From: Patescibacteria group bacterium | GTDB lineage: Bacteria; Patescibacteriota; Microgenomatia; 0-14-0-10-38-17 | Direction of reading: 5' to 3' | Length of the DNA: 64,000 bases | Assembly (NCBI GenBank): GCA_050947035.1 | Contig: JBMNVW010000002.1 | Coordinates: 4,820 to 68,819 of the forward strand | Part shown: piece after piece, positions 1-64,000 of the stretch | Layout: each line of letters opens with the position of its first letter | How positions within the stretch are numbered: position 1 is the stretch's first letter | Notes under the pieces: model-generated | What the model was told of the DNA's origin: nothing | What the model saw: the letters and a program-made list of their open reading frames with translations, nothing else | Databases searched by the model: none | Program-made: the position numbers and the translations under genes

Positions 1-1
1 A

Positions 2-3000
2 ACTTCCCCCACCTTCAAGTTACAAATTGCCGGATCCGGCGATTTACTTTCCATTGGCGATACGGCCGGGAACACCTTCTTCTCGGTGACTGATTCTTTA
101 ATTACCTCAAATCTTCCCCATACCTTTACCTCAAGTGGGGATGTGAGTATGGCCTATGATTTAATTTTTACTAATCAAACTTCTGCCAAGATTGAATCAT
201 ACGGCCCCTTCTCTATTATTGCCGGGGAGTCTCATGAATCAAACAATCTGACTCTAAAGACTTACAATGCCGGAAAGTTAATTGTTGATTCGGCTAACTT
301 CTGGGTAGATAGTGCTAATGTCGGTATCGGTACTACCGACCCCGCCTACACCCTGGATGTTAATGGCGATATTGGTATTGCTTCTGGGTCTGATTTGTAT
401 CTTGGTGGAATAGGGTTGGGTGGGACCGGCGGAGCCGGGTTGGTAGGATTTGATAATGCCGGACTAAGTTATGTGACCTCCTCGACGGTTCAAGGAGGAA
501 TAGAAGATTTGGATGGGGCTATCAGTAGTGTTTCTGGGGAGATTAGATGGACCATGGATGGAGATAGTGGTACTCCTCAGATTGTGGGGGCGGGCCAAAC
601 CGCCAGTTGGGTGGGGGGAACGGGAATTAGTACAACAGTGGGAGCCGACAGACAACTAACCATTGACTTTGATACGACCTGGGGAGATGGTCGATACATT
701 CAAGATCAGTTTTCTTCGGCCCAAGATGCTGATTTCTGGATTGATGGAGTTGGGTTAGTGGGCACCAGGTTGGGGGTGGGCGCCACTCACCCCTCCTACT
801 CTCTTTACACCACTGGCAACTTAGGGGTGGGAGGAACGGCTTACTTTGCTGGCAACGTCGGGGTGGGGACGACTTCGCCCTGGAATTTCTTGGATGTTTC
901 CACCGGTTCATCAACAAATACCACCGGTGTTATTGTCGGCGCCACGTCAGGTTCTTCGACAAATAACGATGCAACACTAATTGGCTTTCGGCTTCGTAAC
1001 ACTAACAATGGTTTCATGAACAGTTCTAATTTATACGATGCTGGCATAGCCGGTATCGTAAACGGAACAGGAGTAAATAGATCGGCATTAGCATTTTACA
1101 CACGTCAATCGTCAGCGGCGGTAGTAGAAAGAATGAGAATTGACTATTTGGGCTCCGTCGGCATTGGTACCACTGATCCTGCCGCCCTCCTCTCAGTCGG
1201 CGCCACCTCTCAATTCAGGGTTGATAGCAGTGGTGATATTACCCGGATTAAGAACCTGGCCTACTCTTGGCCATCAAGCCATACTGCTGATGGATTCTTA
1301 CAAGATGATGGTTCAGGCAACCTGGCTTGGACTACCATTGCTGGAGCGGGTGGAGTAACTGGAACTGGTACCCAAAACTATTTACCTATTTGGTTATCAG
1401 GCGGATCTAGTTTGGGAGATTCCTCTATTTATGAATCAGGCAATAATGTGGGAATTGGCGGAACGGCCCCTAGCACTTCTCCCTCCCTGTACGTGGGAGC
1501 AGATGGTAATGTGGGGATAGGAACGACGGGGCCGGGGGCAAAACTACATGTTCAATATCCAAGCTCAGGCGATATTATTTTTGACGCCGGTACTGGTGAT
1601 GGTGCCTCAGACATGAATATCCAATATGGTTACAACGGCTATGGCTGGTATTGGAAGTATTTAGGCAGTGGCTCTGGTGATAACAATGAATTACAGTTGT
1701 GGAGTGAGGGGGCGGGTAGTACTGATCAACAAGCATACGGAATAAAACAAAGCGGCAAAATGACTTTTTATCAGGATGCCACCTTTAATGGTGATATTTT
1801 AATGACCGATGACGATTACATCGGTATTAGCGGTGCAGAAAGAATCCAATTTGATACTGCCGGACATATTGAAATGATGGGGGCAAATGTGGGAATTGGG
1901 ACGACGGAGCCGCTAACTAAACTAGATATAAGAGATACAAGTCCCAAAATACATCTTTATGACTCCACAGCGCAAACCCAAACAAATTACCTGCTTGGTT
2001 CAATTGTAGCTAGTAACGCCTATACTCCATCTATAGATCGCACAGCCGCTAGTATTGATTTTTATTCCAATGCATCTCAATGGTTTAAGGGCGAGATTGT
2101 TTTTAAAACTAACAACTCAGATAGTACCGCTAATGCGGCTGTGGAAAGGGTTAGGATAAATGCGGCAGGCAACGTCGGCATCGGCACCAGCAGTCCCTCT
2201 GGAGCCCTGCAAGTAGTTGATGATGAGGTGCGAATTGGCAGTGGGGGGACGATAAATTATGCTACCGGGGATGGGGATCTTTACGTCCAAGATGATCTGG
2301 AAGTGGATGGAATAATTTATGGCACAATCGAAGGTTCATTTACCCCTTCCGGTGACTTAGACATGAATGAACACATTATCACTAATATCGGCAATACCGG
2401 AACAGATTTTACTAGCGGCGGTGGATTAACCTTGGCTGGTGATTTAACTGTTTCCGGGGGTGATATTGCCTTGGGCACAACCAATATCTTCTCTGGTGGT
2501 GATACAACAAGCTTGAATAATATTGATGCTATCAATGCCACTACAGAAAGCACCCTAGAGGGGGCATTAGATTTAACTGGGAGAATCACAGGAACATTAA
2601 ATAGCAACTCTTTCACTGTTTCCACTGATTGGGGTGATGTTTCCACTGATGCTTCCGGCAATGTGCAAATTGACAGCAATGTGGTTGGGGCAACTGAAGT
2701 AGCCGATGATTCTCTTGATTTTGCTCAATTCGCTGACAGTATGAGCCTCGATAATTTAACTAAGATTGATCTTAGCTCCTATGACTTTGGCTTTTATGGA
2801 ACTGGCAATGTGGGGATTGGTACCACCACCCCTTCCTACAAACTAGACATAGCTGGCACTGGTACTCTCTTTAGAATTGCTTCAGGAGGAACTGACCTTT
2901 TTACTGTTACAGATTCACTGATTACCTCTAACCTACCCCATACCTTTACCTCCAGTGGGGATGTGAGTATGGCTTACAACCTTCTCTTTACTAATCCCGC

Positions 3001-6000
3001 TGCCTCTTATGTCCGCTCCTCTGCCCCGCTATATATTGAGGCCGGAGAAACCTATGGTTCTTCAAATCTAACCTTGAGAACTTATAACACTGGCGATATT
3101 ATTTTAGAAAGCGCTAATCTCTGGGCCGACGGGTCAAGTGTCGGCATCGGCACCACTGATCCTTCTCAAGAGCTACATGTAAATGGAGATATCAGAGTTA
3201 CCGGTGGGTATTATGATTCCGAAAACAGTATTGGCTCCAACGGCGATGTCTTAACTTCCACTGGAGTGGGAACAACCTGGTCGTCTGTTTCTGATTTATC
3301 GGTTGGTAATGCCGATACTCTAGATACTCTAGATTCAACTGATTTCTTAAGAGCCACTGCTTCTGATACCTTTGAAGCTGGTAATACCCTAACTATCAAC
3401 GGAGCTTTGGATGTTAATGGGGCAGTAACTTTGGGTGATGGTGGTGATGATATTTCTATTAATAGTGATGATTGGGATATCTCAAGTGCTGGGGTAGGGT
3501 CTGGCTTTACCCAATTTAATGTTGACAACCTAAGACTAGATGGTAATACGCTATCAGCTACTAATGCTTCTGGGCTATATCTTTATGATGATGGTTCAAA
3601 TGGAATCTTTATCGAGGATGGGGGGAACGTGGGGGTGGGGACAACAGGTCCGAACTCTTCTCTGCATGTTAATGGCATGATAACGACTAACTCTGGTTTC
3701 GGTCTTAGTTTCGCTAACTATCACAAAATTTATGAAAAATCGTATAGCGTGAGAACAAGCGATCCTGCCACCTTGGTTGACGAAAATGGAAGCCCATTTG
3801 ACGTGAATAAAAGTTATCGTGTTAGGGGCGTAGTAACTAGCACAGGGACACAAACAGGAGCTGTAGCTTACTTTTATGGCAATGGGTCATCTTTTAGCAT
3901 ATATAAAAACTACGAATCTGGTAATACTTCTAATCATATTGAATTTTACCTTGATTCCGGTACTCCGAAAGTGCGCCTTTTTGATCATACTAGTTTTTAC
4001 AACGTTTCTGTTTTGACAGAAGAAGTTATCAATAAAGGACGCATCGCAGGACCAGAAATGTTCATTTATGCATATGGCGGCGGCAACGTCGGCATCGGAA
4101 CGACGAATCCCGGATCTTACAAGCTAAACGTGGCTGGTAATACCTACATTGATGGGGCCCTAACTACTACCGGAGCCATAACCGCCCCAACTAGTACTAA
4201 TACTATTAATAACTTAGTAATTAACTCCGGGACAATTACCTCTGGCACCTGGCAAGCAACCGCCATTGCCCCTACCTATGGCGGCACTGGAGATAATACC
4301 TCTTCTACCACTGGCGTTCCTTACATTACCGCTGGTAATTGGCAGTATGAGTCGACCCTTGATGAAACTAGAGGTGGAACTGGTTTATCCTCCTACTCGA
4401 CTGGGGATTTGCTTTATGCTTCAGGAACCGATACTTTAGGCAATTTGGGTATTGGCACTACAGGCCAAATCTTGACTGTTTCTGGCGGAGTGCCGGTTTG
4501 GGCGGACTCTTCAGGATTAGGAACCGATGACCAAACCTTGGCAGAGGTATTAACAGAGGGTAATACTACTTCAGGAAACAATATTGTTATGAGTACTACT
4601 GATGAGTTAAGGTTCTATGATGATGATACTGATCAGCGAATCTATGCTAGTGCTGATGGTACTCTTAACATTGCCAGTACCAACCTGGCAATAGATACTA
4701 GCAGCTGGGATATTTCTACTGCCGGGGTAGGCTCTGGCTTTACCCAATTTAATGTTGACAACCTAAGACTAGATGGTAATACCCTATCAGCTACTAATGC
4801 TTCTGGGCTATATCTTTATGATGATGGTTCTAATGGAATCTTTATCGAGGATGGGGGGAACGTGGGGATTGGGACGACGGATCCGGGGGCAAAACTGGAA
4901 GTGGCCGGCAATTTAAAAGCCGATAAATTTGTTGACACCGCCGGCGGCGGCGCTTACTATCTTGACCCTGCCCACGGAACCATCTCACTTCTTACCGCCG
5001 GCAATGCCGGTATTGGCACTGTCAGCGCTGATTATAGATTAGATGTTCGGTCCGGAACCACAGACAATGTAGCAAAATTCTCCTCTTCTGATGATTTGGG
5101 TCAAATACTAATAGCCGATAATGATACCACCACCTATCTTGGCGCCAAAGACAGTAGGGCATTTTTGGGATCAAGCAGTGGTCTTTCGAGCAACAATTTA
5201 GTAATTAACAGCGATGGCAACGTTGGCATCGGGACGACCGATCCCTCATATGATCTCCACGTTGCTGGCGATTCCTACGCCAATAGATTTCTAGCTCCTA
5301 ACGGCACCCCGAGCAACCCTGTTTATTCCTTTTTTGCCAGCCCCACAACGGGTATTTTTAGAGGTTTTGCTATTAACGAAATAGGTTTTAGTAATTCCGG
5401 CAGCACCAGCATGTTGATCAATGCCGATGGCAACGTTGGCATTGGAACAACTGATCCTGATTATAATCTGGAAGTTTCCGGGACATTAGGAATTGGTTCT
5501 ACTGCTTATTTCGGCTCTTTCGTCGGCCTAGGGGTCGCTTCGCCCAACACAACCTTGCACGTCAAGGACACCCAGGACTATCAATTGCTGTTGCAAAATA
5601 ATGACAACACTACTGGGGACACCGCCGGCCTTCTCTTTAAAGTTGCTACTCTTGATACAGCAAACGCCAAGGGGGGAATTTTGTTTGAAAGGACAGGTTC
5701 CTACGGTCGAGGCAGTATTCATTTTGTTGCCAATAATGACGCCGCAAATAGTGACGCCGATCTTGATGATAAGGCAATGACCATTTATGCCGATGGTAAT
5801 GTTGGTGTCGGGACAACATCGGTTAATAGCCCTTTTGGTGTTTATGGACAAATAGCCTCTTTTTCTCACCCAACCGCCACCAGTGGTAATGTTGTCTCTA
5901 TTCAAGCTGGTACCGGCACAGGGGCCAGCGCCAACAGAATACGATATGGAGGATCTGGTAATAACAGTCATAATTTTGACATTCAGGGTCCAGGAGATAC

Positions 6001-8242
6001 CTTTCTCATATACGGCAGCACTTATGATTCAACTATCTACCGGGCCGGCTACAGCTCTAGTTGGAACACTCCTTCTGATCAGAGAATTAAGACTGAGATA
6101 AACACTCTTAGTGGTGCTCTAGAAAAAATTACTCAGCTAAATCCAGTTACATTTAAGTGGAAAGATGACTATCGAAATAGTATTAATACCAATCTAAAAG
6201 ACATAAATTACGGCTTTATTGCTCAAGAGGTCCAACGGGTCATGCCCCACATGGTAACAATAAAAGACTCACTTAGCTACGGTGACACCACCATTGAAGA
6301 CTTCTTAAATTTAGACACCAGCGATCTCACCCCCTACATAGTCAAGGCAATTCAAGAACAACAAAGCCAAATAAACAATATTTCTCAAAAAGTAACTCTG
6401 CTCAACAATGACCTTTCTGTTACCAATTCTGGCGATCTAAATATCGAAATTGTCGGCGATGATTACCAAGTTCATAACACCTCTACTAATAAAATTGTTA
6501 ATCGGATAGGCTCCTTCGGGGAAACAGTAATTGCTAAGGCTAGAGTCGGCCTAATCGAAACAACTAGCCTAATTGCCGATACGGTGACTACCCGCCGAGT
6601 TAAATCTGAAAAGCTTCTCTCCCCCATTATCGAGACGGAGGAAATCAGACTCAAAGCGCAAAATTCAAAACTCAAAACCACAACTCAAAACTCAAAATTA
6701 TCAATTGTTAATTCGGCCAACGAACCAACGGCTGAATTTGATACGGAAACTAAAACCACTACCCTATTTGGTGACTTAATAATAGAGCGCGGACTAAAGT
6801 CCGCTACTTCAGAATTTGAGAAAACTAAAAGCAAACAAGCCACTTTTGGCGATTTGCTGGCCCAAAACGTCGGCATCGGTCAATTAGAGGCCGAAAGTGT
6901 TAAAACCGAAGAACTAGACGTTGCCCAAGATGCCACTATCGCCGGCACTCTATATGTTGATCGGGTTGTGGCTCGAGATGGGGGCTTTGGCGAACTTTTG
7001 GCTAAAGACATTAGCATGGATAGTCTAAGATCAATTGTGAGGGAAGAAATGGAAAAGAACACTGAGAACACGAATAATATAAGCACTGAGGACACGAATG
7101 TAAGCACGAATGACACAGAAAATACAGATTCCGGATCGGAGTCCGGAATGACCGAGACCTCGGAGTCCGAAATGACGGATGAAGAGATGGATATTGAAAG
7201 TTTGTTAGCCGAAGTGGAGGGCTGGCTAAATCTAAACACGGATAGTGATTTAGTCGTTGGTGAAGAAACAGCCATCCCTGAAAATCAAATTAACGCCATT
7301 GCCGATAATTTTATTCATCAGGGAGATTTAACTATCTTGGGACAAACGACTGCCAATAACGCTCTAATTACTGGACAATTAATTATTGGCGATTTAACTT
7401 TGGCTGATAACAGTATTAGCAACCTTAACGGCAACCTCTATCTGCAAAAAGAAGGCTTGGGCGGTTTGGATGTTTTAAATGGCAAGTTTATGATTGATAC
7501 CGAAGGCAACGTTTTTATCGCTCAACACCTAACAGTTAGCGGTGATTTAATGGCCGGAAAAATTAAACCCAAAGAGGGAGAGGATTTGGTTTTGGATTTG
7601 ATTAATAGTGTGGGACAGGGAGAGGATGACAATGAGGACACGAATGGGGACACGAATCAAACGAACGATGAAGAAAATGACACTGAGGATACGAATATTA
7701 ATACGAATAACGCAGAGAACACGCTAGAAGAAACAGGGTTTGGGAAACTGCTCGTCAAAGGAGCCAATCAAGAAACAGTCGCTCAAATTGATGCTTCCGG
7801 TTCAGCTCAATTTGCCGGCACGGTTAGGGCTGATAGCCTGGCCATATCAAAACCGGAAAATAGTCAAGAAGACATTGTTATCGCCGCCTCAGAAAATTTT
7901 GACCAGGTTAACATCTGGGCCCCGGGGATTACCAGCAACGCTTCGGCCGGCCAGGCCAGTCTTCCTGTCGGTCAAACCGATTTAATTATTTACAACAACC
8001 GACTAGTTGATGAATCAATGGTTTATCTTACCCCTACCTCTGACACCCAAAACCAGGTTCTTTATGTTAAAGCGAAAGTAGCGAAAAAGAACACTGAAGA
8101 CACGAATGGGAACACAAATGACACAAATAGTAATACGAATATCGACACAAATGACACGAACAATGATAAGAGTTACTTTGTGGTGGGGATAAACCAGTCC
8201 ATTAACGAAGAGGTGAAATTTAATTGGTGGATAATAAACTAA
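2..8242 (+). CDS. Giant repetitive surface/tail-fibre-like protein, 5'-partial (reading frame open to window edge). It has many G(N)VGIGTT(D/S)P repeats and a C-terminal peptidase S74 intramolecular chaperone domain, followed by acidic (D/E)TN-rich tracts.
   Basis: There is no in-frame stop from position 2 to the listed start at 86, which is a GTG. The upstream translation TSPTFKLQIAGSGDLLSIGDTAGNTFFSVTDSLITSN parallels the internal repeat around nt 2830-2930. More than 20 NVGIGTT motifs are present. The S74 signature SDQRIKTEINTL...NPVTFKWKDD...YGFIAQEVQ lies at about nt 6060-6400. Confidence 0.8.
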   Translation, partial: TSPTFKLQIAGSGDLLSIGDTAGNTFFSVTDSLITSNLPHTFTSSGDVSMAYDLIFTNQTSAKIESYGPFSIIAGESHESNNLTLKTYNAGKLIVDSANFWVDSANVGIGTTDPAYTLDVNGDIGIASGSDLYLGGIGLGGTGGAGLVGFDNAGLSYVTSSTVQGGIEDLDGAISSVSGEIRWTMDGDSGTPQIVGAGQTASWVGGTGISTTVGADRQLTIDFDTTWGDGRYIQDQFSSAQDADFWIDGVGLVGTRLGVGATHPSYSLYTTGNLGVGGTAYFAGNVGVGTTSPWNFLDVSTGSSTNTTGVIVGATSGSSTNNDATLIGFRLRNTNNGFMNSSNLYDAGIAGIVNGTGVNRSALAFYTRQSSAAVVERMRIDYLGSVGIGTTDPAALLSVGATSQFRVDSSGDITRIKNLAYSWPSSHTADGFLQDDGSGNLAWTTIAGAGGVTGTGTQNYLPIWLSGGSSLGDSSIYESGNNVGIGGTAPSTSPSLYVGADGNVGIGTTGPGAKLHVQYPSSGDIIFDAGTGDGASDMNIQYGYNGYGWYWKYLGSGSGDNNELQLWSEGAGSTDQQAYGIKQSGKMTFYQDATFNGDILMTDDDYIGISGAERIQFDTAGHIEMMGANVGIGTTEPLTKLDIRDTSPKIHLYDSTAQTQTNYLLGSIVASNAYTPSIDRTAASIDFYSNASQWFKGEIVFKTNNSDSTANAAVERVRINAAGNVGIGTSSPSGALQVVDDEVRIGSGGTINYATGDGDLYVQDDLEVDGIIYGTIEGSFTPSGDLDMNEHIITNIGNTGTDFTSGGGLTLAGDLTVSGGDIALGTTNIFSGGDTTSLNNIDAINATTESTLEGALDLTGRITGTLNSNSFTVSTDWGDVSTDASGNVQIDSNVVGATEVADDSLDFAQFADSMSLDNLTKIDLSSYDFGFYGTGNVGIGTTTPSYKLDIAGTGTLFRIASGGTDLFTVTDSLITSNLPHTFTSSGDVSMAYNLLFTNPAASYVRSSAPLYIEAGETYGSSNLTLRTYNTGDIILESANLWADGSSVGIGTTDPSQELHVNGDIRVTGGYYDSENSIGSNGDVLTSTGVGTTWSSVSDLSVGNADTLDTLDSTDFLRATASDTFEAGNTLTINGALDVNGAVTLGDGGDDISINSDDWDISSAGVGSGFTQFNVDNLRLDGNTLSATNASGLYLYDDGSNGIFIEDGGNVGVGTTGPNSSLHVNGMITTNSGFGLSFANYHKIYEKSYSVRTSDPATLVDENGSPFDVNKSYRVRGVVTSTGTQTGAVAYFYGNGSSFSIYKNYESGNTSNHIEFYLDSGTPKVRLFDHTSFYNVSVLTEEVINKGRIAGPEMFIYAYGGGNVGIGTTNPGSYKLNVAGNTYIDGALTTTGAITAPTSTNTINNLVINSGTITSGTWQATAIAPTYGGTGDNTSSTTGVPYITAGNWQYESTLDETRGGTGLSSYSTGDLLYASGTDTLGNLGIGTTGQILTVSGGVPVWADSSGLGTDDQTLAEVLTEGNTTSGNNIVMSTTDELRFYDDDTDQRIYASADGTLNIASTNLAIDTSSWDISTAGVGSGFTQFNVDNLRLDGNTLSATNASGLYLYDDGSNGIFIEDGGNVGIGTTDPGAKLEVAGNLKADKFVDTAGGGAYYLDPAHGTISLLTAGNAGIGTVSADYRLDVRSGTTDNVAKFSSSDDLGQILIADNDTTTYLGAKDSRAFLGSSSGLSSNNLVINSDGNVGIGTTDPSYDLHVAGDSYANRFLAPNGTPSNPVYSFFASPTTGIFRGFAINEIGFSNSGSTSMLINADGNVGIGTTDPDYNLEVSGTLGIGSTAYFGSFVGLGVASPNTTLHVKDTQDYQLLLQNNDNTTGDTAGLLFKVATLDTANAKGGILFERTGSYGRGSIHFVANNDAANSDADLDDKAMTIYADGNVGVGTTSVNSPFGVYGQIASFSHPTATSGNVVSIQAGTGTGASANRIRYGGSGNNSHNFDIQGPGDTFLIYGSTYDSTIYRAGYSSSWNTPSDQRIKTEINTLSGALEKITQLNPVTFKWKDDYRNSINTNLKDINYGFIAQEVQRVMPHMVTIKDSLSYGDTTIEDFLNLDTSDLTPYIVKAIQEQQSQINNISQKVTLLNNDLSVTNSGDLNIEIVGDDYQVHNTSTNKIVNRIGSFGETVIAKARVGLIETTSLIADTVTTRRVKSEKLLSPIIETEEIRLKAQNSKLKTTTQNSKLSIVNSANEPTAEFDTETKTTTLFGDLIIERGLKSATSEFEKTKSKQATFGDLLAQNVGIGQLEAESVKTEELDVAQDATIAGTLYVDRVVARDGGFGELLAKDISMDSLRSIVREEMEKNTENTNNISTEDTNVSTNDTENTDSGSESGMTETSESEMTDEEMDIESLLAEVEGWLNLNTDSDLVVGEETAIPENQINAIADNFIHQGDLTILGQTTANNALITGQLIIGDLTLADNSISNLNGNLYLQKEGLGGLDVLNGKFMIDTEGNVFIAQHLTVSGDLMAGKIKPKEGEDLVLDLINSVGQGEDDNEDTNGDTNQTNDEENDTEDTNINTNNAENTLEETGFGKLLVKGANQETVAQIDASGSAQFAGTVRADSLAISKPENSQEDIVIAASENFDQVNIWAPGITSNASAGQASLPVGQTDLIIYNNRLVDESMVYLTPTSDTQNQVLYVKAKVAKKNTEDTNGNTNDTNSNTNIDTNDTNNDKSYFVVGINQSINEEVKFNWWIIN

Positions 8243-8274
8243 ATTTCTAATTACTAATTTCTAATCAAATCCCA

Positions 8275-8643
8275 ATGACCAATGATCAAAAAAAATATGA
8301 CTTGGAGGAAAGAACTGCTCGCTTTGCTGAAAATGTCATTCGATTCTGTAAAACAATCAAAATTAACGACATCAATCGACCTTTAATTAGTCAATTAATT
8401 AGGGCTAGTACTAGCATAGCCGCTAATTACTGCGAGGCTGATGATGCTGAATCAAGGAATGATTTTAAACATAAGATTGGTATTTGCAAAAAAGAGGCCA
8501 GAGAATCTAAAAGTTGGTTAAGAATGCTAGTCGTTGCTAATCCGGAAACAAAAAAAGAAGCAAGAAGGCTTTGGCAGGAAGCGAAAGAGCTTCACTTAAT
8601 CTTTAACGCTATCACTCATTCCACTAACAAAAACAAAAAATAA
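8275..8643 (+). CDS. Four-helix-bundle protein of the 23S rRNA intervening-sequence protein family, located outside the rRNA genes.
   Basis: The protein is 122 aa and its sequence (ERTARFAENVIRFCKTI...ASTSIAANYCEA...KEARESKSWLRM) is typical of this family. It is flanked by inverted AT-rich arms: aaatttctaattactaatttctaat upstream and attagtaattagtaattagaaatt downstream. Confidence 0.7.
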   Translation: MTNDQKKYDLEERTARFAENVIRFCKTIKINDINRPLISQLIRASTSIAANYCEADDAESRNDFKHKIGICKKEARESKSWLRMLVVANPETKKEARRLWQEAKELHLIFNAITHSTNKNKK

Positions 8644-8748
8644 TGATTTGTTGGACATTTGGATTTAGACATTGACTAGAAATTAGTAATTAGTAATTAG
8701 AAATTCTTCTCCGTCCCTGTTCGTATCTTTCGTGTGCTTTTAGTATTA

Positions 8749-10950
8749 TTATTCTGTCGGGGTGGTTTCTGGGGTTTCCTCTACCTCTTCTTCCGGAGAA
8801 ATAATTTCCTCTTCGGTCGACTCTTCTAAAACCGGCTCAGGAGGAGCAATGTCTTCTTCAGGTAAATCAACTGGTTCAAATTGGGGTTCGGGAAGAGCTT
8901 GAGGTGGTTCCAGCTGTTCGTTCACTTCTTCTTCACCTTCAACCGGCTCTTGTTGAGGCAAACGGTCTTTAATTTGTTCTAAATCTTGCTGAACTCGATC
9001 AAAATCGGCTGAACCCGGCTCAACCAAAGAAAGCACCGTTTGTAATTGCAAGGCGGCGTCAGTCCATTTTTCTTGCTGGACATAAGCGGCGGCCAAATTG
9101 TAATGAGCGTTGGCATGGTCGGGTTTTAAATTAACCGCTGTTTCAAACTGCCGCTGGGCCAACTCAAAATTACCCAAAGCAAAATAAAGCCCACCCAGCT
9201 CTACCCGTAAATTAGGATTAACCGGATCCAAGGCAATTGCTTGACTTAGTGACTCAATTGCCCATTGCTCGGCCTCTTGGGCGACACCAATAATTTGCCG
9301 ATAAACATCAGCCAGACTTGCCCAATTGTTAGACCAAAAAGGGTTAATCGCTACCGCGTTTTTGGCTTCCCTAATAGCCTGCTGAATAAGAATAGCAATT
9401 TGTTGTTGGTCTTGTTCAGTCAAATTTTCATTTTGAGAAAAAGTACCAGCTAGAGCAAGATTGGTTTGAGCATAACCAAGACGGTAAGTATCAGAATGAG
9501 GATTTTTTTCTAGGGCTTCAATCTGCCAATTATAAGCATTACCGCCTTCACCTCGATTAAAAGCGGCTACGGAACGAGCAAATAAAACATCAGCCCAAGC
9601 TGCTCGACCATACCAAAAACCAGAAAACAATAAAGCACCAGCTAAAATTATTAACAAAATATAGCGATTTATCTCTAGCTTTGGCCTAACTTCTCCTAAA
9701 CCAACCCCGCTACTCTCGTCCGACAAGCCAACCAAACTTAGCAAAACAAAGAAAACTAGCCACAGACTAATGTCAAAGGGAACAAAAAAAGCAATAACTA
9801 ACAATAGCAAAACCAAAATTTCCGGACGAGCATTTATTATCCGGTTATCAGCATCTTTAAGCTTTCGCCAAATAGATACGGCTAAGCCCGAAAAAGCCAA
9901 TAGTCCTAATAGGCCAACCTCAGTTAAAAGATTTAGATAATGTCCAAAAGAGTTAGCAAAGTAAATTGCCCAAGCCGAGGTGTTATTAACCGTTACAGGA
10001 CGAAAACGAGCGTAAGCGGTTCGAAAATTGCCCGGACCAACACCAAAAATAGCCCCAACAAAACTTTTAAAATTCTCTACGGCCACAATCCAAGCATTTT
10101 GCAAGCCAATTAAAACCGGCTCTGACTCTAGTAAGACAACCACTCCCATTACCACCCCTAAAGCCAAAATGATCAATAGGGCCAGCAAGCCGATTAGGCT
10201 GGTTAATTTAAAGTCTTTTTTTATCAATCTTAATAAGGCCAATAAAACATAAACGGCCGCCAAAACAATTAAAACAATTGTTGTTAAGATTGACCCTGTT
10301 GGCGTCCAAGTGTTAATAGAAAAAATCTCCCAAGTAAAAAACTTAGCCAAAAAGCCAGTATATTGAAAAACTGTTAACAGCGCTAAGACTACTGCCGAAG
10401 CGGTTAAGGCGCCGAACATCAATCTTTGTGTCTTTTTGGCTTCCTTGCCCTCTCCCCTAACCTGCTTAATTAACAGCATTAACAGGAAACCGGCCAAAAC
10501 GACGGCCGTTGTTTTAGAAAAAGCATTAATCCTGGCCGAAACATTGGGTTGTAAAAAAGAGGAAATAACAAAAGCCAAAACCAAAAGTAAGCCAAAAACT
10601 AAAACTTTTTTATTGTCAAAAAAAATCGTTTGGTTATTATTTTCGCTTTTACCAAGGACGACCGGCAATAAAAAAGCCACCCAACCAAGCAAAACACCCA
10701 AAATAAAAAGTATGGTCTTGGGTAAAACGTAAACACTAAATAAAGAAGGAATAAAGATGAGAGGAACTAAAAAAGTAATTAAGGCTAACCAATATTTTAA
10801 GTATTTCATTTTTGAAGAAGACTTTATCTTTGAGGCAGTTCTGGCAGACTTGACACCCAGGGTGTCATTAAGTGTTTCCCCCATTAGCTTAATACTATAA
10901 CATTTTTGATGGGGCGTCAATAATATATAAACCCAAAGCACAAAATCCAA
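8749..10950 (-). CDS. Polytopic membrane protein with an O-antigen-ligase-like (Wzy_C) domain, C-terminal TPR repeats, and an acidic proline/glutamate-rich tail.
   Basis: Multiple transmembrane segments; the motif FGHYLNLLTEVGLLGLLAF fits the Wzy_C H-N-x-x-L...E-x-G pattern; TPR-like repeats (AHYNLAAAYVQQEKWTDA) near the C-terminus. Confidence 0.6.
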   Translation of the reverse strand: MDFVLWVYILLTPHQKCYSIKLMGETLNDTLGVKSARTASKIKSSSKMKYLKYWLALITFLVPLIFIPSLFSVYVLPKTILFILGVLLGWVAFLLPVVLGKSENNNQTIFFDNKKVLVFGLLLVLAFVISSFLQPNVSARINAFSKTTAVVLAGFLLMLLIKQVRGEGKEAKKTQRLMFGALTASAVVLALLTVFQYTGFLAKFFTWEIFSINTWTPTGSILTTIVLIVLAAVYVLLALLRLIKKDFKLTSLIGLLALLIILALGVVMGVVVLLESEPVLIGLQNAWIVAVENFKSFVGAIFGVGPGNFRTAYARFRPVTVNNTSAWAIYFANSFGHYLNLLTEVGLLGLLAFSGLAVSIWRKLKDADNRIINARPEILVLLLLVIAFFVPFDISLWLVFFVLLSLVGLSDESSGVGLGEVRPKLEINRYILLIILAGALLFSGFWYGRAAWADVLFARSVAAFNRGEGGNAYNWQIEALEKNPHSDTYRLGYAQTNLALAGTFSQNENLTEQDQQQIAILIQQAIREAKNAVAINPFWSNNWASLADVYRQIIGVAQEAEQWAIESLSQAIALDPVNPNLRVELGGLYFALGNFELAQRQFETAVNLKPDHANAHYNLAAAYVQQEKWTDAALQLQTVLSLVEPGSADFDRVQQDLEQIKDRLPQQEPVEGEEEVNEQLEPPQALPEPQFEPVDLPEEDIAPPEPVLEESTEEEIISPEEEVEETPETTPTE

Positions 10951-11003
10951 AAAGAGAATTCAAAATTAAAAAAACACATCTTATGGCTTTGGTTTTCTTT
11001 TCC

Positions 11004-11171
11004 GAACGGGATTCTTCGGGAGTACCCTCAGAATGACGTCTTTTTTCGTCATCCTGGGGATCTTCTCTTCCTCGTCATCCTGAGCCCCCCACCCCCGTCA
11101 TCCTGAGCGTCAGCGAAGGATCCCGTCCGAGAAGAGTCTCCAGATTCTTCGGGAGTACCCTCAGAATGACG
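11004..11171. repeat. Cluster of MITE-like hairpin repeats (family A, terminal inverted repeats cgtcatcctgag / ctcagaatgacg), located upstream of the GIY-YIG gene.
   Basis: Copies of gattcttcgggagtaccctcagaatgacg and cgtcatcctgag(c/g) were read directly. A complete 76-bp element spans 11096-11171. Confidence 0.7.
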
Positions 11172-11203
11172 ATACGTGACAAAAATATGCTAATTTAAAT
11201 CTA

Positions 11204-11491
11204 ATGAAAGTAATCGCCACGTATATCTTAACCAATAAAAGAAATACCGTTCTCTACATCGGTGTTACCAGCGATTTAATAAAAAGAATTTGGCAACATA
11301 AAGAAAAACTAGTTGCGGGTTTTACCCGCAAATACAACATTAACAAATTAATCTATTACGAGGTTTTTGATAATATCCGAGAAGCAATAAAAAGAGAGCG
11401 ATATTTAAAAGGCAAAAAAAGGCAGTACAAAATTAATTTAATTAGAAAAAAGAACCCCAAGATGAAAGATTTGTATCCGGATTTATTGTGA
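11204..11491 (+). CDS. Small stand-alone GIY-YIG (URI-domain) nuclease family protein.
   Basis: The sequence KVIATYILTNKRNTVLYIGVTSDLIKRIWQHK...YYEVFDNIREAIKRERYLKG matches the GIY-YIG signature. The gene is bracketed on both sides by family-A repeats. Confidence 0.7.
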   Translation: MKVIATYILTNKRNTVLYIGVTSDLIKRIWQHKEKLVAGFTRKYNINKLIYYEVFDNIREAIKRERYLKGKKRQYKINLIRKKNPKMKDLYPDLL

Positions 11492-11496
11492 AAAAG

Positions 11497-11699
11497 AGAT
11501 TCTTCGGGAGTACCGTCAGAATGACGGGGTTGGTGTGTGTCATCCTGAGGCCGCTTCTAGCCTTCGTCATCCTGAGGCCGCTTCAAGCGACCGAAGGATC
11601 TCAGGGGATTCTCGGACGGGGTTCTTCGGGAGTACCCTCAGAATGACGGGGTGGAAGAACGGGACTCTTCGTCCGCCAGCTGGCAAATTCAGAATGACG
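11497..11699. repeat. Second cluster of family-A MITE-like repeats, immediately downstream of the GIY-YIG gene.
   Basis: The motifs gattcttcgggagtaccgtcagaatgacgg, cgtcatcctgaggccgcttc(t/a)ag and ttcttcgtccgccagctggcaaattcagaatgacg were read directly. Confidence 0.7.
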
Positions 11700-11747
11700 A
11701 AAGAAAAAAGCCTTAGAATAACGAGAAAATTATAATTTTTAGGTTTT

Positions 11748-12845
11748 TTATTGTAAGTAACTTAATGGATTAACATTACCCGAAGGGGTGCGAATCTCAA
11801 AATGAAGATGAGTTCCGGTAGAACGACCCGTTGATCCCATTCTACCCAAAACCTGACCCCGCAAAACCTGCTGACCATTATTAACTGCCACTGAAGAAAG
11901 GTGGGCATAAAGAGTCTTAACACCATCGCCATGATCAATAACGACATAAATTCCATAGCCTCGAGAAGGAGCAGTCCAGCCAGCATCAACTACTGTCCCA
12001 CCTCGAGAAGCAACTATCGCCGGCCCTGAAGGATCGGCAATATCAATTGCCTTATGATACCAATGATATCCTTGGGAAATTCTACCGGTAGTAGGCCAAA
12101 TATATTCTCCTTGGGCTTGAGCGATATAATCGGGAACCTGAGGAATAGTCTCTGAGGGGGTAGCTGGCGGCGACCAAGGCTTAGCCTTAGGCACCACTCC
12201 ACCAGGAACAATCAAGTCTTGGCCAACCGCTAAAGCAAAAGTCTCATCATTAATAAAAGTATTAAAAGGGAAATCAACAATGGCCTGAGGATCAACACCA
12301 TAATTTTTGGCAATTGAATAAACTGTCTCTCCCCTTTTCACTGTATGCAAAACGCCAGTCTCGGGTAAAATTTTCAAAGTCTGGCCTACCTTAACATCAT
12401 CAACCGATTTTAAATCATTAGCCCACCTAATTGTGTCCAGGGAAACATTAAATTTTTGCGCAATTGAAGAAACAGTATCGCCCTCGACAACAGTATATTC
12501 GACCACTCCGCCTCTTCGACCAGAATTATTATTTTCTACCCCCAAAACAGAAAAATTAAAGCTAGCATCTCCTAAAACGGCCCCATCCTGGCTTATTGCC
12601 TGATCAATTCTATCAGGAGAAAAAAGGGGTGAAATAGCCACTCCTAAAATAACCATTAGACCAACACCAAAATGGCTGACAGGGCGAGAGAGGCGTCCCC
12701 GCTTTCGATAAAGAAAATAGGCTCCTCGAGACTTATTTTCATCTAAAAAAGAAGTTAAGAGCAATAAGCGCTTTTTAAAAAAAACCAACCAGGCTTTTAA
12801 AAAAAGATTAAGGTTCTCTGAAAGGGATTTTTTTTGGCCAATCAC
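11748..12845 (-). CDS. LysM-domain M23-family metallopeptidase (peptidoglycan endopeptidase).
   Basis: Two LysM-like segments (YTVVEGDTVSSIAQKF, HTVKRGETVYSIAKNY) and the M23 motifs HKAIDIA...GSTGRSTGTHLHFEIR. An N-terminal transmembrane segment is present. Confidence 0.8.
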   Translation of the reverse strand: MIGQKKSLSENLNLFLKAWLVFFKKRLLLLTSFLDENKSRGAYFLYRKRGRLSRPVSHFGVGLMVILGVAISPLFSPDRIDQAISQDGAVLGDASFNFSVLGVENNNSGRRGGVVEYTVVEGDTVSSIAQKFNVSLDTIRWANDLKSVDDVKVGQTLKILPETGVLHTVKRGETVYSIAKNYGVDPQAIVDFPFNTFINDETFALAVGQDLIVPGGVVPKAKPWSPPATPSETIPQVPDYIAQAQGEYIWPTTGRISQGYHWYHKAIDIADPSGPAIVASRGGTVVDAGWTAPSRGYGIYVVIDHGDGVKTLYAHLSSVAVNNGQQVLRGQVLGRMGSTGRSTGTHLHFEIRTPSGNVNPLSYLQ

Positions 12846-12885
12846 TGCTTGACTATATTAGCAAATATGGGGCATTTGTTCAATT

Positions 12886-13007
12886 GGCGCGAACTAAAGT
12901 TCGCTACTTCAGTCTTTTGGAGTAGCGCGGTTTACTGCGCGTCCCAACTCTTCTTGAGCGTGGGCTTGGGCCCAAGGCCCATCAGCCTCGGGCTGAAAAG
13001 CCCGCTA
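12886..13007. repeat. Modular stem-loop repeat, families D and E: ggcgcgaactaaagttcgctacttcag...agtagcgcggtttactgcgcg followed by gggcccaaggcccatcagcctcgggctgaaaagcccgct.
   Basis: Near-identical copies occur at 15333-15391 and 16105-16197. A partial inverse copy lies at 24445-24468 and a variant at 17573-17614. Confidence 0.7.
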
Positions 13008-13060
13008 ATCCGGAAAATAAGGAGGGGCAAAAAAGAAACTTTAGACTTTAAATTATTGGT

Positions 13061-14269
13061 TTATTTCCCTAACTGAGAAAGAAAATCTTCATTGCTCTTA
13101 GTCTTTTTTAATTTTTCCAAAAATACCTCTGTCCTCTCCTCATCCCCTAAAAGATCAATCATCTTGCGCATGGTAACAATTTTAGGATAAATTTTTTCTC
13201 CAAATAAGAGCTCTTCTTTTCTGGTTCCTGACCGCTGAATATCAATAGCCGGGAAAACCCTTCTATCGGCCAAGCGCCGATCTAAATGAAGCTCCATATT
13301 ACCAGTCCCCTTAAATTCTTCATAAATAAGATCGTCCATTCGCGAACCGGTATCCACTAAGCAGGTACCCACCACCGTTAAGCTGCCACCATCTTCTATA
13401 TTTCTGGCCGCACCAAAATAGCGTTTAGCCGGAAAAAGAGCGGCCGGATCAAAACCACCCGATAAGGTTCTTCCCGAGGTGGGAATTGATAAATTGTAGG
13501 CTCTGGCTAATCTAGTGACTGAATCCATCAAAATAAACACATCTTTGCCCATTTCTACTAATCTTTTGGCTCGCTCCAAAGAAACTTCTGCTGCTAAAGT
13601 TTGATTTTCTGGTGGTTCATCAAAATTTGAAGCGATTACTTCTCCTCTGTCTTCGGTTACTTCTTTAACATGACGACGAATATCAGTTACTTCTTCTGGT
13701 CGTTCACCAATCAAAACCGCCATCAAATGAAAATCGGGAAAATTAGTGGCCAAACCGGTCATCATATCTTTTAAAAGCCAAGTTTTACCAGCCTTAGGGG
13801 GAGAAACAATTAAACCTCGCTGGCCATTGCCAATTGGGGCGACTAAATCAATTATTCTAGTGGAAAGAATATCTTTTTTGGTCTCCATTCTCAACCATTT
13901 ATCAGGAAAAATTGGCAACAAATCATCAAAGTGAGGCCGCTGGCCGAGATCAGATTCCTCAACCGAAACCCCATTAACCTTTTCCACTCGCAATAATCCG
14001 TAATAACGCTCTTTTTCTTTGGGTTCTCTAACTTGACCCCCCACTATATCTCCCGGCCGAAGCTTAAAACGATAGATTTGAGAAGAGGAAATATAAATGT
14101 CTTGAGAAGAAGGAACAAAATTAGGCCGCAAAAAGCCATGGTCATCATCGGCCCGAACATCCAAAATTCCCTCCTTGTAATCGGTAGGAAGATCGGCGTC
14201 AGGAATTCTCATTTTTGAGAGACCATTAGAATCTCTTTGATGCTTGTCTGGTGAAGAATTATTAGTCAT
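13061..14269 (-). CDS. rho: Transcription termination factor Rho.
   Basis: Walker A motif GLIVSPPKAGKT, the Rho RNA-binding/ATPase architecture, and a C-terminal sequence typical of Rho. Confidence 0.9.
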   Translation of the reverse strand: MTNNSSPDKHQRDSNGLSKMRIPDADLPTDYKEGILDVRADDDHGFLRPNFVPSSQDIYISSSQIYRFKLRPGDIVGGQVREPKEKERYYGLLRVEKVNGVSVEESDLGQRPHFDDLLPIFPDKWLRMETKKDILSTRIIDLVAPIGNGQRGLIVSPPKAGKTWLLKDMMTGLATNFPDFHLMAVLIGERPEEVTDIRRHVKEVTEDRGEVIASNFDEPPENQTLAAEVSLERAKRLVEMGKDVFILMDSVTRLARAYNLSIPTSGRTLSGGFDPAALFPAKRYFGAARNIEDGGSLTVVGTCLVDTGSRMDDLIYEEFKGTGNMELHLDRRLADRRVFPAIDIQRSGTRKEELLFGEKIYPKIVTMRKMIDLLGDEERTEVFLEKLKKTKSNEDFLSQLGK

Positions 14270-14492
14270 GAAAGTTAACGCTTGAATCTTATGCTAAATG
14301 CCTCCTCTTGTTTTGAAAGGAGCCGACAAATACAAACAAAAGTCAAAACAAAAAAGTCTTTAGCCTATTAGCAAAATCAAATGGGTTAAAAAATATTCAC
14401 TTTGCTTTTCGTTCGAAAAATACGGCAAAGAAAAACTAAGAAAGAAGCAACTGGCTAGTATTAAACCACCCAAAGCTTGTTTTGTCAAGAAA

Positions 14493-15263
14493 TTATTTTG
14501 ATAAATCTCCGCCAGAAAAGAGAACAAAATCAAAAAAATCCGGCAACTCCGGCCAACCCTTGATAACTTGAAGGCGCCTGGAAACATCAGACACCTGGCC
14601 TTGAGAATCAATCAAAACCCCCTGAGAAGGCAAGGCTGGTTCTCCTGCGGCAGTAAAACGAACTGAATCAGTTTGATCACTATAAAAGCGAACATTAACA
14701 AAATAGTGGCTACTACCAAGGCCACTTATAGTTAGCCCTTGACCAAAACCCTCACCACAAGAAACACCGCTTTGACCATCATAATAACGCTCGGTCTTGT
14801 ATTGTCCTCCCTCTTGATAATAAACTATCGCCTCTGCCTTTCCCAAAGACTCATCATCCCAACAAATATTTAAATTACCAGACCAAGAGATGTCATCATT
14901 AGGAAAAGCTTCACCATCAATAGTAAAATAATTAAGCCAAAAAGTGGCCGATTCACCTGGATAAAGGGTCCGAATCACCTGGCTATTGCCGGAAAGATCG
15001 GACAAGCGAACCTCAGAACTGGCCCCAATATTACCAAGAGAATCTTCGTTGAGGGTAATCGGAGCGGTACTGCCTTCCTCAATTTGCTTTAAGGCCTCTT
15101 CTATCCCTGCCTCGGCGGCCTCAAAAGCTTTGTTAGACTCGGTTTCTTTTTGAGAAATAGAAATATCAGTCGTTGTCCTGGCTACTAAAGAAAGACCGGC
15201 CGTTAAAGCCACCGATAAAACTAATAAAACCACTAAAAGGGCTTGACCAGAAGAGCGCTTCAT
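14493..15263 (-). CDS. Secreted or anchored protein with a PilX-like N-terminal hydrophobic segment; possibly a pilus-assembly or pseudopilin-associated protein.
   Basis: The N-terminus MKRSSGQALLVVLLVLSVALTAGLSLV resembles the PilX N-terminal domain. The rest of the protein is Gly/Ser-rich. Confidence 0.35.
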   Translation of the reverse strand: MKRSSGQALLVVLLVLSVALTAGLSLVARTTTDISISQKETESNKAFEAAEAGIEEALKQIEEGSTAPITLNEDSLGNIGASSEVRLSDLSGNSQVIRTLYPGESATFWLNYFTIDGEAFPNDDISWSGNLNICWDDESLGKAEAIVYYQEGGQYKTERYYDGQSGVSCGEGFGQGLTISGLGSSHYFVNVRFYSDQTDSVRFTAAGEPALPSQGVLIDSQGQVSDVSRRLQVIKGWPELPDFFDFVLFSGGDLSK

Positions 15264-15332
15264 TACCTACCAATTTATACTAACAAGAAAGGAATTGTCA
15301 AATGACAAAGAGGTGTTCCTCTTTGTCATTCT

Positions 15333-15391
15333 GGCGCGAACTAAAGTTCGCTACTTCAGTCCTCTTGAAAGTAGCGCGGTTTACCGCGCGC
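15333..15391. repeat. Family-D stem-loop repeat copy.
   Basis: The sequence ggcgcgaactaaagttcgctacttcagtcctcttgaaagtagcgcggtttaccgcgcg matches the copy at 12886-12951. Confidence 0.7.
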
Positions 15392-15561
15392 TAAAAAAGA
15401 ATACATGGGAAATTAAGGGAAAAGGACGATAGGAGAAAGGGAAGATTTTCTTTCAGGAGGAAGGTAGTGGCCTGCCCTACACACTACCTCCCACCTCGAA
15501 GAAGAAGCTTTTTATTTCTTCTTGACTTTTTAAAAATTTTTGGCTAACATTAATATACTTT

Positions 15562-15626
15562 AAGAGCATTGCTTATCGGGTTTTCCGCCATCTGGAATCG
15601 ACGACAGCGATGCTCTTATTTTTTTT
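15562..15626 (+). terminator. Candidate rho-independent terminator on the plus strand: a long hairpin (aagagcattgc...gcgatgctctt) followed by a run of nine T residues. It may end an unannotated plus-strand small RNA.
   Basis: The stem and T-run were read directly. No plus-strand ORF lies upstream of it in the 15264-15620 region. Confidence 0.4.
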
Positions 15627-15646
15627 AAAGTAATTTTTTCTTTTTA

Positions 15647-15802
15647 TTAAGCGCTTGCCTGGGAAACAAAAACTCCTCCTAATTTTACCATTTTTGCCAA
15701 CTGGCGCCTATTCCAGCCGCTTGACCTAATTGAATCCAAAATTGAACTACCAGAATTCTTCTTCTTAGTAAAAATGGCTCTTTCTTTAGGCTTTTTATCC
15801 AT
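15647..15802 (-). CDS. Candidate small basic protein of 51 aa (MDKKPKERAIFTKKKNSGSSILDSIRSSGWNRRQLAKMVKLGGVFVSQASA). It falls below the size threshold of the ORF track.
   Basis: ATG-to-TAA ORF found by manual translation of the minus strand in an otherwise gene-free 940-bp gap. Confidence 0.2.
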   Translation of the reverse strand: MDKKPKERAIFTKKKNSGSSILDSIRSSGWNRRQLAKMVKLGGVFVSQASA

Positions 15803-15979
15803 CGTCAAAAACAAGATTAGCATAGGGTTAAATCATTGTCAAGCCTATAACATTTTTAAGTCTTTAAAAGACCTAGCTTATAATTTTAACTATTAATACT
15901 TTTAGCTTTAATATCCCCTATTTTGAATAATTTTTAATTATTGTGGAAAAAAGAAGAACTGTTAAATTGTTTTTTTCTC

Positions 15980-16079
15980 CGTCATCCTGAGGTTGCTTCA
16001 AGCGACCGAAGGATCTCATTCCTCGGTTACCTTCCCGGACGGGATTCTTCGTCCGCCGGCTGGCGGACTCAGAATGACG
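15980..16079. repeat. Complete family-A MITE-like element of about 100 bp.
   Basis: Its full sequence is cgtcatcctgaggttgcttcaagcgaccgaaggatctca...ggacgggattcttcgtccgccggctggcggactcagaatgacg, with imperfect terminal inverted repeats. Confidence 0.7.
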
Positions 16080-16104
16080 AACAAAAAAGACACGAAAAAT
16101 ATAT

Positions 16105-16197
16105 GGCGCGGACTTGGGCCTAAGGCCCATCAGCCTCGGGCTGAAAAGCCCGCTACTCCAGGTTTTGGTTTTTGAAGTAGCGCAATTTATTGCGCGC
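16105..16197. repeat. Rearranged copy of the family E and D stem-loop modules.
   Basis: The module gggcctaaggcccatcagcctcgggctgaaaagcccgct is followed by the hairpins gctactcca...gaagtagc and gcgcaatttattgcgcgc. Confidence 0.65.
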
Positions 16198-16205
16198 AGT
16201 ATCCT

Positions 16206-17513
16206 CTAGGCGATTAATTTGATTGCCTCATTCAAACTAGAAGCATTTTTAGAAGAAATAATTTTCTTATAACCTAATCTTTTCGCCTCAGTAATTCGCT
16301 TTTCTTCTTGAGAAGCTGGCCTTATCTCTCCTAATAGGCCAATTTCTCCAAAGACAACCACCTCAGGTCCAATAACATTATTCTTATAAGAAGACCAAAT
16401 TGCCAAACAAGAGGCTAAATCTACTGCCGGCTCTTCACTTTTAACGCCTCCGGCAATATTTAAAATAACATCTTGGTTGTAAAGAGGAGTTTTCAAATGC
16501 TTTTGCAAAATAGCCACATGAAGTTCTAGTTTATTCCTGCTCATACCTTTAGCCAATCTCCTTGGATAGGCCATATTGGTTTTAGTTACCAAGGACTGAA
16601 CCTCTAAAATTAATGGTCTTGTCCCTTTCAAAAGAACAGTTTTGACCACCCCGGCCATCGGCTTTTGATCAGCTGATAAAAACAACTTAGCCGGATTATT
16701 AACCGGTTCCAGTCCTGAAGAAGTCATCACAAATACCCCTACTTCACCGGTGGCCCCAAAACGGTTTTTAACCGAACGTAATAATCTTAATTGTCCATGC
16801 TGATCGCCTTCAAAATAGATGACCGTGTCCACAGCATGCTCTAGCACTTTAGGACCAGCAATTGAGCCTGACTTGGTAACATGACCAACTAAAAACATGG
16901 AAATATTTTTTCTCTTGGCAAAATTAATTAAGCGAGAAGCCGATTCCCTAACCTGACCAAGAGAACCGGCCGCCCCAGTTAAATCTTGGGTGGTTAAAGT
17001 TTGGATTGAGTCAACAATAACCAGGCTATTTTTATCAAGGCTATCAAGGGTGGCTATCACCTCGTCCACATCGGTTACTGAAATTAGTCTTAAATTCTTT
17101 CCGCTAACTTTTAATCGATCGGCCCTCATCTTAATCTGTTCCGGTGATTCCTCACCACAAATACAACAAACAGGCTCAGGAGCAAAAGCCTCGGTAAGCT
17201 GTAAAAGAAGAGTTGATTTACCAATTCCGGGTTCTCCGGCTAGCAAAACTGCCGATCCGGGGACTACTCCTCCCCCCAAAACTCGATCTAGTTCGTCAAT
17301 ACCACTTTGAAGGCGATTTTTTTCTTGACTTTTGACTTGGGAAAATTGAAGAACTTTAGCTTTATTTGCTCTAGAGGACGATTTTGAGCCAGTGCTGACA
17401 AGCTGGGTTTCTTCTAGGCTATTCCACTCCCCGCAACTAGGACAACGACCCTGCCATTTAGGAGCCTGATAACCACATTGCTGACAGACAAAAGCGGTTT
17501 TGATTTTCGCCAT
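16206..17513 (-). CDS. radA: DNA repair protein RadA (Sms).
   Basis: N-terminal zinc ribbon (CQQCGYQAPKWQGRCPSCGEWNS), Walker A motif GEPGIGKST, and a C-terminal Lon-like domain. Confidence 0.9.
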   Translation of the reverse strand: MAKIKTAFVCQQCGYQAPKWQGRCPSCGEWNSLEETQLVSTGSKSSSRANKAKVLQFSQVKSQEKNRLQSGIDELDRVLGGGVVPGSAVLLAGEPGIGKSTLLLQLTEAFAPEPVCCICGEESPEQIKMRADRLKVSGKNLRLISVTDVDEVIATLDSLDKNSLVIVDSIQTLTTQDLTGAAGSLGQVRESASRLINFAKRKNISMFLVGHVTKSGSIAGPKVLEHAVDTVIYFEGDQHGQLRLLRSVKNRFGATGEVGVFVMTSSGLEPVNNPAKLFLSADQKPMAGVVKTVLLKGTRPLILEVQSLVTKTNMAYPRRLAKGMSRNKLELHVAILQKHLKTPLYNQDVILNIAGGVKSEEPAVDLASCLAIWSSYKNNVIGPEVVVFGEIGLLGEIRPASQEEKRITEAKRLGYKKIISSKNASSLNEAIKLIA

Positions 17514-17738
17514 AACTCTATTTTAACAAAAAGGAAGTACAGATATATAGATAAATCAGTAACTTGCCTTTTGGACTAACGAGGCTTTCAGCGCAGACTA
17601 AAGTCTGCTAGTCCAATTGTTTTTTGGAATTTACGATTTGGGATTTGGAGTTTGAGATTTATTTAGTAATTAGATCAATTAAAATAATTAGATTATTTCA
17701 ATCCTTTATACTAAATACTAGATACTAGCTTCTAAATA

Positions 17739-18875
17739 CTACTTATAGCCAACCGGTTTCTTGGCTAAAACTAAGCCCAAACTAATCCGACGGTTATTCG
17801 GATCAATAGAATCAATAAAACAACTCACTTCATCGCCGACCTTAATTTTTTTATCAGCCGGGATTTTGGAAATATGAATCAAGCCCTCTACTCCTTCATT
17901 CAACTCCACCAACCAACCATAATTAGTAATCTTGGTAACTTTACCGGTAATTTGCTTATTTTCTGGATATTTTTTGACTATTTCCTCCCAAGGATCAGTC
18001 TTTAATTGTTTAATTGAAAGCTGAAGACGACCATCTTCTTTGTTTAAAACTTGGGCATCAACGGTATCGCCAACCTGATAACGATTAGTTAAAGCATTAA
18101 CCTTTTCCCAAGAGACTTCAGAAATATGAATTAACCCCTCCAGGGTTATCTTGTTCTTTTTAACTTCTACAAAAAGACCATAAGGGGCAATTTTAACAAT
18201 TTTAGCTTTGACAGTATCGCCTTCTTTTAATTTTTCAAGGGCCTTTTTCTCCTTGGCGATTTGTCCGGCTTCAGAAACTGCCCTCTCAGAAAAAACTAAT
18301 CGGTTCTTATCTCGATCAACTTCAATAACTTTGACTTTAATTTTATTGTCAATTAATAAATCCTCACGCCCATTCCACTCTTCCCCCAAACAAGAACCAG
18401 GAATAAAACCGGTTAAATTAAAAGGGGCCTGAACCAAAATCCCTCCCGCATTTTGATCCTGACCAACAACTTCGATGGGTTCCTTGTTAGAAAGTTTTTC
18501 TTGATAAAAGTCCCAGGCATAATCTTGGGCCACATTTCTTAAATTGAGCAAAATTTGTCCTCTAGGGTCTTCGGCTTCACCAACTACCGTTCTTACTTTT
18601 TCGCCTTCCTTTAGTTGATTAATAAAATCCTTAACTCGATCTAACTCTCGACCAAAAAGAACTCCCTCGGTCTTGGCTCCAATATCAAAATAAACCCTTT
18701 TAGGAGTAATTTCTGAAATCGTTGCTTCTATTTCTTCGCCTTTTTTGGGGACATAGAGGTCATCTGAAGATTGATCTAATAAATCAGCCATGGTTTTGGG
18801 CTGATCAGTTTTTTTAGTCTTTTTTGTTTTTTTTACTGAGCTGGTTGACTTTTTCGATTTTTTCTTTTTGGCCAT
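17739..18875 (-). CDS. S1 RNA-binding domain protein (ribosomal protein S1-like) with a Lys-rich N-terminus.
   Basis: Four tandem S1-like repeats (for example GEKVRTVVGEAED and GDTVKAKIVKIAPYGLFVEV). Confidence 0.75.
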   Translation of the reverse strand: MAKKKKSKKSTSSVKKTKKTKKTDQPKTMADLLDQSSDDLYVPKKGEEIEATISEITPKRVYFDIGAKTEGVLFGRELDRVKDFINQLKEGEKVRTVVGEAEDPRGQILLNLRNVAQDYAWDFYQEKLSNKEPIEVVGQDQNAGGILVQAPFNLTGFIPGSCLGEEWNGREDLLIDNKIKVKVIEVDRDKNRLVFSERAVSEAGQIAKEKKALEKLKEGDTVKAKIVKIAPYGLFVEVKKNKITLEGLIHISEVSWEKVNALTNRYQVGDTVDAQVLNKEDGRLQLSIKQLKTDPWEEIVKKYPENKQITGKVTKITNYGWLVELNEGVEGLIHISKIPADKKIKVGDEVSCFIDSIDPNNRRISLGLVLAKKPVGYK

Positions 18876-18995
18876 TCATTGCTCCTCCTTTTTAATAATG
18901 ATGCAAAAAGTATTATAACATTAATAAGTTCAAAGTTAAAAGTCAAAAGTTAAAAATAGTAATTGCTAAATTATTTGGAAATTGGGTTAATTGGG

Positions 18996-20030
18996 TTAAT
19001 TGGAAATTTTATTCTTTACCCACTCCCCAATCTCCCCCCAACTCTTATCTACTGGTTCCCAAACCCAAAGGCCGTGTTTACTAATCGGCGGATTGGTTAA
19101 AAATTGTTCTGGTAAGGATAAAAACTCTAAATCTGCTCCTTGTCTAAAGTAAGTCACCCCGGCATTAATCAACAAATTAAGGGGCAAGTTGCTATCAACA
19201 TCCTCTTGCCAACAACGATAAAGACCACCAACCGCTTGAGGATTGGTTATTAAAAAATGAGGTTGGGACAATTTATTAATAATTGCCAAAAGGGCTTTTT
19301 GCTGACGTTTAACTCGCGCTTCATCTGTCCCTTCTTGGGGATCATCACTTTTGCGAGAACGAATGTATTCTAATACTCTTTTGCCGTCCATAGTCTGCCG
19401 ACCAGCTTCAAACCTAAGATGAGTTAAACCATTAGCTCCATCATCAGTAGGAAAATAATAATCGTCAAAGGCCCGCTCCACTTCTATTTCAACACCAGAC
19501 AGTAAATCAACAATTCCAGCTATGGCTTCAAAATCAAGAACTAAATAATAATCGATTCTTTGACCTAAAATTTTTTCTAATTCCGAAGTTAGTAAATCAG
19601 TTTTATTATCAAGACCTTGTTCTTGACCATAAAAATAAAGAGCATTAACTTTAGTTTTTAACTCTTCCAACCATAAATCCCGCGGCAAAGAAACAAAAAC
19701 GGCCTTCTCCCTCTCGGGCCGCCAAAAACTAACCATAAGCGTATCTGTTAATAGGCCGTCGTTGGCCTCTCTTTGATCTAACCCCAAAATAAGCAAATTA
19801 AACTCTTGAGCGTTGCTTAGATCGGTGCTTAAAAAAATTTTTTTGATTTCATTATATTTTAGCCCCGAAGATAAAGAAAAGCGTTGATAATAGCTAAGAA
19901 AAAAAACAAAACTAGCAAAAAAAAGCAAAAAAAAGACCACTATAAAAGTGGTCGAAAAGTATTTCAAATATTTTTTTAAGTCTGGTTTAGGGAGTTTTCT
20001 TATCGTCTCCATTACTAAATAATAATCCAA
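18996..20030 (-). CDS. LCP (LytR-CpsA-Psr) family cell-envelope phosphotransferase.
   Basis: N-terminal transmembrane segment followed by the LCP core NLLILGLDQREANDGLLTDTLMVSFWRP. Confidence 0.8.
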   Translation of the reverse strand: MDYYLVMETIRKLPKPDLKKYLKYFSTTFIVVFFLLFFASFVFFLSYYQRFSLSSGLKYNEIKKIFLSTDLSNAQEFNLLILGLDQREANDGLLTDTLMVSFWRPEREKAVFVSLPRDLWLEELKTKVNALYFYGQEQGLDNKTDLLTSELEKILGQRIDYYLVLDFEAIAGIVDLLSGVEIEVERAFDDYYFPTDDGANGLTHLRFEAGRQTMDGKRVLEYIRSRKSDDPQEGTDEARVKRQQKALLAIINKLSQPHFLITNPQAVGGLYRCWQEDVDSNLPLNLLINAGVTYFRQGADLEFLSLPEQFLTNPPISKHGLWVWEPVDKSWGEIGEWVKNKISN

Positions 20031-20061
20031 AGAATATCCAAAAACCAGTTTTTAAAAAAAA

Positions 20062-20182
20062 TGCTTTGGCTATGACCTATTTTCTCGCCTCCTTGCGGAA
20101 GACAATATCGTCAGCGCTATCGCGTTTCACTTCTGAGTTCGGAATGGAATCAGGTGGTACCACGACGCTCCAATAACCAAAG
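20062..20182 (-). rRNA. rrf: 5S rRNA.
   Basis: The reverse complement reads ...CCACCTGATTCCATTCCGAACTCAGAAGTGAAACGCGATAGCGCTGACGATA..., matching the conserved 5S core. Confidence 0.8.
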
Positions 20183-21075
20183 CAAGTTTTATTTTAACAA
20201 AAATTTTCTTTTAGTAAAGCTTAATCTACTCTTTGTTAGAACAAGAATGTTTTTTTCTCTTTTTTTTAGTCATTTAGGAATTAAGTTTTTTCACATCCAA
20301 ATTCGATCGATTAGTACTGGTCAGCTGAATTCGTTGCCGAACTTACACTTCCAGCCTATCAACCAGGTAGTCTTCCTGGGATCTAAGACTCCTCATCTTG
20401 GAGTAGGCTTCCCGCTTGAGATGCTTTCAGCGGTTATCCATTACAAACGTAGCTACCCAGCTTGCCGCTGATGCGACAACTGGCCCACCAGAGGTTTGTC
20501 CATCCTGGTCCTCTCGTACTGAGGACAGATCTCCTCAAGAGTCAAAACGATTACTGCGGATAGAGACCGAGCTGTCTTACGACGCTCTGAACCCAGCTCA
20601 CGTAGGATTTTAATGGGCGAACAGACCAACCCTTGGAGACTTCTTCATCTCCAGGATATCCTGAGCCGACATCGAGGTCGCGAACTGGCCCGTAGATGTG
20701 TACTCTCGGGACCAACCACGCTGTTATCCCCGGGGTAGCTTTTATCCGTTAAGCCCTGGCTTCATCCATAGAAGCACAGGGGATCACTAAGACCTGCTTT
20801 CGCACCTGCTCGACCCGCCGGTCTTGCAGTCAAGCTGGCTTGTGCCTTTACACTTTCCTCCCGATTTCCATCCGGGATAAGCCAACCTTTGTGCGCTCGC
20901 GTTACTTTTTAGCAAGCGACTGCCCCAGTCAAACTACCCACCAGGCACTGTTCCTAAGTTCGTATCCAGAACTTCCAGGTTAGAACTGAATTTAATGAAG
21001 AGAGGTATTCCACTGGCGACCGAAGTCTCCCTCCTATTCTCGACAGTCATTAAATACAATTCAATGCCAAGTTGT

Positions 21076-21106
<31 letters not shown>

Positions 21107-21427
21107 AGTAATTAGGCCGCATCTTCACAGCCATTTCAATTTCGCCGAGTAGAGGTTTGTAGACAGTTGTTCGGTCGTTGGGCCTTTCATACAGGTCGGA
21201 ACTTACCCGACAAAGGACTTCGCTACCGTAGAACAGTTAGAGTTACTGCTGCCGTTCACCGGGGCTTCAATTCTCCGCCCGCATTTTTTCCGAAGAAAAA
21301 ATGAGAACAAAGTCATTTAACCTTCCGGCACTGGGCAGGCTTCAGCCCCTATACCTCCTCTTTTGGAGTTTGCAGAGACCTGTGTTTTTGGTAAACAGTC
21401 GCCGAACAATCTTTAGCTGAGACCCAT

Positions 21428-21631
21428 CTCGCCCACAGGACGAGAAAATCCTAAAGGATTAAACTCTAAATTCTAATTTCTAAAATCCAAACAATAACTA
21501 AATTCTAAATTCCAATGTTCCAAACAGATTATTTGTTTCGAATTTGGAATTTGGAAAATTAGGATTTGTTTGGGATTTCGGATTTCGGATTTAGAATTTT
21601 CTAGAATTTCCTTGTCCTATGGACAAGACAG
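21428..21631. repeat. IVS-like insertion (a) in the 23S. It is AT-rich, with ttctaaattccaa-type repeats, and is capped by the hairpins ctcgcccacaggacgag and cttgtcctatggacaag.
   Basis: It aligns at about 85-90% with the tRNA-Ala/23S spacer element at 24073-24249. Confidence 0.7.
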
Positions 21632-22177
21632 GCAGGGCATCTTGTGACCTTACGCCCAGCTTGTTTGCCGAGTTCCTTAAACCTCTTTCTCTCGCTCGCC
21701 TTGGTCTTCTCGACCTACCCACCTGTGTTGGTTCTTGGTACGATTTTTGTAAACTCTCACTGCGACACTTTTCTCGGAAGATAAAATCAGCTAATTGAAT
21801 CAAAAAAGATTCTCTTCATCGTAAGCTTGACATTAACGAACCGGCGGATTTGCCTACCAGTCCTGCCTTGCTACTTAAACGACAGCAACATCAATCGCTG
21901 CGCTAGCATTATCTGTCTCCGTCATGACCCAGTTAATAACGATTTTACAAAAGTACAGGAATATCAACCTGTTATCCATCCACTACCCAAGTAAAACTTG
22001 GCTCATGTTAGGATCGACTAACCCCCTGACGACGAACGTTGCAGGGGAAACCTTAGGTTTTCGGCGGTCTGGATTCTCACCAGACTATTTGCTACTCATG
22101 CCAGCATTCTCACTTCCGAACGCTCCAATAAACCTCACAGTTTATCTTCACCGCCTTCGGAACGCTCCCCTACCACC

Positions 22178-22316
22178 TCGCCCCCTGGGCGAGAAACTCC
22201 AAATATTCTAAATCCAAAATCCAAATAATATTGATCTGATAGGTCTTATTGGACCTATGTTTGTGGAAATTGAAAATTTGAAATTTGAAATTTCTTGTCC
22301 AAAAGACAAGGTCTGG
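22178..22316. repeat. IVS-like insertion (b) in the 23S, at the approximate helix-45 position. It contains the palindrome tctgataggtcttattggacc.
   Basis: AT-rich gaaatttgaaattt repeats end in the hairpin cttgtccaaaagacaag. Confidence 0.65.
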
Positions 22317-22945
22317 AACTTCGGTATGTAGCTTAATCCTCGATCATCTTCGGCGCTAACTTTCATCGGCCAGTGAGCTGTTACGCTTTCTTTAAAGGAT
22401 GGCTGCCTCTAAGCCAACCTCCTGGGTGTCTTTGAAAACTAACTACCTTAACAACTTAGCTACAATTTAGAGACCTTATTTGCCAGTCTGGGATGTTTCC
22501 CTCTCGCCTTATCAGTTTAGCCCGATAAGACTGACTCTCTTGTCTTGCCTTTGGTATTCGGAGTTTGATTGATATCAAGACCTTTAAGACCCTGAGACCA
22601 TTCAGTGCTCTACCCCCAAAGACATCTAAACAAGAGGCTATACCCATATATATTTCGGGGAGAACCAGCTATCACCAAGCTCGATTGGCATATTACCTCT
22701 AACCACAAGTCGTCCAAGCCTTTTGCAGCAGACATTGGTTCGGGCCTCCTCCTACCTCTCGGTAAAATTCACCCTGCTCATGGTTAGCTCGCCTGGTTTC
22801 GGGTCCCCCGCTCTTTGTTTATTCGGTTAAAAACCGAAAACGCCCTGTTAAGACTTGGTTTCCCTATGCCTCCACCATAAAAATGGCTTAAACAACACAA
22901 AGGACGAGGACTCGCTGGCTCATTCTTCAATAGGCACGGCATTAC

Positions 22946-23098
22946 CCGTTCTCCGAACGGGAAGCTCCAATTTCCAATTAAGCCAATTTCCAAACAAATT
23001 CCAAATAACAAATCTTCAAAATTGAAAATTAAAGCATTTTTAGAATTGATTGGTCATTGGTAATTGGTGGATTGAAAATTCCTGTTCGAAGAACAGGC
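22946..23098. repeat. IVS-like insertion (c) in the 23S, at the approximate helix-25 position.
   Basis: It begins with cccgttctccgaacggg, contains AT-rich ccaatttccaa repeats, and ends in the hairpin cctgttcgaagaacagg. Confidence 0.65.
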
Positions 23099-23392
23099 TT
23101 TGCCTGCTTGTTAGCAAACGGTTTCAGGTACTATTTCACTCCCCTTCCGGGGTGCTTTTCACCTTTCCCTCACGGTACTATTCACTATCGGTCGACAAAA
23201 GTATTTAGTCTTGGCTAATGGTTCAGCCGGATTCACACAAAGTATGTTCATTGTGTTACTTGGGAAAACTAGCTTGTTTTTATTTTGGTTTCGTATACCA
23301 GGCTTTCACTGTCTTTGGCCACCTATTCCAAAATGTTCTACTACCAAAACAAAAAACAAATATGCTTGCCTCCCACAACCCCCACCTCGTGC

Positions 23393-23563
23393 ACAGCACG
23401 AGAAAATCCCAAAATCCAAACTCCAAAATCCAAACAAATCCCAAAATGATCAAATATTCAAAATTCTAAAAAATAGTTAGAACATTGAGAATTTAGACAT
23501 TGGAAATTGATTGAAAATTGAAAATTGAAAATTGAAAATTCCTTGTGCTATGCACAAGACAGG
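23393..23563. repeat. IVS-like insertion (d) in the 23S 5' domain.
   Basis: It begins with ctcgtgcacagcacgagaaaatcc, contains (gaaaatt)n repeats, and ends in the hairpin cttgtgctatgcacaag. Confidence 0.65.
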
Positions 23564-23990
23564 TTTAGACTATTCCGATTTCGCTCACCGCTACTGACGG
23601 AATCGCTATTGCTTTCTCTTCCTCCGGGTACTAAGATGTTTCAATTCCCCGGGTAACCTCTATATGCGAAGCATATAGTCCGTCGTGTTGCCACGACAGG
23701 GGTTCCCCCATTCGGAAACCATCGGATCAACGGTTGCTTGGCACCTACCCGACGATATCGATCGCCTGCGACGTCCTTCCTCGGCTTTTGTCACCTAGGC
23801 ATCCACCGTTTGCGTTAATGGATGTGAAAAAACCTAATTCCTTGACTAATAATTAAAAAGAGCGAAAAAAAATTAACTTTTAAAAGTTAAAATTCTTGCT
23901 CTAACAAAGAATAGATTTTTTTCAAATCTATCTAATTACATGACAAAAACAATTTATCAAAGTGCTTTAGCTCTTTTTTAAAAACAGTGC

Positions 23991-24067
23991 TGGTGGAGCT
24001 AACCGGAATCGAACCGGTGACCTCCACATTGCAAATGTGGCGCTCTATCCAGCTGAGCTATAGCCCC
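23991..24067 (-). tRNA. tRNA-Ala (TGC).
   Basis: The reverse complement is GGGGCTATAGCTCAGCTGGATAGAGCGCCACATTTGCAATGTGGAGGTCACCGGTTCGATTCCGGTTAGCTCCACCA. It has the G3:U70 pair, anticodon TGC, and an encoded CCA. Confidence 0.85.
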
Positions 24068-24072
24068 TCATG

Positions 24073-24249
24073 CTCGCCCACAGGGCGAGAAATCCTAAAT
24101 TCTAATTTCTAAAATCCAAACAAGATCTAAATTCTAAATTCCAATGTTCCAAACAGATTATTTGTTTTAGGTTTGGAATTTGAAAAATTAAAATTTGTTT
24201 AGGATTTCGGGTTTTGAATTTAGGGTTTTCCTTATCCATAAGGATAAGG
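24073..24249. repeat. IVS-family element in the tRNA-Ala/23S spacer; paralogue of IVS (a).
   Basis: Its structure is gctcgcccacagggcgagaaatcctaaattctaatttctaaaatccaaaca...ccttatccataaggataagg. Confidence 0.7.
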
Positions 24250-24543
24250 TTGGGCTAAATTAAAGAGCTTGCTCTAATACGAAGAAGAAATTTTGCTCGT
24301 TAACAAAATTTAGGAGCCCAAAAGGGGGCCAACTAAAGTTATATTTTGGTCAACAGAAAACATATAATTTCTTCTCATTAAAGCAAAGCTTATTATATAG
24401 ACGAGGCTTATCTTTGTCAATAATGCGCTAGTCCAATTTTTTTCGAAGTAGCGAACTTTAGTTCGCGCTAAAAAACGAACAGATCTAGACTTACCGTTTT
24501 AGACAAGAACTGGAGATGCTTCTTTGGTCTGTCAGTTATATTT

Positions 24544-24610
24544 GGTGCACGCGCCTGGACTCGCCATGCCCGCCGATAGCCGCAGCCTGAGCCGTATACG
24601 AACAGTATTG
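24544..24610 (-). pseudogene. Relic of a duplicated tRNA: a degenerate copy of the tRNA-Ile 3' acceptor/T-arm sequence.
   Basis: The 20 bases ggtgcacgcgcctggactcg at 24544-24563 are identical to the tRNA-Ile 3' end at 24679-24698. Downstream sequence retains only patchy similarity (cctgagcc). Confidence 0.4.
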
Positions 24611-24679
24611 AAAAGGCGAACGCTAAGGCAAGGCGGGAACCAGGGACCGGTCGCCCCAGGCGACCGCTCAACCTTTCTA

Positions 24680-24754
24680 GTGCACGCGCCTGGACTCGAA
24701 CCAGGGACCTCGTCTTTATCAGAGACGCGCTCTAACCACCTGAGCCACGCGTGC
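24680..24754 (-). tRNA. tRNA-Ile (GAT).
   Basis: The reverse complement is GCACGCGTGGCTCAGGTGGTTAGAGCGCGTCTCTGATAAAGACGAGGTCCCTGGTTCGAGTCCAGGCGCGTGCAC. The anticodon loop CTGATAA gives anticodon GAT. Confidence 0.85.
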
Positions 24755-25040
24755 GAAATTAGTCGTTAGTCTTTGGTCTTTAGCTGTTAGTTTCTTTATC
24801 TTTACATTGACAATATCTTTTTTTTCAATTTTCCAATATTCTAATATTTCCTATAATACCACAAAGCTAATCTGACTCCTCTTTTTCTCCATCAAAAAAC
24901 CCCGCCTATTCCTGGCGGGGTTATTTTTTGGCATTCCGAATGTGGTAGGAAAATTAAATCAAAACATCCGTTGACATTTTGATTTTAGAAAAATGTTTAA
25001 AGTCCTTCCACCGTGAGAGGCAAAAAGACTATCTCTCCTA

Positions 25041-27232
<2,192 letters not shown>

Positions 27233-27481
27233 AAAAAAAGAATTTCCGGAATTAAAAATAGGCTTATTGCTTAATTTTAAACCGGACCCCGACGATATCA
27301 AACAAGATCGATATCCGACCGGGGATTTCCTACCACATTCTGAATGCCAATATTTAAATTAACATTATTTTTGTCTGTTAAGTAAACCAAAATGTCAAAG
27401 AGCCAAAAAAGAAGAAAACACCTTAAAATAAGGCAAACATTATCTTATCATGAAGATAGGATGAAGTAAAGATAAGGGCCT

Positions 27482-28042
27482 CTATCTCCCCTCCATTGCT
27501 TTCCACAAAACAATCGCCAAAGAAATCATCACATTAAGACTAATATTAAAACCCCACATGGGTATCTCTAACACTTGATCAACCAAATCCAAAACCTCAT
27601 CGCCAATACCATAAGTCTCATTGCCGATCACCAAAGCCAAGGGAAATGAATAGTCGATCTTTCGATAATCCAAACTCTGATCTGATTGTTCAACCGCAAA
27701 AACTGTCAAATTAGAAACTTTTTTCTTTAATTTCTTAATTGCTCCTTGGGCTGTTTCCTGGTAAAACCAGGGCACCCACTTTTCAGTACCAATAGCGGCC
27801 CGATGAATCTTAATGTTCGGCGGCGTTTGGCTGCGACCGCAAATAATGACTTGACTAGCAGCGACCGCATCTGCCAACCGAAAAATTGCCCCGATATTAT
27901 AAGTATCTAAAACATTGTCTAAAATAATATAAATCGGTTGACGGTTTATTTTTTTTAATTGCTCCGCCGGTGGTTTTTGATGACGCAAGAACTTAGCATC
28001 TAATTTTTGTTTCATTTTTTCATTTCCTAAAATAGAGACCAC
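27482..28042 (-). CDS. SpoU/TrmH-family RNA 2'-O-methyltransferase.
   Basis: SPOUT signatures: YIILDNVLDTYNIGAIFRLADA, ALVIGNETYGI, and a C-terminal trefoil-knot region. Confidence 0.75.
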   Translation of the reverse strand: MVSILGNEKMKQKLDAKFLRHQKPPAEQLKKINRQPIYIILDNVLDTYNIGAIFRLADAVAASQVIICGRSQTPPNIKIHRAAIGTEKWVPWFYQETAQGAIKKLKKKVSNLTVFAVEQSDQSLDYRKIDYSFPLALVIGNETYGIGDEVLDLVDQVLEIPMWGFNISLNVMISLAIVLWKAMEGR

Positions 28043-28310
28043 TACTAAGGCAGCTTAATTCTCTATACTATTAATAATATATAGATTCCCACGGGCAAAG
28101 CCCATGGTTCTTTCCGTTTGATCTATTAGTATCAGCTTCATCCAGGCTTACAGCCGGTGGTTTTTTCCAATCTTGAAATAAGACCTCAATCTATTTCCCT
28201 AAGGAAATTAAAATTCCTCCAAATCCAGACCGTTTTAGAAGTCATTGTTAGAAGATATTTTAGCATTCGAAGAAAAAAGCCCAAAATAACTATTACTGTT
28301 ATTGTTAAGA

Positions 28311-28496
28311 CTATTTTTCCTTAACAATAATTGCTCCAACCGGACAAACACTGGCTAAATTTTTGGCCTCTTGAGGTTCAAGAATTTTCCCCTTGGATTC
28401 AAAGTGATCATTTTTAGCCTCAAAATGATTAGGATAAATGGCCACACAAGTGCCACACTTAATACACTTTTCCTGGTCAATTACCACCTTAGCCAT
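28311..28496 (-). CDS. Small ferredoxin with two 4Fe-4S cluster motifs.
   Basis: CIKCGTC...CP and C...CPVGAI cysteine motifs in a 61-aa protein. Confidence 0.8.
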   Translation of the reverse strand: MAKVVIDQEKCIKCGTCVAIYPNHFEAKNDHFESKGKILEPQEAKNLASVCPVGAIIVKEK

Positions 28497-28515
28497 ACTT
28501 TTTTTTAAAAAATTT

Positions 28516-29280
28516 TTAAGTTGCTAGCCAACCGCCATCAACATAAACCACCGAACCGGTCATATAACCAGCCTCCTCTGAAGCCAAGAAAACAGCCGCC
28601 GCCCCAATATCCTCTGGTTGACCAATTCTTTTAATTGGTAAACGAGCCAACAAACCCTGCTTAACTTTTTCGTCTTCTGTTACCTCTTTAGTCATATCGG
28701 TTTCGATTGAGCCGGGAGCAATAGCATTAACGGTAATGCCCTTAACGCCCAATTCAATTGCCAAGCCTTCAGTTAAAGCAACCACTCCGCCTTTTGAAGC
28801 ACAATAATGGGCCAAGGCCGGATAACCAACCCCCACTCCTCCAGAAGCAACCGAAGCAATATTAATAATCCTTCCCCAACCGTTTTTTTCCATTTGAGGA
28901 ACCACGGCCTTAACACACAAAAACTGCCCCTTAAGATTGACATCAATTACCCAATCCCAATCTTTTTCGGTCATTTGGTCAAGGGTCTTGTAATTTAAAA
29001 CCCCAGCGTTATTAACCAAAATGTCAAGTCGACCAAATTCTTGAACCATCTTGCCAACCATCGCCTCCACTTGATCTTTTTTGGAAACATCAGCCTTGAT
29101 AGCGATTGATTTTCGACCCAATCTCTTAACTTCAGAAACAACTTCTTGGGCTTCCTCTTCTGAAGAATAATAATTAACCGCCACATCTACCCCCTGTTTG
29201 GCCAAACAAAGAGCAACCCCCCGACCGATACCTCGAGAAGCGCCGGTTACTAAGGCCGTCTTACCAGTTAAATCAAACAT
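28516..29280 (-). CDS. Short-chain dehydrogenase/reductase (FabG-like 3-oxoacyl-ACP reductase family). The start was moved to the internal Met of MFDLTGK.
   Basis: TGASRGIGRG Rossmann motif, NNAG motif, and a YxxxK catalytic motif (YCASKGG). The listed 22-aa N-terminal extension overlaps a family-C repeat. Confidence 0.85.
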   Translation of the reverse strand: MFDLTGKTALVTGASRGIGRGVALCLAKQGVDVAVNYYSSEEEAQEVVSEVKRLGRKSIAIKADVSKKDQVEAMVGKMVQEFGRLDILVNNAGVLNYKTLDQMTEKDWDWVIDVNLKGQFLCVKAVVPQMEKNGWGRIINIASVASGGVGVGYPALAHYCASKGGVVALTEGLAIELGVKGITVNAIAPGSIETDMTKEVTEDEKVKQGLLARLPIKRIGQPEDIGAAAVFLASEEAGYMTGSVVYVDGGWLAT

Positions 29281-29283
29281 TTT

Positions 29284-29345
29284 ATATAAATTAAAGACAG
29301 TCCAACCCGTGAACCACGTCGGGTTCAGGGTTGTCCCGCACCCCA
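29284..29345. repeat. Family-C double-hairpin repeat, inverted copy, lying in the 5' leader of the SDR gene.
   Basis: The two hairpins gaaccacgtcgggttc and gtcccgcaccccatgtgggtgtcaggac are homologous to 34075-34152. Confidence 0.6.
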
Positions 29346-29364
29346 TGTGGGTGTCAGGACAAAA

Positions 29365-29823
29365 TTAGAATATCACAAGGGCTGTTAAAAACGCAACTAA
29401 AAAAATAAAACCAACTAAATATCCTAAAAGCAGGCGATCAGAAATTTCAACATTGTTAAACAACTTCTTTTTTAAAATTGTCCGTCTTTTTTGATAATCA
29501 AAAACCAACTCCTTAATAAAAAAGAGGTTGACACCCAAAACAATCCCCGAAGCAATTAGGGTTTCATTAGAAACTACCAACCAAAAAGAAAACAATAAAA
29601 AACTCAATTGAAAAAGGGCAGAAAACAAAATAAGAGAAGCTTGAGAAGTTTTTACCAAACTAAGATAAACAGAAATTAAAAACCAACCAAACAACAACCC
29701 TAAAAGTAAATAAACTGCCCCCAACCAAGCCGCTAGACCATTGATGGCCAAAAAAGCAACCACAGCCAATAGGGTTCCAGGAAGATAAAGATAATTAAGT
29801 ACCCCGCCTTTTAACCTCATCAA
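29365..29823 (-). CDS. Hypothetical polytopic membrane protein.
   Basis: Four predicted transmembrane segments and no recognisable motif. Confidence 0.4.
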   Translation of the reverse strand: MMRLKGGVLNYLYLPGTLLAVVAFLAINGLAAWLGAVYLLLGLLFGWFLISVYLSLVKTSQASLILFSALFQLSFLLFSFWLVVSNETLIASGIVLGVNLFFIKELVFDYQKRRTILKKKLFNNVEISDRLLLGYLVGFIFLVAFLTALVIF

Positions 29824-29914
29824 CTTAAATTAAACAAAAAAAATCTCCTCTTGGCAAGAAAAAAATAATTTCTAACTGTCAAAATTTTCTAATAACCAAA
29901 TGATATTTAATTTT

Positions 29915-29948
29915 GGAACTCGGGCGCGAAAACCGCACCCCTACTTTG
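29915..29948. repeat. Family-C hairpin variant downstream of the glycosylase gene.
   Basis: The sequence ggaactcgggcgcgaaaaccgcacccctactttg shares the frame ggaaYtcgggc...ccctacttt with the copies at 44850 and 34110. Confidence 0.55.
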
Positions 29949-29960
29949 AATTGTCAATTG

Positions 29961-30809
29961 TTAACTGTCTTTACTCAGATATCGACAATATTTAGGCCAA
30001 AAGCGAAGTTTCTTTTTGGCCCATGGACCAGCATAATCAACTCCAACTCTCGGACCGGAATTTATTTTTTCCTCCGGTATTTTTTTGCCTTTTGCTAACC
30101 AGATCTTTTCTGATAAAACCAAATCCAAACCGTCGTGTTTTTGATCAATCTTTAAAAAAGAGGTTAGTTTTCCCGGGCCAACAGCAACCTTGCCCTTACC
30201 GCCAACAACAGGTTTTAACGAGCGAATTAAAACTGCTCCTGCTTTTCCTTTTTGATGGGCAACAACATTAAACATTTGATGTTGACCATAAATTAAATAA
30301 ATATAAGCCTGCCCTGGAGGGGAATACATCATTTTTGATCGACCCTGATTACCAAACCGAGCATGCGAAGCCAGGTCTTTTTTTCCTAAATAGGCTTCGG
30401 TTTCAGTAATTTCACCGGCTCGCAACACTCGAAACTGATCCTGAACAACTAAAATTTTTCCTAACAGCTTTTTAGCCACCAATTGAGGAGAGTGAAGATA
30501 AAAGTCTCTGGAAAGGCGATTTTTGGTTAATTTTTCCCGCCAGTGAGCTTGTTTTAGCTGCCACATAAATAGCCCACCCAAATTGCTCCCCTTACCGCTT
30601 TCCAATACTTGGTGCTTTATTCTTTCCAGCCTGGCGCGGGGTTCTTCCTTGGCTAACTTCATATAGAGAGCCTTGTGTTTTAGATCGCCCAAACTTTTAG
30701 CTAAATCATAGCCATATTTTTGGAATTCTCGGGAAATATACTTGTCCTCTTCTTTATCGAATCTTTTTAAAACGTCACTAATGGGGGTGAAATCGCCAAA
30801 TTTATTCAT
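29961..30809 (-). CDS. DNA-3-methyladenine glycosylase (MPG/AAG family) with an extra N-terminal domain of about 85 aa.
   Basis: MPG core: LVAKKLLGKILV...RAGEITETEAYLG...ASHA...MMYSPPGQAYIYLIYGQHQMFNVV...AVLIRSLKP. Confidence 0.75.
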   Translation of the reverse strand: MNKFGDFTPISDVLKRFDKEEDKYISREFQKYGYDLAKSLGDLKHKALYMKLAKEEPRARLERIKHQVLESGKGSNLGGLFMWQLKQAHWREKLTKNRLSRDFYLHSPQLVAKKLLGKILVVQDQFRVLRAGEITETEAYLGKKDLASHARFGNQGRSKMMYSPPGQAYIYLIYGQHQMFNVVAHQKGKAGAVLIRSLKPVVGGKGKVAVGPGKLTSFLKIDQKHDGLDLVLSEKIWLAKGKKIPEEKINSGPRVGVDYAGPWAKKKLRFWPKYCRYLSKDS

Positions 30810-30967
30810 AATAAAAGATACCCACGGGCAAAGCCCGTGGTTTTCGCCTTTCTTGAAATAAAGTACACAAATCTAACGGATTAGAAACGAATTTCACGAA
30901 ACACTAATTGTGTGTTTCCGATCCTTATAGTGATTTATTATTACTCTCAATTTCAAAAAACTAATAA

Positions 30968-31552
30968 TTAGTTTTGTCCACTATCCACCTTTGTCTTGGT
31001 CCCTCTAAATTTCTCCGTTCCATTTTTAATCGCCAAAACCAATTGCTTAGCCACCTCTTCTGTCACCTTTTTTAAAGAATTTCTTTCCTCTTGGGAAAAT
31101 TTTTCTAAAACAAAATCGGCCATCTTCCCTTCCTTTTCACTTTCCTCTGGCCGGCCAATACCAACTCTGGCTCGCCAAAAATCTTTAGTCCCTAAAGCTT
31201 CTATAACCGATTCCACTCCCCGATGACCAGCCGAACCCCGATTTTTATCAATTCTTATTTCGCCAAAACCAAGGTCTAAATCATCATTAACGAGTAACAA
31301 ATTATTAATATCAAGTTTATAAAAATCGACTAACTCTTTAACCGCTTGGCCGCTTAAATTCATAAAAGTTTGGGGTTTGGCTAACAAGAAGCCCTCGCCT
31401 CTTGCCTCCAAACAGCCAGTCTGAGAATTTTTTTGCCAACCTTTATTTGGGGAAATCTGGGGTAATAACTGATCTAGAACCAAGAAGCCAATATTATGTC
31501 TGGTTTCTTGATATTTCTCTTTCCAATTGCCTAAACCAACAATCGTCAACAT
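30968..31552 (-). CDS. pth: Peptidyl-tRNA hydrolase.
   Basis: The sequence MLTIVGLGNWKEKYQETRHNIGF...HRGVESV is the classic Pth signature. Confidence 0.9.
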   Translation of the reverse strand: MLTIVGLGNWKEKYQETRHNIGFLVLDQLLPQISPNKGWQKNSQTGCLEARGEGFLLAKPQTFMNLSGQAVKELVDFYKLDINNLLLVNDDLDLGFGEIRIDKNRGSAGHRGVESVIEALGTKDFWRARVGIGRPEESEKEGKMADFVLEKFSQEERNSLKKVTEEVAKQLVLAIKNGTEKFRGTKTKVDSGQN

Positions 31553-31570
31553 AAGGTTATTTTAGCATGG

Positions 31571-31643
31571 GTGGACCGTACCGGAATCGAACCGGTCACC
31601 TCACCCATGCGAAGGGTGCGCTCTACCAAATGAGCTAACGGCC
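31571..31643 (-). tRNA. tRNA-Ala (CGC); no CCA encoded.
   Basis: The reverse complement is GGGCCGTTAGCTCATTTGGTAGAGCGCACCCTTCGCATGGGTGAGGTGACCGGTTCGATTCCGGTACGGTCCA. It has the G3:U70 pair and anticodon CGC. Confidence 0.7.
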
Positions 31644-31735
31644 CGAAATTAATTTCCAATTTTCAATTTCCAATAAATAACTAATGTTTTAATTTACAAT
31701 GAAAATTTAATAATTTTAAAACTGAAACCCATTTT

Positions 31736-31845
31736 CGTCATTCCTGAAATATAGTCCAGAGAACCATCAGAATGTCTCCTGGGAAACGGCCGAGTCAAAC
31801 TCGGCTGCGTCGCCCAGCTGGTTTCCAAAACCAGCTGGTCTCCTT
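31736..31845. repeat. Hairpin-rich family-A-related element between the two tRNAs.
   Basis: It contains cgtcattcctga...atcagaatg and the palindrome cccagctggtttccaaaaccagctgg. Confidence 0.5.
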
Positions 31846-31932
31846 GTGCCGCGGGAGGGATTTGAACCCACAAGATGGGGATACCATCACAGGTTTTTGA
31901 GACCTGCGTGTTTGCCAATTTCACCACCGCGG
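31846..31932 (-). tRNA. tRNA-Leu (CAA) with a long variable arm.
   Basis: The reverse complement is GCCGCGGTGGTGAAATTGGCAAACACGCAGGTCTCAAAAACCTGTGATGGTATCCCCATCTTGTGGGTTCAAATCCCTCCCGCGGCA. Confidence 0.7.
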
Positions 31933-31995
31933 CTAACTTAGTCTTTAGTCGTTAGACCTTAGACTTTAGCAGCTTAAAAAACCAACCTAATTATA

Positions 31996-32625
31996 TCACT
32001 CCCGGACAGCTAATATTCTTTTTACCTCTTCGTTGCTAACTTGATCAAAATTTTCATAAAACTGACTAACAGAAAAAAATAATTTGGGAGCCTTAAGGTA
32101 AATCACTCGATCAGCTTCTTTTTTAATTTTCTCCAAGGCCGCAGAAGAAATCACCGGCACGGCCACAATTACCTCATCGGGGTTTTCTTTTTTTACCTGC
32201 CTAATAGCAGCAATAATTGTTGCTCCCGTAGCCACCCCATCATCAACAATAACCACTTTTTTATTTACCAAAGAAGGCCAAGGCCAAGAAGAAAAAAATT
32301 TTTTTCTTCTTTTAACCTGGGCTACTCTTAAATCTATTTCTTGATTAAGATAACCTTGATCAATATTTAATTGGTCAATAAGCTCTTCGTTTAAAAAAAC
32401 TGAAGACCCGTCTTCTCCTACCGCCCCAATGGCTAATTCTTCGTTTTGAGGAGCAGAAAGTTTTTTAGTAATAACCACCAATAGAGGCCAACTAAGCTCT
32501 TGGTTTATCGAACTGCCAACAACTACCCCACCTCGAGGAATAGCCAAGAGAATAGCTTTATTTATTTTTTCCAAAACTAATTTTTGGGCCAACAGGCGAC
32601 CGGCCTCAAGTCGAGAAGAAAACAT
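31996..32625 (-). CDS. Predicted phosphoribosyltransferase.
   Basis: The PRPP-binding motif VVIVDDGVATGATIIAA. Confidence 0.7.
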   Translation of the reverse strand: MFSSRLEAGRLLAQKLVLEKINKAILLAIPRGGVVVGSSINQELSWPLLVVITKKLSAPQNEELAIGAVGEDGSSVFLNEELIDQLNIDQGYLNQEIDLRVAQVKRRKKFFSSWPWPSLVNKKVVIVDDGVATGATIIAAIRQVKKENPDEVIVAVPVISSAALEKIKKEADRVIYLKAPKLFFSVSQFYENFDQVSNEEVKRILAVRE

Positions 32626-32637
32626 AATAAGTATAAA

Positions 32638-32973
32638 CTACTTTTTATCTAACTTAGCTAATTTTCCCAAAACAAAATCCACTACCCAGGGAATTTTATA
32701 CTCCTCTCCCCGATAGGCTTTAACAATCAAAAAAAGCCAACCAGCAAAAAAAAGAATATTCCAAGAGGGCAACAATATCGCCCAACCCAAAACAGGAATT
32801 AAGCCAAGCAGACCGTTTCCTAAAGCAAAAATTAAACATAAAATTAACGCCTGTTTCGAATGAAAGATAACTAAAGAAGAGGTCTCTTTGGTTGCTAAAA
32901 AATAAATTGCCGGAAAAAATAAATAAGCAAGAACCGCTCTCTGCCGTTCTGTTTCATTTTTAATAGTTGTCAT
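32638..32973 (-). CDS. Small membrane protein.
   Basis: Three transmembrane segments. Confidence 0.4.
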   Translation of the reverse strand: MTTIKNETERQRAVLAYLFFPAIYFLATKETSSLVIFHSKQALILCLIFALGNGLLGLIPVLGWAILLPSWNILFFAGWLFLIVKAYRGEEYKIPWVVDFVLGKLAKLDKK

Positions 32974-33054
32974 TTTTTCACCTCCTTTATAAAAAAATTG
33001 TGTTTTCCGACCCTTGGGGTCGAATAGCTTCGGACCTATGGATCTAAAAGTTGC

Positions 33055-33942
33055 CTAGCCTAGGATTACCAGTAAAGAGAAAAAAAAGTAAAGCAATAGA
33101 ATCGCTCCTTCTCTTTTGTTAATCTCTTTTTTAGACCAAGAAAAAAAGTAAAAAAGAGCAAAACCAAACAAAAATAAAAGCACTGATCTAAGATAGCCTG
33201 TTAAGCTAACAACCTTAAAGGGAGACAAAAAAGCCATTAATCCCAAAATAATTGTGGTGTTAAAAACTAAAGGTATCAATAACCCGTCAAGGAAAACCAG
33301 GGGCTTTTTTTTCGTCAGTTCTAGATTAACTAAAACTTCCGGTAAACTAACTATTAAAGCTAGGGGCAATAACCCTAAGTTAAACAAAGATAGATTAATT
33401 TCTAAAGAGAAAAGGGCTAATAAAGATAATAGGAAAAAAATTATCGATAATAAAAATCCTAAAATCATCTGCCAATTAGCTTCGGGCCTTCTTTTCGTTA
33501 CCGCCTTGTAAGCCAAAAACGGCAAACGCCAGCGCCAGCCAAATAAGGCTGCCCCCACTATTAATAAGACTAAGCCCTCACTCTTGGAAAGTTGAAAATC
33601 TTTTAAAAAAATTAATGGCAAGGCAACAATTAAAAAAACGGCCAAAAAATCAAGCCGCAAATTTTTCACTTTCACCCTAACCTTATTCTTAAAAATTGCC
33701 ACCAAACCAGGAATAAGTAAAAAACTAATCAAGTTAACCCCCATAATCAAGCCTAAAACTGCTTCTCCCCAAGAAGAAAAGGCCAATAGCAAAACTAAAA
33801 AAACTTCCGGAGCAACCATTAATAGAAAAAGCCCCGACTCCAGGCTTACTTTTTTTCTTTTCTTGGGCGAAACCAACAAAAAAAGCGACCAAGAAAAAAA
33901 CAAAACAAATAAAAATAAAACAATAAACTGATTTAAAAACAT
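33055..33942 (-). CDS. Polytopic membrane protein; a weak SLPE motif hints at a CaCA-type cation antiporter.
   Basis: Eight to ten transmembrane segments. SLPEVLVNL resembles the G(S/T)SLPE alpha-repeat motif. Confidence 0.35.
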   Translation of the reverse strand: MFLNQFIVLFLFVLFFSWSLFLLVSPKKRKKVSLESGLFLLMVAPEVFLVLLLAFSSWGEAVLGLIMGVNLISFLLIPGLVAIFKNKVRVKVKNLRLDFLAVFLIVALPLIFLKDFQLSKSEGLVLLIVGAALFGWRWRLPFLAYKAVTKRRPEANWQMILGFLLSIIFFLLSLLALFSLEINLSLFNLGLLPLALIVSLPEVLVNLELTKKKPLVFLDGLLIPLVFNTTIILGLMAFLSPFKVVSLTGYLRSVLLFLFGFALFYFFSWSKKEINKREGAILLLYFFFSLLVILG

Positions 33943-34024
33943 CTTAATAAAATTTCTAATTACTAATTACTAATTTCTAATTTTTATTCAATTCTTAATG
34001 AAATTATTGTTAGATTGTTAAATT

Positions 34025-34152
34025 GTCGGGATTCTTCGTCCGCCAGCCGGCGGATTCAGAATGACGGAAAAGAAAACTTGTCATTCTGAACCCTATGTGG
34101 TTCATGGGTTGAACTTTCGGGTTCGGGCACTCACATGGGAGTGTCCCTACTT
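34025..34152. repeat. Composite repeat downstream of the ligase gene: a partial family-A right arm followed by the family-C double hairpin.
   Basis: The family-A part is gtcgggattcttcgtccgccagccggcggattcagaatgacgg. It is followed by gaaccctatgtggttc and gggcactcacatgggagtgtccctactttt. Confidence 0.65.
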
Positions 34153-34213
34153 TTAACTTTAAATTTTTAATTGTCAATTGTTTTTTGGACTTTTAATTTT
34201 GAACTTTTAACTA

Positions 34214-36055
34214 TCAATTATTATTCTCCTGTATTTCCTTTAATTCTTCAAGTTCTCTTTTAGTTGTTGCTTGTTTGGGCAAGCGGTCAGAACGGAAACG
34301 AACTAAGCGAGGAAAGCGCAGGGCTAATCCAGCACTGTGTAAGGGAGAAACGGTGACGTTGTCCGCCTCAATTTCGACAACAATCTTCGGCTGACACCAA
34401 ATATCAGGGAAAAGATTCTTGTCGACTTTATAATTCTTTGGTTTTCTCTCAGCAATAGCCTGATCACAAAGAGATCTCATCTTTCGCCACTGGTCATCAG
34501 TTAACCCGGTACCAACCTTAGATACAGTCAAAAACCGATCGTCATCATATGTCTTTTTAATGCCCAGAAGGAAAGCCCCAATCCCAAATTCCGCCCGACG
34601 GCCTCGCCCTCGATAATACCCCATAACCACTCCATCAATAGTGTCAGAAAGGCCTCCTCCAGCTTTGCCTTTTTCCTGCTTAAATTTTACCCAAGTAAAG
34701 CCCCTCTTACCAACATCATAGGAACTGCGCCACTTTTTAACCACTACCCCCTCCAAACCTTTATTAATCTGCTTTTGATGATAAGTTTTTAATTCTTTCG
34801 GGTCATCAGTTAAAATCTGAGGAGATAGAAAGATTTTCTTTTTTTTGCCTTTTTGGGTAATCAGTTTTTTAAGAATTTTCCGCCTCTTATAAAAAGGGGT
34901 GTCAAGTAGACTTTGGCCATTAAAATATAAAATATCAAAACAATAATAACGAAGAGGGGTCTTGGCAATGGCTTCTTTAATCTGGTGTTTTCTTTTTCTT
35001 TGAATTGTTTTTTGAAAGGGTAGCAACTGGCCAGTCTTAGCATTATAGCCAATCACTTCTCCATCTAAAATTACACTCTTGGCCTCAATTTCTTTTTCTA
35101 TTCCTCGACTAATGTCAGGAAACATTTCGGCAATATCTTCCAGGCTTCTGGTAAACAACCAGGTTTTTAATTTTCCTTTTTGATGACGAAAATGAACTTG
35201 CAACCTGGTACCATCAAATTTAGGCTCCACGGCCACTAAATCATTATCATCATCTTCGGTAACCATTTTTTCAACCATTTCCTCAGCTCCAGATAGACGC
35301 TGGCAAAGGGCCAAATTAATAGGCACCCCCAAAGACACCGTCACTTTTTTTAATCCTGAAAGGCCATCTTCTTTGATAATTCGAGCAATATATCCAATAT
35401 CAGAATGAACGTTGTAGGCTGATTCAATTTCGTCTCTATGGCTTTTATCGCCTGATATTAGCCAGGAGAGGGCATCTAGAATAGTTAACTCAGAAAAACC
35501 AAGACGAAGACGACCAAGGGGAATACGAACCAAAAAACGCACCGACAGAGAGTCAATCGACTTTAATAAAGAAGCCATTAGAGCAACTTTTTGCTCCTGG
35601 CTCCCCTCTCCCCCTGAACAAGCAACAATCATCAAATAATCATAAATATCCTTAGTGCTTAAAGAAGATTTCTGTTTCAAGATTTTATCAGCCCGCGGGT
35701 CAATTGGGTCAATAGCAAGATCATCAAAAAGTCGATTGTCAAGTTGCTTTTGGCCTTTTTCTTTTAGGGTTTGGGCCACTGTTCCTAAATCGCCAACCGT
35801 TTTATACATCTGTCTGACTTCTTTTTGGGTAAAACCAAAAGAAGCCGACAACACCCTAATCATCATCTTGTCTGCTAAATCAAACTCTATCCTCTGATGA
35901 GGCGGAGCCAAATAACCCAAAATTAAATAACAAAGCTTATCGATCTGATCAGAGACTGCTTCCCGAAAAAGATCAGCCAAAATTTGAGTAATCTCCAAAC
36001 GAGAATCAGTTTTCTCTAATTTTTCTAAATAAACAGCTAAATCTTTAAATTTCAT
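34214..36055 (-). CDS. ATP-dependent DNA ligase (archaeal/eukaryotic LigB type).
   Basis: Adenylation motif I VEPKFDGTRLQVH, an OB-fold region, and a length of 613 aa. Confidence 0.85.
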   Translation of the reverse strand: MKFKDLAVYLEKLEKTDSRLEITQILADLFREAVSDQIDKLCYLILGYLAPPHQRIEFDLADKMMIRVLSASFGFTQKEVRQMYKTVGDLGTVAQTLKEKGQKQLDNRLFDDLAIDPIDPRADKILKQKSSLSTKDIYDYLMIVACSGGEGSQEQKVALMASLLKSIDSLSVRFLVRIPLGRLRLGFSELTILDALSWLISGDKSHRDEIESAYNVHSDIGYIARIIKEDGLSGLKKVTVSLGVPINLALCQRLSGAEEMVEKMVTEDDDNDLVAVEPKFDGTRLQVHFRHQKGKLKTWLFTRSLEDIAEMFPDISRGIEKEIEAKSVILDGEVIGYNAKTGQLLPFQKTIQRKRKHQIKEAIAKTPLRYYCFDILYFNGQSLLDTPFYKRRKILKKLITQKGKKKKIFLSPQILTDDPKELKTYHQKQINKGLEGVVVKKWRSSYDVGKRGFTWVKFKQEKGKAGGGLSDTIDGVVMGYYRGRGRRAEFGIGAFLLGIKKTYDDDRFLTVSKVGTGLTDDQWRKMRSLCDQAIAERKPKNYKVDKNLFPDIWCQPKIVVEIEADNVTVSPLHSAGLALRFPRLVRFRSDRLPKQATTKRELEELKEIQENNN

Positions 36056-36066
36056 AAAAAGTGTTT

Positions 36067-37146
36067 TTATCTTAAAATATATTTTGCTCCTTTGGTTTTG
36101 CCTACCTTTCTGATTACTTTCTTTTTCCGTAAATCCTGAAACTCTCTTAAAATTGTGTCTTCAGACACCATCGACAAAATTGACCGCGCCGCCGCCATAT
36201 CAATCCCGCCATGAGCATTAATATATTCCATCAACTTAACTTGGCGACTCGATAGGCTAATTTGTCTGCCCCCCAAGCGCTTTCTTAAACGTCCGTCAAC
36301 CGATAGCCGCTCTATTTCTTCCTTAATCCTTTCTAATTCTACCGATAAAGCTTGAGAAAAAAATTCTAACCACTCAGTTAGGTCTCTTTTTTCTAAATTA
36401 CGAGATTGATCGGAAGTTTTTTTTAAAAAACTATAATAATCACCTAAGTTTTTATCAAAAAACTCCTCTAGAGAAAATAATCTTCTGATATCGTAGCCTT
36501 CGGCAAATAAAATCAGGTTGGCAAAGGCTCGAGAAGTTCGGCCATTGCCTTCCACAAAAGGATGAATGGCCACTAAAATATAATGGGAAATTCCTGCTCG
36601 TAAAACTGGATGCAAATCCCGACCCTCCTTAGAGTTTAAGAATTTAAAAAAGGAGGTAACTAAGTAGGGAACCTCCACTGCTGGTGGAGCCCGAAAAACA
36701 ACTGCTCCCGAAAGAGAGCGAACAACCACCTGATTTTTGCGATATTCTCCCGATTTTTCTGGTTCTAAAATTCTCTTAGCCACTAATTGATGAATTTTTT
36801 TTAAATCCTCCTTTTGATAAAAAATCTCTTTATTCTTTCTAGTTTTTTTCTTATCAATTAGCTCCTCAATAAAATCAACCACGTTTCGATAATTTATTAC
36901 CTCCTGGACATCTCTCTTCCCGGCTAAAATATCTTCTCCGGCCATAACCTGAGCCGCCTGAGATAAGGATAATTCATTACCCTCAATTCGCGTACCAAAA
37001 TGAACCGTCCTTAAGACCGCATCTTCCTGAAAACTTTTCTCATAAGAAGGAATTAACGGTGCCCGATCAATCACCGCTCGAGATGCCTCGATATGGCCAA
37101 TATTTGTCAAGATCTTTGGTGAGATGGTAAATTTAGGATAGAACAA
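36067..37146 (-). CDS. Fic-family AMPylase (COG3177-like) with a C-terminal winged helix-turn-helix domain.
   Basis: Canonical Fic motif HPFVEGNGRTSRAFANLIL and an N-terminal TRIEGN inhibitory-helix-like segment. It lies 11 bp upstream of the ligase gene on the same strand. Confidence 0.85.
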   Translation of the reverse strand: MFYPKFTISPKILTNIGHIEASRAVIDRAPLIPSYEKSFQEDAVLRTVHFGTRIEGNELSLSQAAQVMAGEDILAGKRDVQEVINYRNVVDFIEELIDKKKTRKNKEIFYQKEDLKKIHQLVAKRILEPEKSGEYRKNQVVVRSLSGAVVFRAPPAVEVPYLVTSFFKFLNSKEGRDLHPVLRAGISHYILVAIHPFVEGNGRTSRAFANLILFAEGYDIRRLFSLEEFFDKNLGDYYSFLKKTSDQSRNLEKRDLTEWLEFFSQALSVELERIKEEIERLSVDGRLRKRLGGRQISLSSRQVKLMEYINAHGGIDMAAARSILSMVSEDTILREFQDLRKKKVIRKVGKTKGAKYILR

Positions 37147-37341
37147 GAGAAAATAGGTTAATTATTAACTACCTTCAGTATGTTGAATAATCTTTTAAAC
37201 ATTGAAATAGCCAAGCTTTAATATTGTTATATTGTTTCATTGCTAAATTGTTATTGAGCAAAACAAACGCAAAAAAAACAATCTAACAATACAACAATTA
37301 AACAATGTCTTTGTCTTAATTATAGTATAATAATAGGCATC

Positions 37342-37728
37342 ATGGTTAAAGAAAGAAAAAAAGAAACCGGCAAAGAAAACTTGACCGAAGAAGATACTCT
37401 CAAAATCCCCTTCTTGCCCGAACATCTCGATGAGCCCCACGAAATTAAAAATAAACTTCAAAAAGAACTGGAAGAATTTCAAAAAACCTTTATTAATGAG
37501 TTGGCCGGCCTTATTAGTTCTGCCTTTGGCTTATTGGCCGCCTTGGCCTGGCGTGGTGTTATCAAAGAGTTTGTTGAAGTTTATGTTAAAAGGCTATTAG
37601 GCGAAACGTCGGGCATGATTTCGGAGCTTATTTTTGCTCTTATCATTACTATCTTGGCTGTTGTGGTTACTTGGCGAATGACCAAACTAAAAAAGAAATT
37701 CTTTAGTAAAAAAAACAAAAAGAGATAA
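37342..37728 (+). CDS. Small protein with one transmembrane helix and a Lys-rich tail.
   Basis: The ORF has a hydrophobic stretch (LIFALIITILAVVVTW). It is probably co-transcribed with the downstream PBP gene. Confidence 0.4.
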   Translation: MVKERKKETGKENLTEEDTLKIPFLPEHLDEPHEIKNKLQKELEEFQKTFINELAGLISSAFGLLAALAWRGVIKEFVEVYVKRLLGETSGMISELIFALIITILAVVVTWRMTKLKKKFFSKKNKKR

Positions 37729-37781
37729 ACTTTCCTCTTCTTATTTACTTATTTTTTTTCTTTCTTTAATCAAAATAATTT

Positions 37782-40049
37782 ATGAAAAAGAAAAAAATTC
37801 CCATAATCAAAAAAATAACTTCTTTTTGGCCTTTAAAAACAAAAAGGAGCCAAAAATCCCGATCAAAAAAGAAAAAGAAAACAAAGAAAAAAACCAAACT
37901 CACCCCCACTAAAAAAAATGTCCTAATCAGCTTAGTTGTTGTTTCGACAATCCTGATAATTGCTTTTTATTTTTTAATTCTAAAAGACCTCCCCTCGCCA
38001 AAGGGTTTATCCCAAAACACCCCCTTTTCTACTTCAATATATGATCGCAACGGAAAATTGCTTTATGAAATTTATGTCGATAAAAATCGTCTTCCGATCA
38101 GGCTTGACCAGCTTCCCAACCATGTTAAAGAGGCTACCCTAGCCATTGAAGACCAAGATTTTTACCACCACTATGGTTTTTCTGTCCGGGGAATTGCTAG
38201 AGCTTTTTATAAAACTGTTTTTGGCCGCACCCTGCAAGGCGGCTCTACTATTACCCAACAACTAGTTAAAAATGCTCTGTTAACCCCGGAAAGAACCCTA
38301 ACAAGAAAAATAAAAGAAGCCTTGCTAACCGTAGTTACCGAAATAATTTATACCAAAGACGAAATATTAGAAATGTATTTTAATCAAACCCCCTATGGAG
38401 GAACGGCTTGGGGAATTGAAGCGGCTGCTCGTCGATATTTTGACAAACCCGCTTCTGAACTTAGTCTGGCTGAGGCGGCTCTTTTGGCGGGTTTGCCGGC
38501 TTCTCCGACCACTTATTCTCCTTTTGGCGCCCAACCGCAATTGGCAAAAAATCGTCAAGAATTAGTTCTTAATCGAATGATAGAAGTCGGTTTTATTTCT
38601 CAAGAAGAAGCCGATCAGGCCAAAGAAGAAGAGTTGGACTACGCCACCATAAAAGAACCAATTTTAGCCCCCCACTTTGTCATGTATGTCAAAGAGCAAT
38701 TGGTTGATATGTTTGGCCAAAAGCAAGTTGAGCAAGGTGGACTAAAAGTAACCACTTCTCTTGATTGGGAAATTCAAGAGGAGGCCCAAAAAATTGTTAA
38801 GGAAGAGGTCGAGGAGAGTCTCCAATACAATGTTACCAATGGCGCCGCTCTGGTCACCAATCCCAAAACAGGAGAAATTTTGGCTATGGTTGGCTCACGA
38901 GACTATTTTGATTCTGATCTTGGCGGCAACTTTAATGTTGTCACTAATGCTCTAAGACAGCCTGGTTCCTCAATTAAACCAATTAATTATGCTATTGCCC
39001 TTGATAAAGGAAAAATCACCGCCTCTACCCTTTTAATTGATGCTCCCACCTGTTTTATTCAAACCGGCCTTAAAACTTATTGTCCTAGCAATTACAACAA
39101 CAACTTTAACGGCCTTGTTCAAGCTCGCTTTGCTCTAGGTAATTCCTACAATATTCCCGCTGTCAAAGTTCTAGCTCTTAACGGCCTTGATATCTTTATT
39201 GAAGAGGCCAGAAAGTTTGGTATTACCACTTTTAATGATCCTAAAAATTATGGTTTATCTCTAACCTTAGGAGGCGGAGAAATAAAAATGACCGATATGG
39301 CCACTGCCTTTGGGGTTTTGGCTAATTTGGGTGTCAAAAAAGATTTGGTCGCCCTACTAGAAGTAACCGACAAAAACGGCCAAATTCTTCTTGATAATCA
39401 AGATGTTCTCGGCCAAGTTGGCCAAAGAGTTATTAGTAAAGAAGCCGCTTATATTACTTCTCATATTTTACTTGATAACGGCGCTCGAAGCGCTGTTTTT
39501 GGCCCTTATTCTTACTTGGTTGTTAAAAACCACCCGGAAGTATCAGTTAAAACTGGCACCACCAATAACCTGCGAGACAATTGGACCATTGGTTATAATC
39601 CGTCCCGATTGGTAGCGGTTTGGATTGGCAACAATGACAATACTCCGATGAGAAGTGTTTCTTCCGGAGCAATTGGCGCCTCTTCTATTTGGAATAGAAT
39701 TATCACCTTTGCTTTTGAAAAAGACGAACTGCCTGAAGAATGGCCCTCTAAGCCGGAAAATGTTATCGGTGCCTCCGTTTGTTCTTTATCAGGTAATTTG
39801 CCGGGAGAATCAGGCTGTGAAACCAGGTTTGAATACTTTATAAAGGGGCAGTTGCCAGCTGTTGAAGAAAGTAAAATAGAAACAGTTCTCATTAATAATG
39901 ATACTGGTGCCCTAGTCAAACCCGGAGAAGAAGCAGAAAACGTTGAGCATCAAGAAAAAAATATTATTCGTGACCCATTGGGAGCGATTTTTTGCCTAGA
40001 TTGTCCTAATTCTGGCCAACCCGATCTAATTCATTATCCCCTAAGATAG
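37782..40049 (+). CDS. Class A penicillin-binding protein (bifunctional glycosyltransferase/transpeptidase, PBP1A-like).
   Basis: GT51 motifs (EDQDFYHHYG, GGSTITQQLVKN) and transpeptidase motifs (SSIKP, SYN, KTGTT). It has a Lys-rich N-terminal tail and a transmembrane anchor. Confidence 0.9.
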   Translation: MKKKKIPIIKKITSFWPLKTKRSQKSRSKKKKKTKKKTKLTPTKKNVLISLVVVSTILIIAFYFLILKDLPSPKGLSQNTPFSTSIYDRNGKLLYEIYVDKNRLPIRLDQLPNHVKEATLAIEDQDFYHHYGFSVRGIARAFYKTVFGRTLQGGSTITQQLVKNALLTPERTLTRKIKEALLTVVTEIIYTKDEILEMYFNQTPYGGTAWGIEAAARRYFDKPASELSLAEAALLAGLPASPTTYSPFGAQPQLAKNRQELVLNRMIEVGFISQEEADQAKEEELDYATIKEPILAPHFVMYVKEQLVDMFGQKQVEQGGLKVTTSLDWEIQEEAQKIVKEEVEESLQYNVTNGAALVTNPKTGEILAMVGSRDYFDSDLGGNFNVVTNALRQPGSSIKPINYAIALDKGKITASTLLIDAPTCFIQTGLKTYCPSNYNNNFNGLVQARFALGNSYNIPAVKVLALNGLDIFIEEARKFGITTFNDPKNYGLSLTLGGGEIKMTDMATAFGVLANLGVKKDLVALLEVTDKNGQILLDNQDVLGQVGQRVISKEAAYITSHILLDNGARSAVFGPYSYLVVKNHPEVSVKTGTTNNLRDNWTIGYNPSRLVAVWIGNNDNTPMRSVSSGAIGASSIWNRIITFAFEKDELPEEWPSKPENVIGASVCSLSGNLPGESGCETRFEYFIKGQLPAVEESKIETVLINNDTGALVKPGEEAENVEHQEKNIIRDPLGAIFCLDCPNSGQPDLIHYPLR

Positions 40050-40059
40050 ATTCCTTTCC

Positions 40060-42450
40060 TCACCTTGAGTCCTGCTGAGCGGGCAATAATTTATCTCTTG
40101 TTTCTGTTTCATCAGCTATTTGACCAAAACCCTCTTCCTTTCTATCTCCATCAATAAAATACTCCTCTTCTGTCTTTTGACAACTTTTTCCCTCCTCATC
40201 CCAAGATAAACAAACCGGCCGACTAACTATATTTTCAGGAAGCAAAAATTCTTCTGGCTCTTCCTGAACCAACAACGTCTCCATTATTCGACGCCAAATC
40301 GGAGAAGCACCAGTCACCCCTGAGGCAATCCTTGCCATGGACGAATTATCATTATTCCCCACCCAAGCAGCCACTAACAAATCCGGGCTATAGCCAATGG
40401 TCCAATTGTCTCGCAGGTTATTGGTGGTGCCAGTTTTAACGGCTACTTGATATTGAGGAATATTAATAATAGAGTTGGCACCAAAAACAGGGCTTCGAGC
40501 TTGGTTGTCAGACAAAACACTGGTTAACAACCAAGCTACTTGAGGCGAAATTACTTGCTCCCCACAAGAAGTATTGTCTGATTTTGCTCGAACAGCAAAG
40601 GTCTTGGGGTTAATCTTGGCTTCTTCAAGGCAAGGATTAGCCCAAATAAGCTTGCCCTTGCGATCGTGAACTTTAATAATGGTCTGCAAAGGAGCTTTAA
40701 GGCCGCCATTAGCCAAAACTCCATAAACAGTGGCTAATTCTTTCATTGTCACCTCTCCTCCTCCTAGGGTTAGGGATAAACCAAACTGGTCATCATCCGA
40801 CCAACTGGTAATCCCCATTTTATGACCCAAAGAGATCATCCGATCAACCCCCAAAGAGGCCAAAACCTTAACCGCCGGAACATTATAGGAACAGGCTAGA
40901 GCCGTTCTTAAAGTCATCAGACCATGAAAACGGTTATCATAATTGCTTGGTCGATAGGGAGGTTGACCAGGAAGCCTAAAACTAACCGGAGCATCTAAAA
41001 TGCGACTGGCTAAAGTATAACCATTTTGAAGAGCAAGAGCATAATTAACTACCTTAATTGTTGATCCTGGTTGCCTTGGAGCGACAGTAACATTAAAGTT
41101 TCCATCATTTTCAGAATCAAAATAGTCTCGTGAGCCAACCATAGCCAAAATTTCGCCTGTTTTGGGATTGGTGACCAGAGCGGCGCCATTGGTAACCCGA
41201 AAAGAAGTTAGCTTGGCCAACTCTTCCTCAATCGCCTTTTCAGCCATTTGTTGAGTCGACAAATCTAGGGTCGTGGTTACCTGTAATCCCCCCTCCTCAA
41301 CAAATCGATCACCAAAAATATCAGCTAGTTCTTGCTTAACTTGCATAACAAAATGGGGCGCCAGGATATTCTGATTAATATTCTTCAATCTAATCTCAGC
41401 GTTTTGGGCCCTTTGAGCCGCCCTATCAGTAATAAAACCTTTTTTTTCCATTTGGAATAAAACTTCTCTTTGGCGAATTTTAGCCAGTTGCGGTTGAGCC
41501 CCAAAAGGAGAATAGGTAGTGGGGGAAGCCGGCAAGCCCGCCAAAAGAGCCGCCTCGGCCAAATTAAGCTCTCTGGCTGATTTGCCAAAATAATATTGGC
41601 TAGCCTCTTCAATACCATAAGTTGCCCCACCATAACCAACTTCATTTAAATACATCTGTAAAATCTCATCTTTGGAGAATTTCGCCTCAACCATTAGGGC
41701 TAAAATAATCTCTTTTAGCTTCCGGCTCATTGTTCTTTCCGGCGATAAAAGAGCGTTTTTGACTAATTGCTGGGTGATCGTGGAGCCACCCTCAATCTTT
41801 CCTTGAGAAATCAAACGCCAAAAAGATCGACCAATGCCAGAAAAAGAAATCCCTCGATGTTGATAAAAATTACCATCTTCAATGGCAATAGTAGCCTCTT
41901 TAACAACTAGAGGAATCTCTTCTAGAGGAACCAGGGTGCGGTTTTGATGACGAAAAACTCGATAAAGCAAGTTTCCGTTTTGATCATAAATTCTTGTCGT
42001 CTGTTTAATATTCCTGGTAATTAATTTTTGCGGTTGAGGCAGATCCTTAAAAACCGACCAGCCAAAATAAATCAAAAAAAATAAAAAAACAACCAAAACT
42101 AAAAGGCGCAGTCGAAAAAGAAGAAAAATCTTCTTTAAAAAACCTTTAAAGGTAAATAAAAAAGCAAAAACCTTGTTTTTAAAAGAAAAAAACCAAACCT
42201 TTAGCCGTTTTTTCAAAAAGAGGGCTTTACCAAAAAGAAAAGAAAAGGGTTTTTTAAAACTAACCGAAAAAGCCTTCTTGATAAGGTCTTGGCTTACTTT
42301 TCCTAAAACCCTAAGAACCCACCTCAGTCCGGCTAAAAGGAGCCAAAAAAGGCGCAAAATAATTTTTAAAAGAAGAAAAAGAGGCCGGCCAAAAAAAACA
42401 AAACAGTCAACGACAAAAATTATTATTTGTTTTCTTTCCCCCGCCATCAA
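40060..42450 (-). CDS. Second class A PBP, paralogous to and convergent with the first; it has a long Lys/Phe-rich N-terminal tail.
   Basis: GT51 motifs (EDGNFYQHRG, GGSTITQQLVKN), transpeptidase motifs (STIKV, SYN, KTGTT), and about 45% identity to the neighbouring PBP across the conserved blocks. Confidence 0.85.
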   Translation of the reverse strand: MMAGERKQIIIFVVDCFVFFGRPLFLLLKIILRLFWLLLAGLRWVLRVLGKVSQDLIKKAFSVSFKKPFSFLFGKALFLKKRLKVWFFSFKNKVFAFLFTFKGFLKKIFLLFRLRLLVLVVFLFFLIYFGWSVFKDLPQPQKLITRNIKQTTRIYDQNGNLLYRVFRHQNRTLVPLEEIPLVVKEATIAIEDGNFYQHRGISFSGIGRSFWRLISQGKIEGGSTITQQLVKNALLSPERTMSRKLKEIILALMVEAKFSKDEILQMYLNEVGYGGATYGIEEASQYYFGKSARELNLAEAALLAGLPASPTTYSPFGAQPQLAKIRQREVLFQMEKKGFITDRAAQRAQNAEIRLKNINQNILAPHFVMQVKQELADIFGDRFVEEGGLQVTTTLDLSTQQMAEKAIEEELAKLTSFRVTNGAALVTNPKTGEILAMVGSRDYFDSENDGNFNVTVAPRQPGSTIKVVNYALALQNGYTLASRILDAPVSFRLPGQPPYRPSNYDNRFHGLMTLRTALACSYNVPAVKVLASLGVDRMISLGHKMGITSWSDDDQFGLSLTLGGGEVTMKELATVYGVLANGGLKAPLQTIIKVHDRKGKLIWANPCLEEAKINPKTFAVRAKSDNTSCGEQVISPQVAWLLTSVLSDNQARSPVFGANSIINIPQYQVAVKTGTTNNLRDNWTIGYSPDLLVAAWVGNNDNSSMARIASGVTGASPIWRRIMETLLVQEEPEEFLLPENIVSRPVCLSWDEEGKSCQKTEEEYFIDGDRKEEGFGQIADETETRDKLLPAQQDSR

Positions 42451-42512
42451 TTTATATTATAACAAGGGTTTGGGTTTATTAACCAGGCTTTTCCAATGCT
42501 ATAATACTTTTA

Positions 42513-43561
42513 TGAATAAACCCCCAACCCAACCTCAGGCAAGACAAAATCCTATTACTGGAGAGTGGGTAATTATTGCTCGTAATCGAGCTAAAAAACC
42601 TTCCAGCTTTATCAAAAATAACTTAACAAAAGAAAATCCAAAAAAGGATCAAAAAAATAACCTAAAATCAAAAAAAACCTGCCCTTTTTGCCAAATCTTA
42701 AAAAGAGAAACTCCTCTCCTGGTTCAATCCGAAGGCCAAGAACTTCCTATTCCTAATGCTCATAATTGGACTATTGTCGTTGTTCCTAATAAATACCCCG
42801 CCTTCATTCCCGCCAAAAAGCTTAATAAAAAAAGCGCCGGCTTTTACCAAACTATGACGGCGGTCGGTCATCATGAATTAGTTATTACCCAAGACCACCA
42901 ACAAACCATTGACCAAATGCCCGCTTCTTTAATTGAAGAAGTTTTTACTGTTTACCAAAAACGATATCTCTATCTTGCTAAACAACCCCATATTAAATAT
43001 ATTTCTATTTTTCATAACCAAGGACCAGAGGCTGGTGCCTCAATTAGCCACCCCCACTCCCAAATTATCGCCATTTCCGTCACCGATACCGACATTAAAA
43101 AAAACCTAAAAGGTAGCAAAAAATTTTGGCAGAAAAATAATTCTTGCCTTCACTGTCAAATTATTGCTGACAATAAAAAAAATCCTAATCGAGTTGTTTG
43201 GGAAAATGACTCTTTTATTATTTTCTCGCCTTTTGCCCCCAAAAGTGCCTTTACTTTACAGATTTATCCTAAAAAGCACCAAGCTTATTTCGAAAAAATT
43301 AATCAAGCAGAAATTAAACAATTGGCCGAAGCTTTTAAGGTGGCCTTAAAAGCAATAAAAAAGGGTTTGGGCAACCCGGATTATAATTTTTTTCTTCATA
43401 CTGCTCCCTGTGATAAAAAAAATTACCAATACTATCACTGGCACTGGCAGATCATGCCTAAAACCCAAATTTGGGCCGGTTTTGAATTAGGAGCCGGTAT
43501 GGAAATCTTGACTATTTCCCCTGAAGAGGCGGCCAAATATTTGAGAAAACAAATAAAATAG
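42513..43561 (+). CDS. Galactose-1-phosphate uridylyltransferase-like (HIT superfamily, GalT family) nucleotidyltransferase. The start was moved to the Met of MNKPPTQ.
   Basis: Active-site motif SHPHSQII and the histidine/cysteine cluster CPFC...H. The listed 113-aa N-terminal extension is low-complexity and overlaps the PBP gene. Confidence 0.65.
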
Positions 43562-43777
43562 TTAAAAAATAAACCATTGCTAAATTGCTACATTGTTGAA
43601 TTGCTGCGCCCGCTAATCGCCTGAAACACAAAAATAGTATTTAGTATCTGGTATTTAGTATTTAGGAAAAAGAGGTGTCAAAAAACAGTTCAGGGTTAAA
43701 AATTAAAAGCAAAAAACTAGTTGGTTGACAATCAAAGATCGAAAATTGAAAATTGAAAATTAAATAAGGGATGTTTC

Positions 43778-44773
43778 CTAGTTGCTGTTTCTAATAGCTG
43801 TCCAAATTGTTTTAGTAATTTCTTCTAAAACCGTTTGAGCCCGATCTTGGGAATCACCCTGGCTCATAATCACCAAAATAAAATCACCCTTCTCAGTAAA
43901 AATAATCGCCGCATCGTGAAGCAAGTTTTCATCCAGGCCAATTTTATGGGCAACAACCAAATCCTCCGGCAAAACAGACGGAATTTGATCGTTAAAAATA
44001 GTATTAGTTAAAAAACCAATAAATTCTTGGCTATGAGACGAGGTCAACATCTTTCCCTGATGAAGAGAAGCTAAAAACTGGCCCATGTCCTCGGGGGTAG
44101 TTTTCCCAGCTAGATAATCAGTTCTTGATAATTCTAAAAAATCAATCAAAGCTTGAATCTTCTCTTCTCCTAAATTATCAGCAATAACGCTTATGGCCGT
44201 ATTGTCTGATTGTTCAACCGCCAATTTTATCAAAGCTCGATAAGTATAGATCGTTCCTTCCGGCTGAAGATGAACACTGCCGTTACCAGGTAATTTGTCC
44301 TCTTCTTTTAGCTGATATTCGGCCGTCAAATCAAATTGTCTTTTCTCCGCCTCTTTATAGGCAGTAGCAATAACCGGTAATTTCATTAATGATGCCCCAG
44401 GAAAAATTTCTTGGTGATTAATTCCAATCGCGTTTTGGTTCTCAATTTCCAATAAATAAATTCCATAAATACCACTCTCTTGATCAACAAATTCTAACAA
44501 TTCTTCTTGAAGTTCTTTTTGCCAAGGGGTTGGTGTTGGCACGATAATTGTTGGCGAAAGCTCCTCTGTTCTAAGATCGTCAATTTTTACCACTTTAGGA
44601 GCAGAAATCCTTTCCCAAAAAGAAGGCAAGAGGCTTGATAGGTAAAAAATCATCGCCAATCCCGTCGAAGCCAACAAAAGAATTAAAACTACTCGTCCTG
44701 AAGACTCCTCTTGTTGGTCTTTTTCCTTTTTATTAGTAATTTTTTTCTTAAAAATCTCTTTTTCGGCAAACAC
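43778..44773 (-). CDS. Class A beta-lactamase-like serine hydrolase, membrane-anchored.
   Basis: S-x-x-K motif (ASLMK), SDN motif (EQSDNTA), and a K(T/I)G motif (HKIG). An N-terminal transmembrane segment is present. Confidence 0.7.
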   Translation of the reverse strand: MFAEKEIFKKKITNKKEKDQQEESSGRVVLILLLASTGLAMIFYLSSLLPSFWERISAPKVVKIDDLRTEELSPTIIVPTPTPWQKELQEELLEFVDQESGIYGIYLLEIENQNAIGINHQEIFPGASLMKLPVIATAYKEAEKRQFDLTAEYQLKEEDKLPGNGSVHLQPEGTIYTYRALIKLAVEQSDNTAISVIADNLGEEKIQALIDFLELSRTDYLAGKTTPEDMGQFLASLHQGKMLTSSHSQEFIGFLTNTIFNDQIPSVLPEDLVVAHKIGLDENLLHDAAIIFTEKGDFILVIMSQGDSQDRAQTVLEEITKTIWTAIRNSN

Positions 44774-44849
44774 TTTTTATTAAAATTTCTAATTTAAAAT
44801 TAAATATTGGTCCAATAAGACCTATCAGACTAATGTCATTTTTAATTTT

Positions 44850-44887
44850 GGAATTCGGGCACTCACATGGGAGTGCCCCTACTTTCG
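44850..44887. repeat. Family-C hairpin overlapping the stop of the PfkB kinase gene.
   Basis: The sequence ggaattcgggcactcacatgggagtgcccctactttcg has a 9-bp perfect stem, ggggcactc / gagtgcccc. Confidence 0.6.
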
Positions 44888-45832
44888 ACTTTTACTTTGA
44901 GCCCCGCCAAATTTCTTTAACCTTTCCTCCAGCTCTTTTTTGCTTAATAATCCCGCCTTAGGCCCAATCTGACCAATAACTGACAGTGACTCAATCATGC
45001 CAATCTTGACGGCTTCCGGCAAGGATTTTCCCCATATTAAACCGGCGACCAATCCCGTTGAAAAAGCATCTCCGGCTCCCGTGGCATCAATCACTTTCCC
45101 CTCTAGGGCTGGTTCTTTTGATATTTTGCCAGACTGATAAAAATAGGCCCCCTGCTTACCACAAGTAACAATAACAATTTCTGGACCAGCGTCTTTTATT
45201 TTCTCAAGATAATCTTTCCCCCAAAAACTCTTTGCCTCCTCTTCATTAAGAATTAAAACTTTTACTTTAGGAAAAATTTTAGCCAATTCCTCCTGATGAA
45301 CTAACTCTAAATTACCCGGATTTAAAACTGTTGATATTTTATAAATTTTAGCCTTATCAACCACCTCTTCTAATAAAGCAACATTGCCCTCAAGAGAAGC
45401 CAAGTATAGCCATCGCGTCTGTGACAAGGCCTTAAAGGGAAAAATGTCTTTGTCAACTCTAGTTTGACCTCTGAAAGTAAGGATAATTCTTTCTCCTGTG
45501 GACGACAACAAAATGGTCGAAAAGTCGGTTTCTTCACCATTAATCTGCCTTAAATAGGCCTTGTCAAACTCTTCTTCGGCCAAGCCTTCTTTCAGCCAGT
45601 TTCCTGCCCAATCATTACCAAAGCGAGCTACACAAGCGCAGTTTAGGCCTAAACGGGAAAAACCAGCCGCCGTGTTGGTCCCACCGCCCCCCACGGCCAT
45701 AACCCTTTTGGCTACCTCAACTTTACCTCCTGATAAGACCAAAGACTCCCGACCCCGATCGTCAATAACAAAATCATCAGACTGTAAAAAAACATCAACG
45801 GTGGCTGAGCCAACAGTAATAATATCGTACAT
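44879..45832 (-). CDS. PfkB-family carbohydrate kinase (ribokinase-like).
   Basis: DATGAGDAF motif and a GG-containing N-terminal sugar-binding region. Confidence 0.8.
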   Translation of the reverse strand: MYDIITVGSATVDVFLQSDDFVIDDRGRESLVLSGGKVEVAKRVMAVGGGGTNTAAGFSRLGLNCACVARFGNDWAGNWLKEGLAEEEFDKAYLRQINGEETDFSTILLSSTGERIILTFRGQTRVDKDIFPFKALSQTRWLYLASLEGNVALLEEVVDKAKIYKISTVLNPGNLELVHQEELAKIFPKVKVLILNEEEAKSFWGKDYLEKIKDAGPEIVIVTCGKQGAYFYQSGKISKEPALEGKVIDATGAGDAFSTGLVAGLIWGKSLPEAVKIGMIESLSVIGQIGPKAGLLSKKELEERLKKFGGAQSKSRK

Positions 45833-45858
45833 GATAGTTAAAAATTAAAAATTCAAAA

Positions 45859-46617
45859 TTAAAAGTTAAAAACAATTTCATTTAATTTCTTGGCGACTTC
45901 TAGCGGATCATCGGCCTGCCAAACATTACGACCGACAATTAGTCCGTCAGCACCAGCGGTCATTATTTCCTCAGCTAAACCAAAAAAATCTTTCTTATCG
46001 GTCTTAGGCCCCCCCTGAACGGTCACCTTAAGTCGACCAGCGGCTTTGATTACCCAAGAAAAACTATTTGGATCACCGGTATAGGGTAATTTAGCTACCT
46101 CGGCTCCCATTTCTAGAGCTAATCTAGCCGCATAAGACAAAATTTCCCGACTGTATTCTTTGCCCTTAACCGCTTTTCCTCGAGGATACATCCAGCCAAT
46201 TAAGGGAATGCCAGCCTGATCAGCCTCTCGGCCAATTTTGGCAAATTGACTCATCATCTTTTTCTCGTGCTTGCTACCAACATAAACGGTATAACCAACT
46301 GCTTTTGCCCCCAAGGAAATAGCCTCATCTACCTGACATAATTGAGGTGAATAGGGCTCCTCGTCTAAAAGATTAGTTTTTCCGTTGAGCTTAATAATCA
46401 GGGGAGCTTTATTTTTTCCTGGTTGATAATATCGCTCGGCTACTCCTTTTTGCAAGGCAATACCAGTAAAATAACCACTATCCGCCAAAGATAAAACCTT
46501 CTCCGGATTAATATTTTCCTGATTAAAATCGGCGGTGCCATGTTCCATACCATGGTCATAAGCCAAAATTAAAAATCGACCTTTTTTGCTAATTGACTTT
46601 AAATTATTCCTTTCCAT
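45859..46617 (-). CDS. Class I fructose-bisphosphate aldolase of the archaeal/DhnA type.
   Basis: The sequence LILAYDHGMEHG..., a conserved Schiff-base lysine context (IIKLNGKT), and a (beta/alpha)8 barrel length of 252 aa. Confidence 0.7.
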   Translation of the reverse strand: MERNNLKSISKKGRFLILAYDHGMEHGTADFNQENINPEKVLSLADSGYFTGIALQKGVAERYYQPGKNKAPLIIKLNGKTNLLDEEPYSPQLCQVDEAISLGAKAVGYTVYVGSKHEKKMMSQFAKIGREADQAGIPLIGWMYPRGKAVKGKEYSREILSYAARLALEMGAEVAKLPYTGDPNSFSWVIKAAGRLKVTVQGGPKTDKKDFFGLAEEIMTAGADGLIVGRNVWQADDPLEVAKKLNEIVFNF

Positions 46618-46627
46618 CGATTTATTG

Positions 46628-47548
46628 TTATCCTAAAAATTTTAGTACTTCTTTTTTAATAGCGTTTTTAGTTAAACCATATTTTTTATAGAGGTCTTCT
46701 GGTTTTCTGGCTGACTGGCCAAAGCAATCAGGGATACCAATTCTCTTAACTGGAACCGGGCAATTGGCGGCTAAAATCTCACTAACCGCTGACCCTAATC
46801 CGCCAATAATAGAGTGCTCCTCAACCGTTATCACTCGACCAGTTTTTTTAGCCGAATTAATAAGAGTTTTTTCATCCATTGGTTTTATAGTGGCGCAATT
46901 AATTAATTCAATGTCAAAATCATTCGTCCAATCTAAAAGACGAGAAATAATCGGACCAGTAGCAATAAGAGTGGCTTTTTTACCAGAATTTAATATCCTG
47001 GCTTTACCAATAACAAAATTCTCTTTTTGATCAACAGAGGCGGTTTTATCACGACTAATTCTAATATAAACTGGCCCTTGATATTTGGCGGCAGCAAAAA
47101 CTGCCGATCGAACTTGATTAGCATCAGCCGGAGACAAAATAACCATTTCCGGCAAAACCCTCATTAGGGCTAAGTCCTCGATTGATTGAGCCGTCGCTCC
47201 ATCACCGGCATTAGAAAAGCCCAGGTGAGAACCAACCAGTTTTACATTAGCCCTATTTTGACAAATAGAAACTCTGATTTGATCAAAGGCCCGCCCCGGA
47301 ATAAAAACCGCAAAAGAAGATAAAAAAGGAATAAATCCTTCCATGGCCAGCCCGGCCGCCACCCCAACAGCATTTTGTTCAGCTACCCCCAAATTAAAAA
47401 ATCGATTCTCTTCTAGTTTTGTGGCTAGCTTTTCTATTCTGGTTGATGAGGCCAAATCTGGGCTTAGAGCCAAAATCCGCTCATCTTTTTTTGCCAACTC
47501 TAATAATGCTTCCCCATAGGCATCTCGTTGTGATTTTAGTTTGACCAT
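46628..47548 (-). CDS. Transketolase, C-terminal subunit (split transketolase).
   Basis: Pyrimidine-binding and C-terminal domains (GVAEQNAVGVAAGLA, GPVYIR). Confidence 0.85.
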   Translation of the reverse strand: MVKLKSQRDAYGEALLELAKKDERILALSPDLASSTRIEKLATKLEENRFFNLGVAEQNAVGVAAGLAMEGFIPFLSSFAVFIPGRAFDQIRVSICQNRANVKLVGSHLGFSNAGDGATAQSIEDLALMRVLPEMVILSPADANQVRSAVFAAAKYQGPVYIRISRDKTASVDQKENFVIGKARILNSGKKATLIATGPIISRLLDWTNDFDIELINCATIKPMDEKTLINSAKKTGRVITVEEHSIIGGLGSAVSEILAANCPVPVKRIGIPDCFGQSARKPEDLYKKYGLTKNAIKKEVLKFLG

Positions 47549-47640
47549 ACCTTAAAATTTCTAATTTTTAATTCTTAATTTCTAATGATTAAAACAATGT
47601 TTGTTCTTTCGACTTTAAAATATTAACTCGTCTTTATCTA

Positions 47641-48468
47641 TCAACTGCCTCCTAGCTCCTTCATGGCTTGCCGATATTCCTCTTCGGACAAGACACCAGA
47701 ATGAAACCGTTTCTTATTTTCCATAAAAGAAACGCCTCGCCCTAAAATGGTCTGAGCAATAATAACGCTAGGGGTTCGATGAGAATCTTTGGCTTGACAA
47801 AGAGCGTGAAGCAATTCGTCATAATGGTGGCCGCTAATAATAAAGACTTCCCAACCAAAGGCTTTATATTTCTCTGCTAAAGACTCTAAAGCCAATAATG
47901 ATTCTGTTTCGCCACCAATTTGCATTCCGTTGCGATCGATAATGTTAACTAAATTACCTAGCTCTTGATGGCTAGCCGTCAAAATCGCTTCCCAAGTTGA
48001 CCCTTCGTTATGCTCTCCATCTGAAGTCAAGCAATAAACATTGTGATGCTCCCCTTTAATTTTTGCCGACAGGGCTCGGCCAACTGCTACTGATAAACCC
48101 TGACCTAAAGACCCACTAGACGAGTCGAGTAAGGGCAAAAAAATCTTACTTGGATGACCTTGAAGAGGAGAACCCAAATCTCTTAAAGAACCAAGCTTAT
48201 CTTTATCAATAAGACCGCATTCGGCTAAGACAGCATAATAGGCCGGACAAACATGACCATTAGATAAAATAAACCGATCCCGACGAGGATCTTGATGATC
48301 TTGGCAGTTATAACGAATAACTCCCCCAAAAAAAAGAGCCACCAAAATGTCCATTGAAGAAAAAGATCCGCCTAAATGACCAGAACCAGACTGGTGAATC
48401 ATTTTAAGAACCTGTCGACGGAGTTTTGTCGCTTTTTCTTCTAGTTTAGGAACGGGAAGATTCGACAT
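47641..48468 (-). CDS. Transketolase, N-terminal (TPP-binding) subunit.
   Basis: SGHLGGSFS and GSLGQGL TPP-binding motifs. Confidence 0.85.
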   Translation of the reverse strand: MSNLPVPKLEEKATKLRRQVLKMIHQSGSGHLGGSFSSMDILVALFFGGVIRYNCQDHQDPRRDRFILSNGHVCPAYYAVLAECGLIDKDKLGSLRDLGSPLQGHPSKIFLPLLDSSSGSLGQGLSVAVGRALSAKIKGEHHNVYCLTSDGEHNEGSTWEAILTASHQELGNLVNIIDRNGMQIGGETESLLALESLAEKYKAFGWEVFIISGHHYDELLHALCQAKDSHRTPSVIIAQTILGRGVSFMENKKRFHSGVLSEEEYRQAMKELGGS

Positions 48469-48533
48469 TAGTTATTAATATACCATAGGATAGGTTAAAA
48501 TAGAAACAATTAAGGTTTTGTTTTCACTAAAAA

Positions 48534-49148
48534 ATGGTTGCCAAAGAAGTTATTTTTGATTTAGAAACAAAAAAACTTTTCGATGATATTCCGGGACGAA
48601 ACCCAATTAATTTAGGAGTCTCAATTGTTTCTCTTTATCAAAGAACTCTAAACCAAAATCTAGAGGAGGAAGATGGCCAAATAATTAGTTTCTGGGAGAA
48701 AGATTTAGACCGACTTTGGCCAATTTTTTCTTGGGCTGATCGAGTCATTGGCTTTAACTCGGTTAAATTTGATGTTCCCGCTCTTCAAGCCTATGCTAAC
48801 AAGCCCCTATCTTCTCTCCCCCACTTTGATATCTTAGAAAAAATAAAACTTGCTTTTGGTAAAAGAATTAGTCTAAACAACCTGGCCCAAGTCAATCTTG
48901 GCAAAAAGAAAGTTGATGTTGGCTTCAACGCTGTTAAATATTACTATCAAGGTGATCAAGAAAGCCTAAAAAAATTAAAAAAATACTGCGAGATGGACGT
49001 ATTAATAACTAAAGATCTTTATGACTTTGTTTTAAGAAAGAGGGGGTTAAAAATTCCTGACCGAAAAACAAAAACAGCTTCCTGGCTTGACTTAGATTTT
49101 TCTTATCCTAAGTCTTTTTTCACCATTAGCCAAGAAAAATTATTTTAA
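48534..49148 (+). CDS. RNase H-like / DnaQ-like 3'-5' exonuclease-fold protein.
   Basis: Exo I-like motif FDLETK, Exo III-like motif YCEMDV, and a length of 204 aa. Confidence 0.45.
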   Translation: MVAKEVIFDLETKKLFDDIPGRNPINLGVSIVSLYQRTLNQNLEEEDGQIISFWEKDLDRLWPIFSWADRVIGFNSVKFDVPALQAYANKPLSSLPHFDILEKIKLAFGKRISLNNLAQVNLGKKKVDVGFNAVKYYYQGDQESLKKLKKYCEMDVLITKDLYDFVLRKRGLKIPDRKTKTASWLDLDFSYPKSFFTISQEKLF

Positions 49149-49151
49149 TTC

Positions 49152-49688
49152 TTAAATCAGTTCTTTAACTGCTGAAAGAGCCTCTTTTGGGCTATTGACA
49201 ATTCGATAAACTTGTTTTTCTTTCTCTCTGATTAACATGTTTTTAGCCAAAGCCTCAATTACTTCGTGCCAAAAAGAACCATAAAAAACCATTGGCTTAT
49301 GATTACCAAAATAAAGCCTAGCCAAACCCCAAGTCATAGCAAACTCTGATAAGGTGCCCGTACCGCCATTAAAAATTACATAAACTTCTCCCAACTCGAT
49401 TAGCTTCATCGTTCGCTCGATATAGCCTTCTAGAACTAACAGCTCATCAACTTTATTTTTCGGATCTTGGCCTTCAAAAAAGGTCATTCCTTTAGGATCA
49501 AATGTTGCCCCAATTACCCTGCCGCCACCGGCATGAGCCCCCTCAGTTGAAGCCCTCATTACCCCTGGACCAGCTCCATTAACAATATCAAAACCGGCCT
49601 CGGCCAATAATTTACTGGTCTCAAAAGCCACCTGATAAAGCGAATCGCCCGGCTTGGCTTCTGAATAGCCAAAAATGGTTATCTTCAT
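49152..49688 (-). CDS. LOG-family protein (TIGR00730; cytokinin riboside 5'-monophosphate phosphoribohydrolase-like).
   Basis: The motifs GAGPGVMRA and GGTGTLSEF. Confidence 0.8.
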   Translation of the reverse strand: MKITIFGYSEAKPGDSLYQVAFETSKLLAEAGFDIVNGAGPGVMRASTEGAHAGGGRVIGATFDPKGMTFFEGQDPKNKVDELLVLEGYIERTMKLIELGEVYVIFNGGTGTLSEFAMTWGLARLYFGNHKPMVFYGSFWHEVIEALAKNMLIREKEKQVYRIVNSPKEALSAVKELI

Positions 49689-49760
49689 TTAAGTTTATTG
49701 GTCATATTGGTCTTATAGGACCTATATTAAAACTTTAAATTTTAAACTTTGCCTTTACAC

Positions 49761-50420
49761 TTACTTGCTACTATTCACTATTTTCTCTAGCCTTCTTATC
49801 GCTCCAATCGGATCTTTGCTTTCCCAAAGCGCACTGCCAATATAGAATTCTTCTGCGCCCATTTTATGACAAAAGGCCAAGCTTGTCTTGTCCACCCCAC
49901 CATCAACACCAATTTTAAAAAACCACCGCTCTTTCCCCCGCCAAACCACCATGTCTTTAATTTTAGGCAAAATTTGTGGGTCAATCTCTTGACCAGAAAA
50001 ACCCGCCTCTACTCCTAAGAGCAAAACCTGATCAACCATGTCTAGAGTCTGTTTATCTAATTTAGATATTTTTGTTTTTAAATCAAGAGCCAAGCCCGCC
50101 AAAAAACCTTTTTCTTTAGCCTGACGAATAAATTCAATTTGAGAAGGCATTGCCTCGATTTGAGCAGTAACTAAATTTGTTTCTCCCGGCCAATTTTGCT
50201 TATCTAGATAAGCAGCTGGATCTTCAACCATAAGATGAAAATCAAGTAAAAAATTGTTTTTTTTTGCTAATCCCAATAGATCGCTGGGGGTAATAGTTTT
50301 ATTTGAGGCAAACTTACCATCAACAACATCAATTTGAACCCGATCAACTTGGCCTTTTAAAAAAGAAAGTTTTTTTTCAACCTGATCAATATCGGCCGTT
50401 AAAATCGTGGGAATAATCAT
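49761..50420 (-). CDS. rpe: Ribulose-phosphate 3-epimerase-like protein.
   Basis: The motifs IIPTILTAD, DVVDGKF, DFHLMV, GVDGGV and GSAL align with the Rpe barrel. Confidence 0.65.
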   Translation of the reverse strand: MIIPTILTADIDQVEKKLSFLKGQVDRVQIDVVDGKFASNKTITPSDLLGLAKKNNFLLDFHLMVEDPAAYLDKQNWPGETNLVTAQIEAMPSQIEFIRQAKEKGFLAGLALDLKTKISKLDKQTLDMVDQVLLLGVEAGFSGQEIDPQILPKIKDMVVWRGKERWFFKIGVDGGVDKTSLAFCHKMGAEEFYIGSALWESKDPIGAIRRLEKIVNSSK

Positions 50421-50432
50421 AAAAAAATAAAA

Positions 50433-51464
50433 TCAGCGGCCAATTTTAATCGCCAACTCGACTAAACGGCAGGAGTAAGCCCATTCGTTATCATACCAGG
50501 CCGAAAGGTAAAGTAAATCATCACTAACCACCTTTGTCGAAGCGGCGTCAATAACCGCCGAAGATGGCCGACCAATAATATCAGAAGAAACCAAAGGATC
50601 GTAAGAAACGGTTAAAATCCCCATCAACTCTTTAGCGGCTTTCTTTTCCAACATTTGATTAACTTCATCAACAGAAACAAAGCGCTTAGTCTTAAAAATA
50701 AAGGTTGAGTAAGAACCACAGACAATCGGCGCCCGAATTGCGGTGGCGGCAAATCGACCAGCAACAGCCGGATACACTGCTTCCACTGATTTGGCCGCTC
50801 CTGTTCCAGTCGGCACCAAATTTATTGCCGCTGCTCGAGCCCGTCTTAAATCCTTACCGGAACCGTCAACCACTTGTTGGCTAGCAGTATAAGCGTGAAT
50901 CGTGGTCATTAAAGCCTCCTGAAAACCAATTTCTTGATCAATAATCTTGACAATGGGAGCCACACAATTAGTCGTGCAGGAAGCGTTAGAAATTAATTTT
51001 TGCTTATCATATTGATCGTCATTAACTCCTAAAACAAAAGTGGGGATAGTTTTATCTTTTGGCGGCGCCGAAAGAATTACTTTTTTAGCTTTGCCTAAAA
51101 AATGGCTTTCTGCCTTTCTATTTAAAAAAGCTCCCGTGCATTCTAAAACCGTGTCAACTTTATAATCCTTCCAGGAAATTTTAGCCGGATCTCTCTGGGC
51201 CAAAACTGGATACTCATCTTTACCAATCTTAATTCGACCAATTTCTGCTGATTCCTTAGGCGGCAGAGCCACCACCTCTTCCGGCCAAGTGCCATAAACG
51301 CTATCGTGTTTAAAAAGATGGGCCCAACCAGCCGTATCCATAGACCCTGAGGTGTTAATCGCTGTTACCTTAACTTTTTTGCGATAATTTTTTCTTATCG
51401 TTCTTAAAGTAACTCGACCAATTCGGCCAAAACCGGTAATTGCAAGATTTAGCATAACTTTCAA
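50433..51464 (-). CDS. gap: Glyceraldehyde-3-phosphate dehydrogenase.
   Basis: ITGFGRIGR NAD-binding motif and the ASCTTNC catalytic-cysteine motif. Confidence 0.9.
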   Translation of the reverse strand: MKVMLNLAITGFGRIGRVTLRTIRKNYRKKVKVTAINTSGSMDTAGWAHLFKHDSVYGTWPEEVVALPPKESAEIGRIKIGKDEYPVLAQRDPAKISWKDYKVDTVLECTGAFLNRKAESHFLGKAKKVILSAPPKDKTIPTFVLGVNDDQYDKQKLISNASCTTNCVAPIVKIIDQEIGFQEALMTTIHAYTASQQVVDGSGKDLRRARAAAINLVPTGTGAAKSVEAVYPAVAGRFAATAIRAPIVCGSYSTFIFKTKRFVSVDEVNQMLEKKAAKELMGILTVSYDPLVSSDIIGRPSSAVIDAASTKVVSDDLLYLSAWYDNEWAYSCRLVELAIKIGR

Positions 51465-51591
51465 AAATTTCTAATTTCTAATTTCTAATGTTTCAATGAC
51501 TAAAGCTTTGGGATTTATAATCTGAAATTTAGAATTTATTTGGTTATTGGAATTTGAGATTTGTTTGGAAATTGGGTTAATTGGAAATTGG

Positions 51592-52662
51592 TTATTTTGC
51601 CAGGGCTTCTATCCCTGGCAAAGTTCCCTTGGCCAAAAAGTCTAACATCGCCCCACCACCGGAAGCAATATAATTTATACTATCAATAAGCTCTAACCTC
51701 GTCAATGCTGCTTGGGTATCGCCTCCACCGGCCACCACAAATCCCCCTGAGGCAATAGCGGCCTCAAATAAAGCCCTAGTCCCCCGATAATGGCCTTGGT
51801 CGGTGTTTCCTACCGGACCGGCCAAAACTACTGTCTTGGCCTGAATAATTTTTTTTCTAAAATTAGCAATTGTTTGCTTATCTAAATCCTGCTTATCCTT
51901 GGTAAGGCGGCCAGGAAAAACTTTTTTACTTTCTAAAAGTTTAGTAAAACCGGAAATTTTTTCTGGTAATAAGCCTCCTAATAAAATTTGATCAGCCCAA
52001 TCAAGCATTTGGCTGGTAAATTCTAATTTATCTTCTTTTACTCCACCAATTACCAAAATAAGGGGGCGAGCCGGATTATTTAACAAAGAGGTTAGGCTAT
52101 TAATTTCTTTTTCTAAGGTCAGTCCGGAGGCTGAAGGTAAAAGTTTAGGTAACCCCACTACTGAAGCGTGCTTCCGATGAGAAACAGAAAAAGCATCGTT
52201 AATATAAAAATTGCCTAACTTAGCTAATCTTTTAGCAAAAACCGGGTCGTTATCTTCTTCGCCAGAATAAAAACGTAAATTTTCTAACAATAATATTTGT
52301 CCTTTTTCTAATTTTTTTGTCCAGCTTTGGGTTAAATTGCCAATTGTTTTTGGAGAGAAAAGAATCTTTTTCTTATAACCAATCAAGCCAAAGGCAAGCT
52401 CATTTAATTTTTGGGCCACCGGAGCAAGAGAAAATTGAGAATCAGATTCTTTTTGGGGCCGACCAAGGTGAGAAAGTAGAATCACCCTAGCCCCAGCCTC
52501 AATCAAAAATCTTAAAGTTGGCAAGGATAATCTAATCCGCTCATCATCAACAACCGCCAACTCTCCCTTATCGTTTTCTTTTAAAGAAACATTATAATCT
52601 ACCCGTACCAAAACTCGTAAACCATCAAAAACTGAAGGAGAAAAAGAACTTAAAGCTTTCAT
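51592..52662 (-). CDS. pgk: Phosphoglycerate kinase.
   Basis: The motif VRVDYNV and the C-terminal GGGA...G motifs. Confidence 0.9.
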   Translation of the reverse strand: MKALSSFSPSVFDGLRVLVRVDYNVSLKENDKGELAVVDDERIRLSLPTLRFLIEAGARVILLSHLGRPQKESDSQFSLAPVAQKLNELAFGLIGYKKKILFSPKTIGNLTQSWTKKLEKGQILLLENLRFYSGEEDNDPVFAKRLAKLGNFYINDAFSVSHRKHASVVGLPKLLPSASGLTLEKEINSLTSLLNNPARPLILVIGGVKEDKLEFTSQMLDWADQILLGGLLPEKISGFTKLLESKKVFPGRLTKDKQDLDKQTIANFRKKIIQAKTVVLAGPVGNTDQGHYRGTRALFEAAIASGGFVVAGGGDTQAALTRLELIDSINYIASGGGAMLDFLAKGTLPGIEALAK

Positions 52663-52685
52663 TCTCTATAATATTAGTACTATTT

Positions 52686-53132
52686 TTAATTAGAAATTTT
52701 TTCTATTTTTTCTAATCGTCGTTTATGTCTTTCTTGACCAGAAAATTGGGTTTCTAAAAAAACCTTAACCAATTTTTTGGCTTGATTAAAATTAACAAAA
52801 TCAGCCGGTAAAGCTAAGCAATTAATATCATCAAGGGCCCGGCCATGATAGACTTGTTTTTTATCAAAACCAAGCCCGCAACGGACCCTGTCAAAACGAT
52901 TAACAACAATATCAACTCCAATGCCAGAACCACAAAGAACAAGTCCTCGACTTTGAGGGTTATCACTTAAAGACTTGGCTAACTTTTTGGCAAAATCAGG
53001 ATAATCATCATCGGCATCAAAAACTAAATTGCCAAAATCCTTAACCTGATATCCTCGTTTTTCTAACCACGCTTTTAGCTTTTGTTTCAAGGCAAATCCG
53101 CGATGGTCAGTAGCAAGATAAACTAACACCAT
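52686..53132 (-). CDS. rpiB: Ribose-5-phosphate isomerase B.
   Basis: The sequence LATDHRGFALKQKLKAWLEKRGYQVKDFG and a length of 148 aa. Confidence 0.85.
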   Translation of the reverse strand: MVLVYLATDHRGFALKQKLKAWLEKRGYQVKDFGNLVFDADDDYPDFAKKLAKSLSDNPQSRGLVLCGSGIGVDIVVNRFDRVRCGLGFDKKQVYHGRALDDINCLALPADFVNFNQAKKLVKVFLETQFSGQERHKRRLEKIEKISN

Positions 53133-53206
53133 ATTTCAATTTCCAATTGAATATTGGTCCAATAAGACCTATCAGACCAATATTATCTATAATTTTTAAT
53201 TTTTTT

Positions 53207-53869
53207 CTAAATACCAGATGCTAACTCTCTTAACTTCTCTTCCGGATTATCAGCCAAAACCACTGCCGATGAAATCAATACTCCTCTAGCGCCCATTTTT
53301 TTAGCTAGTAAAACATCTTCCCGACTATTAATTCCGGCCCCCACAACAAGGGGAACGTTTTTTTCTTTGGCTATAATAATTGCTTTACGAACCGACCCGG
53401 GAGATGCTTTAGTAATAGAATCTGGACCACCAATCAGCTCCTTTATTTCATAAGCCAAATAGTCTGGTTTAGCAAAAACAAGTTTCTTTAATTGGCCCAA
53501 GGTTTCTCCACAAACCATCGCTCCAAAATCATTATTAACATCTTTGGCTCTTCTGATAATTTGTTTTATTGTCCCCGGAGGAAGACGATGCTCTGAATGG
53601 TTAAGCAGGGTTCCTGTTGCCCCAGAAGCCATAAGCGCCTCTAAATTAATCCAACCCGTGGCCTGGCCCGGTTTTTGCCAATCGGCATGCTGAGCCCAGA
53701 CTGGCCCTTCAATCGCCTGACTAATCCGAAGCAAGTCTACTGTCTGGACAAGAGGAATAATTTCTACCTTTTTATTTTGAGCAACCCGATGGCAAATTTT
53801 GGCCAAACGCAAAGCCTTCTCTCCCGTCGCTTCGGGATAAGTTTTAAAGTTGATAAATATTTTAAACAC
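53207..53869 (-). CDS. tpiA: Triosephosphate isomerase, short archaeal type.
   Basis: The sequences INFKTYPEATG and GAGIN, at a length of 220 aa, are typical of archaeal-type TIM. Confidence 0.7.
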   Translation of the reverse strand: MFKIFINFKTYPEATGEKALRLAKICHRVAQNKKVEIIPLVQTVDLLRISQAIEGPVWAQHADWQKPGQATGWINLEALMASGATGTLLNHSEHRLPPGTIKQIIRRAKDVNNDFGAMVCGETLGQLKKLVFAKPDYLAYEIKELIGGPDSITKASPGSVRKAIIIAKEKNVPLVVGAGINSREDVLLAKKMGARGVLISSAVVLADNPEEKLRELASGI

Positions 53870-53876
53870 TCTGATT

Positions 53877-53926
53877 AAAAATTTCTAATTCTTAATTTCT
53901 ATTCAATTTTTAATGATTTAATGTTC
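53877..53926. repeat. AT-rich element of about 50 bp (family F) immediately upstream of the tpiA start. It is nearly identical to the copy at 61434-61487, which lies upstream of the korB-like gene.
   Basis: The sequence aaatttctaattcttaatttctattcaatttttaatgatttaatgtt was read at both sites. Confidence 0.7.
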
Positions 53927-54008
53927 AATTATCGCTTGTAATTTAAGATTTAAAATTGGGGCTTGGTGTTTTTTTGATTTCATTAGAATAATTCTAATAA
54001 TTTAAAAA

Positions 54009-54299
54009 TCATATTCCTAGCTTTTTTCTCCCTTCTTCACTCATTCTCTCCGGACTCCAAGGCGGATCAAAAACTAACTTCACCTCAACCTCTTTAATTT
54101 CTTCTAGTTTACTAATTTTTTCTTTCACTTGATCGGTTAGCTTTAGCATAAACGGACAACCGGGAGTGGTTAGGGTCATTTTAATTACTGCCTTTCCCTT
54201 TTTAAAAGTAACCTCATAAATTAAACCTAAATCCCAAATGCTAATATCCATTTCTGGATCAGAGATTTCTTTTAGGGCGTTAATTATTTTTTCCTTCAT
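54009..54299 (-). CDS. DUF59 (MIP18/SufT-like) Fe-S cluster assembly-related protein.
   Basis: The sequence NALKEISDPEMDISIWDLGLIYEV and a length of 96 aa. Confidence 0.7.
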   Translation of the reverse strand: MKEKIINALKEISDPEMDISIWDLGLIYEVTFKKGKAVIKMTLTTPGCPFMLKLTDQVKEKISKLEEIKEVEVKLVFDPPWSPERMSEEGRKKLGI

Positions 54300-54317
54300 A
54301 ATTTTATTCTAACATCT

Positions 54318-55172
54318 TCACTCTTGATCAACCATTTCTTTGGCCTGAGAAATAATTTTTTTGCTTTTGTGGCCAATTAACTTTTGCCAAGCCAAATTAT
54401 TAACCAGATCCTGACAAAAAATTAATCCTTCCTTAAGTAAGATTCGTTTATCCTCAGGTGATAGGCTTGGCAAGCAGGTTAAAGGATGCTTGTTGCTCTT
54501 GTCAATCAAATCAGGCAAGGCTCTACCTTTAGGGTAATCCCAAGACAAAACCGCCAAACCGACACACTGGCAATATTTGAGCGCCTCTGAAGTTACTCGA
54601 GAATTAGTGGCTAATAATCCTTTAGTAAAGCGGTCCGGGGTACCAAAAACCGTCAATCTTGTTTCTTGCAAGTCATAAAATCGAGCCCAAATATAAAGGG
54701 CTGTTTTTAGAGCCACCTTAATACCGGCTCTACCATGAAACTTACACTCAATCAAATAACAGGCCGGTTCCTTCGATTGGGCCAAATAGTCTGAGAAGTT
54801 TGTTTTAGCAATAACATCTACCTCATGATCGACACATTTGCCAGACAAAACTTGAGAAACTTTAACTTGATAATCAAAAGACTCCAGCAGTTTAGCTAAA
54901 AAAGCCTCAAAAGGATAGCCAGTCGGACCCAAATCAATAATCGCCTGTTTAAGATTGTACTTGGAGGCCAAAAGAGACTTTTCTTGTTTTAACCAGGCAA
55001 AAACTAACCGATAAATTTCCTTCGTGGTTATTCCTGAATAAATTTTTTTATTTAACTTTCTAATAATTTTTTCTTCGGTCGCCTTTTTTGCTCCCGCCTT
55101 AGCCAAAGATCGCCTAACCTTACTTTCCGAAAAAGGCTCTCTTTCCCCGGATCGTTTAACAACCTCAATCAT
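54318..55172 (-). CDS. Fusion of an ATP-cone domain and a restriction-endonuclease-like (Mrr/PD-(D/E)xK) domain.
   Basis: N-terminal ATP-cone (MIEVVKRSGEREPFSESKVRRSLAKAG...TKEIYRLV) and a C-terminal nuclease core (DHEVDVIAKT...YLIECKFH). Confidence 0.65.
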   Translation of the reverse strand: MIEVVKRSGEREPFSESKVRRSLAKAGAKKATEEKIIRKLNKKIYSGITTKEIYRLVFAWLKQEKSLLASKYNLKQAIIDLGPTGYPFEAFLAKLLESFDYQVKVSQVLSGKCVDHEVDVIAKTNFSDYLAQSKEPACYLIECKFHGRAGIKVALKTALYIWARFYDLQETRLTVFGTPDRFTKGLLATNSRVTSEALKYCQCVGLAVLSWDYPKGRALPDLIDKSNKHPLTCLPSLSPEDKRILLKEGLIFCQDLVNNLAWQKLIGHKSKKIISQAKEMVDQE

Positions 55173-56248
55173 TTGCTTTTATTTTTAATAAACAAAACTG
55201 CTAAAAAGGTAGTAATCGGTACCGCCGCTACCAAGCCAATACTACCCACTAAAATTCTAACTACTTCTTCAGCGATAATTTCGTAATTAACTACCAACGA
55301 TAATCTTTGGTTACTATTAATAAATAACAACAATAATGGTAAAGAAGCGCCAGTATAAACCAGTACTAAAGTATTAACCATGGAGGCAATATGGTCTCGA
55401 CCAATAGACAAACTTTCTTGAAATAATTTTTTAGATTTAATTTTAGGATTAACCTTTTTTAATTTCTCTACGATCGCACTTTGAGAAATAGTTACATCAT
55501 CCAAAACACCTAAGGCACCAATAATAATTCCTGCTAGAACCAGTCCTTGCGGATTAATTAAACCCTGATGAGAAATCGACAAAAAACCAGCCTCCTCAGA
55601 AGATAAACCAGATATATTAGTCCCTTTAACAAAAATTTGCGCTAAAACCCCTGTTATAACCAAAGCAATTACTGTCGAAGCGGCGGCAATTGTTGTTTTT
55701 CGGCTAAAACCATGAGCTGAATAAAACAATAATGGCACCATCAGAACTGAAACCGCTATGCTGACTAAAACAGGATCTTTGCCTTGGTTAATTGGCGGCA
55801 AAATTAAAAAACCAACCACCAAAAATGATAACACCAAACCAATCAAAGAAGAAAACCCCTTAATTCCTCCCACCACTAAAACAAGCAAAACAAAAATTAT
55901 TGCCAACAAAATTAATTTAGGCCGACGGACATAATCGGCAATATAAAAAATGTTATTACCTTCCATGTCTGTTGACAAAGCCAGGACAATCTTGTCGCCT
56001 GTTTTAAATTTCTGGCTAGTTAAGGGATCATAAAACCCTGTTTCCACAGTCAATTTTTGCCCGGCAAAACGCCCATCCTTAACCAAAACTGAAACTTCTT
56101 GATAAAATTGACCAAGCTCTTGCTTCTGATCTAAAATCTCAACAATTTCCCCTTCCATTAATACTTCTTCTTGAGCCCAAACAGGAGACGGGCTTAAGAA
56201 GAAGCCTAAAAACAAAAATAAAACTACTAATTTTCTCATTGCTTTCAA
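55169..56248 (-). CDS. YibE/F-family membrane protein.
   Basis: Signal peptide, a periplasmic N-terminal domain, and six to seven transmembrane segments. It overlaps the downstream gene by 4 bp. Confidence 0.55.
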   Translation of the reverse strand: MKAMRKLVVLFLFLGFFLSPSPVWAQEEVLMEGEIVEILDQKQELGQFYQEVSVLVKDGRFAGQKLTVETGFYDPLTSQKFKTGDKIVLALSTDMEGNNIFYIADYVRRPKLILLAIIFVLLVLVVGGIKGFSSLIGLVLSFLVVGFLILPPINQGKDPVLVSIAVSVLMVPLLFYSAHGFSRKTTIAAASTVIALVITGVLAQIFVKGTNISGLSSEEAGFLSISHQGLINPQGLVLAGIIIGALGVLDDVTISQSAIVEKLKKVNPKIKSKKLFQESLSIGRDHIASMVNTLVLVYTGASLPLLLLFINSNQRLSLVVNYEIIAEEVVRILVGSIGLVAAVPITTFLAVLFIKNKSK

Positions 56249-56251
56249 TTT

Positions 56252-56569
56252 TTAAGAAGACAAAGTTTGGTTAATTTCCTCCTCTAAAACTTCAGCATTT
56301 TGCAACCCCAACCATTGTTTGACTACCTGGCCATCTTTAAATAAAAATAAGGCCGGAATACTCATTATGCTATATTGACTAGCCAAACCCTGATTATCAT
56401 CAATATTAACCTTGGCGATTTTGATTTTTCCACCTATTTCTTTGGCTAAATCATCTAAAACCGGCCCCATCATCTGACAAGGTCCACACCAAGGAGCCCA
56501 AAAATCAACCAAAACTGGTAAATCCGACTCTAGCACTTCACTTTTAAAAGATTGTTGGTCTACATCCAT
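56252..56569 (-). CDS. trxA: Thioredoxin.
   Basis: WAPWCGPCQ active site. The start is taken at the internal Met (MDVDQQ). Confidence 0.85.
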   Translation of the reverse strand: MDVDQQSFKSEVLESDLPVLVDFWAPWCGPCQMMGPVLDDLAKEIGGKIKIAKVNIDDNQGLASQYSIMSIPALFLFKDGQVVKQWLGLQNAEVLEEEINQTLSS

Positions 56570-56643
56570 ATTATTCACCCCCCACAAGAAACATTTTAAC
56601 ACTAAATTTGTCTTCCTTTAAGAACCATGTTAGGATAATTTTA

Positions 56644-57525
56644 ATGGGCAAAGTTACTAAAGGTATTATTGCCGCCGCCGGACGAGGAACTCGCTTTCTT
56701 CCTGTTACTAAAGCTTATCCCAAAGAGCTACTTGCTATTCTTGATAAACCCAATATTCAATACTTGGTCGAGGAAATGATTGGAGCAGGAATTTCCGAAA
56801 TTAATATTGTTCATCGACCGGGTGATAAAAAAATCGCCCAATATTTTACCCCTGATCAAGAACTAAAAAAATTCTTAAAAGATAATAATAAAGAATCATT
56901 TCTGTCTAGCCTAGAAGAAATCTGGAATAAGGCCAATATTTATTTTACTCCCCAAGACCCAAATCTTCCTTATGGTAATGCTTCTCCAATACTATCAGTT
57001 AAAAAATTTATTGGCGATGACCCCTTTGTCTATATGTTTGGTGATGATCTGGTTGTTGAAAAAAAACCGGGTAACTATCTTGCCTCTTTAATTAAAACTT
57101 ACCAAAAATATCAACCGGCAGTAATTTTAGGCGCTCAAGAGGTGCCATGGGAAGAGATTGATCGTTACGCCAGCATAAAATACATTGATGATCCCAAATA
57201 TCCTCACCGGGCCGTTGAAGTTTTAGAAAAATTGCCCTCTAACGAAGCCCCGTCCAATGTAGCTCAGTTCGGCCGTTTTATTGTTTCTAATAAAATTTTT
57301 CCTGTTTTAGAAAAACAAGAATTATCACGCGATAATGAACTCTGGTTTGCTGATGCTAACAACACCCTGGCCAAAGAGGATGTTGCCATTGCTGAGCCAA
57401 TTACTGACGGGGAATGGTTAACCACTGGCGATCCTCTGCGTTGGCTAAAAGTAAATCTAGTTTTGGCTCTTAAAGATAAAAAATTATCAGCTGATATCAA
57501 AGAATTTTTAACTAAAAATATCTAA
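56644..57525 (+). CDS. galU: UTP--glucose-1-phosphate uridylyltransferase.
   Basis: The sequence KGIIAAAGRGTRFLPVTKAYPKELLAILDKPNIQYLVEE matches the GalU N-terminal signature. Confidence 0.8.
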   Translation: MGKVTKGIIAAAGRGTRFLPVTKAYPKELLAILDKPNIQYLVEEMIGAGISEINIVHRPGDKKIAQYFTPDQELKKFLKDNNKESFLSSLEEIWNKANIYFTPQDPNLPYGNASPILSVKKFIGDDPFVYMFGDDLVVEKKPGNYLASLIKTYQKYQPAVILGAQEVPWEEIDRYASIKYIDDPKYPHRAVEVLEKLPSNEAPSNVAQFGRFIVSNKIFPVLEKQELSRDNELWFADANNTLAKEDVAIAEPITDGEWLTTGDPLRWLKVNLVLALKDKKLSADIKEFLTKNI

Positions 57526-57535
57526 CAATTTCTCT

Positions 57536-57874
57536 GTGGTTAATAAAGAAGTTCAGCCAGCCCGAGAAACTCCTCCCCCCGAAACTGAAGCCTGGCTAAT
57601 TGATGCTCATTCTTTTTATAATGGTTTCTGGAACGATAAACAAGAAACTTTTGAAACAACCATCATTAATCAAAAAGGCGAAAAAACCTATTGCCAAAGC
57701 GGTCAATGGGAACTTCAACACCAAGGAGAAACTATCGCCGAAGCGATTAGCTGCGTTTTTTTCGATACTGGTTTACCCTGGATAAAAATTAGCCTTGTTG
57801 CTGGCATTTCTCCGAAAAAGGAACAAGCCTTGAGATCTTCACTAAAACACTATGGAGCAATGAAGGCCGGATAA
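57536..57874 (+). CDS. Hypothetical protein.
   Basis: ORF only; no motif recognised. Confidence 0.3.
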   Translation: MVNKEVQPARETPPPETEAWLIDAHSFYNGFWNDKQETFETTIINQKGEKTYCQSGQWELQHQGETIAEAISCVFFDTGLPWIKISLVAGISPKKEQALRSSLKHYGAMKAG

Positions 57875-57967
57875 GCTTAAGCCCTTAATTTTAAACTAAA
57901 GAATTGCTCCTCGGATGAAGACTCCCCACTCACCAACTGACGGGCTTATAATCACGGGCTGTTGCTT

Positions 57968-58909
57968 TTAATTCTTAATCACAAACTCCACTTTTTTTCC
58001 TTTTGCTTTCGGCGCATATTCTTTTGTTAGTTTTTTAGCTTTTTCCACCACCTTATCACTAATTTCCCCCCTAACTAATGTGGTTGGGCCAGGAATATCT
58101 TTTAATTCAATCAGACAATCTCCTTTTTGGGTAGTTTTTTTAATTTCCTCATTTTCCTCGTGATTTCTGCCAATAACGATTAGAGTCTTATCAGACCAAA
58201 AATGACGACCAAGACTAGCCAGTCCCAAGCTATCAGACAAACTCTTAGGAAAAACGGCGATAATTTTAGACAGGCGCTTAGAAAAATTTTTATCGGTTAG
58301 CAAACAGCCCCCAGCTGGAGTAGTATAATTTTTTAACCCCCAATTTTGAACTAGTCTTAATTGTTCTTTTCGCGATCGGCCCTTAAGGCTAAATAATTTT
58401 CCCCTATCAAGCCAGCCTTTTTTTTCCGGTATCGTTGCTGGTAATAACTTTGCTGATAAAGGCCTAACCACCAAGCCCTCCAAGCCCGCTTCTTGGTCAA
58501 TTATTGTCAATGCTTGTTTATTTTGAGATAGGGGTCGTTGACCCAAAACATCACCGGTAACTAAAAATCTCGCTCTATTATTAGCCATTAAAGCGGCGGC
58601 TTTTTTTAACATTAATAAATGACAATCAAGACAAGGATTAAGACCAACCCCATAACCATGCTCCGGCGATAAAACTTTGTCTAATTGTTCTTGGCTAATA
58701 TCTAAAGTTCGCAAAGAAATATCCAACTCTCGAGCTTGTTTTTGGGCCGGCAAAGAAGTGTCAAAAAAATAACTTTTAAAAGTTACCCCGATTAAGTCTA
58801 TCCCCTGATCTTGAATAATTTTAGCTGCCAAAAGACTATCCAAACCTCCGGAAAGTAAAACTAAGGCAGTAATTTGCTTCTTTTCTTTGTTCATAATCGA
58901 TACCAACAA
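57968..58909 (-). CDS. PP-loop ATPase resembling MnmA-type tRNA 2-thiouridylase.
   Basis: The sequences ALVLLSGGLDSLLAAKIIQDQGIDLIGVTFKSY and CLDCH parallel the MnmA PP-loop and catalytic-cysteine regions. Confidence 0.5.
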   Translation of the reverse strand: MLVSIMNKEKKQITALVLLSGGLDSLLAAKIIQDQGIDLIGVTFKSYFFDTSLPAQKQARELDISLRTLDISQEQLDKVLSPEHGYGVGLNPCLDCHLLMLKKAAALMANNRARFLVTGDVLGQRPLSQNKQALTIIDQEAGLEGLVVRPLSAKLLPATIPEKKGWLDRGKLFSLKGRSRKEQLRLVQNWGLKNYTTPAGGCLLTDKNFSKRLSKIIAVFPKSLSDSLGLASLGRHFWSDKTLIVIGRNHEENEEIKKTTQKGDCLIELKDIPGPTTLVRGEISDKVVEKAKKLTKEYAPKAKGKKVEFVIKN

Positions 58910-60627
58910 TTATTAATTTTATCAATTAAGCTCTCCGCTTTAAAATGAAGGGCCGGATTGTTAGTTTGAAAATAAATTTGAGCTAAACCTGAATTAGCAG
59001 AATAAGAATGAGGGTTTATTTTTAAAGATCTTTCTAAGCTTTGTCTATACAAGTCCTCTTTTCCTAACAAACGAAAAAATCGACCTAATTTAATCAAACC
59101 CAAAGCTTGACTTTGGAAATCATCAACCAAATTTTTATTAATAACTAATTCCTCTGGCCCATTATCTAAATTAGTAAAAATAACCACATTTTCGTCAAGA
59201 TAAACCAAGCGCCATTCCTCATCTTGATAAAGATTAGTTAAAAATACTTTAGCCCAGGGGGTTTGATCAGTGTGAGAGATAAAAACTACCTCAATATTGT
59301 ACTCTTCTTTTGCTTTTTGCCAACTGTCCTTGTCTAACTGGATATTCTTATATTCTTGCCAAAAGCCAACCGGATAAGCCTCGGGTCGAGAATCAACAAA
59401 AACTCTAACATCAGGATAAAAATAGTCTAAGTAACTACCAATATCAAAATTGTTAAAAATATTCTTTTGAGGAAAATTTTTAATTAAAAAAAGAGCCGCT
59501 TCTTTGGCTGGCTGATCACCACCAAAACCAAAGTTTCGATCAGAATCCGACCAGCGATAAACTAAATTAGTAGAATAAATAAAAATTAATAAAAGGGCGG
59601 CTGATAAGCCGACTATTCTTATCCCCCAATCAAAATACTGTTTTATTTCTTGGGGAAGCTTTTTTAAAAAAAACCAAAAACTGCCTCCCCAAAGCCAAAA
59701 AGAATAAAGGGCAAAAAAAGGAAAATGACGAATTTGCTTGGCTGAAACAATTGATAAAACTAACCAGCCTGAAAAATCAAGCCATCTTTTTCTATTAAGA
59801 ATAAACAATAAGCCAAAAATAAAGCTTATTTTAAAAAAAGTAATACTGGCCCGATAACCAAAATCAGCCAAAAAGAAAATTGATTGGTTCTCGACAATTT
59901 GATAACCATAATTTTGCCAAATCAAGAACGGCGCCAGAGCTCCTTTAATAAAATTAGGATTTATTAGATTAGCCAATATGGCCAGCAATAAAGGAAGAAA
60001 AACCTTTTTTATTCCCTCTTTTGATTTAAAAATTTTATTTCGGAAAAACCAAATAAAATTTATTCCGATCAAAAAAAGACCAAAAATAAAAGAAATATGT
60101 AAATTAACCCAAAAAAGCTGCAACAACGGTAACCACCACAATAGCTTTTTCTCTCCTGACCTGGCCTTAGTAAAAATTATTAAAAAGAGAGTAAACAGTA
60201 AAAATCCAAAAATCTCCGGTCGAATATAGATCCGTTCCCGAAAAACCAACATTGGCAAGATTGACAAAAAAGCCGCCCAAGACGGCGGGGTTTTTTGAGA
60301 GACCAACCAGAAAAGACCCCCCCAGACTAAAACAAAAATAGCTGTCTTAAATAAAATTAAACCGTTATTGCCAAAATTATTATAAATTAAGGCAAAAACA
60401 ACTTCTGACAACCAATGATGATTTTGGAAAGAAAAATCTGTTTCTAGATAAGAAAAAAGATTGGTCCTGGGAATTGATTTTTCTTTTAAAATAATTTCTC
60501 CTAGTCTGATATGGCGACCCAGATCTTGATTCCACTCTACTCCTGAAGTGTGAAAAGAAAAACAAAAAACTACTAATAAAATAATTCCTAACCAAAACCA
60601 AAAAGAATAATCTTTTTTTCTTAGCAC
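58891..60627 (-). CDS. Large polytopic membrane protein with C-terminal TPR-like repeats (putative glycosyl- or polymer-transferase).
   Basis: More than 10 transmembrane segments and a C-terminal YRQSLERSLKINPHSYSANSGLAQIYF repeat region. Confidence 0.45.
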   Translation of the reverse strand: MLRKKDYSFWFWLGIILLVVFCFSFHTSGVEWNQDLGRHIRLGEIILKEKSIPRTNLFSYLETDFSFQNHHWLSEVVFALIYNNFGNNGLILFKTAIFVLVWGGLFWLVSQKTPPSWAAFLSILPMLVFRERIYIRPEIFGFLLFTLFLIIFTKARSGEKKLLWWLPLLQLFWVNLHISFIFGLFLIGINFIWFFRNKIFKSKEGIKKVFLPLLLAILANLINPNFIKGALAPFLIWQNYGYQIVENQSIFFLADFGYRASITFFKISFIFGLLFILNRKRWLDFSGWLVLSIVSAKQIRHFPFFALYSFWLWGGSFWFFLKKLPQEIKQYFDWGIRIVGLSAALLLIFIYSTNLVYRWSDSDRNFGFGGDQPAKEAALFLIKNFPQKNIFNNFDIGSYLDYFYPDVRVFVDSRPEAYPVGFWQEYKNIQLDKDSWQKAKEEYNIEVVFISHTDQTPWAKVFLTNLYQDEEWRLVYLDENVVIFTNLDNGPEELVINKNLVDDFQSQALGLIKLGRFFRLLGKEDLYRQSLERSLKINPHSYSANSGLAQIYFQTNNPALHFKAESLIDKINNCWYRL

Positions 60628-60686
60628 AAAATTTTTAAACGAAGAATTCTAATAAGTAGTCTCCTTATCAGGGACCAAGATAAATT

Positions 60687-61427
60687 TTATTTTTGCCAAA
60701 TTACTCCTAGGGCTAAGCTATTTCTTTTCTTGGCCAAAAAATCTAAAACTTGTTGCTGATCTTGGGGAAGACTATCAGGATAAAAAAACTGAGAAGCCAA
60801 GTTATCAGTCTTCTTTTTTGTCCAAATCAGACAGGGCATAACCATCTCTACCAGAGAAAAACCTTGATAGGCAATCGCTTGCTTTATTATTTTTGTTGTC
60901 TCTTTTAGGTCAAAAGGATAAGCTCGAGCTAAAAATCCGGCCCCACTGGCGGCGGCCAAAAGCAAAGGCTTTAAGGGTGAATAAACAGACCCGGATGGTG
61001 TTGACTTAGTTGGTAGGTTTTTTGGAGTTACCGACGAGGCCTGCCCGGCCGTTAAAGCAAAAACTTGATTATTATGAAGTAAAACAGTAATATTGTCATT
61101 TCTTTGGGCAGCATGAATTAAATGATTTGCCCCCTCATTTAATAACCCCCCATCGCCTCCTTGAGCAATAACAGTTAAATCAGGATTAGCCAGTTTTGCC
61201 CCGACAGCAACCGGTACTGATCGACCATGAAGAGTAGCAAAGCCACAAACTCGCAAATTATTAATCATATTGCCCCCACAACCAATATCGTAAGTAACCA
61301 CAGTATCTTTTGGGTCAATCGCTAACTCCAGTAAAGACTTTTTTACCGCAGATAATACCGCAAAATTCCCGCAGCCCGGACACCAGGTAGGAATTTGAGA
61401 TGGAAAAGTATATTCAGATAAATCCAT
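60687..61427 (-). CDS. 2-oxoacid:ferredoxin oxidoreductase beta (TPP-binding) subunit, present as an orphan.
   Basis: The motifs WCPGCGN, DIGCGGN and GGDGG. No alpha subunit lies adjacent. Confidence 0.75.
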   Translation of the reverse strand: MDLSEYTFPSQIPTWCPGCGNFAVLSAVKKSLLELAIDPKDTVVTYDIGCGGNMINNLRVCGFATLHGRSVPVAVGAKLANPDLTVIAQGGDGGLLNEGANHLIHAAQRNDNITVLLHNNQVFALTAGQASSVTPKNLPTKSTPSGSVYSPLKPLLLAAASGAGFLARAYPFDLKETTKIIKQAIAYQGFSLVEMVMPCLIWTKKKTDNLASQFFYPDSLPQDQQQVLDFLAKKRNSLALGVIWQK

Positions 61428-61433
61428 TAGTTA

Positions 61434-61487
61434 AATTTCTAATTCTTAATTCTTAATTTCTATTCAATTTTTAATGATTTAATGTTT
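61434..61487. repeat. Family-F AT-rich element upstream of the korB-like gene.
   Basis: See the copy at 53877-53926. Confidence 0.7.
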
Positions 61488-61520
61488 TGAATGTTTTAGG
61501 ATTTAAAATTTGTTTGGAAA

Positions 61521-61540
61521 CCTGTCTGCCGACAGACAGG
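61521..61540 (-). terminator. GC-rich hairpin (cctgtctgccgacagacagg) downstream of dnaN; a candidate terminator of the same shape as the IVS-capping hairpins.
   Basis: A 9-bp perfect palindrome. On the minus strand it is followed by tttccaaacaaatttt. Confidence 0.4.
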
Positions 61541-61562
61541 TTGGGTTAATTGGAAATTATTA

Positions 61563-62675
61563 TTACTCTTCTTCTTGTATTTTTACCGGCATAATAATAT
61601 GTAAAAAATCTTTACTTTTGGGATTTTTAAAAATCACTGGTTTTTCTGACTCTTGCAACTCAATCACCACTTGATCGCTATCTAAATTAGTTAATAGATC
61701 AACCAAAAAGCGAAAATTAAAAGCCACTTTTTGATCTTTACCTTTAATTTGAGCCTCAACCTGACTAATGTTTTCTCCTAAAGAAGGAGCATTGGCAAAA
61801 ATCTCAATCTTGTGATCGGCAATAATTAATTTTATAGTGTTAGCTGATTCCCGAGCAAAAATAGAAGCTGTTCTTATTGCTCCCAAAAACTCTTCCCTGT
61901 CAACAGTAACCGTAGTTTCCTTATCCTGAGGAATAACTTTATCGATATTGGGATATTCCCCTTCTAATAAGCGAGAAGAAAATTCTAAGTTGGGTAAAAA
62001 GAAAACGGCTTGTTTTTCTTCACTGGCCAAGCCCAACTCCAATTCCGATAAATCATCCTCCGGCTTGTTTCTTACTAGTTCTGTTAATATTGTTGCTGGA
62101 ATAACAAAGTTAAGGTCAGAATATTTTTTCTCTAATTTAATTTTCTTAAAAGATAATCGATATCCATCGGTGGCTGATAATAAACAAATATCGTTATTAA
62201 ATTTAAAATTAACTCCCGATAAAACCGGTCGAGTATTATCGCTGGAGGCTGCAAAAACTACCTTTTCTAGGGCTTTAATAAACTTCTCATAAGGAAAAGA
62301 AACTTTTTTATTTGTTTTGGTGGGGATTTTGGGGAAATCATTAATTGAATTAGTTGGCAAATTAGCCGTAAAATTACCGCAAACAATTTTTAAATTTTCC
62401 TTTTTTTCTGTTAAAGTCACTTTCTCTGCTGGCAAAGAAGAAACAAAATCAGAGAAAGTTTTTGACAAAACAGCTACTCCTCCCTCAGAATCAATTTTGG
62501 CTCCACAATAATAATTAACTCCAGTCTCCAAATTAGTAGCGGAAATTTTAAGACGATTTTTTTCTGTTTTTAAAGCAATATTGGTAAGGATTGGCAGCTG
62601 AGGGTGAGAAGAAACAAAATGAGTAGCTACTGATAGGCCTTTATTTAAATTTTCTTGCAAAAGAGTAACTTTCAT
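61563..62675 (-). CDS. dnaN: DNA polymerase III beta subunit (sliding clamp).
   Basis: The sequence MKVTLLQENLNKGLSVATHFVS, a three-domain length of 370 aa, and a position next to dnaA. Confidence 0.9.
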   Translation of the reverse strand: MKVTLLQENLNKGLSVATHFVSSHPQLPILTNIALKTEKNRLKISATNLETGVNYYCGAKIDSEGGVAVLSKTFSDFVSSLPAEKVTLTEKKENLKIVCGNFTANLPTNSINDFPKIPTKTNKKVSFPYEKFIKALEKVVFAASSDNTRPVLSGVNFKFNNDICLLSATDGYRLSFKKIKLEKKYSDLNFVIPATILTELVRNKPEDDLSELELGLASEEKQAVFFLPNLEFSSRLLEGEYPNIDKVIPQDKETTVTVDREEFLGAIRTASIFARESANTIKLIIADHKIEIFANAPSLGENISQVEAQIKGKDQKVAFNFRFLVDLLTNLDSDQVVIELQESEKPVIFKNPKSKDFLHIIMPVKIQEEE

Positions 62676-63016
62676 AAATATTATTTTAACAGATATATTA
62701 ATAATATTAAAAAGTTTTAAGTAGTAGTATTAGTAGTATTAGGTAATGTTTATAAGTGGAATCAGGCATTTCTTGGGAAGGGGCGGTTTGTTGATTTTTA
62801 AAAAAAGAAGGGAACATTAGGAATTTTTTTAAATTGGTCTTATAGTTTGGTTTTAGTTTTGGTTTTTCTTTGTCTTTAAAAGTAGGAAAAAGTAATGCTT
62901 TTTGTGGAAAAAAATGATTTTCTTGTGGAAAAGCAGACCTTATCTTTTTACACAAATAAATCAAGCCCGGCTTTGAGCTTTCCCCAATAGTCCACAACAA
63001 CTCACAAAAATATTAA
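62676..63016. promoter_or_regulatory. dnaA-dnaN intergenic region; candidate oriC with degenerate DnaA-box-like 9-mers.
   Basis: It is AT-rich with tandem tagtagtatt repeats. The 9-mers ttttacaca and tagtccaca each match TTATCCACA at 7 of 9 positions. Confidence 0.4.
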
Positions 63017-64000
63017 TCAGGATTGAAGATTATTTCTGATTTGGTTGATGTTAGACCTTAAGCCTTGATTGTTCGAGTATTCCCGTTCAATTTTATCTAC
63101 GGCATACATTATTGAAGTATGGTCTCGGCCACCAACGAGATCACCAATTTTCATTAACGGCAAGTCTAAATCTTTTCTCAATAAATAAATAGCAATATGG
63201 CGGGCAGTAACTAATTCCGACTTACGGCTTTTTCCACAAAGCTCTTTAGTTTTAAAGGAAAAGTGCTTGGCGGTTCGGGAAAGAACTGTTCTTGGGGTGA
63301 CTCTTTTGGTTTTCTTTTTTCTTAGGGAGCCAAATAAATTTTGGGCAAATTCTAGGTCAACTTGACCATCATTGCTTTGGGCTTTAATTACTAGTCGAAG
63401 TAGGGCCCCCTCTAACTCTCTAATATTAGATTCTATTGTTTCGGCTAAAAAAGCGGCCACCTCTTCAGGCAGGGAAAAATTTTTTTCTTGAGCTTTTTGT
63501 TTAAGAATTGCCAGCCTCATTTCATAATCGGGTGGTTGAATATCAACGGTTAAACCACCCATAAAACGAGAAATTAATCGATCTTCAACCTTAGGAATTT
63601 CTTCTGGTTTACGGTCAGAAGTTAGGACAACCTGTCGACCTGACAAATAAAGAGCGTTAAAGGTGTGGAAGAATTCCTCTTGAGAATATTCTTTACCGGC
63701 AATAAATTGAATATCGTCAACCAAGAGACAATCGCATTTTCTATATTTATCTTTAAACTTAGTAATAGTTTTCTTTTGCAAAGCTTCAACTAATTCATTA
63801 GTAAAGGTTTCAGCGCTGACATAAAGAACTTTAAGGTTTTTATTTTTTTTGGCAATAGCATTGCCGATGGCATGAGTAAGATGGGTTTTGCCCACCCCTA
63901 CTCCACCCCAAACAAAAAAGGGATTATAAGTTTGGCCGGGGTTTTTAACAATGGCTTGGGCGGCGGCATGAGCAAAATTATTAGCCGAACCAACCACAAA
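63017..64000 (-). CDS. dnaA: Chromosomal replication initiator DnaA (the N-terminus lies beyond the window end).
   Basis: AAA+ Walker A motif GGVGVGKTHL, the domain IV DNA-binding motif (VTARHIAIYLLRK...DHTS), and a C-terminus at 63017. Confidence 0.9.
   Translation of the reverse strand, partial: FVVGSANNFAHAAAQAIVKNPGQTYNPFFVWGGVGVGKTHLTHAIGNAIAKKNKNLKVLYVSAETFTNELVEALQKKTITKFKDKYRKCDCLLVDDIQFIAGKEYSQEEFFHTFNALYLSGRQVVLTSDRKPEEIPKVEDRLISRFMGGLTVDIQPPDYEMRLAILKQKAQEKNFSLPEEVAAFLAETIESNIRELEGALLRLVIKAQSNDGQVDLEFAQNLFGSLRKKKTKRVTPRTVLSRTAKHFSFKTKELCGKSRKSELVTARHIAIYLLRKDLDLPLMKIGDLVGGRDHTSIMYAVDKIEREYSNNQGLRSNINQIRNNLQS

What the first reader, a model, noticed from the sequence alone, without database searches (positions are those of the whole stretch)
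2..8242. Giant (>2,746 aa, 5'-truncated) tail-fibre-like repeat protein with an S74 auto-chaperone module and an unusually long post-chaperone extension
The reading frame is open to the window edge, and the translated upstream bases mirror an internal repeat, so the protein is larger than shown. It is built from dozens of G(N)VGIGTT(D/S)P...L(H/D)V modules of the kind seen in phage tail-fibre / chaperone-of-endosialidase proteins. The signature SDQRIKTEI...NPVTFKWK...YGFIAQEVQ places a peptidase-S74 intramolecular chaperone at about nt 6060-6400. Unlike canonical tail spikes, where S74 is the extreme C-terminus, about 600 further residues follow. They include three (D/E)TN acidic tracts (7060-7200, 7620-7720, 8090-8175) and predicted beta-rich blocks. 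No phage structural genes flank it. In an ultra-small, probably episymbiotic CPR cell this is a strong candidate for a host-attachment fibre whose C-terminal part is released or rearranged by autoproteolysis.
Basis: partly seen in the sequence, partly recalled or inferred. Interest (0 to 1): 0.75.

Follow-up and report, generated by a model that had tools for sequence, protein, structure and literature searches.

The report
CPR giant fibre with self-cleaving joint
This is the last 2,746 residues of a 4,329-residue chromosomal surface-fibre gene of a tiny CPR bacterium, in which a phage-type self-cleaving chaperone domain joins a variable fibre to a conserved 600-residue tail found on similar giant proteins across a large group of these bacteria.

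Summary
The frame 2-8242 (+) is open to the window edge. Its 2,746 residues are identical to the C-terminus of NCBI MGI6278309.1, a 4,329-aa "tail fiber domain-containing protein" from a Patescibacteria bacterium.

Pfam Peptidase_S74 hits residues 2025-2085 (E 2e-16). The Ser2025/Lys2030 dyad is intact, and about 610 residues follow the chaperone.

The extension is not an oddity of this gene. It is a conserved 400-650-aa C-terminal module ending in NWWIIN:
- It matches 1,854 protein clusters, always at the extreme C-terminus of proteins up to 7,082 aa.
- It is preceded by either S74 or the phi29-gp12-type (Peptidase_G2) self-cleaving auto-chaperone.
- No relative was found in 2.9 million viral contigs.

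The gene sits at a conserved chromosomal position (giant gene, 10-TM/TPR protein, LysM-M23, Rho) in about 45 of 74 species. Complete relatives begin with an integrase-SAM-like domain and one membrane helix.

Best reading: a vertically inherited, membrane-anchored trimeric surface fibre. The phage-derived domain nucleates folding and then cuts the variable fibre from the conserved module. Cleavage, trimerisation and the module's role are inferred. I rate it a new variant of a known kind, of moderate to high interest.

The parts
2..8242 (+). 3' part (2,746 codons plus stop) of a giant gene. The full product is 4,329 aa (NCBI MGI6278309.1).
   Evidence: ORF and translation. The C-terminal 2,746 aa of P0048 are 100% identical.
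2..6073 (+). G/S/T-rich fibre region with no Cys. It carries 14 strict / 20 loose G(N)VGIGTT(D/S)P...L(H/D)V motifs and recent internal duplications (86-176 ~ 2906-2996; 3473-3652 ~ 4706-4885).
   Evidence: Motif positions. DNA repeats. PHROGs tail-fibre families phrog_9942 (E 8e-29) and phrog_18345 (E 1e-25). Composition, and no TM segment.
6074..6403 (+). Peptidase_S74 intramolecular chaperone domain. Ser2025 is the codon at 6074-6076 and Lys2030 the codon at 6089-6091. The C-terminal helix YIVKAIQEQQSQINNISQKVTLL ends at 6403.
   Evidence: Pfam PF13884 at E 2.1e-16. Aligns to the MYRF ICA domain (7dc3) and to a phage long tail fibre (6f45), with SDQRIK on SDRRIK. Ser is 100% and Lys 97% conserved in 38 family members.
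6413..7051 (+). Conserved C-terminal module, blocks A and B (LSVTNSGDL ... RIGSFGE ... SPIIETEEI ... FGDLLAQNVGIG ... ATIAGTLYVDRVVARDGGFGELLAK). No Pfam or PHROG match.
   Evidence: Alignments A1/A2. Profile search. Pfam and PHROGs find nothing. AF2 confidence is low.
7052..7192 (+). Acidic (D/E)TN low-complexity linker 1. It is variable or absent in relatives.
7193..7621 (+). Module block C: a helix (IESLLAEVEGW) followed by a beta-helix-like repeat region (LTILGQTT..ITGQL.IGDL.LADNSI...LYLQKEGLGGLDVL.GKFMID..GNVFIA.HLTVSGDL).
   Evidence: Alignment. AF2 pLDDT is 60-75 with short regular strands.
7619..7732 (+). Acidic (D/E)TN low-complexity linker 2.
7736..8239 (+). Module block D. It contains the terminal beta-sandwich domain (about 7892-8239), ending in the near-invariant FNWWIIN (8219-8239). 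Acidic tract 3 (8084-8170) is a loop insertion within the domain.
8275..8643 (+). 23S_rRNA_IVP-family gene, a synteny marker next to the giant gene.
   Evidence: Pfam PF05635 at E 8e-15. Syntenic in L002, L037, L044 and L050.
8749..10950 (-). Protein of 733 aa with about 10 TM helices and C-terminal TPR repeats. It is the conserved neighbour of the giant gene.
   Evidence: Pfam TPR families. TM segments. A homologue lies adjacent in about 45 of 74 species loci.
11748..12845 (-). LysM + M23 peptidoglycan peptidase, part of the conserved synteny.
13061..14269 (-). Rho termination factor, part of the conserved synteny. It marks the locus as core chromosome.

Best explanation
This is a core chromosomal gene of a Microgenomates-group CPR (Patescibacteria) bacterium. 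It encodes a giant cell-surface fibre, probably trimeric.

The fibre body is built from phage-tail-fibre-like G(N)VGIGTT repeats. The S74 domain is an internal, self-cleaving trimerisation and folding joint. By analogy with phage K1F endosialidase and the T5 pb1 fibre, three chains would associate at this domain. It would nucleate C-to-N folding of the upstream fibre. The Ser2025-Lys2030 dyad would then cut the chain at Ser2025.

The cut would separate two parts:
- a lineage-variable fibre, which in complete relatives is held in the membrane by an N-terminal integrase-SAM-like domain plus one TM helix;
- a conserved C-terminal module of about 720 aa (chaperone, beta-rich stalk, beta-helix-like block, terminal beta-sandwich ending NWWIIN).

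I think the module is most likely a conserved assembly or envelope-docking pro-region, not the host-specific tip. On that view the mature, variable tip lies just upstream of Ser2025.

Shown: domain identities, conserved catalytic residues, family-wide architecture, synteny, absence from viral contigs. Inferred: trimerisation, cleavage, topology of this particular protein, and the fate and role of the module.
For: - **S74 identity.** Pfam hit at E 2e-16. It aligns to the MYRF ICA domain and to a phage tail-fibre chaperone, with SDQRIK on SDRRIK. Ser is 100% and Lys 97% conserved in 38 S74-bearing family members.
- **The module is a family.** The profile finds 1,854 clusters at E<=1e-3 and 390 at E<=1e-30. 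Matches are always at the extreme C-terminus of proteins up to 7,082 aa, and 114 of the 150 best cover the whole module.
- **Two interchangeable junction domains.** The junction domain, 330-800 aa from the C-terminus, is either S74 (about 40 proteins) or a domain homologous to the phi29 gp12 auto-chaperone. The latter matches PDB 3gqh at E 6.6e-8, and Pfam Peptidase_G2 in 9 of 21 members (best E 1.2e-8). The cleavage-site Asp and the Glu (E695Q in the 3suc chain) are invariant. Two unrelated self-cleaving chaperones at one position argue that cleavage or folding there is the selected function.
- **Junction swapping.** The closest relatives of the module (60-66% identity) carry different junction types. 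Sequence upstream of the junction does not align.
- **Cellular and vertically inherited.** The order giant gene, TM/TPR protein, LysM-M23, Rho is kept in about 45 of 74 species loci. No relative was found in 2.9 M viral contigs, and PHROGs finds nothing for the module. The window is housekeeping chromosome.
- **Membrane anchor in relatives.** Complete relatives have an N-terminal Phage_int_SAM-like segment (E about 1e-6) and a single TM helix at about residue 75-135.
- **The terminal domain works on its own.** The same terminal beta-sandwich ends a small (about 405 aa) TM+TPR protein next to the giant gene in other genomes. It therefore functions on a short tether at the cell's own surface.
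Against: - The N-terminus of this protein as deposited (MGDSSIYES...) has no SAM-like segment or TM helix. I could not read the upstream DNA. Its anchoring is therefore inferred from relatives only.
- No experiment or multimer model shows trimerisation or cleavage.
- The AF2 monomer model is poor for most of the module (mean pLDDT 50), and Foldseek against the PDB gave nothing significant.
- High conservation could also reflect a conserved host ligand such as peptidoglycan.
Confidence: 0.55

Rival explanations
1. The conserved C-terminal module is the functional distal end, a small tailspike-like adhesin or enzyme. After S74 or G2 cleavage it stays non-covalently attached, or is only 'rearranged'. 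The module, not the fibre, then contacts the host cell. This is.
Against: The module is the most conserved part across many candidate phyla, while the region upstream of the junction varies and is swapped. Receptor-binding tips usually show the opposite pattern. In every characterised S74 or G2 system the part after the cut is released (established knowledge of K1F endosialidase, T5 pb1 and phi29 gp12). The same terminal domain also sits on a short membrane-tethered TPR protein. No catalytic motif or Pfam match was found.
Confidence: 0.25
2. It is an envelope-building structural protein (S-layer-like or wall-spanning spike) with no role in host attachment. The C-terminal module docks onto the cell's own wall or onto the neighbouring 10-TM/TPR protein.
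For: Synteny is conserved with cell-envelope genes: LysM-M23, the 10-TM/TPR protein and, further along, LytR-CpsA-Psr. One copy was returned for nearly every genome that has it. The terminal domain is shared with a small membrane TPR protein.
Against: A self-cleaving joint would detach the fibre from a wall-docked module. The extreme length and sequence variability of the fibre are more typical of interaction surfaces. No S-layer or wall-binding domain (SLH, LysM, CWB) is detected in the protein.
Confidence: 0.12
3. It is a phage or prophage tail-fibre gene, or a recent phage-derived insertion.
For: PHROGs tail-fibre families match the repeat region and the S74 region. PGAP names it 'tail fiber domain-containing protein'.
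Against: Every flanking gene I annotated in the 56 kb downstream of the gene is a housekeeping gene. The locus is syntenic across about 45 species-level genomes. The C-terminal module has no relative in 2.9 M viral contigs or in PHROGs. Relatives carry an N-terminal TM anchor. At 4,329 aa it far exceeds the PHROGs tail-fibre models it matches (956-1,178 positions).
Confidence: 0.03
4. It is a polymorphic-toxin-like delivery protein, with the C-terminal part a toxin or effector released by autoproteolysis.
For: The general architecture fits: a giant repeat protein with a self-cleaving domain ahead of a C-terminal module.
Against: The C-terminal module is conserved rather than polymorphic. It is beta-rich and repetitive, with no enzymatic Pfam match. 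No small immunity-like gene follows it; the next gene is 23S_rRNA_IVP.
Confidence: 0.03

Closest known systems
C-terminal intramolecular chaperone domain (Peptidase S74 / CIMCD) of phage K1F endosialidase and the T5 L-shaped tail fibre pb1
   Same: The domain is homologous (Pfam E 2e-16) and carries the Ser-x4-Lys dyad. It follows a long repetitive fibre. The expected roles, trimer nucleation and self-cleavage at the Ser, are the same.
   Different: In phages the domain is the extreme C-terminus, and only about 100-150 aa are released. Here about 610 further conserved residues follow. The gene is cellular, syntenic and vertically inherited. The protein is 4,329 aa.
Auto-chaperone of the phi29 / GA-1 pre-neck appendage (tailspike) gp12, Pfam Peptidase_G2 (PDB 3gqh, 3suc)
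   Same: Sister proteins at the same locus (for example P0002-P0005, L002, L003) carry this domain exactly where the window protein carries S74. The cleavage-site Asp and the Glu are invariant.
   Different: It is not present in the window protein itself. In phi29 the domain is C-terminal and is released, whereas here it is internal.
MYRF (myelin regulatory factor) ICA domain
   Same: It is an S74-type domain used by a cellular, non-viral protein at an internal position, where cleavage separates two functional halves. It is the best PDB sequence match (7dc3, E 4e-4).
   Different: In MYRF a TM helix follows the domain, and cleavage frees an N-terminal transcription factor in the cytoplasm. Here no TM helix follows. 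In relatives the TM helix is N-terminal, so the domain is extracellular.
Phage tailspike C-terminal beta-sandwich (K1-lyase C-terminal domain) and PPC / collagen-binding jelly-roll domains
   Different: There is no sequence-level match in Pfam or PHROGs. The near-invariant C-terminal FNWWIIN signature is specific to the CPR family. The scores are modest and the model is a low-confidence monomer.

Membership tests
Peptidase S74 / intramolecular chaperone of endosialidase (PF13884) | Profile match above the curated cut-off | tested here: met
   60.4 bits against a cut-off of 22, E 2.1e-16, aa 2025-2085.
Peptidase S74 / intramolecular chaperone of endosialidase (PF13884) | Catalytic Ser-Lys dyad (Ser, then Lys five residues on) at the start of the domain | tested here: met
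   S2025-D-Q-R-I-K2030 aligns with SDRRIK of PDB 6f45 and SDERLK of 8jov. Ser is 100% and Lys 97% conserved in 38 family members.
Peptidase S74 / intramolecular chaperone of endosialidase (PF13884) | Domain sits at the extreme C-terminus, so only the chaperone is released | tested here: not met
   610 aa follow the chaperone. In 32 of 40 unrelated S74 proteins no more than 31 aa follow.
Peptidase S74 / intramolecular chaperone of endosialidase (PF13884) | Trimerisation-dependent autoproteolysis actually occurs | not testable with these tools
   Needs expression and mass spectrometry, or at least a multimer prediction. Only monomer AF2 was available.
Phage virion tail fibre / tailspike | Encoded among phage structural genes or in viral contigs | tested here: not met
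   The flanks are housekeeping genes. Chromosomal synteny is conserved. The module is absent from viral contigs.
MYRF-like membrane-tethered ICA architecture | TM helix C-terminal to the ICA domain | tested here: not met
   No hydrophobic segment anywhere in the 2,746 aa (maximum 19-residue Kyte-Doolittle score 1.23).
CPR 'NWWIIN-module' giant fibre family (defined here; I found no published description) | Conserved 400-650-aa C-terminal module ending in (F/I)NWWI(I/V)N | tested here: met
   The window protein is the source of the profile. 114 of the 150 best hits cover the whole module and end with the motif.
CPR 'NWWIIN-module' giant fibre family (defined here; I found no published description) | Self-cleaving auto-chaperone (S74 or G2) immediately upstream of the module | tested here: met
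   S74 lies at aa 2020-2136, 610 aa from the end. The family range is 331-807 aa.
CPR 'NWWIIN-module' giant fibre family (defined here; I found no published description) | Synteny with the TM/TPR protein, LysM-M23 and Rho | tested here: met
   In the window these lie at 8749-10950, 11748-12845 and 13061-14269. The same order is found in L001, L002, L005, L010, L017 and others.
CPR 'NWWIIN-module' giant fibre family (defined here; I found no published description) | N-terminal integrase-SAM-like segment plus a single TM anchor | tested here: inconclusive
   Present in about 30 full-length relatives. The deposited 4,329-aa product starts MGDSSIYES... and has neither. Upstream DNA was not obtainable.

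The most novel reading that the evidence does not exclude
Microgenomates-group CPR bacteria share a previously undescribed, vertically inherited surface organelle. It is a single-copy giant fibre, membrane-anchored through an integrase-SAM-like domain and one TM helix. Two unrelated phage-derived self-cleaving chaperones (S74 or G2) are interchangeable cassettes within it. They join a fast-evolving, recombining fibre to an invariant tailspike-like NWWIIN module. That module works with the neighbouring 10-TM/TPR protein and the small TM-TPR-NWWIIN protein as a dedicated assembly or docking system for episymbiotic attachment.
Probability: 0.35. Interest if true: 0.8.

Novelty: new variant of a known kind. 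Interest (0 to 1): 0.62.

Why it matters
How CPR (Patescibacteria) cells attach to and exploit their hosts is largely unknown, and almost none are cultured. This locus offers a concrete candidate that is conserved across the lineage.
- It is easy to recognise: the NWWIIN module, an S74 or G2 joint, and fixed synteny.
- It has a testable biochemical step: self-cleavage at one serine.
- It separates cleanly into a variable fibre, possibly set by host range, and a conserved assembly module.

It also shows cellular reuse of two different phage auto-chaperones at an internal position. The only well-known parallel is eukaryotic MYRF.

Practically, the repeats explain why MAG contigs break inside this gene. 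Three relatives' contigs begin inside the homologous gene (L001, L002, L003).

Tried and rejected
- **Source contig.** An exact 60-mer from the window start was absent from genome contigs and metagenome contigs. The look-up of encoding contigs had no record for P0048. I therefore could not read the DNA upstream of the gene.
- **Annotation of the extension.** NCBIfam found nothing for the protein. Pfam and PHROGs found nothing for any block of the extension, nor for the TM part of the TPR neighbour. My impression that the neighbour looks like an O-antigen ligase rests only on the FGVGPGNFR motif and is unverified.
- **Structure.** AF2 monomer models of the 620-aa extension were poor: mean pLDDT 39 with 8 sequences and 50 with 22. 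Only the terminal beta-sandwich (about 90) and the beta-helix-like block (60-75) are usable. Foldseek against the PDB gave nothing significant (best E 0.16).
- **Literature.** Five full-text searches found no paper describing this family. The two papers I opened were not relevant.
- **Readings rejected.** Prophage tail fibre, because of synteny and absence from viral contigs. MYRF-like C-terminal membrane tether, because there is no TM helix. Polymorphic toxin, because the module is conserved and there is no immunity gene. A general C-terminal sorting signal like the T9SS CTD, because nearly every genome returned one giant-gene locus rather than many cargo proteins; this rests on a pattern-limited scan.
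Full report
**1. The observation**

The frame beginning at nt 2 is open to nt 8242: 2,746 codons plus a stop.
All 2,746 residues are identical to the C-terminal 2,746 residues of P0048. P0048 is NCBI MGI6278309.1, 'MAG: tail fiber domain-containing protein [Patescibacteria group bacterium]', 4,329 aa, on a 100,927-bp contig. The window removes 1,583 residues.
- The window start mirrors an internal repeat: 86-176 versus 2906-2996, 81% identical. A 180-nt stretch is duplicated at 93% identity (3473-3652 and 4706-4885).
- The G(N)VGIGTT(D/S)P...L(H/D)V motif occurs 14 times by a strict pattern and 20 times by a loose one in the window part. It occurs 35 times in the full protein.
- The fibre part is G/S/T-rich and has no cysteine. 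No hydrophobic segment occurs anywhere in the 2,746 residues.
- PHROGs tail-fibre families match it: phrog_9942 at E 8e-29, phrog_18345 at 1e-25 and phrog_5481 at 8e-21.

**2. The S74 domain**

- The only Pfam family found in either the window part or the full protein is Peptidase_S74, at aa 2025-2085 (nt 6074-6256), E 2.1e-16, 60.4 bits against a cut-off of 22.
- Against solved structures the region matches the MYRF ICA domain (7dc3, E 4e-4) and phage tail-fibre chaperones (6f45, 8jov). S2025-DQRI-K2030 lies on SDRRIK and SDERLK.
- In 38 related proteins with this domain, the Ser is invariant and the Lys 97% conserved.
- The domain's terminal helix ends at aa 2134 (nt 6403).

**3. The extension is a conserved module**

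About 610 residues follow the chaperone. This is unusual for S74 proteins in general. In 40 unrelated S74 proteins the domain ends within 31 aa of the C-terminus in 32 cases.

A search with the last 747 residues found close relatives (55-62% identity) only in Shapirobacteria/Microgenomates fragments. The alignment shows four conserved blocks separated by variable low-complexity linkers, and an invariant C-terminal ...FNWWIIN. Relatives have QDDG-, E- or PTPSP-rich tracts there, or nothing.

A profile of the module was scored against 1.84 billion representative proteins:
- 1,854 clusters matched at E<=1e-3, 1,173 at E<=1e-10 and 390 at E<=1e-30.
- The match is essentially always at the extreme C-terminus, in proteins up to 7,082 aa.
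- 114 of the 150 best hits cover the whole module.

The module has no Pfam or PHROG match. It has no relative in 2.9 million viral contigs.

**4. Two interchangeable self-cleaving joints**

In the 150 best relatives the domain just upstream of the module is one of two kinds:
- S74, in about 40 proteins;
- an unannotated domain with the motif (N)DLAE...G(V/I)(V/I)ST.PG...VALAGRVPVKV...GD.IT.S..PG.G.KA, in about 70 proteins.

The two are mutually exclusive apart from one protein that has both.

A profile of the second domain matches the C-terminal auto-chaperone of the phi29 pre-neck appendage protein gp12. The match to PDB 3gqh has E 6.6e-8, and that chain begins DFAEYFES. From memory of the phi29 gp12 literature, this is the N-terminus produced by self-cleavage; I did not check it here. 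Chain 3suc reads DFAQYFES, a Glu-to-Gln change that I recall as the uncleaved mutant. The domain also matches a tailspike 'chaperon domain D4'. Nine of 21 members hit Pfam Peptidase_G2, 'IMC autoproteolytic cleavage domain', with best E 1.2e-8. The Asp and Glu of DxAE are invariant.

The family therefore places either of the two known phage tailspike auto-chaperones at the same internal position. The closest relatives of the window's module (60-66% identity) differ in which one they carry: S74 in the window protein and P0001, G2 in P0002 and P0003. Sequence upstream of the junction does not align. The module is kept while the junction and fibre are exchanged.

**5. Cellular and vertically inherited**

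The window is ordinary chromosome. After the giant gene come:
- a 23S_rRNA_IVP gene;
- a protein with about 10 TM helices and TPR repeats;
- LysM-M23, Rho, RadA, ribosomal protein S1 and LytR-CpsA-Psr;
- an rRNA operon;
- two class-A PBPs, GAPDH, PGK and dnaN, with a GC-skew minimum near 62 kb.

Relatives P0007 and P0005 lie at the same locus in two Shapirobacteria genomes. Both are cut by the contig start.

A scan of one genome per GTDB species returned 74 loci. They come from Shapiro-, Gottesman-, Blackburn-, Woese-, Collier- and Pace-bacteria, Microgenomatus and 'Patescibacteria group' MAGs. Some records are labelled Gammaproteobacteria or Pseudomonadales, but their synteny and isolate names (for example HK-STAS-PATE-17) indicate that they are mislabelled CPR. 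In about 45 of the 74 loci the giant gene is followed by homologues of the same TM/TPR protein, LysM-M23 and Rho. Nearly every genome contributed one locus.

**6. The N-terminus, in relatives only**

Full-length relatives begin with a segment of about 50 aa that matches the second half of Phage_int_SAM models (E 4e-6 to 5e-5). A single TM helix follows at about residue 75-135, and then the fibre. One relative is named by PGAP 'phage integrase SAM-like domain-containing protein'.

The deposited product of this gene starts MGDSSIYES... inside a repeat and has neither feature. I could not obtain the upstream DNA. The gene may continue upstream, for example after a frameshift or a mis-assembled repeat, or it may lack the anchor.

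**7. Structure of the module**

Monomer AF2 models are poor overall: mean pLDDT 39 with 8 sequences and 50 with 22. Positions below are module (extension) residues, numbered from nt 6380.
- The last roughly 115 residues (nt about 7892-8239) form a beta-sandwich at pLDDT about 90. Acidic tract 3 is a disordered loop within it.
- Residues 300-400 form short regular strands at pLDDT 60-75, which looks like a beta-helix.
- Foldseek against the PDB gave nothing significant.
- BFVD gave 8 hits at E<=1e-3, including a 'K1 lyase C-terminal domain' protein.

These are fold-level hints only.

The same terminal sandwich (...F(K/N)WWIIN) ends a small TM+TPR protein of about 405 aa immediately downstream of the giant gene in several genomes (L001, L040, L052). 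That protein is absent from this window.

**8. Mechanism**

What follows from established knowledge of S74 domains (K1F endosialidase, T5 pb1, MYRF) and G2 domains (phi29 gp12):
- three chains associate at the domain;
- the domain nucleates folding of the upstream trimeric fibre;
- a built-in dyad cuts the chain at the domain's first residue;
- the downstream part is released.

The catalytic residues are conserved here, and two unrelated domains with this one shared activity substitute for each other. I therefore infer that cleavage and folding at Ser2025 is the selected function.

With an N-terminal anchor, the variable fibre would remain on the cell. The conserved part of about 720 aa, chaperone plus module, would be the separated piece. 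I favour the module being an assembly or envelope-docking pro-region (confidence about 0.55 for the whole picture), for two reasons:
- it is the conserved part, whereas the sequence next to the junction varies;
- its terminal domain also functions on a short membrane tether.

The main rival (about 0.25) is that the module is a retained, tailspike-like distal tip, which the fold hints favour. A purely structural envelope role (about 0.12), a prophage gene (about 0.03) and a toxin cassette (about 0.03) are less likely.

**9. Novelty**

The protein is already in NCBI with a generic PGAP name, and S74 domains in cellular proteins are known (MYRF and many bacterial entries). I found no description of the following in five full-text searches:
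- the family-wide architecture: SAM-like segment, TM helix, variable fibre, S74 or G2 joint, NWWIIN module;
- the interchangeability of the two auto-chaperones;
- the fixed chromosomal position across Microgenomates-group CPR.

The searchable library is incomplete. I rate this a new variant of a known kind, with interest 0.62.

Noticed in passing
window 20064-27238 (- strand): The rRNA operon has a 23S gene of 3,539 nt against a 2,925-nt model, so it carries an insertion of about 600 nt. A LAGLIDADG_3 homing-endonuclease-like ORF (25119-25787) sits in the spacer between 16S and tRNA-Ile, abutting the 16S 3' end. This fits the rRNA insertions described for CPR bacteria in PMC11270868, of which I read only the abstract.
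   Followed up: partly
window 8275-8643 (+): A stand-alone 23S_rRNA_IVP-family gene (PF05635) lies directly after the giant gene. The same gene is syntenic in L002, L037, L044 and L050.
   Followed up: partly
window 8749-10950 (-): A 733-aa protein with about 10 TM helices, a FGVGPGNFR motif and C-terminal TPR repeats. A homologue neighbours the giant gene in about 45 of 74 species loci. It could be a functional partner, for example a glycosylation or assembly factor. Pfam finds nothing in the TM part, so the O-antigen-ligase resemblance is only my recollection.
   Followed up: partly
L001 3382-4614; L040 7896-9125; L052 3830-5044: A small TM + TPR protein of about 405 aa ends in the same terminal beta-sandwich (...F(K/N)WWIIN) as the giant protein and is encoded immediately downstream of it. 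It is absent from this window.
   Followed up: partly
P0157 (3,870 aa relative): This is the one family member that carries both an S74 domain (aa 2968-3063) and a G2 domain (aa 3275-3376), in tandem ahead of the module.
   Followed up: no
L044 5579-10939 and L022 3026-7420: The stop-to-stop ORFs of these relatives begin with a segment (…WKKVHELKPG..IAV…WDEIVS…) that looks intein/Hint-like to me. This suggests an intein or a mis-set ORF start. I did not test it.
   Followed up: no
window 36067-44773 and 61563-62675: This stretch holds a Fic-domain protein, two class-A PBPs on opposite strands and a beta-lactamase-family protein. dnaN (61563-62675) coincides with the cumulative GC-skew minimum, so oriC is probably near the window's right end. 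Most called ORFs from 8.7 to 62 kb are on the minus strand, while the giant gene is on the plus strand.
   Followed up: no
loci L003, L011, L012, L017, L024, L061, L065 and others: Many public MAG records that carry this CPR-specific gene and synteny are labelled 'uncultured Gammaproteobacteria' or 'Pseudomonadales'. These are probably taxonomic mislabels in the source records.
   Followed up: no

Follow-up and report, generated by a model that had tools for sequence, protein, structure and literature searches.

A probable small-gene cassette with inverted heptamer-array arms carries a four-helix-bundle gene between two protein genes of a Patescibacteria group bacterium

Positions 8242-8705 of the window (the whole stretch of DNA analyzed, 64,000 nucleotides) probably represent a single complete copy of a small-gene cassette with a wide distribution, for which we infer the RNA and exchange steps. 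The cassette consists of a four-helix-bundle (FHB) gene inside inverted terminal arrays of 7- to 9-nt units, each about 55 nt long, with no recognizable promoter of its own (Table 1). The initial annotation had placed this gene between a giant gene and a membrane-protein gene, and that placement is confirmed; the element limits, however, are 8242-8705 rather than the 8243-8710 given there. The cassette lies outside the rRNA operon of the window (20064-27238), between two protein genes. The stop codon of the giant gene (8240-8242) touches the 5' arm, which begins on the last base of that codon. On the other side, the convergent membrane/TPR gene ends at 8749, and the 3' arm here faces the 3' end of that gene. 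The wider neighborhood includes the TPR membrane protein, LysM-M23, Rho, RadA, S1, and LytR.

Table 1. Coordinates of the cassette, its neighbors, and related repeat elements in the window
Feature	Position	Strand	Description
Giant gene (upstream neighbor)	86-8242	+	2718-aa repeat-rich surface-type protein with Peptidase_S74 chaperone domain
5' arm	8242-8293	+	Heptamers AATTTCT/AATTACT/AATTTCT (8242-8265), then AATCAAATCCCA, then start codon and first six codons (ATGACCAATGATCAAAAA)
FHB gene	8275-8643	+	122 aa, ATG start; TIGR02436/PF05635; Avd/'S23p'/IVS-protein family
3' arm	8647-8705	+	TTTGTTGGACATTTGGATTTAGACATTGAC, then TAGAAAT x4.1 array (8677-8705); inverted complement of 5' arm
Membrane/TPR gene (downstream neighbor)	8749-10809	-	Convergent; polytopic membrane protein with C-terminal TPR repeats; synteny anchor
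23S IVS, helix 63 (E. coli 1712-1735)	21438-21627	-	ORF-less; strong fold, z -4.3
23S IVS, helix 45 (E. coli 1163-1176)	22184-22312	-	ORF-less; GC clamp and AATTTCA, TTTGGAT heptamer arrays
23S IVS, helix 25 (after E. coli 546)	22952-23090	-	ORF-less heptamer-array hairpin; closest relative of the arms in the window
23S IVS at E. coli 274-289	23347-23561	-	ORF-less; AATTTTC and TTTGGAT arrays
Hairpin copy of helix-63 IVS	24095-24230	-	Spacer between two tRNA genes, outside any rRNA helix
Solo array	33951-33983	-	TTAGAAA/TTAGTAA units in 3'-arm orientation; gene 33055-33942 starts 8 nt downstream
Similar solo arrays	47556-47586, 51466-51489, 53880-53896, 61434-61458		Each 1-13 nt before a minus-strand gene start

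The two arms, which the initial annotation described as inverted and AT-rich, are real and pair with each other. Positions 8242-8265 and 8682-8705 are 96% complementary over 24 nt, and a register shifted by 7 nt pairs 8242-8293 with 8647-8698 over 52 nt at 75% complementarity. These pairings are the two top-ranked inverted repeats spanning up to 600 nt in the whole 64 kb, and the cassette arms form the longest short-range inverted repeat of the window. Both arms are built on period-7 tandem arrays, that of the 5' arm (8242-8265) holding 3.4 copies of AATTTCT and ending 9 nt before the ATG; the start codon of the FHB gene lies inside the 5' arm. The predicted arm-arm duplex has 57 pairs and a free energy of -44.5 kcal/mol, compared with -18.6 kcal/mol in dinucleotide shuffles (z -6.2). 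The long stem proposed earlier is recovered in that the minimum free energy fold of 8230-8720 closes via the arms, but the z-score of the whole region is only -2.2. The 17-mer AATTTCTAATTACTAAT occurs 25 times in the window with up to 3 mismatches, against 1.0 expected, and the array at 8677-8705 is 100% identical, inverted, over 29 nt to 33951-33979. A search of 8150-8800 against Rfam with E up to 1 returned nothing.

Neither a terminator-like nor a sigma-70-like site was found in a scan between the giant-gene stop and the FHB start, and scanning the arms for sigma-70 promoters and intrinsic terminators found none, with counts no higher than in shuffles. Given this arrangement, the cassette is probably transcribed by read-through from the giant gene. 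That the heptamer arrays could serve leaderless genes as -10-like boxes is a speculative idea.

Assignment of the 122-aa ORF to the four-helix-bundle, IVS-type family (IVS, intervening sequence) is borne out by profile searches, in which it scored 79.7 bits with TIGR02436 (E 1.7e-22, cut-off 24) and 55.4 bits with the PF05635 23S_rRNA_IVP profile (cut-off 33.8). An AF2 monomer model (pLDDT 91.5) agrees, placing helices at residues 4-26, 34-56, 61-88, and 90-119. By sequence, the protein matches PDB entry 2rld, which contains five chains, at E 8e-13. Foldseek matched the model to 2rld (TM 0.73-0.87), 2gsc (TM 0.73-0.84), and Avd 4dwl (TM 0.67-0.77); sequence similarity to 4DWL is too low for HMMER to find it. 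At the published family motif GxxRxxxSxxxNxxE (PMC3936711), the window protein reads QLIRASTSIAANYCEA, that is, R-x3-S-x3-N-x2-E with Q where the motif has G. The motif residues S, N, and E (S47, N51, and E54 in alignment numbering) are invariant in 28 FHB homologues. Comparison with the 92%-identical copy in L081 yields a dN/dS of 0.053 at dS 0.72, indicating that the gene is under strong purifying selection. Because this dN/dS is accompanied by 38 invariant columns in the alignment of the 28 homologues, the sequences also indicate that the gene is translated and that its protein is functional. Membership in a listed defense or phage family was rejected, as PADLOC and PHROGs gave no match to the FHB protein. 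No second FHB copy was found in the 64-kb window by tblastn.

The initial annotation described this family as normally found inside 23S IVSs, a view taken from the family name. Comparison with homologous loci (86 fetched, 79 of them non-redundant, with neighbor orientation scored for 78) reverses that expectation: none of the 86 has rRNA within 5 kb, and the usual setting is intergenic, between protein genes. Upstream and downstream neighbors are co-directional in 65/78 loci each. The cassettes occupy stop-to-start spacers that their arms fill, with median gaps of 1 nt from the upstream stop to the 5' array and 9 nt from the 3' array to the next start. Because no fetched locus lies near rRNA and protein-gene spacers are the norm, it is more likely, on this sequence survey, that the cassettes are primarily spacer units that sometimes land in rRNA, the reverse of the rRNA-first inference.

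Array-type arms occur in nearly all of the 79 loci, in CPR and other phyla, and we therefore rejected a chance juxtaposition of two independent spacer arrays. The median complementarity score between the arms of one locus is 41, compared with 18 for a same-strand control and 16 for an outer-flank control, and the duplex median over the FHB loci is -37.6 versus -18.7 kcal/mol, with z below -3 in 80%. Arrays are 37-fold denser in cassettes (108 in 55.6 kb) than in flanks (32 in 611.6 kb). Homologues at 60-72% identity are found in many CPR phyla, Planctomycetota, Verrucomicrobiota, Bacteroidota, and others; some loci hold several divergent FHB copies within 4 kb. Divergent paralogues (34-55% identity) have inverted arrays built from other 7-nt units, and ORF-less miniature copies keep both arms (L003 8155-8290, L007 985-1115, and others). 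Judging from these comparisons, array arms are a trait of the whole FHB gene family, which is large: clustered at 50% identity, PF05635/TIGR02436 members with E up to 0.001 form 6,916 clusters.

Whether the arms are maintained as an RNA stem is a separate matter. Arms swapped between loci still score a median of 35, against 41 within a locus and 16-18 in the controls. Because cross-locus arms pair almost as well as those of one locus, the 'stem' may be just two copies of a conserved DNA motif. In a wobble test, sense-strand arm mismatches comprised 75 G-U versus 102 A-C, a bias opposite to that expected of an RNA stem (p 0.05). Given this lack of a G-U excess and the modest z-score of the region fold, selection for the stem in RNA is unproven.

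The same site in related genomes holds different genes. Three syntenic relatives (L087, L088, and L089, with 69-97% nucleotide identity over aligned blocks) lack the FHB gene; L087 and L088 have a RAYT-type gene instead, and L089 has a GxxExxY nuclease cassette (103.5 bits) with its own inverted arms. In L087, L088, and L090-L095, the 5' array known from the window is followed at exactly this site by a RAYT-type gene. The module of the window, this array plus the first six codons (MTNDQK), also heads the FHB gene of L081 and the RAYT-type genes of L087, L088, L090, and L093. When rejoined across a frameshift, the RAYT-type ORF scores 25.1 bits with PF01797, and the source names it 'RayT'. Downstream of the FHB gene, the context in L081 differs from that in the window. 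We dropped a contrast between L081 and L082 as alternative right-hand contexts, since the two are the same sequence (99.55%) with different gene calls.

These alignments mark the junction of giant gene and TPR membrane gene as a hot spot in this lineage. The FHB gene does differ in presence between related genomes, as the initial annotation's idea of a mobile cassette would lead one to expect, but the syntenic relatives include no truly empty site, only differently occupied ones. Sequence comparison thus makes the event here a replacement involving a RAYT-type gene, not a clean insertion, and with the shared 5' module a RAYT gene could equally have invaded an older FHB cassette. That an IVS-like unit is a mobile cassette able to land in both mRNA spacers and rRNA helices is accordingly upheld in part: the site is polymorphic, with other small-gene cassettes in the relatives, and the arm type is shared. 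On the other side, the element encodes no transposase and adjoins no mobility machinery, the window has no second copy, and the flanks (AAACTA on the left, CTTCTC on the right) show by eye no direct repeat that would mark a target-site duplication.

The RAYT-type genes raise the alternative that, in this lineage, a RAYT-type HUH Y1 transposase uses the arrays as its REP-like substrates. FHB and GxxExxY cassettes, ORF-less hairpins, and rRNA IVSs would then be cargo-bearing or empty REPIN-like doublets, mobilized in trans as single-stranded DNA hairpins. The occupancy of the exact site by RAYT-type genes behind the same 5' array points this way, as do the remnant of a 3' arm kept in L088 and the RAYT-type gene P0128 (L096-L098), which has inverted CRGGATAA-type arrays on both sides, the same arm type that surrounds the GxxExxY gene of L089. 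A DNA-level hairpin would also be compatible with the missing RNA wobble signature, and ORF-less doublets and solo arrays are dispersed between genes. However, neither the window nor the surroundings (5 kb) of the 79 FHB loci contain a RAYT homologue, the RAYT-type gene of L103 has no arrays, and intact RAYT copies at the site have the 5' array only. REP sequences are usually lineage-specific, whereas FHB arms are conserved across phyla, and we know of no cleavage motif or activity for heptamer arrays. On balance, this alternative appears unlikely. The known REP/REPIN and RAYT systems do resemble the cassette family in having a small gene between inverted short repeats that are also dispersed as hairpin doublets and solo copies. 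They differ from it in that the FHB cargo is not a transposase and the arms are tandem arrays of 7- to 9-nt units, not single palindromic REPs. We found no link between RAYT/REPINs and IVSs in the literature searched.

Sequences of the same kind as the arms recur in the 23S IVSs of the window and at several gene starts, as the initial annotation had recognized. All four 23S IVSs are ORF-less heptamer-array hairpins with significant similarity to the cassette arms. The 5' arm scores 44 against the antisense strand of the helix-25 IVS, compared with 15.8 when shuffled (z 10.9), and the 3' arm matches the sense strand of the helix-63 IVS (z 6.8). The tRNA-spacer hairpin is 89% identical to the helix-63 IVS over 136 nt (fold z -5.5). 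By this similarity, the arms have miniature relatives in the ORF-less 23S IVSs and the spacer hairpin. No FHB copies or pseudogenes were found inside the IVSs of the window. We dropped the notion that all solo arrays are miniature cassettes, as 3/5 lack a hairpin of their own (z -0.1 to -1.3).

Because solo arrays precede ordinary genes, the arrays may be host expression signals merely contained in the cassette. Taken further, the FHB protein could be a resident host factor that binds heptamer arrays, with the arrays serving as expression signals before many genes and the arms as autoregulatory sites and the leader of the next gene, and with no mobile element involved. Five ordinary genes of the window have a solo array in 3'-arm orientation that ends 1-13 nt ahead of the start codon, and an SD-like motif is present in only 2/37 window genes. 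At other loci the 3' arms terminate in TTAGAAATT(T), leaving 4-10 nt to the ATG of the next gene, and a Shine-Dalgarno motif is lacking. TAACTGA heptamer direct repeats upstream of start codons in Beggiatoaceae, cyanobacteria, and Bacteroidetes have been proposed as regulator sites (PMC4679880); they share with our solo arrays and 3' arms the placement of 7-nt arrays a few nucleotides before SD-less start codons. Strong purifying selection on the FHB protein and the binding of RNA stem-loops by Avd would likewise suit a regulator. The TAACTGA repeats nevertheless differ in unit sequence, and the arrays described here also occur as inverted pairs around one gene family and inside rRNA. Moreover, three syntenic relatives have unrelated small genes in place of the FHB gene, ORF-less doublets with both arms exist, and the 3' arm in the window cannot be a leader given the convergent gene that it faces. 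A selfish or horizontally moving gene would better explain why homologues at 60-72% identity are spread over distant phyla and why several divergent copies can lie within 4 kb; a purely resident regulator is decidedly improbable.

It is hardly credible that the FHB protein is the Avd subunit, orphaned or remote, of a diversity-generating retroelement (DGR) that diversifies the giant surface protein. The fold does match Avd, PF05635 has been treated as Avd-like, DGRs are abundant in CPR genomes, and the FHB gene directly follows a surface-type gene much as avd follows mtd in phage BPP-1. We rejected this identity because no reverse transcriptase was found among the neighbors over some 12 kb downstream, the 8 kb upstream being the giant gene itself. 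Around the FHB gene we also saw no pair of template and variable repeats, its downstream neighbor is a convergent membrane gene, and 78 other loci place the gene in unrelated operon spacers.

The preferred reading, a small-gene cassette, finds its closest counterpart in 23S IVSs that carry an ORF (Leptospira; 'S23p' of Coxiella), which encode proteins of the same family. In the Coxiella burnetii IVS, the layout of which the cassette matches, the ORF lies within a long stem of terminal inverted repeats, the start codon is inside the stem, tandem heptamers (GACAGAT x3) stand just upstream of it, and RNase III cleavage has been mapped (PMC4990558). Short ORF-less versions coexist in both cases. 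In contrast to these IVSs, the cassette sits between two protein genes rather than in an rRNA helix, and its arms are made of AT-rich units (AATTNCT). The Coxiella ORF is reported to be decaying, whereas the FHB gene of the cassette is under strong purifying selection. A survey of rRNA insertions in CPR, the same host group, found 23S_rRNA_IVP ORFs in both 16S and 23S genes, with ORF-containing and ORF-less insertions at the same sites (PMC11270868). That survey covered rRNA genes only, while the cassette and 86/86 fetched loci lie outside rRNA. The 16S gene of the window also carries a LAGLIDADG_3 insertion. Avd (4DWL) shares the four-helix-bundle fold, is placed in one superfamily with PF05635 (PMC10053308), and binds RNA stem-loops (bioRxiv 10.1101/2023.10.23.563531); it differs in context, as the FHB gene has an inverted-array cassette around it and no reverse transcriptase, TR, or VR nearby.

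Based on these comparisons, we suggest that the cassette would have arrived by DNA-level exchange, most simply by recombination via the shared array module, and that it would be transcribed by read-through from the giant gene. Pairing between the arms of this transcript would enclose the start codon in a duplex at least 24 bp long, with as many as 57 pairs. Such a duplex might be a natural RNase III substrate, by analogy with the ORF-bearing 23S IVSs of Coxiella, and the FHB protein, like Avd, may bind structured nucleic acid, possibly its own arms. Both RNase III processing of the arms and mobilization by RAYT are steps that we infer.

More broadly, and tentatively, as something possible rather than probable, the elements described here may belong to one undescribed mobile-DNA system. 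Heptamer hairpin arms would be its mobile module, with FHB/Avd-like, GxxExxY, RAYT-type, and perhaps GIY-YIG genes as cargo. ORF-less doublets and solo arrays would be left behind in operon spacers, and modules landing in tolerant rRNA helices would become IVSs excised by RNase III. The array-recognizing factor would be a RAYT-type enzyme and/or a pentameric FHB protein.

The PF05635/TIGR02436 family is very large, yet, to our knowledge, 30 years have added no function to its presence in some 23S IVSs and its relationship to Avd. The present analysis suggests that the FHB gene travels as a defined unit with inverted array arms, mainly in operon spacers, and that RAYT-type transposase and GxxExxY nuclease genes have arms and insertion sites in common with this unit. 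An annotation curiosity thereby becomes a testable element, a concrete origin is offered for rRNA intervening sequences, and a candidate partner is suggested for the heptamer repeats between genes. For annotators, it would mean that such cassettes split operons in CPR and other genomes. If the single mobile-DNA system is true, it would explain both the origin of bacterial rRNA IVSs and the enigmatic heptamer repeats found before genes.

The open reading frame (ORF) between the giant gene and the convergent TPR membrane-protein gene had been assigned in the initial annotation to the four-helix-bundle (FHB) family of 23S rRNA intervening sequence (IVS) proteins, and profile and structure searches bear this out. 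The ORF scores 79.7 bits against TIGR02436 (cutoff 24) and 55.4 bits against PF05635 23S_rRNA_IVP (cutoff 33.8), and its product matches PDB entry 2rld with an E value of 8e-13 as a single sequence and 8e-17 with a 28-sequence profile. An AlphaFold model from a 28-sequence alignment contains four long helices (pLDDT 91.5); its top structural matches are 2rld, 2gsc (Xcc0516), and the diversity-generating retroelement (DGR) protein Avd, 4dwl (TM 0.67-0.77). PADLOC and PHROGs returned no match for the protein, and the 64-kb window holds no second FHB copy or pseudogene. Comparison with a 92%-identical copy in locus L081 gives dS 0.72, dN 0.038, and dN/dS 0.053. Among 28 homologues, 38 alignment columns are invariant, including S47, N51, and E54 of the published RxxxSxxxNxxE motif (PMC3936711). 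Judged from these alignments, purifying selection acts on the FHB protein, and the protein is in use. The giant protein encoded upstream (86-8242; 2718 aa) contains GIGTT-type repeats and a Peptidase_S74 chaperone domain; its C-terminal ~110 aa form a domain ending in ...FNWWIIN. In L081, a 396-aa gene upstream of the FHB gene (2909-4099) ends in the same domain (30% identity, E 2e-17); thus, both of these closest cassette copies follow a gene with this ending.

The inverted arms described around the gene are real and do pair. In a repeat search, 8242-8265 and 8682-8705 form a 24-nt inverted repeat with 96% complementarity, and one heptamer out of this register 8242-8293 pairs with 8647-8698 over 52 nt (75%); among inverted repeats within 600 nt, these two rank as the longest in the whole window. 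Both arms contain period-7 arrays detected by TRF (AATTTCT x3.4 and TAGAAAT x4.1), and the 5' arm includes the FHB start codon and first six codons. The arm-arm duplex reaches -44.5 kcal/mol over 57 pairs, compared with -18.6 kcal/mol for dinucleotide shuffles (z -6.2). The minimum free energy fold of 8230-8720 is closed by the arm stem as anticipated, but the z-score of the whole region is modest (-2.2). The feature therefore has the anatomy initially described, and its interpretation was partly right.

Features of the FHB cassette and of related elements in the window
Feature	Position	Strand	Details
Giant gene stop codon	8240-8242	+	TAA; sequence
5' arm start	from 8242	+	After stop TAA: AATTTCTAATTACTAATTTCTAAT, next CAAATCCCA, next ATG 8275
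FHB ORF, 122 codons	8275-8643	+	ATG at 8275; ORF call
3' arm	to 8705	+	TGATTTGTTGGACATTTGGATTTAGACATTGACTAGAAATTAGTAATTAGTAATTAGAAATT after FHB ORF end 8643
Convergent gene stop codon	8749	-	44 nt beyond cassette end 8705
Second small-gene cassette	10991-11711		Far side of TPR membrane gene; GIY-YIG nuclease within
GIY-YIG nuclease ORF, 95 aa	11204-11491	+	PF01541, 62.4 bits
23S rRNA gene	20289-23827	-	Four ORF-less insertions, mapped by alignment to E. coli rrlH
23S IVSs (E. coli positions)	~274-289; 546; 1163-1176; 1712-1735	-	Alignment to rrlH
Helix-63 IVS copy in tRNA spacer	24095-24230		Between two tRNA genes; 89% identity
16S insertion near 3' end (apparent), ~700 nt	25042-25787	-	Rfam match ends 25759; terminal AGATCACCTCCTT at 25042-25054
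LAGLIDADG_3 homing-endonuclease ORF, 222 aa	25119-25787	-	Within 16S insertion; 45.7 bits
DUF5654 ORF, 128 aa	37342-37728		Inside inverted repeat 37343-37362 / 37753-37772

FHB relatives number >8,000 at 90% clustering and form 6,916 clusters at 50% identity. We fetched 86 loci (80 genome, 6 metagenome; protein identity 60-92%) from many CPR phyla and from MAGs labeled Planctomycetota, Verrucomicrobiota, Bacteroidota, Ignavibacteriales, WOR-3, and others, and the same arm construction surrounds nearly every one. Typically, a 5' run of 7-9-nt CTAATTnn(n) units (GAATGAC/TAATGAC in G+C-rich hosts) leads into CAAATCCCA-ATG, and TTGGGATTTGATTAG follows the FHB stop codon ahead of a complementary unit run. 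The median complementarity score of a locus's own arms is 41, versus 18 for same-strand alignment and 16 for flanks 260-400 nt further out; the median RNAduplex energy is -37.6 versus -18.7 kcal/mol, with z below -3 in 80% of loci. Array density in the cassettes is 37-fold that of the surrounding 611 kb. Own-locus arms pair better than cross-locus arms (Mann-Whitney p 2e-6); because 5' and 3' arms from different loci still score 35, the arms constitute a conserved sequence family. In more divergent paralogues (34-55% identity), the inverted arrays consist of other heptamers, e.g., AATTATC and AAAATCA, so conservation of the architecture runs deeper than that of the unit sequence. On this comparative sequence evidence, the arms are a property of the FHB gene family rather than of the window locus. 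Homologues differ in N-terminal length ahead of a conserved KYDLEERTA core (MTND.., MTNDKMTK.., MSNQFLMTNDKMTK..), and since this segment is encoded by AATGAC-type repeat units of the 5' arm, repeat number alters the FHB N-terminus. Other genomes contain ORF-less doublets with both arms and a CAAATCCCAATG core (e.g., L003 8155-8290 and L007 985-1115).

FHB genes had been thought to reside normally inside 23S IVSs. A search for rRNA genes up to 5 kb from each of the 86 loci was negative throughout (a positive control on the window worked); thus, this expectation reflects the family name and not the distribution, and operon spacers are the usual habitat. The upstream neighbor is co-directional at 65 of 78 loci, as is the downstream neighbor, a departure from 50:50 with p roughly 1e-8 by our own arithmetic. 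The 5' arm starts a median of 1 nt past the upstream stop codon, and the 3' arm ends a median of 9 nt ahead of the next start codon, usually as ...TTAGAAATT(T)-N4-10-ATG without a Shine-Dalgarno (SD) motif. With co-directional neighbors and arms reaching the adjacent stop and start codons, the cassette fills operon spacers in sense orientation. IVP genes are known to interrupt cas operons (PMC3936711). In the literature searched, coverage of which was incomplete, we found no paper tying FHB genes to array-type inverted arms or to RAYT/REPIN elements, or placing them mainly in operon spacers. Seven loci have a second, divergent FHB copy within 4 kb. Within 1-2 kb of FHB cassettes are GxxExxY genes that have inverted arrays of their own: in L053 (3435-6785), a Phycisphaeraceae chromosome, two flank the FHB gene, and L001 (3395-4784) has one, suggesting that different small-gene cassettes occur in clusters.

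The arms, the 23S IVSs, and elements at gene starts had also been proposed to be one kind of sequence, and the comparisons support this. The four 23S IVSs (roughly 600 nt in total) each comprise a short G+C clamp and then complementary period-7 arrays. We take E. coli positions 546, 1163-1176, and 1712-1735 to be helices 25, 45, and 63; helices 25 and 45 are classical IVS sites. Against the cassette 5' arm, the helix-25 IVS (antisense strand) scores 44 versus 15.8 shuffled (z 10.9), and the helix-63 IVS matches the 3' arm with z 6.8, values that are somewhat generous because mononucleotide shuffles were used. This significant similarity demonstrates kinship at the level of sequence. The helix-63 IVS and its tRNA-spacer copy fold strongly (z -4.3 and -5.5). 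Five solo arrays in 3'-arm orientation, three of which are not hairpins on their own, end 1-13 nt ahead of ordinary minus-strand gene starts. Heptamer repeats directly 5' of SD-less start codons have been described in Beggiatoaceae, cyanobacteria, and Bacteroidetes (PMC4679880). An SD-like motif occurs at -20..-4 in only 2 of 37 long ORFs in the window, despite CACCTCCTT at the 16S 3' end; many starts have a TATAAT/TAAAAT-like box or a heptamer-array end TTAGAAATT 5-10 nt upstream, a pattern suggesting that leaderless or SD-independent initiation is widespread in this lineage. Period 7 accounts for 33 of 99 TRF rows (own count); such arrays dominate the tandem-repeat list and have diverse units (AATTTCT, TTTGGAT, AAAATCC, ATTGAAA, TTAGACT, TAGTATT, and others); nearly all are intergenic or sit within rRNA insertions. 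The inverted repeat at the DUF5654 gene is 20 nt long and 95% complementary, its left arm being the ORF's first codons. Some CPR rRNA insertions encode 23S_rRNA_IVP (PMC11270868). The ORF-bearing IVS of Coxiella has the same anatomy as the window cassette: a 28-bp terminal stem and, just ahead of the start codon of S23p, three tandem GACAGAT heptamers, the first of which is where RNase III cuts (PMC4990558).

With the synteny search anchored on the TPR membrane protein, we found three syntenic metagenome contigs (nucleotide identity over aligned blocks, 79-97% for L087 and 69-84% for L088 and L089). The FHB gene is absent from all three, and the spacer holds other small genes instead. L087 and L088 contain a degraded Y1 transposase gene of the REP-associated (RAYT) type, which in L087, rejoined across a frameshift, scores 25.1 bits against PF01797 (cutoff 23); JGI names its homologues "REP element-mobilizing transposase RayT." Intact RAYT-type genes occupy the equivalent position in L090-L095, one of them labeled Shapirobacteria. 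L089 carries a GxxExxY/PDDEXK_3 gene (103.5 and 95.9 bits) enclosed by its own inverted arms of CRGGATAA-type units, which also lie on both sides of another RAYT-type gene (L096-L098). The site is thus a hot spot where the window carries the FHB cassette as a replacement allele. RAYT-type genes at this site (L087, L088, and L090-L095) follow the same module as the FHB gene (stop codon, heptamer array, CAA(A/G)(T/C)CCCA, and ATGACCAATGA(T/C)CAAAAA, encoding MTNDQK), and the two genes part ways only past codon 6. Given this common module, the simplest exchange route would be recombination through the array. No target-site duplication was seen by eye in the cassette flanks, and the window has no RAYT homologue. 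The L096-L098 RAYT-type gene, with its inverted arrays, adjoins a LysM-M23 gene; LysM-M23 also neighbors the window GIY-YIG spacer, a candidate equivalent position. The GIY-YIG gene is flanked by direct and inverted G+C-rich modules (TTCTTCGGGAGTACCCTCAGAATGACG x4, GTCATCCTGAG x5), similar in style to G+C-rich REP-like hairpins (ACGGGCGCGAAGA..CCCGAC..) that follow the interrupted RAYT-type gene of the closest relative, at L087 8035-8330 (-).

How might such a cassette work? A promoter/terminator scan found no recognizable promoter for the cassette. It also found no terminator-like site between the giant and FHB genes, so transcription probably reads through from the giant gene. In the read-through RNA, the arms would pair over 24 bp or more, giving a duplex that should be a substrate for any RNase III. 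The FHB protein presumably binds nucleic acid; PF05635 is regarded as Avd-like (PMC10053308), and Avd binds RNA stem-loops (bioRxiv 10.1101/2023.10.23.563531). At least as likely as an RNA-selected stem, however, is action at the DNA level, as terminal repeats, single-stranded hairpins for an HUH enzyme, or recombination pads: sense-strand G-U pairs are not enriched among arm mismatches (75 versus 102 A-C), and arms of different loci cross-pair. A RAYT-type enzyme behind the cassette is attractive, although few loci form its base and one RAYT-type gene (L103) lacks arrays. A purely regulatory system of FHB protein and array regulon is possible. A DGR role is unlikely, with no reverse transcriptase among the neighbors for ~12 kb downstream of the FHB gene or in the 8-kb giant gene upstream. 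The proposal of a mobile IVS cassette survives as an exchangeable, putatively mobile IVS-like cassette for which rRNA is an exceptional landing site. These findings on the FHB cassette extend to a very large, functionally uncharacterized family.

Follow-up and report, generated by a model that had tools for sequence, protein, structure and literature searches.

A small gene for a GIY-YIG nuclease that is bracketed by hairpin repeats raises the question whether enzyme and repeats belong together and, if they do, what the one does with the other. Such a gene lies in a stretch of 64,000 nucleotides from a Patescibacteria genome (contig JBMNVW010000002.1), which is referred to as the window in the following. 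We assign it, with a probability of roughly 0.88, to the Ssn-SRM loci, in which an Ssn-family ssDNA endonuclease (GIY-YIG, cd10448) is encoded together with its cognate CGTC-tagged REP-like hairpins. Ssn nucleases and the Ssn-related motifs (SRM) were described by Chenal et al. (2025, Nat Commun 16:2388; PMC11893778). What is new here is modest and comprises the patescibacterial host, the bipartite hairpins, an Ssn subgroup without two tryptophans, and changes of cassette and SRMs between sister genomes.

The nuclease gene and its hairpin repeats

The 95-aa product matches the Pfam family PF01541 (GIY-YIG) over residues 5-77 (E=4.9e-17). Its AlphaFold model (pLDDT 93.7) predicts one compact domain, for which GIY-YIG domains are the top solved-structure matches in a fold search; an extra DNA-binding domain is absent. 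A sequence search of the PDB gave no match. NCBIfam, which has no model for the Ssn family, returned as sole match the group I intron endonuclease model TIGR01453 below threshold (E=0.006, 16.6 bits vs a cutoff of 56). The best guide to its identity comes from Neisseria. In a tblastn search of a 7.3-Gb database the protein matched an N. gonorrhoeae chromosome with E=8e-22, well below the E < 1e-10 that the Ssn paper uses as criterion of SsnA homology. The matching 94-aa ORF is the ssnA ortholog of that species and carries canonical NTS repeats on its flanks. Pairwise, the two proteins align without gaps at 46% identity (E=4e-32), the comparison sequence coming from an N. gonorrhoeae chromosome mislabelled as plasmid in PLSDB. 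Residues Y7, Y18 and E65 align with Y6, Y17 and E64 of N. meningitidis (Nm) SsnA and are invariant among 24 homologs; mutation of any of the three in the Nm enzyme abolishes cleavage (PMC11893778).

The gene is single-copy within the window, and between 8749 and 37146 every ORF of 110 aa or more is on the minus strand, which bears out the first-pass annotation of it as the only plus-strand gene in a minus-strand block. The same annotation saw the gene abutted by repeat clusters on both sides, and indeed the upstream cluster stops 32 nt short of the ATG and the downstream cluster begins 6 nt past the stop codon. Each flank of ssn has five complete units or heads within 200 bp (Table 1). With at most one mismatch allowed, the window has 13 copies of box A, CGTCATYCTGAG, where 0.31 matches are expected and none of 100 shuffles reached 13; ten of the 13 fall into 11027-11699, i.e. 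within 700 bp of ssn.

The repeats had been described as elements of 76-100 bp with terminal inverted repeats. They are real, but the actual unit measures only about 28-37 nt, and the long elements are inverted dimers of two units (11096-11171, 76 bp; 11565-11648, 84 bp; 15980-16079). A unit consists of the CGTC tag, ATYCT, GAG, a short variable hairpin, CGA, AGRAT and a final C. Its predicted ssDNA fold is a 5-bp stem ATYCT/AGRAT, a 2x2 GA/GA internal loop and a distal hairpin of variable length. All ten complete units in the window have the CGTC tag and a stem opening with AT; nine end with AT followed by C, the unit at 11620 with AC followed by C. Head-only copies start at 11047, 11073, 11538 and 34079. 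Seven complete units are on the minus and three on the plus strand relative to the probable replication direction, numbers (n=10) too small to interpret.

Every copy is intergenic. Of the more distant copies listed in the first-pass annotation, the one at 15980-16079 proved to be an inverted dimer and the one at 34025-34067 a complete unit with a solo head next to it. From 31736-31845 only a degenerate head-to-head remnant at 31736-31776 is left, and the remainder is unrelated. A CRISPR array was rejected in view of the irregular spacing, already noted in that annotation, and of missing cas genes.

Table 1. The ssn gene and the SRM copies of the window.
Feature	Position	Strand	Evidence and remarks
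ssn gene, Ssn-family GIY-YIG nuclease, 95 aa	11204..11491	+	PF01541, Neisseria alignment, model
Complete SRM unit, a-type, CGTCATTCTGAGGGTACTCCCGAAGAATC	11010..11038	-	Identical unit in sister loci L088, L091, L095
Two head-only copies, CGTCATCCTGGG (11047) and CGTCATCCTGAG (11073)	11047..11084	+	Each followed by C/T-rich filler; 5' of next complete unit
Complete SRM unit, CGTCATCCTGAGCGTCAGCGAAGGATC	11096..11122	+	Left arm of 76-bp inverted dimer 11096-11171; ssDNA fold
Complete SRM unit, a-type	11143..11171	-	Right arm of dimer 11096-11171; ends 32 nt before ssn ATG
Complete SRM unit, a-type, GAC replacing GAG	11498..11526	-	6 nt after ssn stop; arrangement kept in L088, L095, L096
Head-only copy, TGTCATCCTGAG	11538..11549	+	5' of next complete unit
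Complete SRM unit, CGTCATCCTGAGGCCGCTTCAAGCGACCGAAGGATC	11565..11600	+	Left arm of 84-bp dimer 11565-11648; ssDNA fold
SRM unit, a-type, variant 3' end (…CGAAGAACC)	11620..11648	-	Unit search
Complete SRM unit, long distal stem, CGTCATTCTGAATTTGCCAGCTGGCGGACGAAGAGTC	11663..11699	-	Unit search
Isolated inverted SRM dimer	15980..16079 (15980-16015 +; 16043-16079 -)	.	About 130 nt downstream of radA; ssDNA fold z=-3.5 to -3.7
Complete SRM unit 34030-34066 (-) and solo head 34079-34089 (+)	34030..34089	.	Spacer downstream of ATP-dependent DNA ligase gene
Doubtful degenerate head-to-head remnant, left out of family count	31736..31776	.	Rest of 31736-31845 unrelated

Pairing of ssn genes and tagged hairpins in other genomes

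If enzyme and repeats belong together, the pair should be found elsewhere. The stem sequence, as read from the flanks of homologs, varies by lineage, and the exact box A of the window is present in only 8 of 80 homolog loci, so a generic detector of tagged hairpins was needed. With it a GTC-tagged hairpin was found within 300 bp of the gene in 75 of the 80 loci, which come from many phyla, and on both sides in 57. The density of tagged hairpins in these loci is 5.1 per kb near ssn, 0.62 far from it and 0.25 in shuffles, and most commonly they are inverted with the tags pointing outward. For comparison, SRMs were reported near 71% of the ssnA homologs (PMC11893778). The published SRM string HGTCWYN(0-2)YYVSBRHN(0-5)WNVSBRGN(0-2)RNCYNB matches within 300 bp in 37 of our 80 loci, vs 75 by the generic detector, and has no match in the window; the canonical NTS is matched by the same expression. 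In the reverse direction, with the repeat as query, ssn was present in 5 of 120 metagenome loci, in four of them within 300 bp.

Candidates anchored on the tag and the internal-loop motif alone allow the stem to be judged separately. Within 300 bp of ssn 27 of 50 such candidates are complementary at all five stem positions (chance about 1/1024 per candidate), and these 27 comprise seven different stem sequences, which points to a hairpin structure that is under selection. The proteins follow the hairpins: Ssn identity is 60.4% within an SRM class vs 52.1% between classes, a difference exceeded in none of 2000 permutations, and this grouping suggests that the two co-evolve. The bipartite class with the GA/GA loop is found in 29 of 97 loci, including WOR-3, Chloroflexota, Cyanobacteria, Atribacterota and Aquificota. 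The Ssn subgroup paired with it lacks two otherwise conserved tryptophans; at positions 71 and 75 of the window protein G/K and K/Y replace the tryptophans that are kept in 91-94% of the Ssn proteins with simple hairpins.

Compared with the Ssn/SRM system of N. meningitidis the likeness is evident. In both, oriented (C)GTC-tagged hairpins, which start with A-T pairs and have a C after the stem, bracket the gene for a GIY-YIG protein that consists of one domain, measures about 94 aa and keeps the catalytic Y, Y and E, and further repeats are dispersed and clustered in intergenic DNA. The differences are, besides the two tryptophans, the host, since Patescibacteria (CPR) are unmentioned in the Ssn paper (PMC11893778), and the hairpin, which is an 8-bp stem with a 4-nt loop there but bipartite here and missed by the published string. 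The units of the window nevertheless retain the published key features, i.e. a GTC tag that precedes the palindrome, a stem that opens with A-T pairs and a C directly after the stem, and extensions at the loop position are tolerated by the published enzyme (PMC11893778). When the palindrome was altered with the structure retained, the Neisseria enzyme became inactive (PMC11893778), and therefore the specificity of the window Ssn must differ. We infer that it recognizes the bipartite hairpin as its cognate.

Four Ssn homologs bind the flanking hairpin as ssDNA and cut just 5' of the tag, and dsDNA, RNA and the reverse strand are not cut (PMC11893778). The nuclease that targets its own repeats, one of two options offered by the first-pass annotation, was thus the right idea. 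Following what was shown for the homologs, a unit of the window would fold into a hairpin once the DNA is single-stranded and would be bound by Ssn through the sequence of the stem and the C that directly follows it. Cleavage would be hydrolytic, Mg2+-dependent, in the same strand and a few nt away from the unpaired (C)GTC tag on its 5' side, and duplex DNA, RNA and the complementary strand would be spared. For the host, Ssn may mark SRM-tagged ssDNA that arises in DNA uptake, replication or repair for cleavage and in this way restrict or shape recombination near clusters of SRMs.

The other option was that a nest of repeats had captured a selfish nuclease. Conservation of the pairing across phyla makes this unlikely.

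Sister genomes and a possible mobility of the repeats

Both the SRM arrays and the place that ssn takes in them change from one sister strain to another. The cassette of the window lies in the spacer between the TPR and M23 genes, as does that of loci L091-L094, whereas in L088 and L089 (Ssn 80%, M23 83% and Rho 92% identical) it lies in the spacer between M23 and Rho. That M23-Rho junction is found with four different contents, being empty in the window but occupied by simple SRMs in L095, by a cluster of SRMs in L094 and by the complete cassette in L088. Entire SRM modules distinguish strains whose Ssn is identical; L095, for instance, lacks exactly one head-only module of 11047..11084. An SRM cluster adjoins radA in L088 too, and synteny holds down to 72% Ssn identity.

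Does Ssn not only read the repeats but, like the RAYT of REP/REPIN sequences, also generate and move them along with its own cassette? A route can be imagined in which cuts in the same strand, 5' of two a-type units in direct repeat on the minus strand (11143-11171 and 11498-11526), free a single strand of SRM and ssn that re-enters another SRM cluster. The arrangement SRM-ssn-SRM is IS-like, a likeness remarked on by the discoverers themselves (PMC11893778), and Di Nocera et al. found no dedicated transposase for CGTC REPs (PMC3733652). The two positions of the cassette, the four contents of one junction and the loss or gain of whole modules between strains of identical Ssn also speak for such a role. 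Moreover, head-only copies are polar, with 85 on the 5' side of complete units vs 18 on the 3' side, and the 5' side is the one on which Ssn cuts.

Against this stands the chemistry, for GIY-YIG nucleases are hydrolytic and to our knowledge have no strand-transfer or ligation activity. Target-site duplications are absent around the three dimers. As a related transposase is missing as well, the term MITE-like, used in the first-pass annotation, is not supported. The single ssn copy in the window and the conserved synteny do not favor mobility either. Ssn homologs are absent from 50,697 phage records, and most of the plasmid matches are in fact chromids or chromosomes under a wrong label. Both relocation and change in copy number can be put down to homologous recombination or to slippage between repeats. 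All in all we consider it possible but rather unlikely that Ssn moves its repeats in this way.

Two known systems invite comparison. REP/REPIN sequences with their RAYT (TnpA-REP) share with the Ssn-SRM locus a single-copy gene flanked by genome-dispersed hairpins, often inverted dimers, and an enzyme that works on ssDNA hairpins. However, RAYT is an HUH/Y1 (IS200-like) transposase and the tag is GTAG, whereas here a hydrolytic GIY-YIG enzyme, for which no strand-transfer chemistry is known, meets a CGTC tag. The 'peel and paste' elements of the IS200/IS605 type also have subterminal ssDNA hairpins which are recognized and cleaved at a short distance, and the two a-type units that flank ssn on the same strand resemble this arrangement. 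Yet the locus lacks TnpA as well as a defined left and right end, each with a cleavage site of its own, and the hairpins of Ssn loci in other phyla are usually inverted and not direct.

Relation to other repeats and GIY-YIG enzymes

Repeats of this kind have a longer history. A superfamily of CGTC-tagged REPs, which includes dRS3 of Neisseria as well as RPE-4 and RPE-6 of Rickettsia, was described by Di Nocera, De Gregorio and Rocco (2013, BMC Genomics 14:522; PMC3733652). Like the units of the window these are intergenic, mostly inverted dimers and have an unpaired CGTC or TGTC tag, an A-T stem start and a short 3' tail from C. The types CGTC-1 to CGTC-4 have uninterrupted stems of 8-9 bp and loops of 4-5 nt, which the window units do not have, so that the latter would be a fifth structural type. 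No dedicated enzyme was found for the CGTC-tagged REPs (PMC3733652), in contrast to the window, where the repeats accompany ssn. The Ssn paper (PMC11893778) does not cite the work of 2013, and the assignment of the SRMs to the CGTC-tagged REP superfamily is our own synthesis.

A rival reading is that the repeats are ordinary REP-type transcription terminators or mRNA stabilisers with a GIY-YIG gene next to them by coincidence. All copies are intergenic, several lie just past gene ends (radA, the ligase gene, the convergent ssn/M23 pair), and such roles are known for REPs. A promoter and terminator scan, however, gave nothing above shuffles and no terminator in the repeat clusters. The repeats are not a known RNA family, as Rfam left them unmatched both in the whole window at gathering threshold and in 10900-11800 at E up to 10. 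Conserved across phyla are, moreover, two features that termination can do without, the tag that stays unpaired and the C on the 3' side. Above all the pairing recurs in 75 of the 80 loci, contrary to the absence of any association with GIY-YIG genes elsewhere that the first-pass annotation had named, together with ordinary REPs at most operon ends, as a refutation of its own reading. The cross-phylum pairing effectively refutes coincidence.

A free-standing homing endonuclease similar to I-TevI or Seg, which cuts duplex DNA and spreads by gene conversion with the repeats as degenerate target copies, is very improbable too: the GIY-YIG domain and the sub-threshold TIGR01453 match would suit it, but 95 aa are too few for the additional DNA-binding domain on which GIY-YIG homing enzymes depend, phage or intron context is absent, Ssn family members leave dsDNA uncut (PMC11893778), and identity to I-TevI (20% in the fold search) is far lower than to SsnA (46%). 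In favor of this view, the window does contain a second gene of homing type, a LAGLIDADG ORF that adjoins the 16S rRNA gene. The best solved-structure matches, the UPF0213-type proteins BH0048 (PDB 1ZG2) and EF2693 (PDB 1YWL) and the N-terminal domains of Slx1/UvrC, share fold and similar size with the window Ssn but are only 25-29% identical. We know of no pairing of these proteins with flanking hairpins.

The Ssn-SRM assignment remains the most probable one, and the locus does not overturn the current understanding of these enzymes. A more far-reaching combination is conceivable, although we would not bet on it: the GA/GA hairpin together with the tryptophan-replaced subclade, missed by the published SRM definition and widespread outside Proteobacteria, would form a distinct specificity class, cleavage by Ssn would drive the polar duplication of heads on the side of the cut, the gain and loss of units and the relocation of the cassette between neighbouring SRM hotspots, and Ssn would be the long-sought dedicated enzyme by which CGTC-tagged REPs arise and spread.

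The newly described Ssn family comprises the only known site-specific endonucleases that act on ssDNA only, and its range is extended here to the Patescibacteria. In the view of the Ssn authors enzyme-hairpin pairs are raw material for ssDNA tools (PMC11893778), and the window offers a candidate pair with a different hairpin architecture, in which positions 71 and 75 are candidate determinants of specificity. SRMs can now be connected to the older work on CGTC-tagged REPs, which lacked a dedicated enzyme. Finally, the question whether Ssn, beyond reading its repeats, also creates and moves them can be put to the natural variation between sister strains.

The ssn gene and its repeats

The plus-strand ORF that encodes the 95-aa window protein matches the Pfam GIY-YIG domain (PF01541, E=4.9e-17, residues 5-77), and the AlphaFold model (pLDDT 93.7) consists of one GIY-YIG domain. 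The solved structures closest to this model are small UPF0213 proteins, Slx1 and the N-terminal domain of UvrC; a sequence-level search of the PDB gave no match. More than 1,300 relatives were found at E values up to 0.001, many of which are 55-70% identical to the window protein despite unrelated phyla. A Patescibacteria MAG contains an annotated protein identical to the window protein, and the closest relative is found in a Microgenomates bin.

The first-pass annotation had described a GIY-YIG ORF with a repeat cluster on each side, as the sole plus-strand gene in a long block. The description is borne out: all ORFs of at least 110 aa in 8749-37146 lie on the minus strand, which makes ssn the lone plus-strand gene of this block. 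As dnaN and a probable dnaA, which are located towards the window's right end, are likewise minus-strand genes, transcription of ssn is probably head-on to replication.

The sequence CGTCATYCTGAG is present in 13 copies with at most one mismatch in the 64-kb window, compared to a mean of 0.31 in dinucleotide shuffles, none of which (0/100) reached 13; ten of the copies fall within 11027-11699. Elements of 76-100 bp with terminal inverted repeats, as noticed at first, do exist, but they are inverted pairs of a smaller basic unit of 28-37 nt. This Ssn-related motif (SRM) reads 5' to 3' CGTC tag, ATYCT, GAG, a short variable hairpin, CGA, AGRAT and C. The window contains ten complete units (seven on the minus and three on the plus strand) and four head-only copies, which comprise tag and left arm only. 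The ssDNA fold predicted for all units has an unpaired tag, a proximal stem of 5 bp, a 2x2 GA/GA internal loop, a distal stem-loop of variable length and an unpaired tail beginning with C. Both clusters are alike in build; the upstream one ends 32 nt before the ATG of ssn, the downstream one starts 6 nt after the stop codon, and an identical 28-nt unit, the a-type CGTCATTCTGAGGGTACTCCCGAAGAATC, directly flanks the gene on both sides on the minus strand. A search of Rfam with the repeats gave no match, and the copy proposed earlier at 31736-31845 turned out to be only a degenerate remnant.

Both SRM sites outside the cassette are situated just 3' of DNA-metabolism genes, and in the sister genome locus L088 an SRM cluster adjoins radA, too. 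This may be coincidence. The SRM-like hairpin of simple type at 7127-7176 lies in frame within a giant ORF, where it encodes ...DSGSESGMTETSESEMT...; the CGTC repeats inside Rickettsia genes (RPEs) are similar to it. A second repeat, unrelated to the SRM, is the exact 32-nt GGCCCATCAGCCTCGGGCTGAAAAGCCCGCTA; it follows the stop codons of the minus-strand genes rho and radA at a distance of about 50 nt and may be a 3' element or terminator common to both. With 3,539 nt against the 2,925 nt of the model, the 23S rRNA gene carries an insertion of about 600 nt. Introns in rRNA genes and homing endonucleases are typical of Patescibacteria.

Coordinates of features in the window and in homolog loci of other genomes
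Feature	Sequence	Position	Strand	Remark
Giant repetitive ORF, 2,718 aa	window	86-8242	+	
Simple-type SRM-like hairpin GTCATTCCGGACTCCGATCCGGAATC	window	7127-7176	-	solo head located 24 nt 5' of it
23S_rRNA_IVP-family four-helix protein gene	window	8275-8643	+	after giant ORF
Head-only copies	window	11047-11084		
ssn	window	11204-11491	+	
Head-only copy	window	11538-11549		
M23-Rho spacer	window	12846-13060		without SRM
GGCCCATCAGCCTCGGGCTGAAAAGCCCGCTA	window	12976-13007	+	
SRM site	window	15980-16079		just downstream of radA
GGCCCATCAGCCTCGGGCTGAAAAGCCCGCTA	window	16124-16155	+	
radA	window	16206-17513		
23S rRNA gene	window	20289-23827	-	
LAGLIDADG_3 ORF, 222 aa	window	25119-25787	-	abuts 3' end of 16S rRNA gene
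SRM site	window	34030-34089		just downstream of ligase gene
ATP-dependent DNA ligase gene	window	34214-36055		
M23-Rho spacer	L088	2045-2993		whole cassette
M23-Rho spacer	L094	5705-6069		SRM cluster without gene
M23-Rho spacer	L095	3101-3288		simple-type SRMs; Ssn identical to window's
Head-only copy	L097	1370-1400		

Relation to the published Ssn-SRM system

With tblastn the window protein hits an N. gonorrhoeae chromosome, mislabelled as a plasmid in PLSDB (E=8e-22). The matching ORF of 94 aa lies among canonical copies of NTS, the Neisseria version of the SRM. Both proteins align without gaps (46% identity, E=4e-32), and Y7, Y18 and E65 of the window protein align with Y6, Y17 and E64 of SsnA, the residues whose exchange (Y6A, Y17A, E64A) abolishes cleavage (Chenal et al. 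2025, PMC11893778). According to that study the NTS (CGTCATTCCCGCGMAVGCGGGAATCYRG) is an oriented form of dRS3 and across bacteria spatially associated with ssnA, a 94-aa single-domain GIY-YIG gene (cd10448); SRMs were found near 71% of the ssnA homologs and on both sides of 42%. SsnA, which binds the NTS as ssDNA only, cleaves a few nucleotides upstream of this motif, without activity on dsDNA, RNA or the reverse strand. Cutting is governed by the three nucleotides 5' of the palindrome and binding by the C just 3' of it. SsnA lowers the transformation of N. meningitidis by NTS-bearing DNA, and three further homologs cut their own motifs. The authors remarked on the IS-like architecture NTS-ssnA-NTS and left the role of Ssn in other bacteria open (PMC11893778). 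No later paper on the Ssn family was found in the literature search.

Di Nocera et al. (2013, PMC3733652) placed Neisseria dRS3 and Rickettsia RPE-4/RPE-6 in a CGTC-tagged REP superfamily, characterized by A-T pairs at the start of the stem and a short 3' tail, and found its members to 'apparently lack a dedicated transposase'. The Ssn paper (PMC11893778) cites neither this classification (PMC3733652) nor the Rickettsia RPEs, and the point that Ssn is the 'missing' dedicated enzyme of these REPs is absent from the text consulted.

Like the published SRMs and CGTC REPs, the window units have a tag, A-T pairs at the start of the stem and a C 3' of it. They differ from the four described CGTC families, which have an uninterrupted stem of 8-9 bp (PMC3733652), and the published degenerate SRM string has no match in the window, although the same implementation matches the canonical NTS. 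Since the published enzyme tolerates extensions at the position of the hairpin loop (PMC11893778), a short proximal stem with a distal extension is a plausible substrate form; recognition of the window's hairpin variant by its Ssn is still inferred. We assign the locus to the Ssn-SRM system with a probability of 0.88.

A genome scan for homologs yielded at least 588 confirmed loci, 80 of which were kept for analysis. The window's motif CGTCATYCTGAG in its exact form (box A) is found near the gene in only eight of the 80, because stems vary from lineage to lineage: in the flanks inspected nearly all genes are bracketed by hairpins with common tag and tail and a lineage-specific stem, for example ATTCCCGC/GCGGGAAT, ATTGC..GCAAT or ATCCTGAA/TTCAGGAT. 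The first-pass annotation had left it to other genomes whether such repeats accompany GIY-YIG genes, and they do. A generic detector (GTC tag, 6-nt arm, complement of the arm, then C) revealed a tagged unit within 300 bp of the gene in 75/80 loci and units on both sides in 57/80. Their density is 5.1 per kb near the gene versus 0.62 elsewhere in the same loci and 0.25 in shuffled loci, and the tags usually point outward from the gene.

In the reverse direction, ssn was present in 5/120 metagenome loci with the window's unit pattern (mean length 5.4 kb), in four of them within 300 bp of a unit; such a figure would be expected if each genome had a single master gene and scattered copies of the repeat. 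The pattern also occurs in at least 120 loci of IMG/VR viral contigs (L218-L337), and no Ssn homolog was found among those listed or in 50,697 GenBank phage records. The viral contigs may be genuine phages with target sites for Ssn or pieces of host DNA.

Turnover of the arrays in sister genomes

In the sister loci L091-L094 (Ssn 72% identical) the gene occupies the same site as in the window, the spacer between the TPR protein and M23/LysM peptidase genes, so the locus was inherited over some depth. In L088 and L089 (Ssn 80% identical) the complete SRM-ssn-SRM cassette is found in the adjacent spacer, which separates M23 (83% identity to the window) from Rho (92%), and homology of these loci to the window starts exactly at the outer a-type unit. 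The M23-Rho spacer is a hotspot with four contents in close relatives, all starting at the junction after 'ttgttcaattg'. The IVP gene follows the giant ORF in the window but is found directly beside M23 in L088, which indicates that the neighbourhood was rearranged between relatives.

The SRM arrays are dynamic. L094 and L091 encode an identical Ssn, yet whole units amounting to about 150 bp set them apart. Single head modules, too, distinguish strains that share the same Ssn; between the window and L095 the difference is exactly one head-only module. In 85 cases a head-only copy, made up of tag, left arm and C/T-rich filler, precedes a complete unit on its 5' side by no more than 45 nt, versus 18 cases on the 3' side; the spacing is mostly 19-26 nt, and this polarity spans phyla including Neisseria. 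By analogy to SsnA, the favoured side would be the one on which Ssn cuts. These data do not differentiate Ssn cleavage from ordinary recombination and slippage as the source of the turnover, and we regard it as rather doubtful that Ssn itself drives the turnover of repeats and cassette.

Hairpin classes and Ssn subgroups

Bipartite hairpins of the GAG/CGA class are common: they are found beside ssn in 29 of 97 loci, with GTCATTGCGAG…CGAAGCAATC as the most frequent form, and their hosts include WOR-3, Chloroflexota, Cyanobacteria, Atribacterota, Brocadiaceae and others. The window's own hairpin sequence recurs in Desulfurobacterium, the Ssn of which is 69% identical. When candidates within 300 bp of the gene were anchored on tag and loop motif only, blind to pairing, all five stem positions were complementary in 27 of 50, with a chance of about 1 in 1024 for each, and seven different stems occurred among them.

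The Ssn proteins cluster by hairpin class, with a mean identity of 60.4% within and 52.1% between classes, a difference reached in none of 2000 label permutations. The classes are set apart most sharply by window residues 71 and 75, which are W and W in 91-94% of the simple-hairpin proteins, mostly G and K in the GAG/CGA class, and K and Y in the window. As the classes may merely be clades, this grouping shows co-evolution without proving contact between residues and hairpin.

The window finding is real and well observed, but the Ssn-SRM system that it rediscovers was published in 2025. Neither the Patescibacteria, its host group, nor the Microgenomates of the nearest relative are mentioned in the Ssn paper (PMC11893778). 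What the window adds to the known system is a hairpin of variant architecture that the published search definition does not cover, together with a matching protein subgroup.
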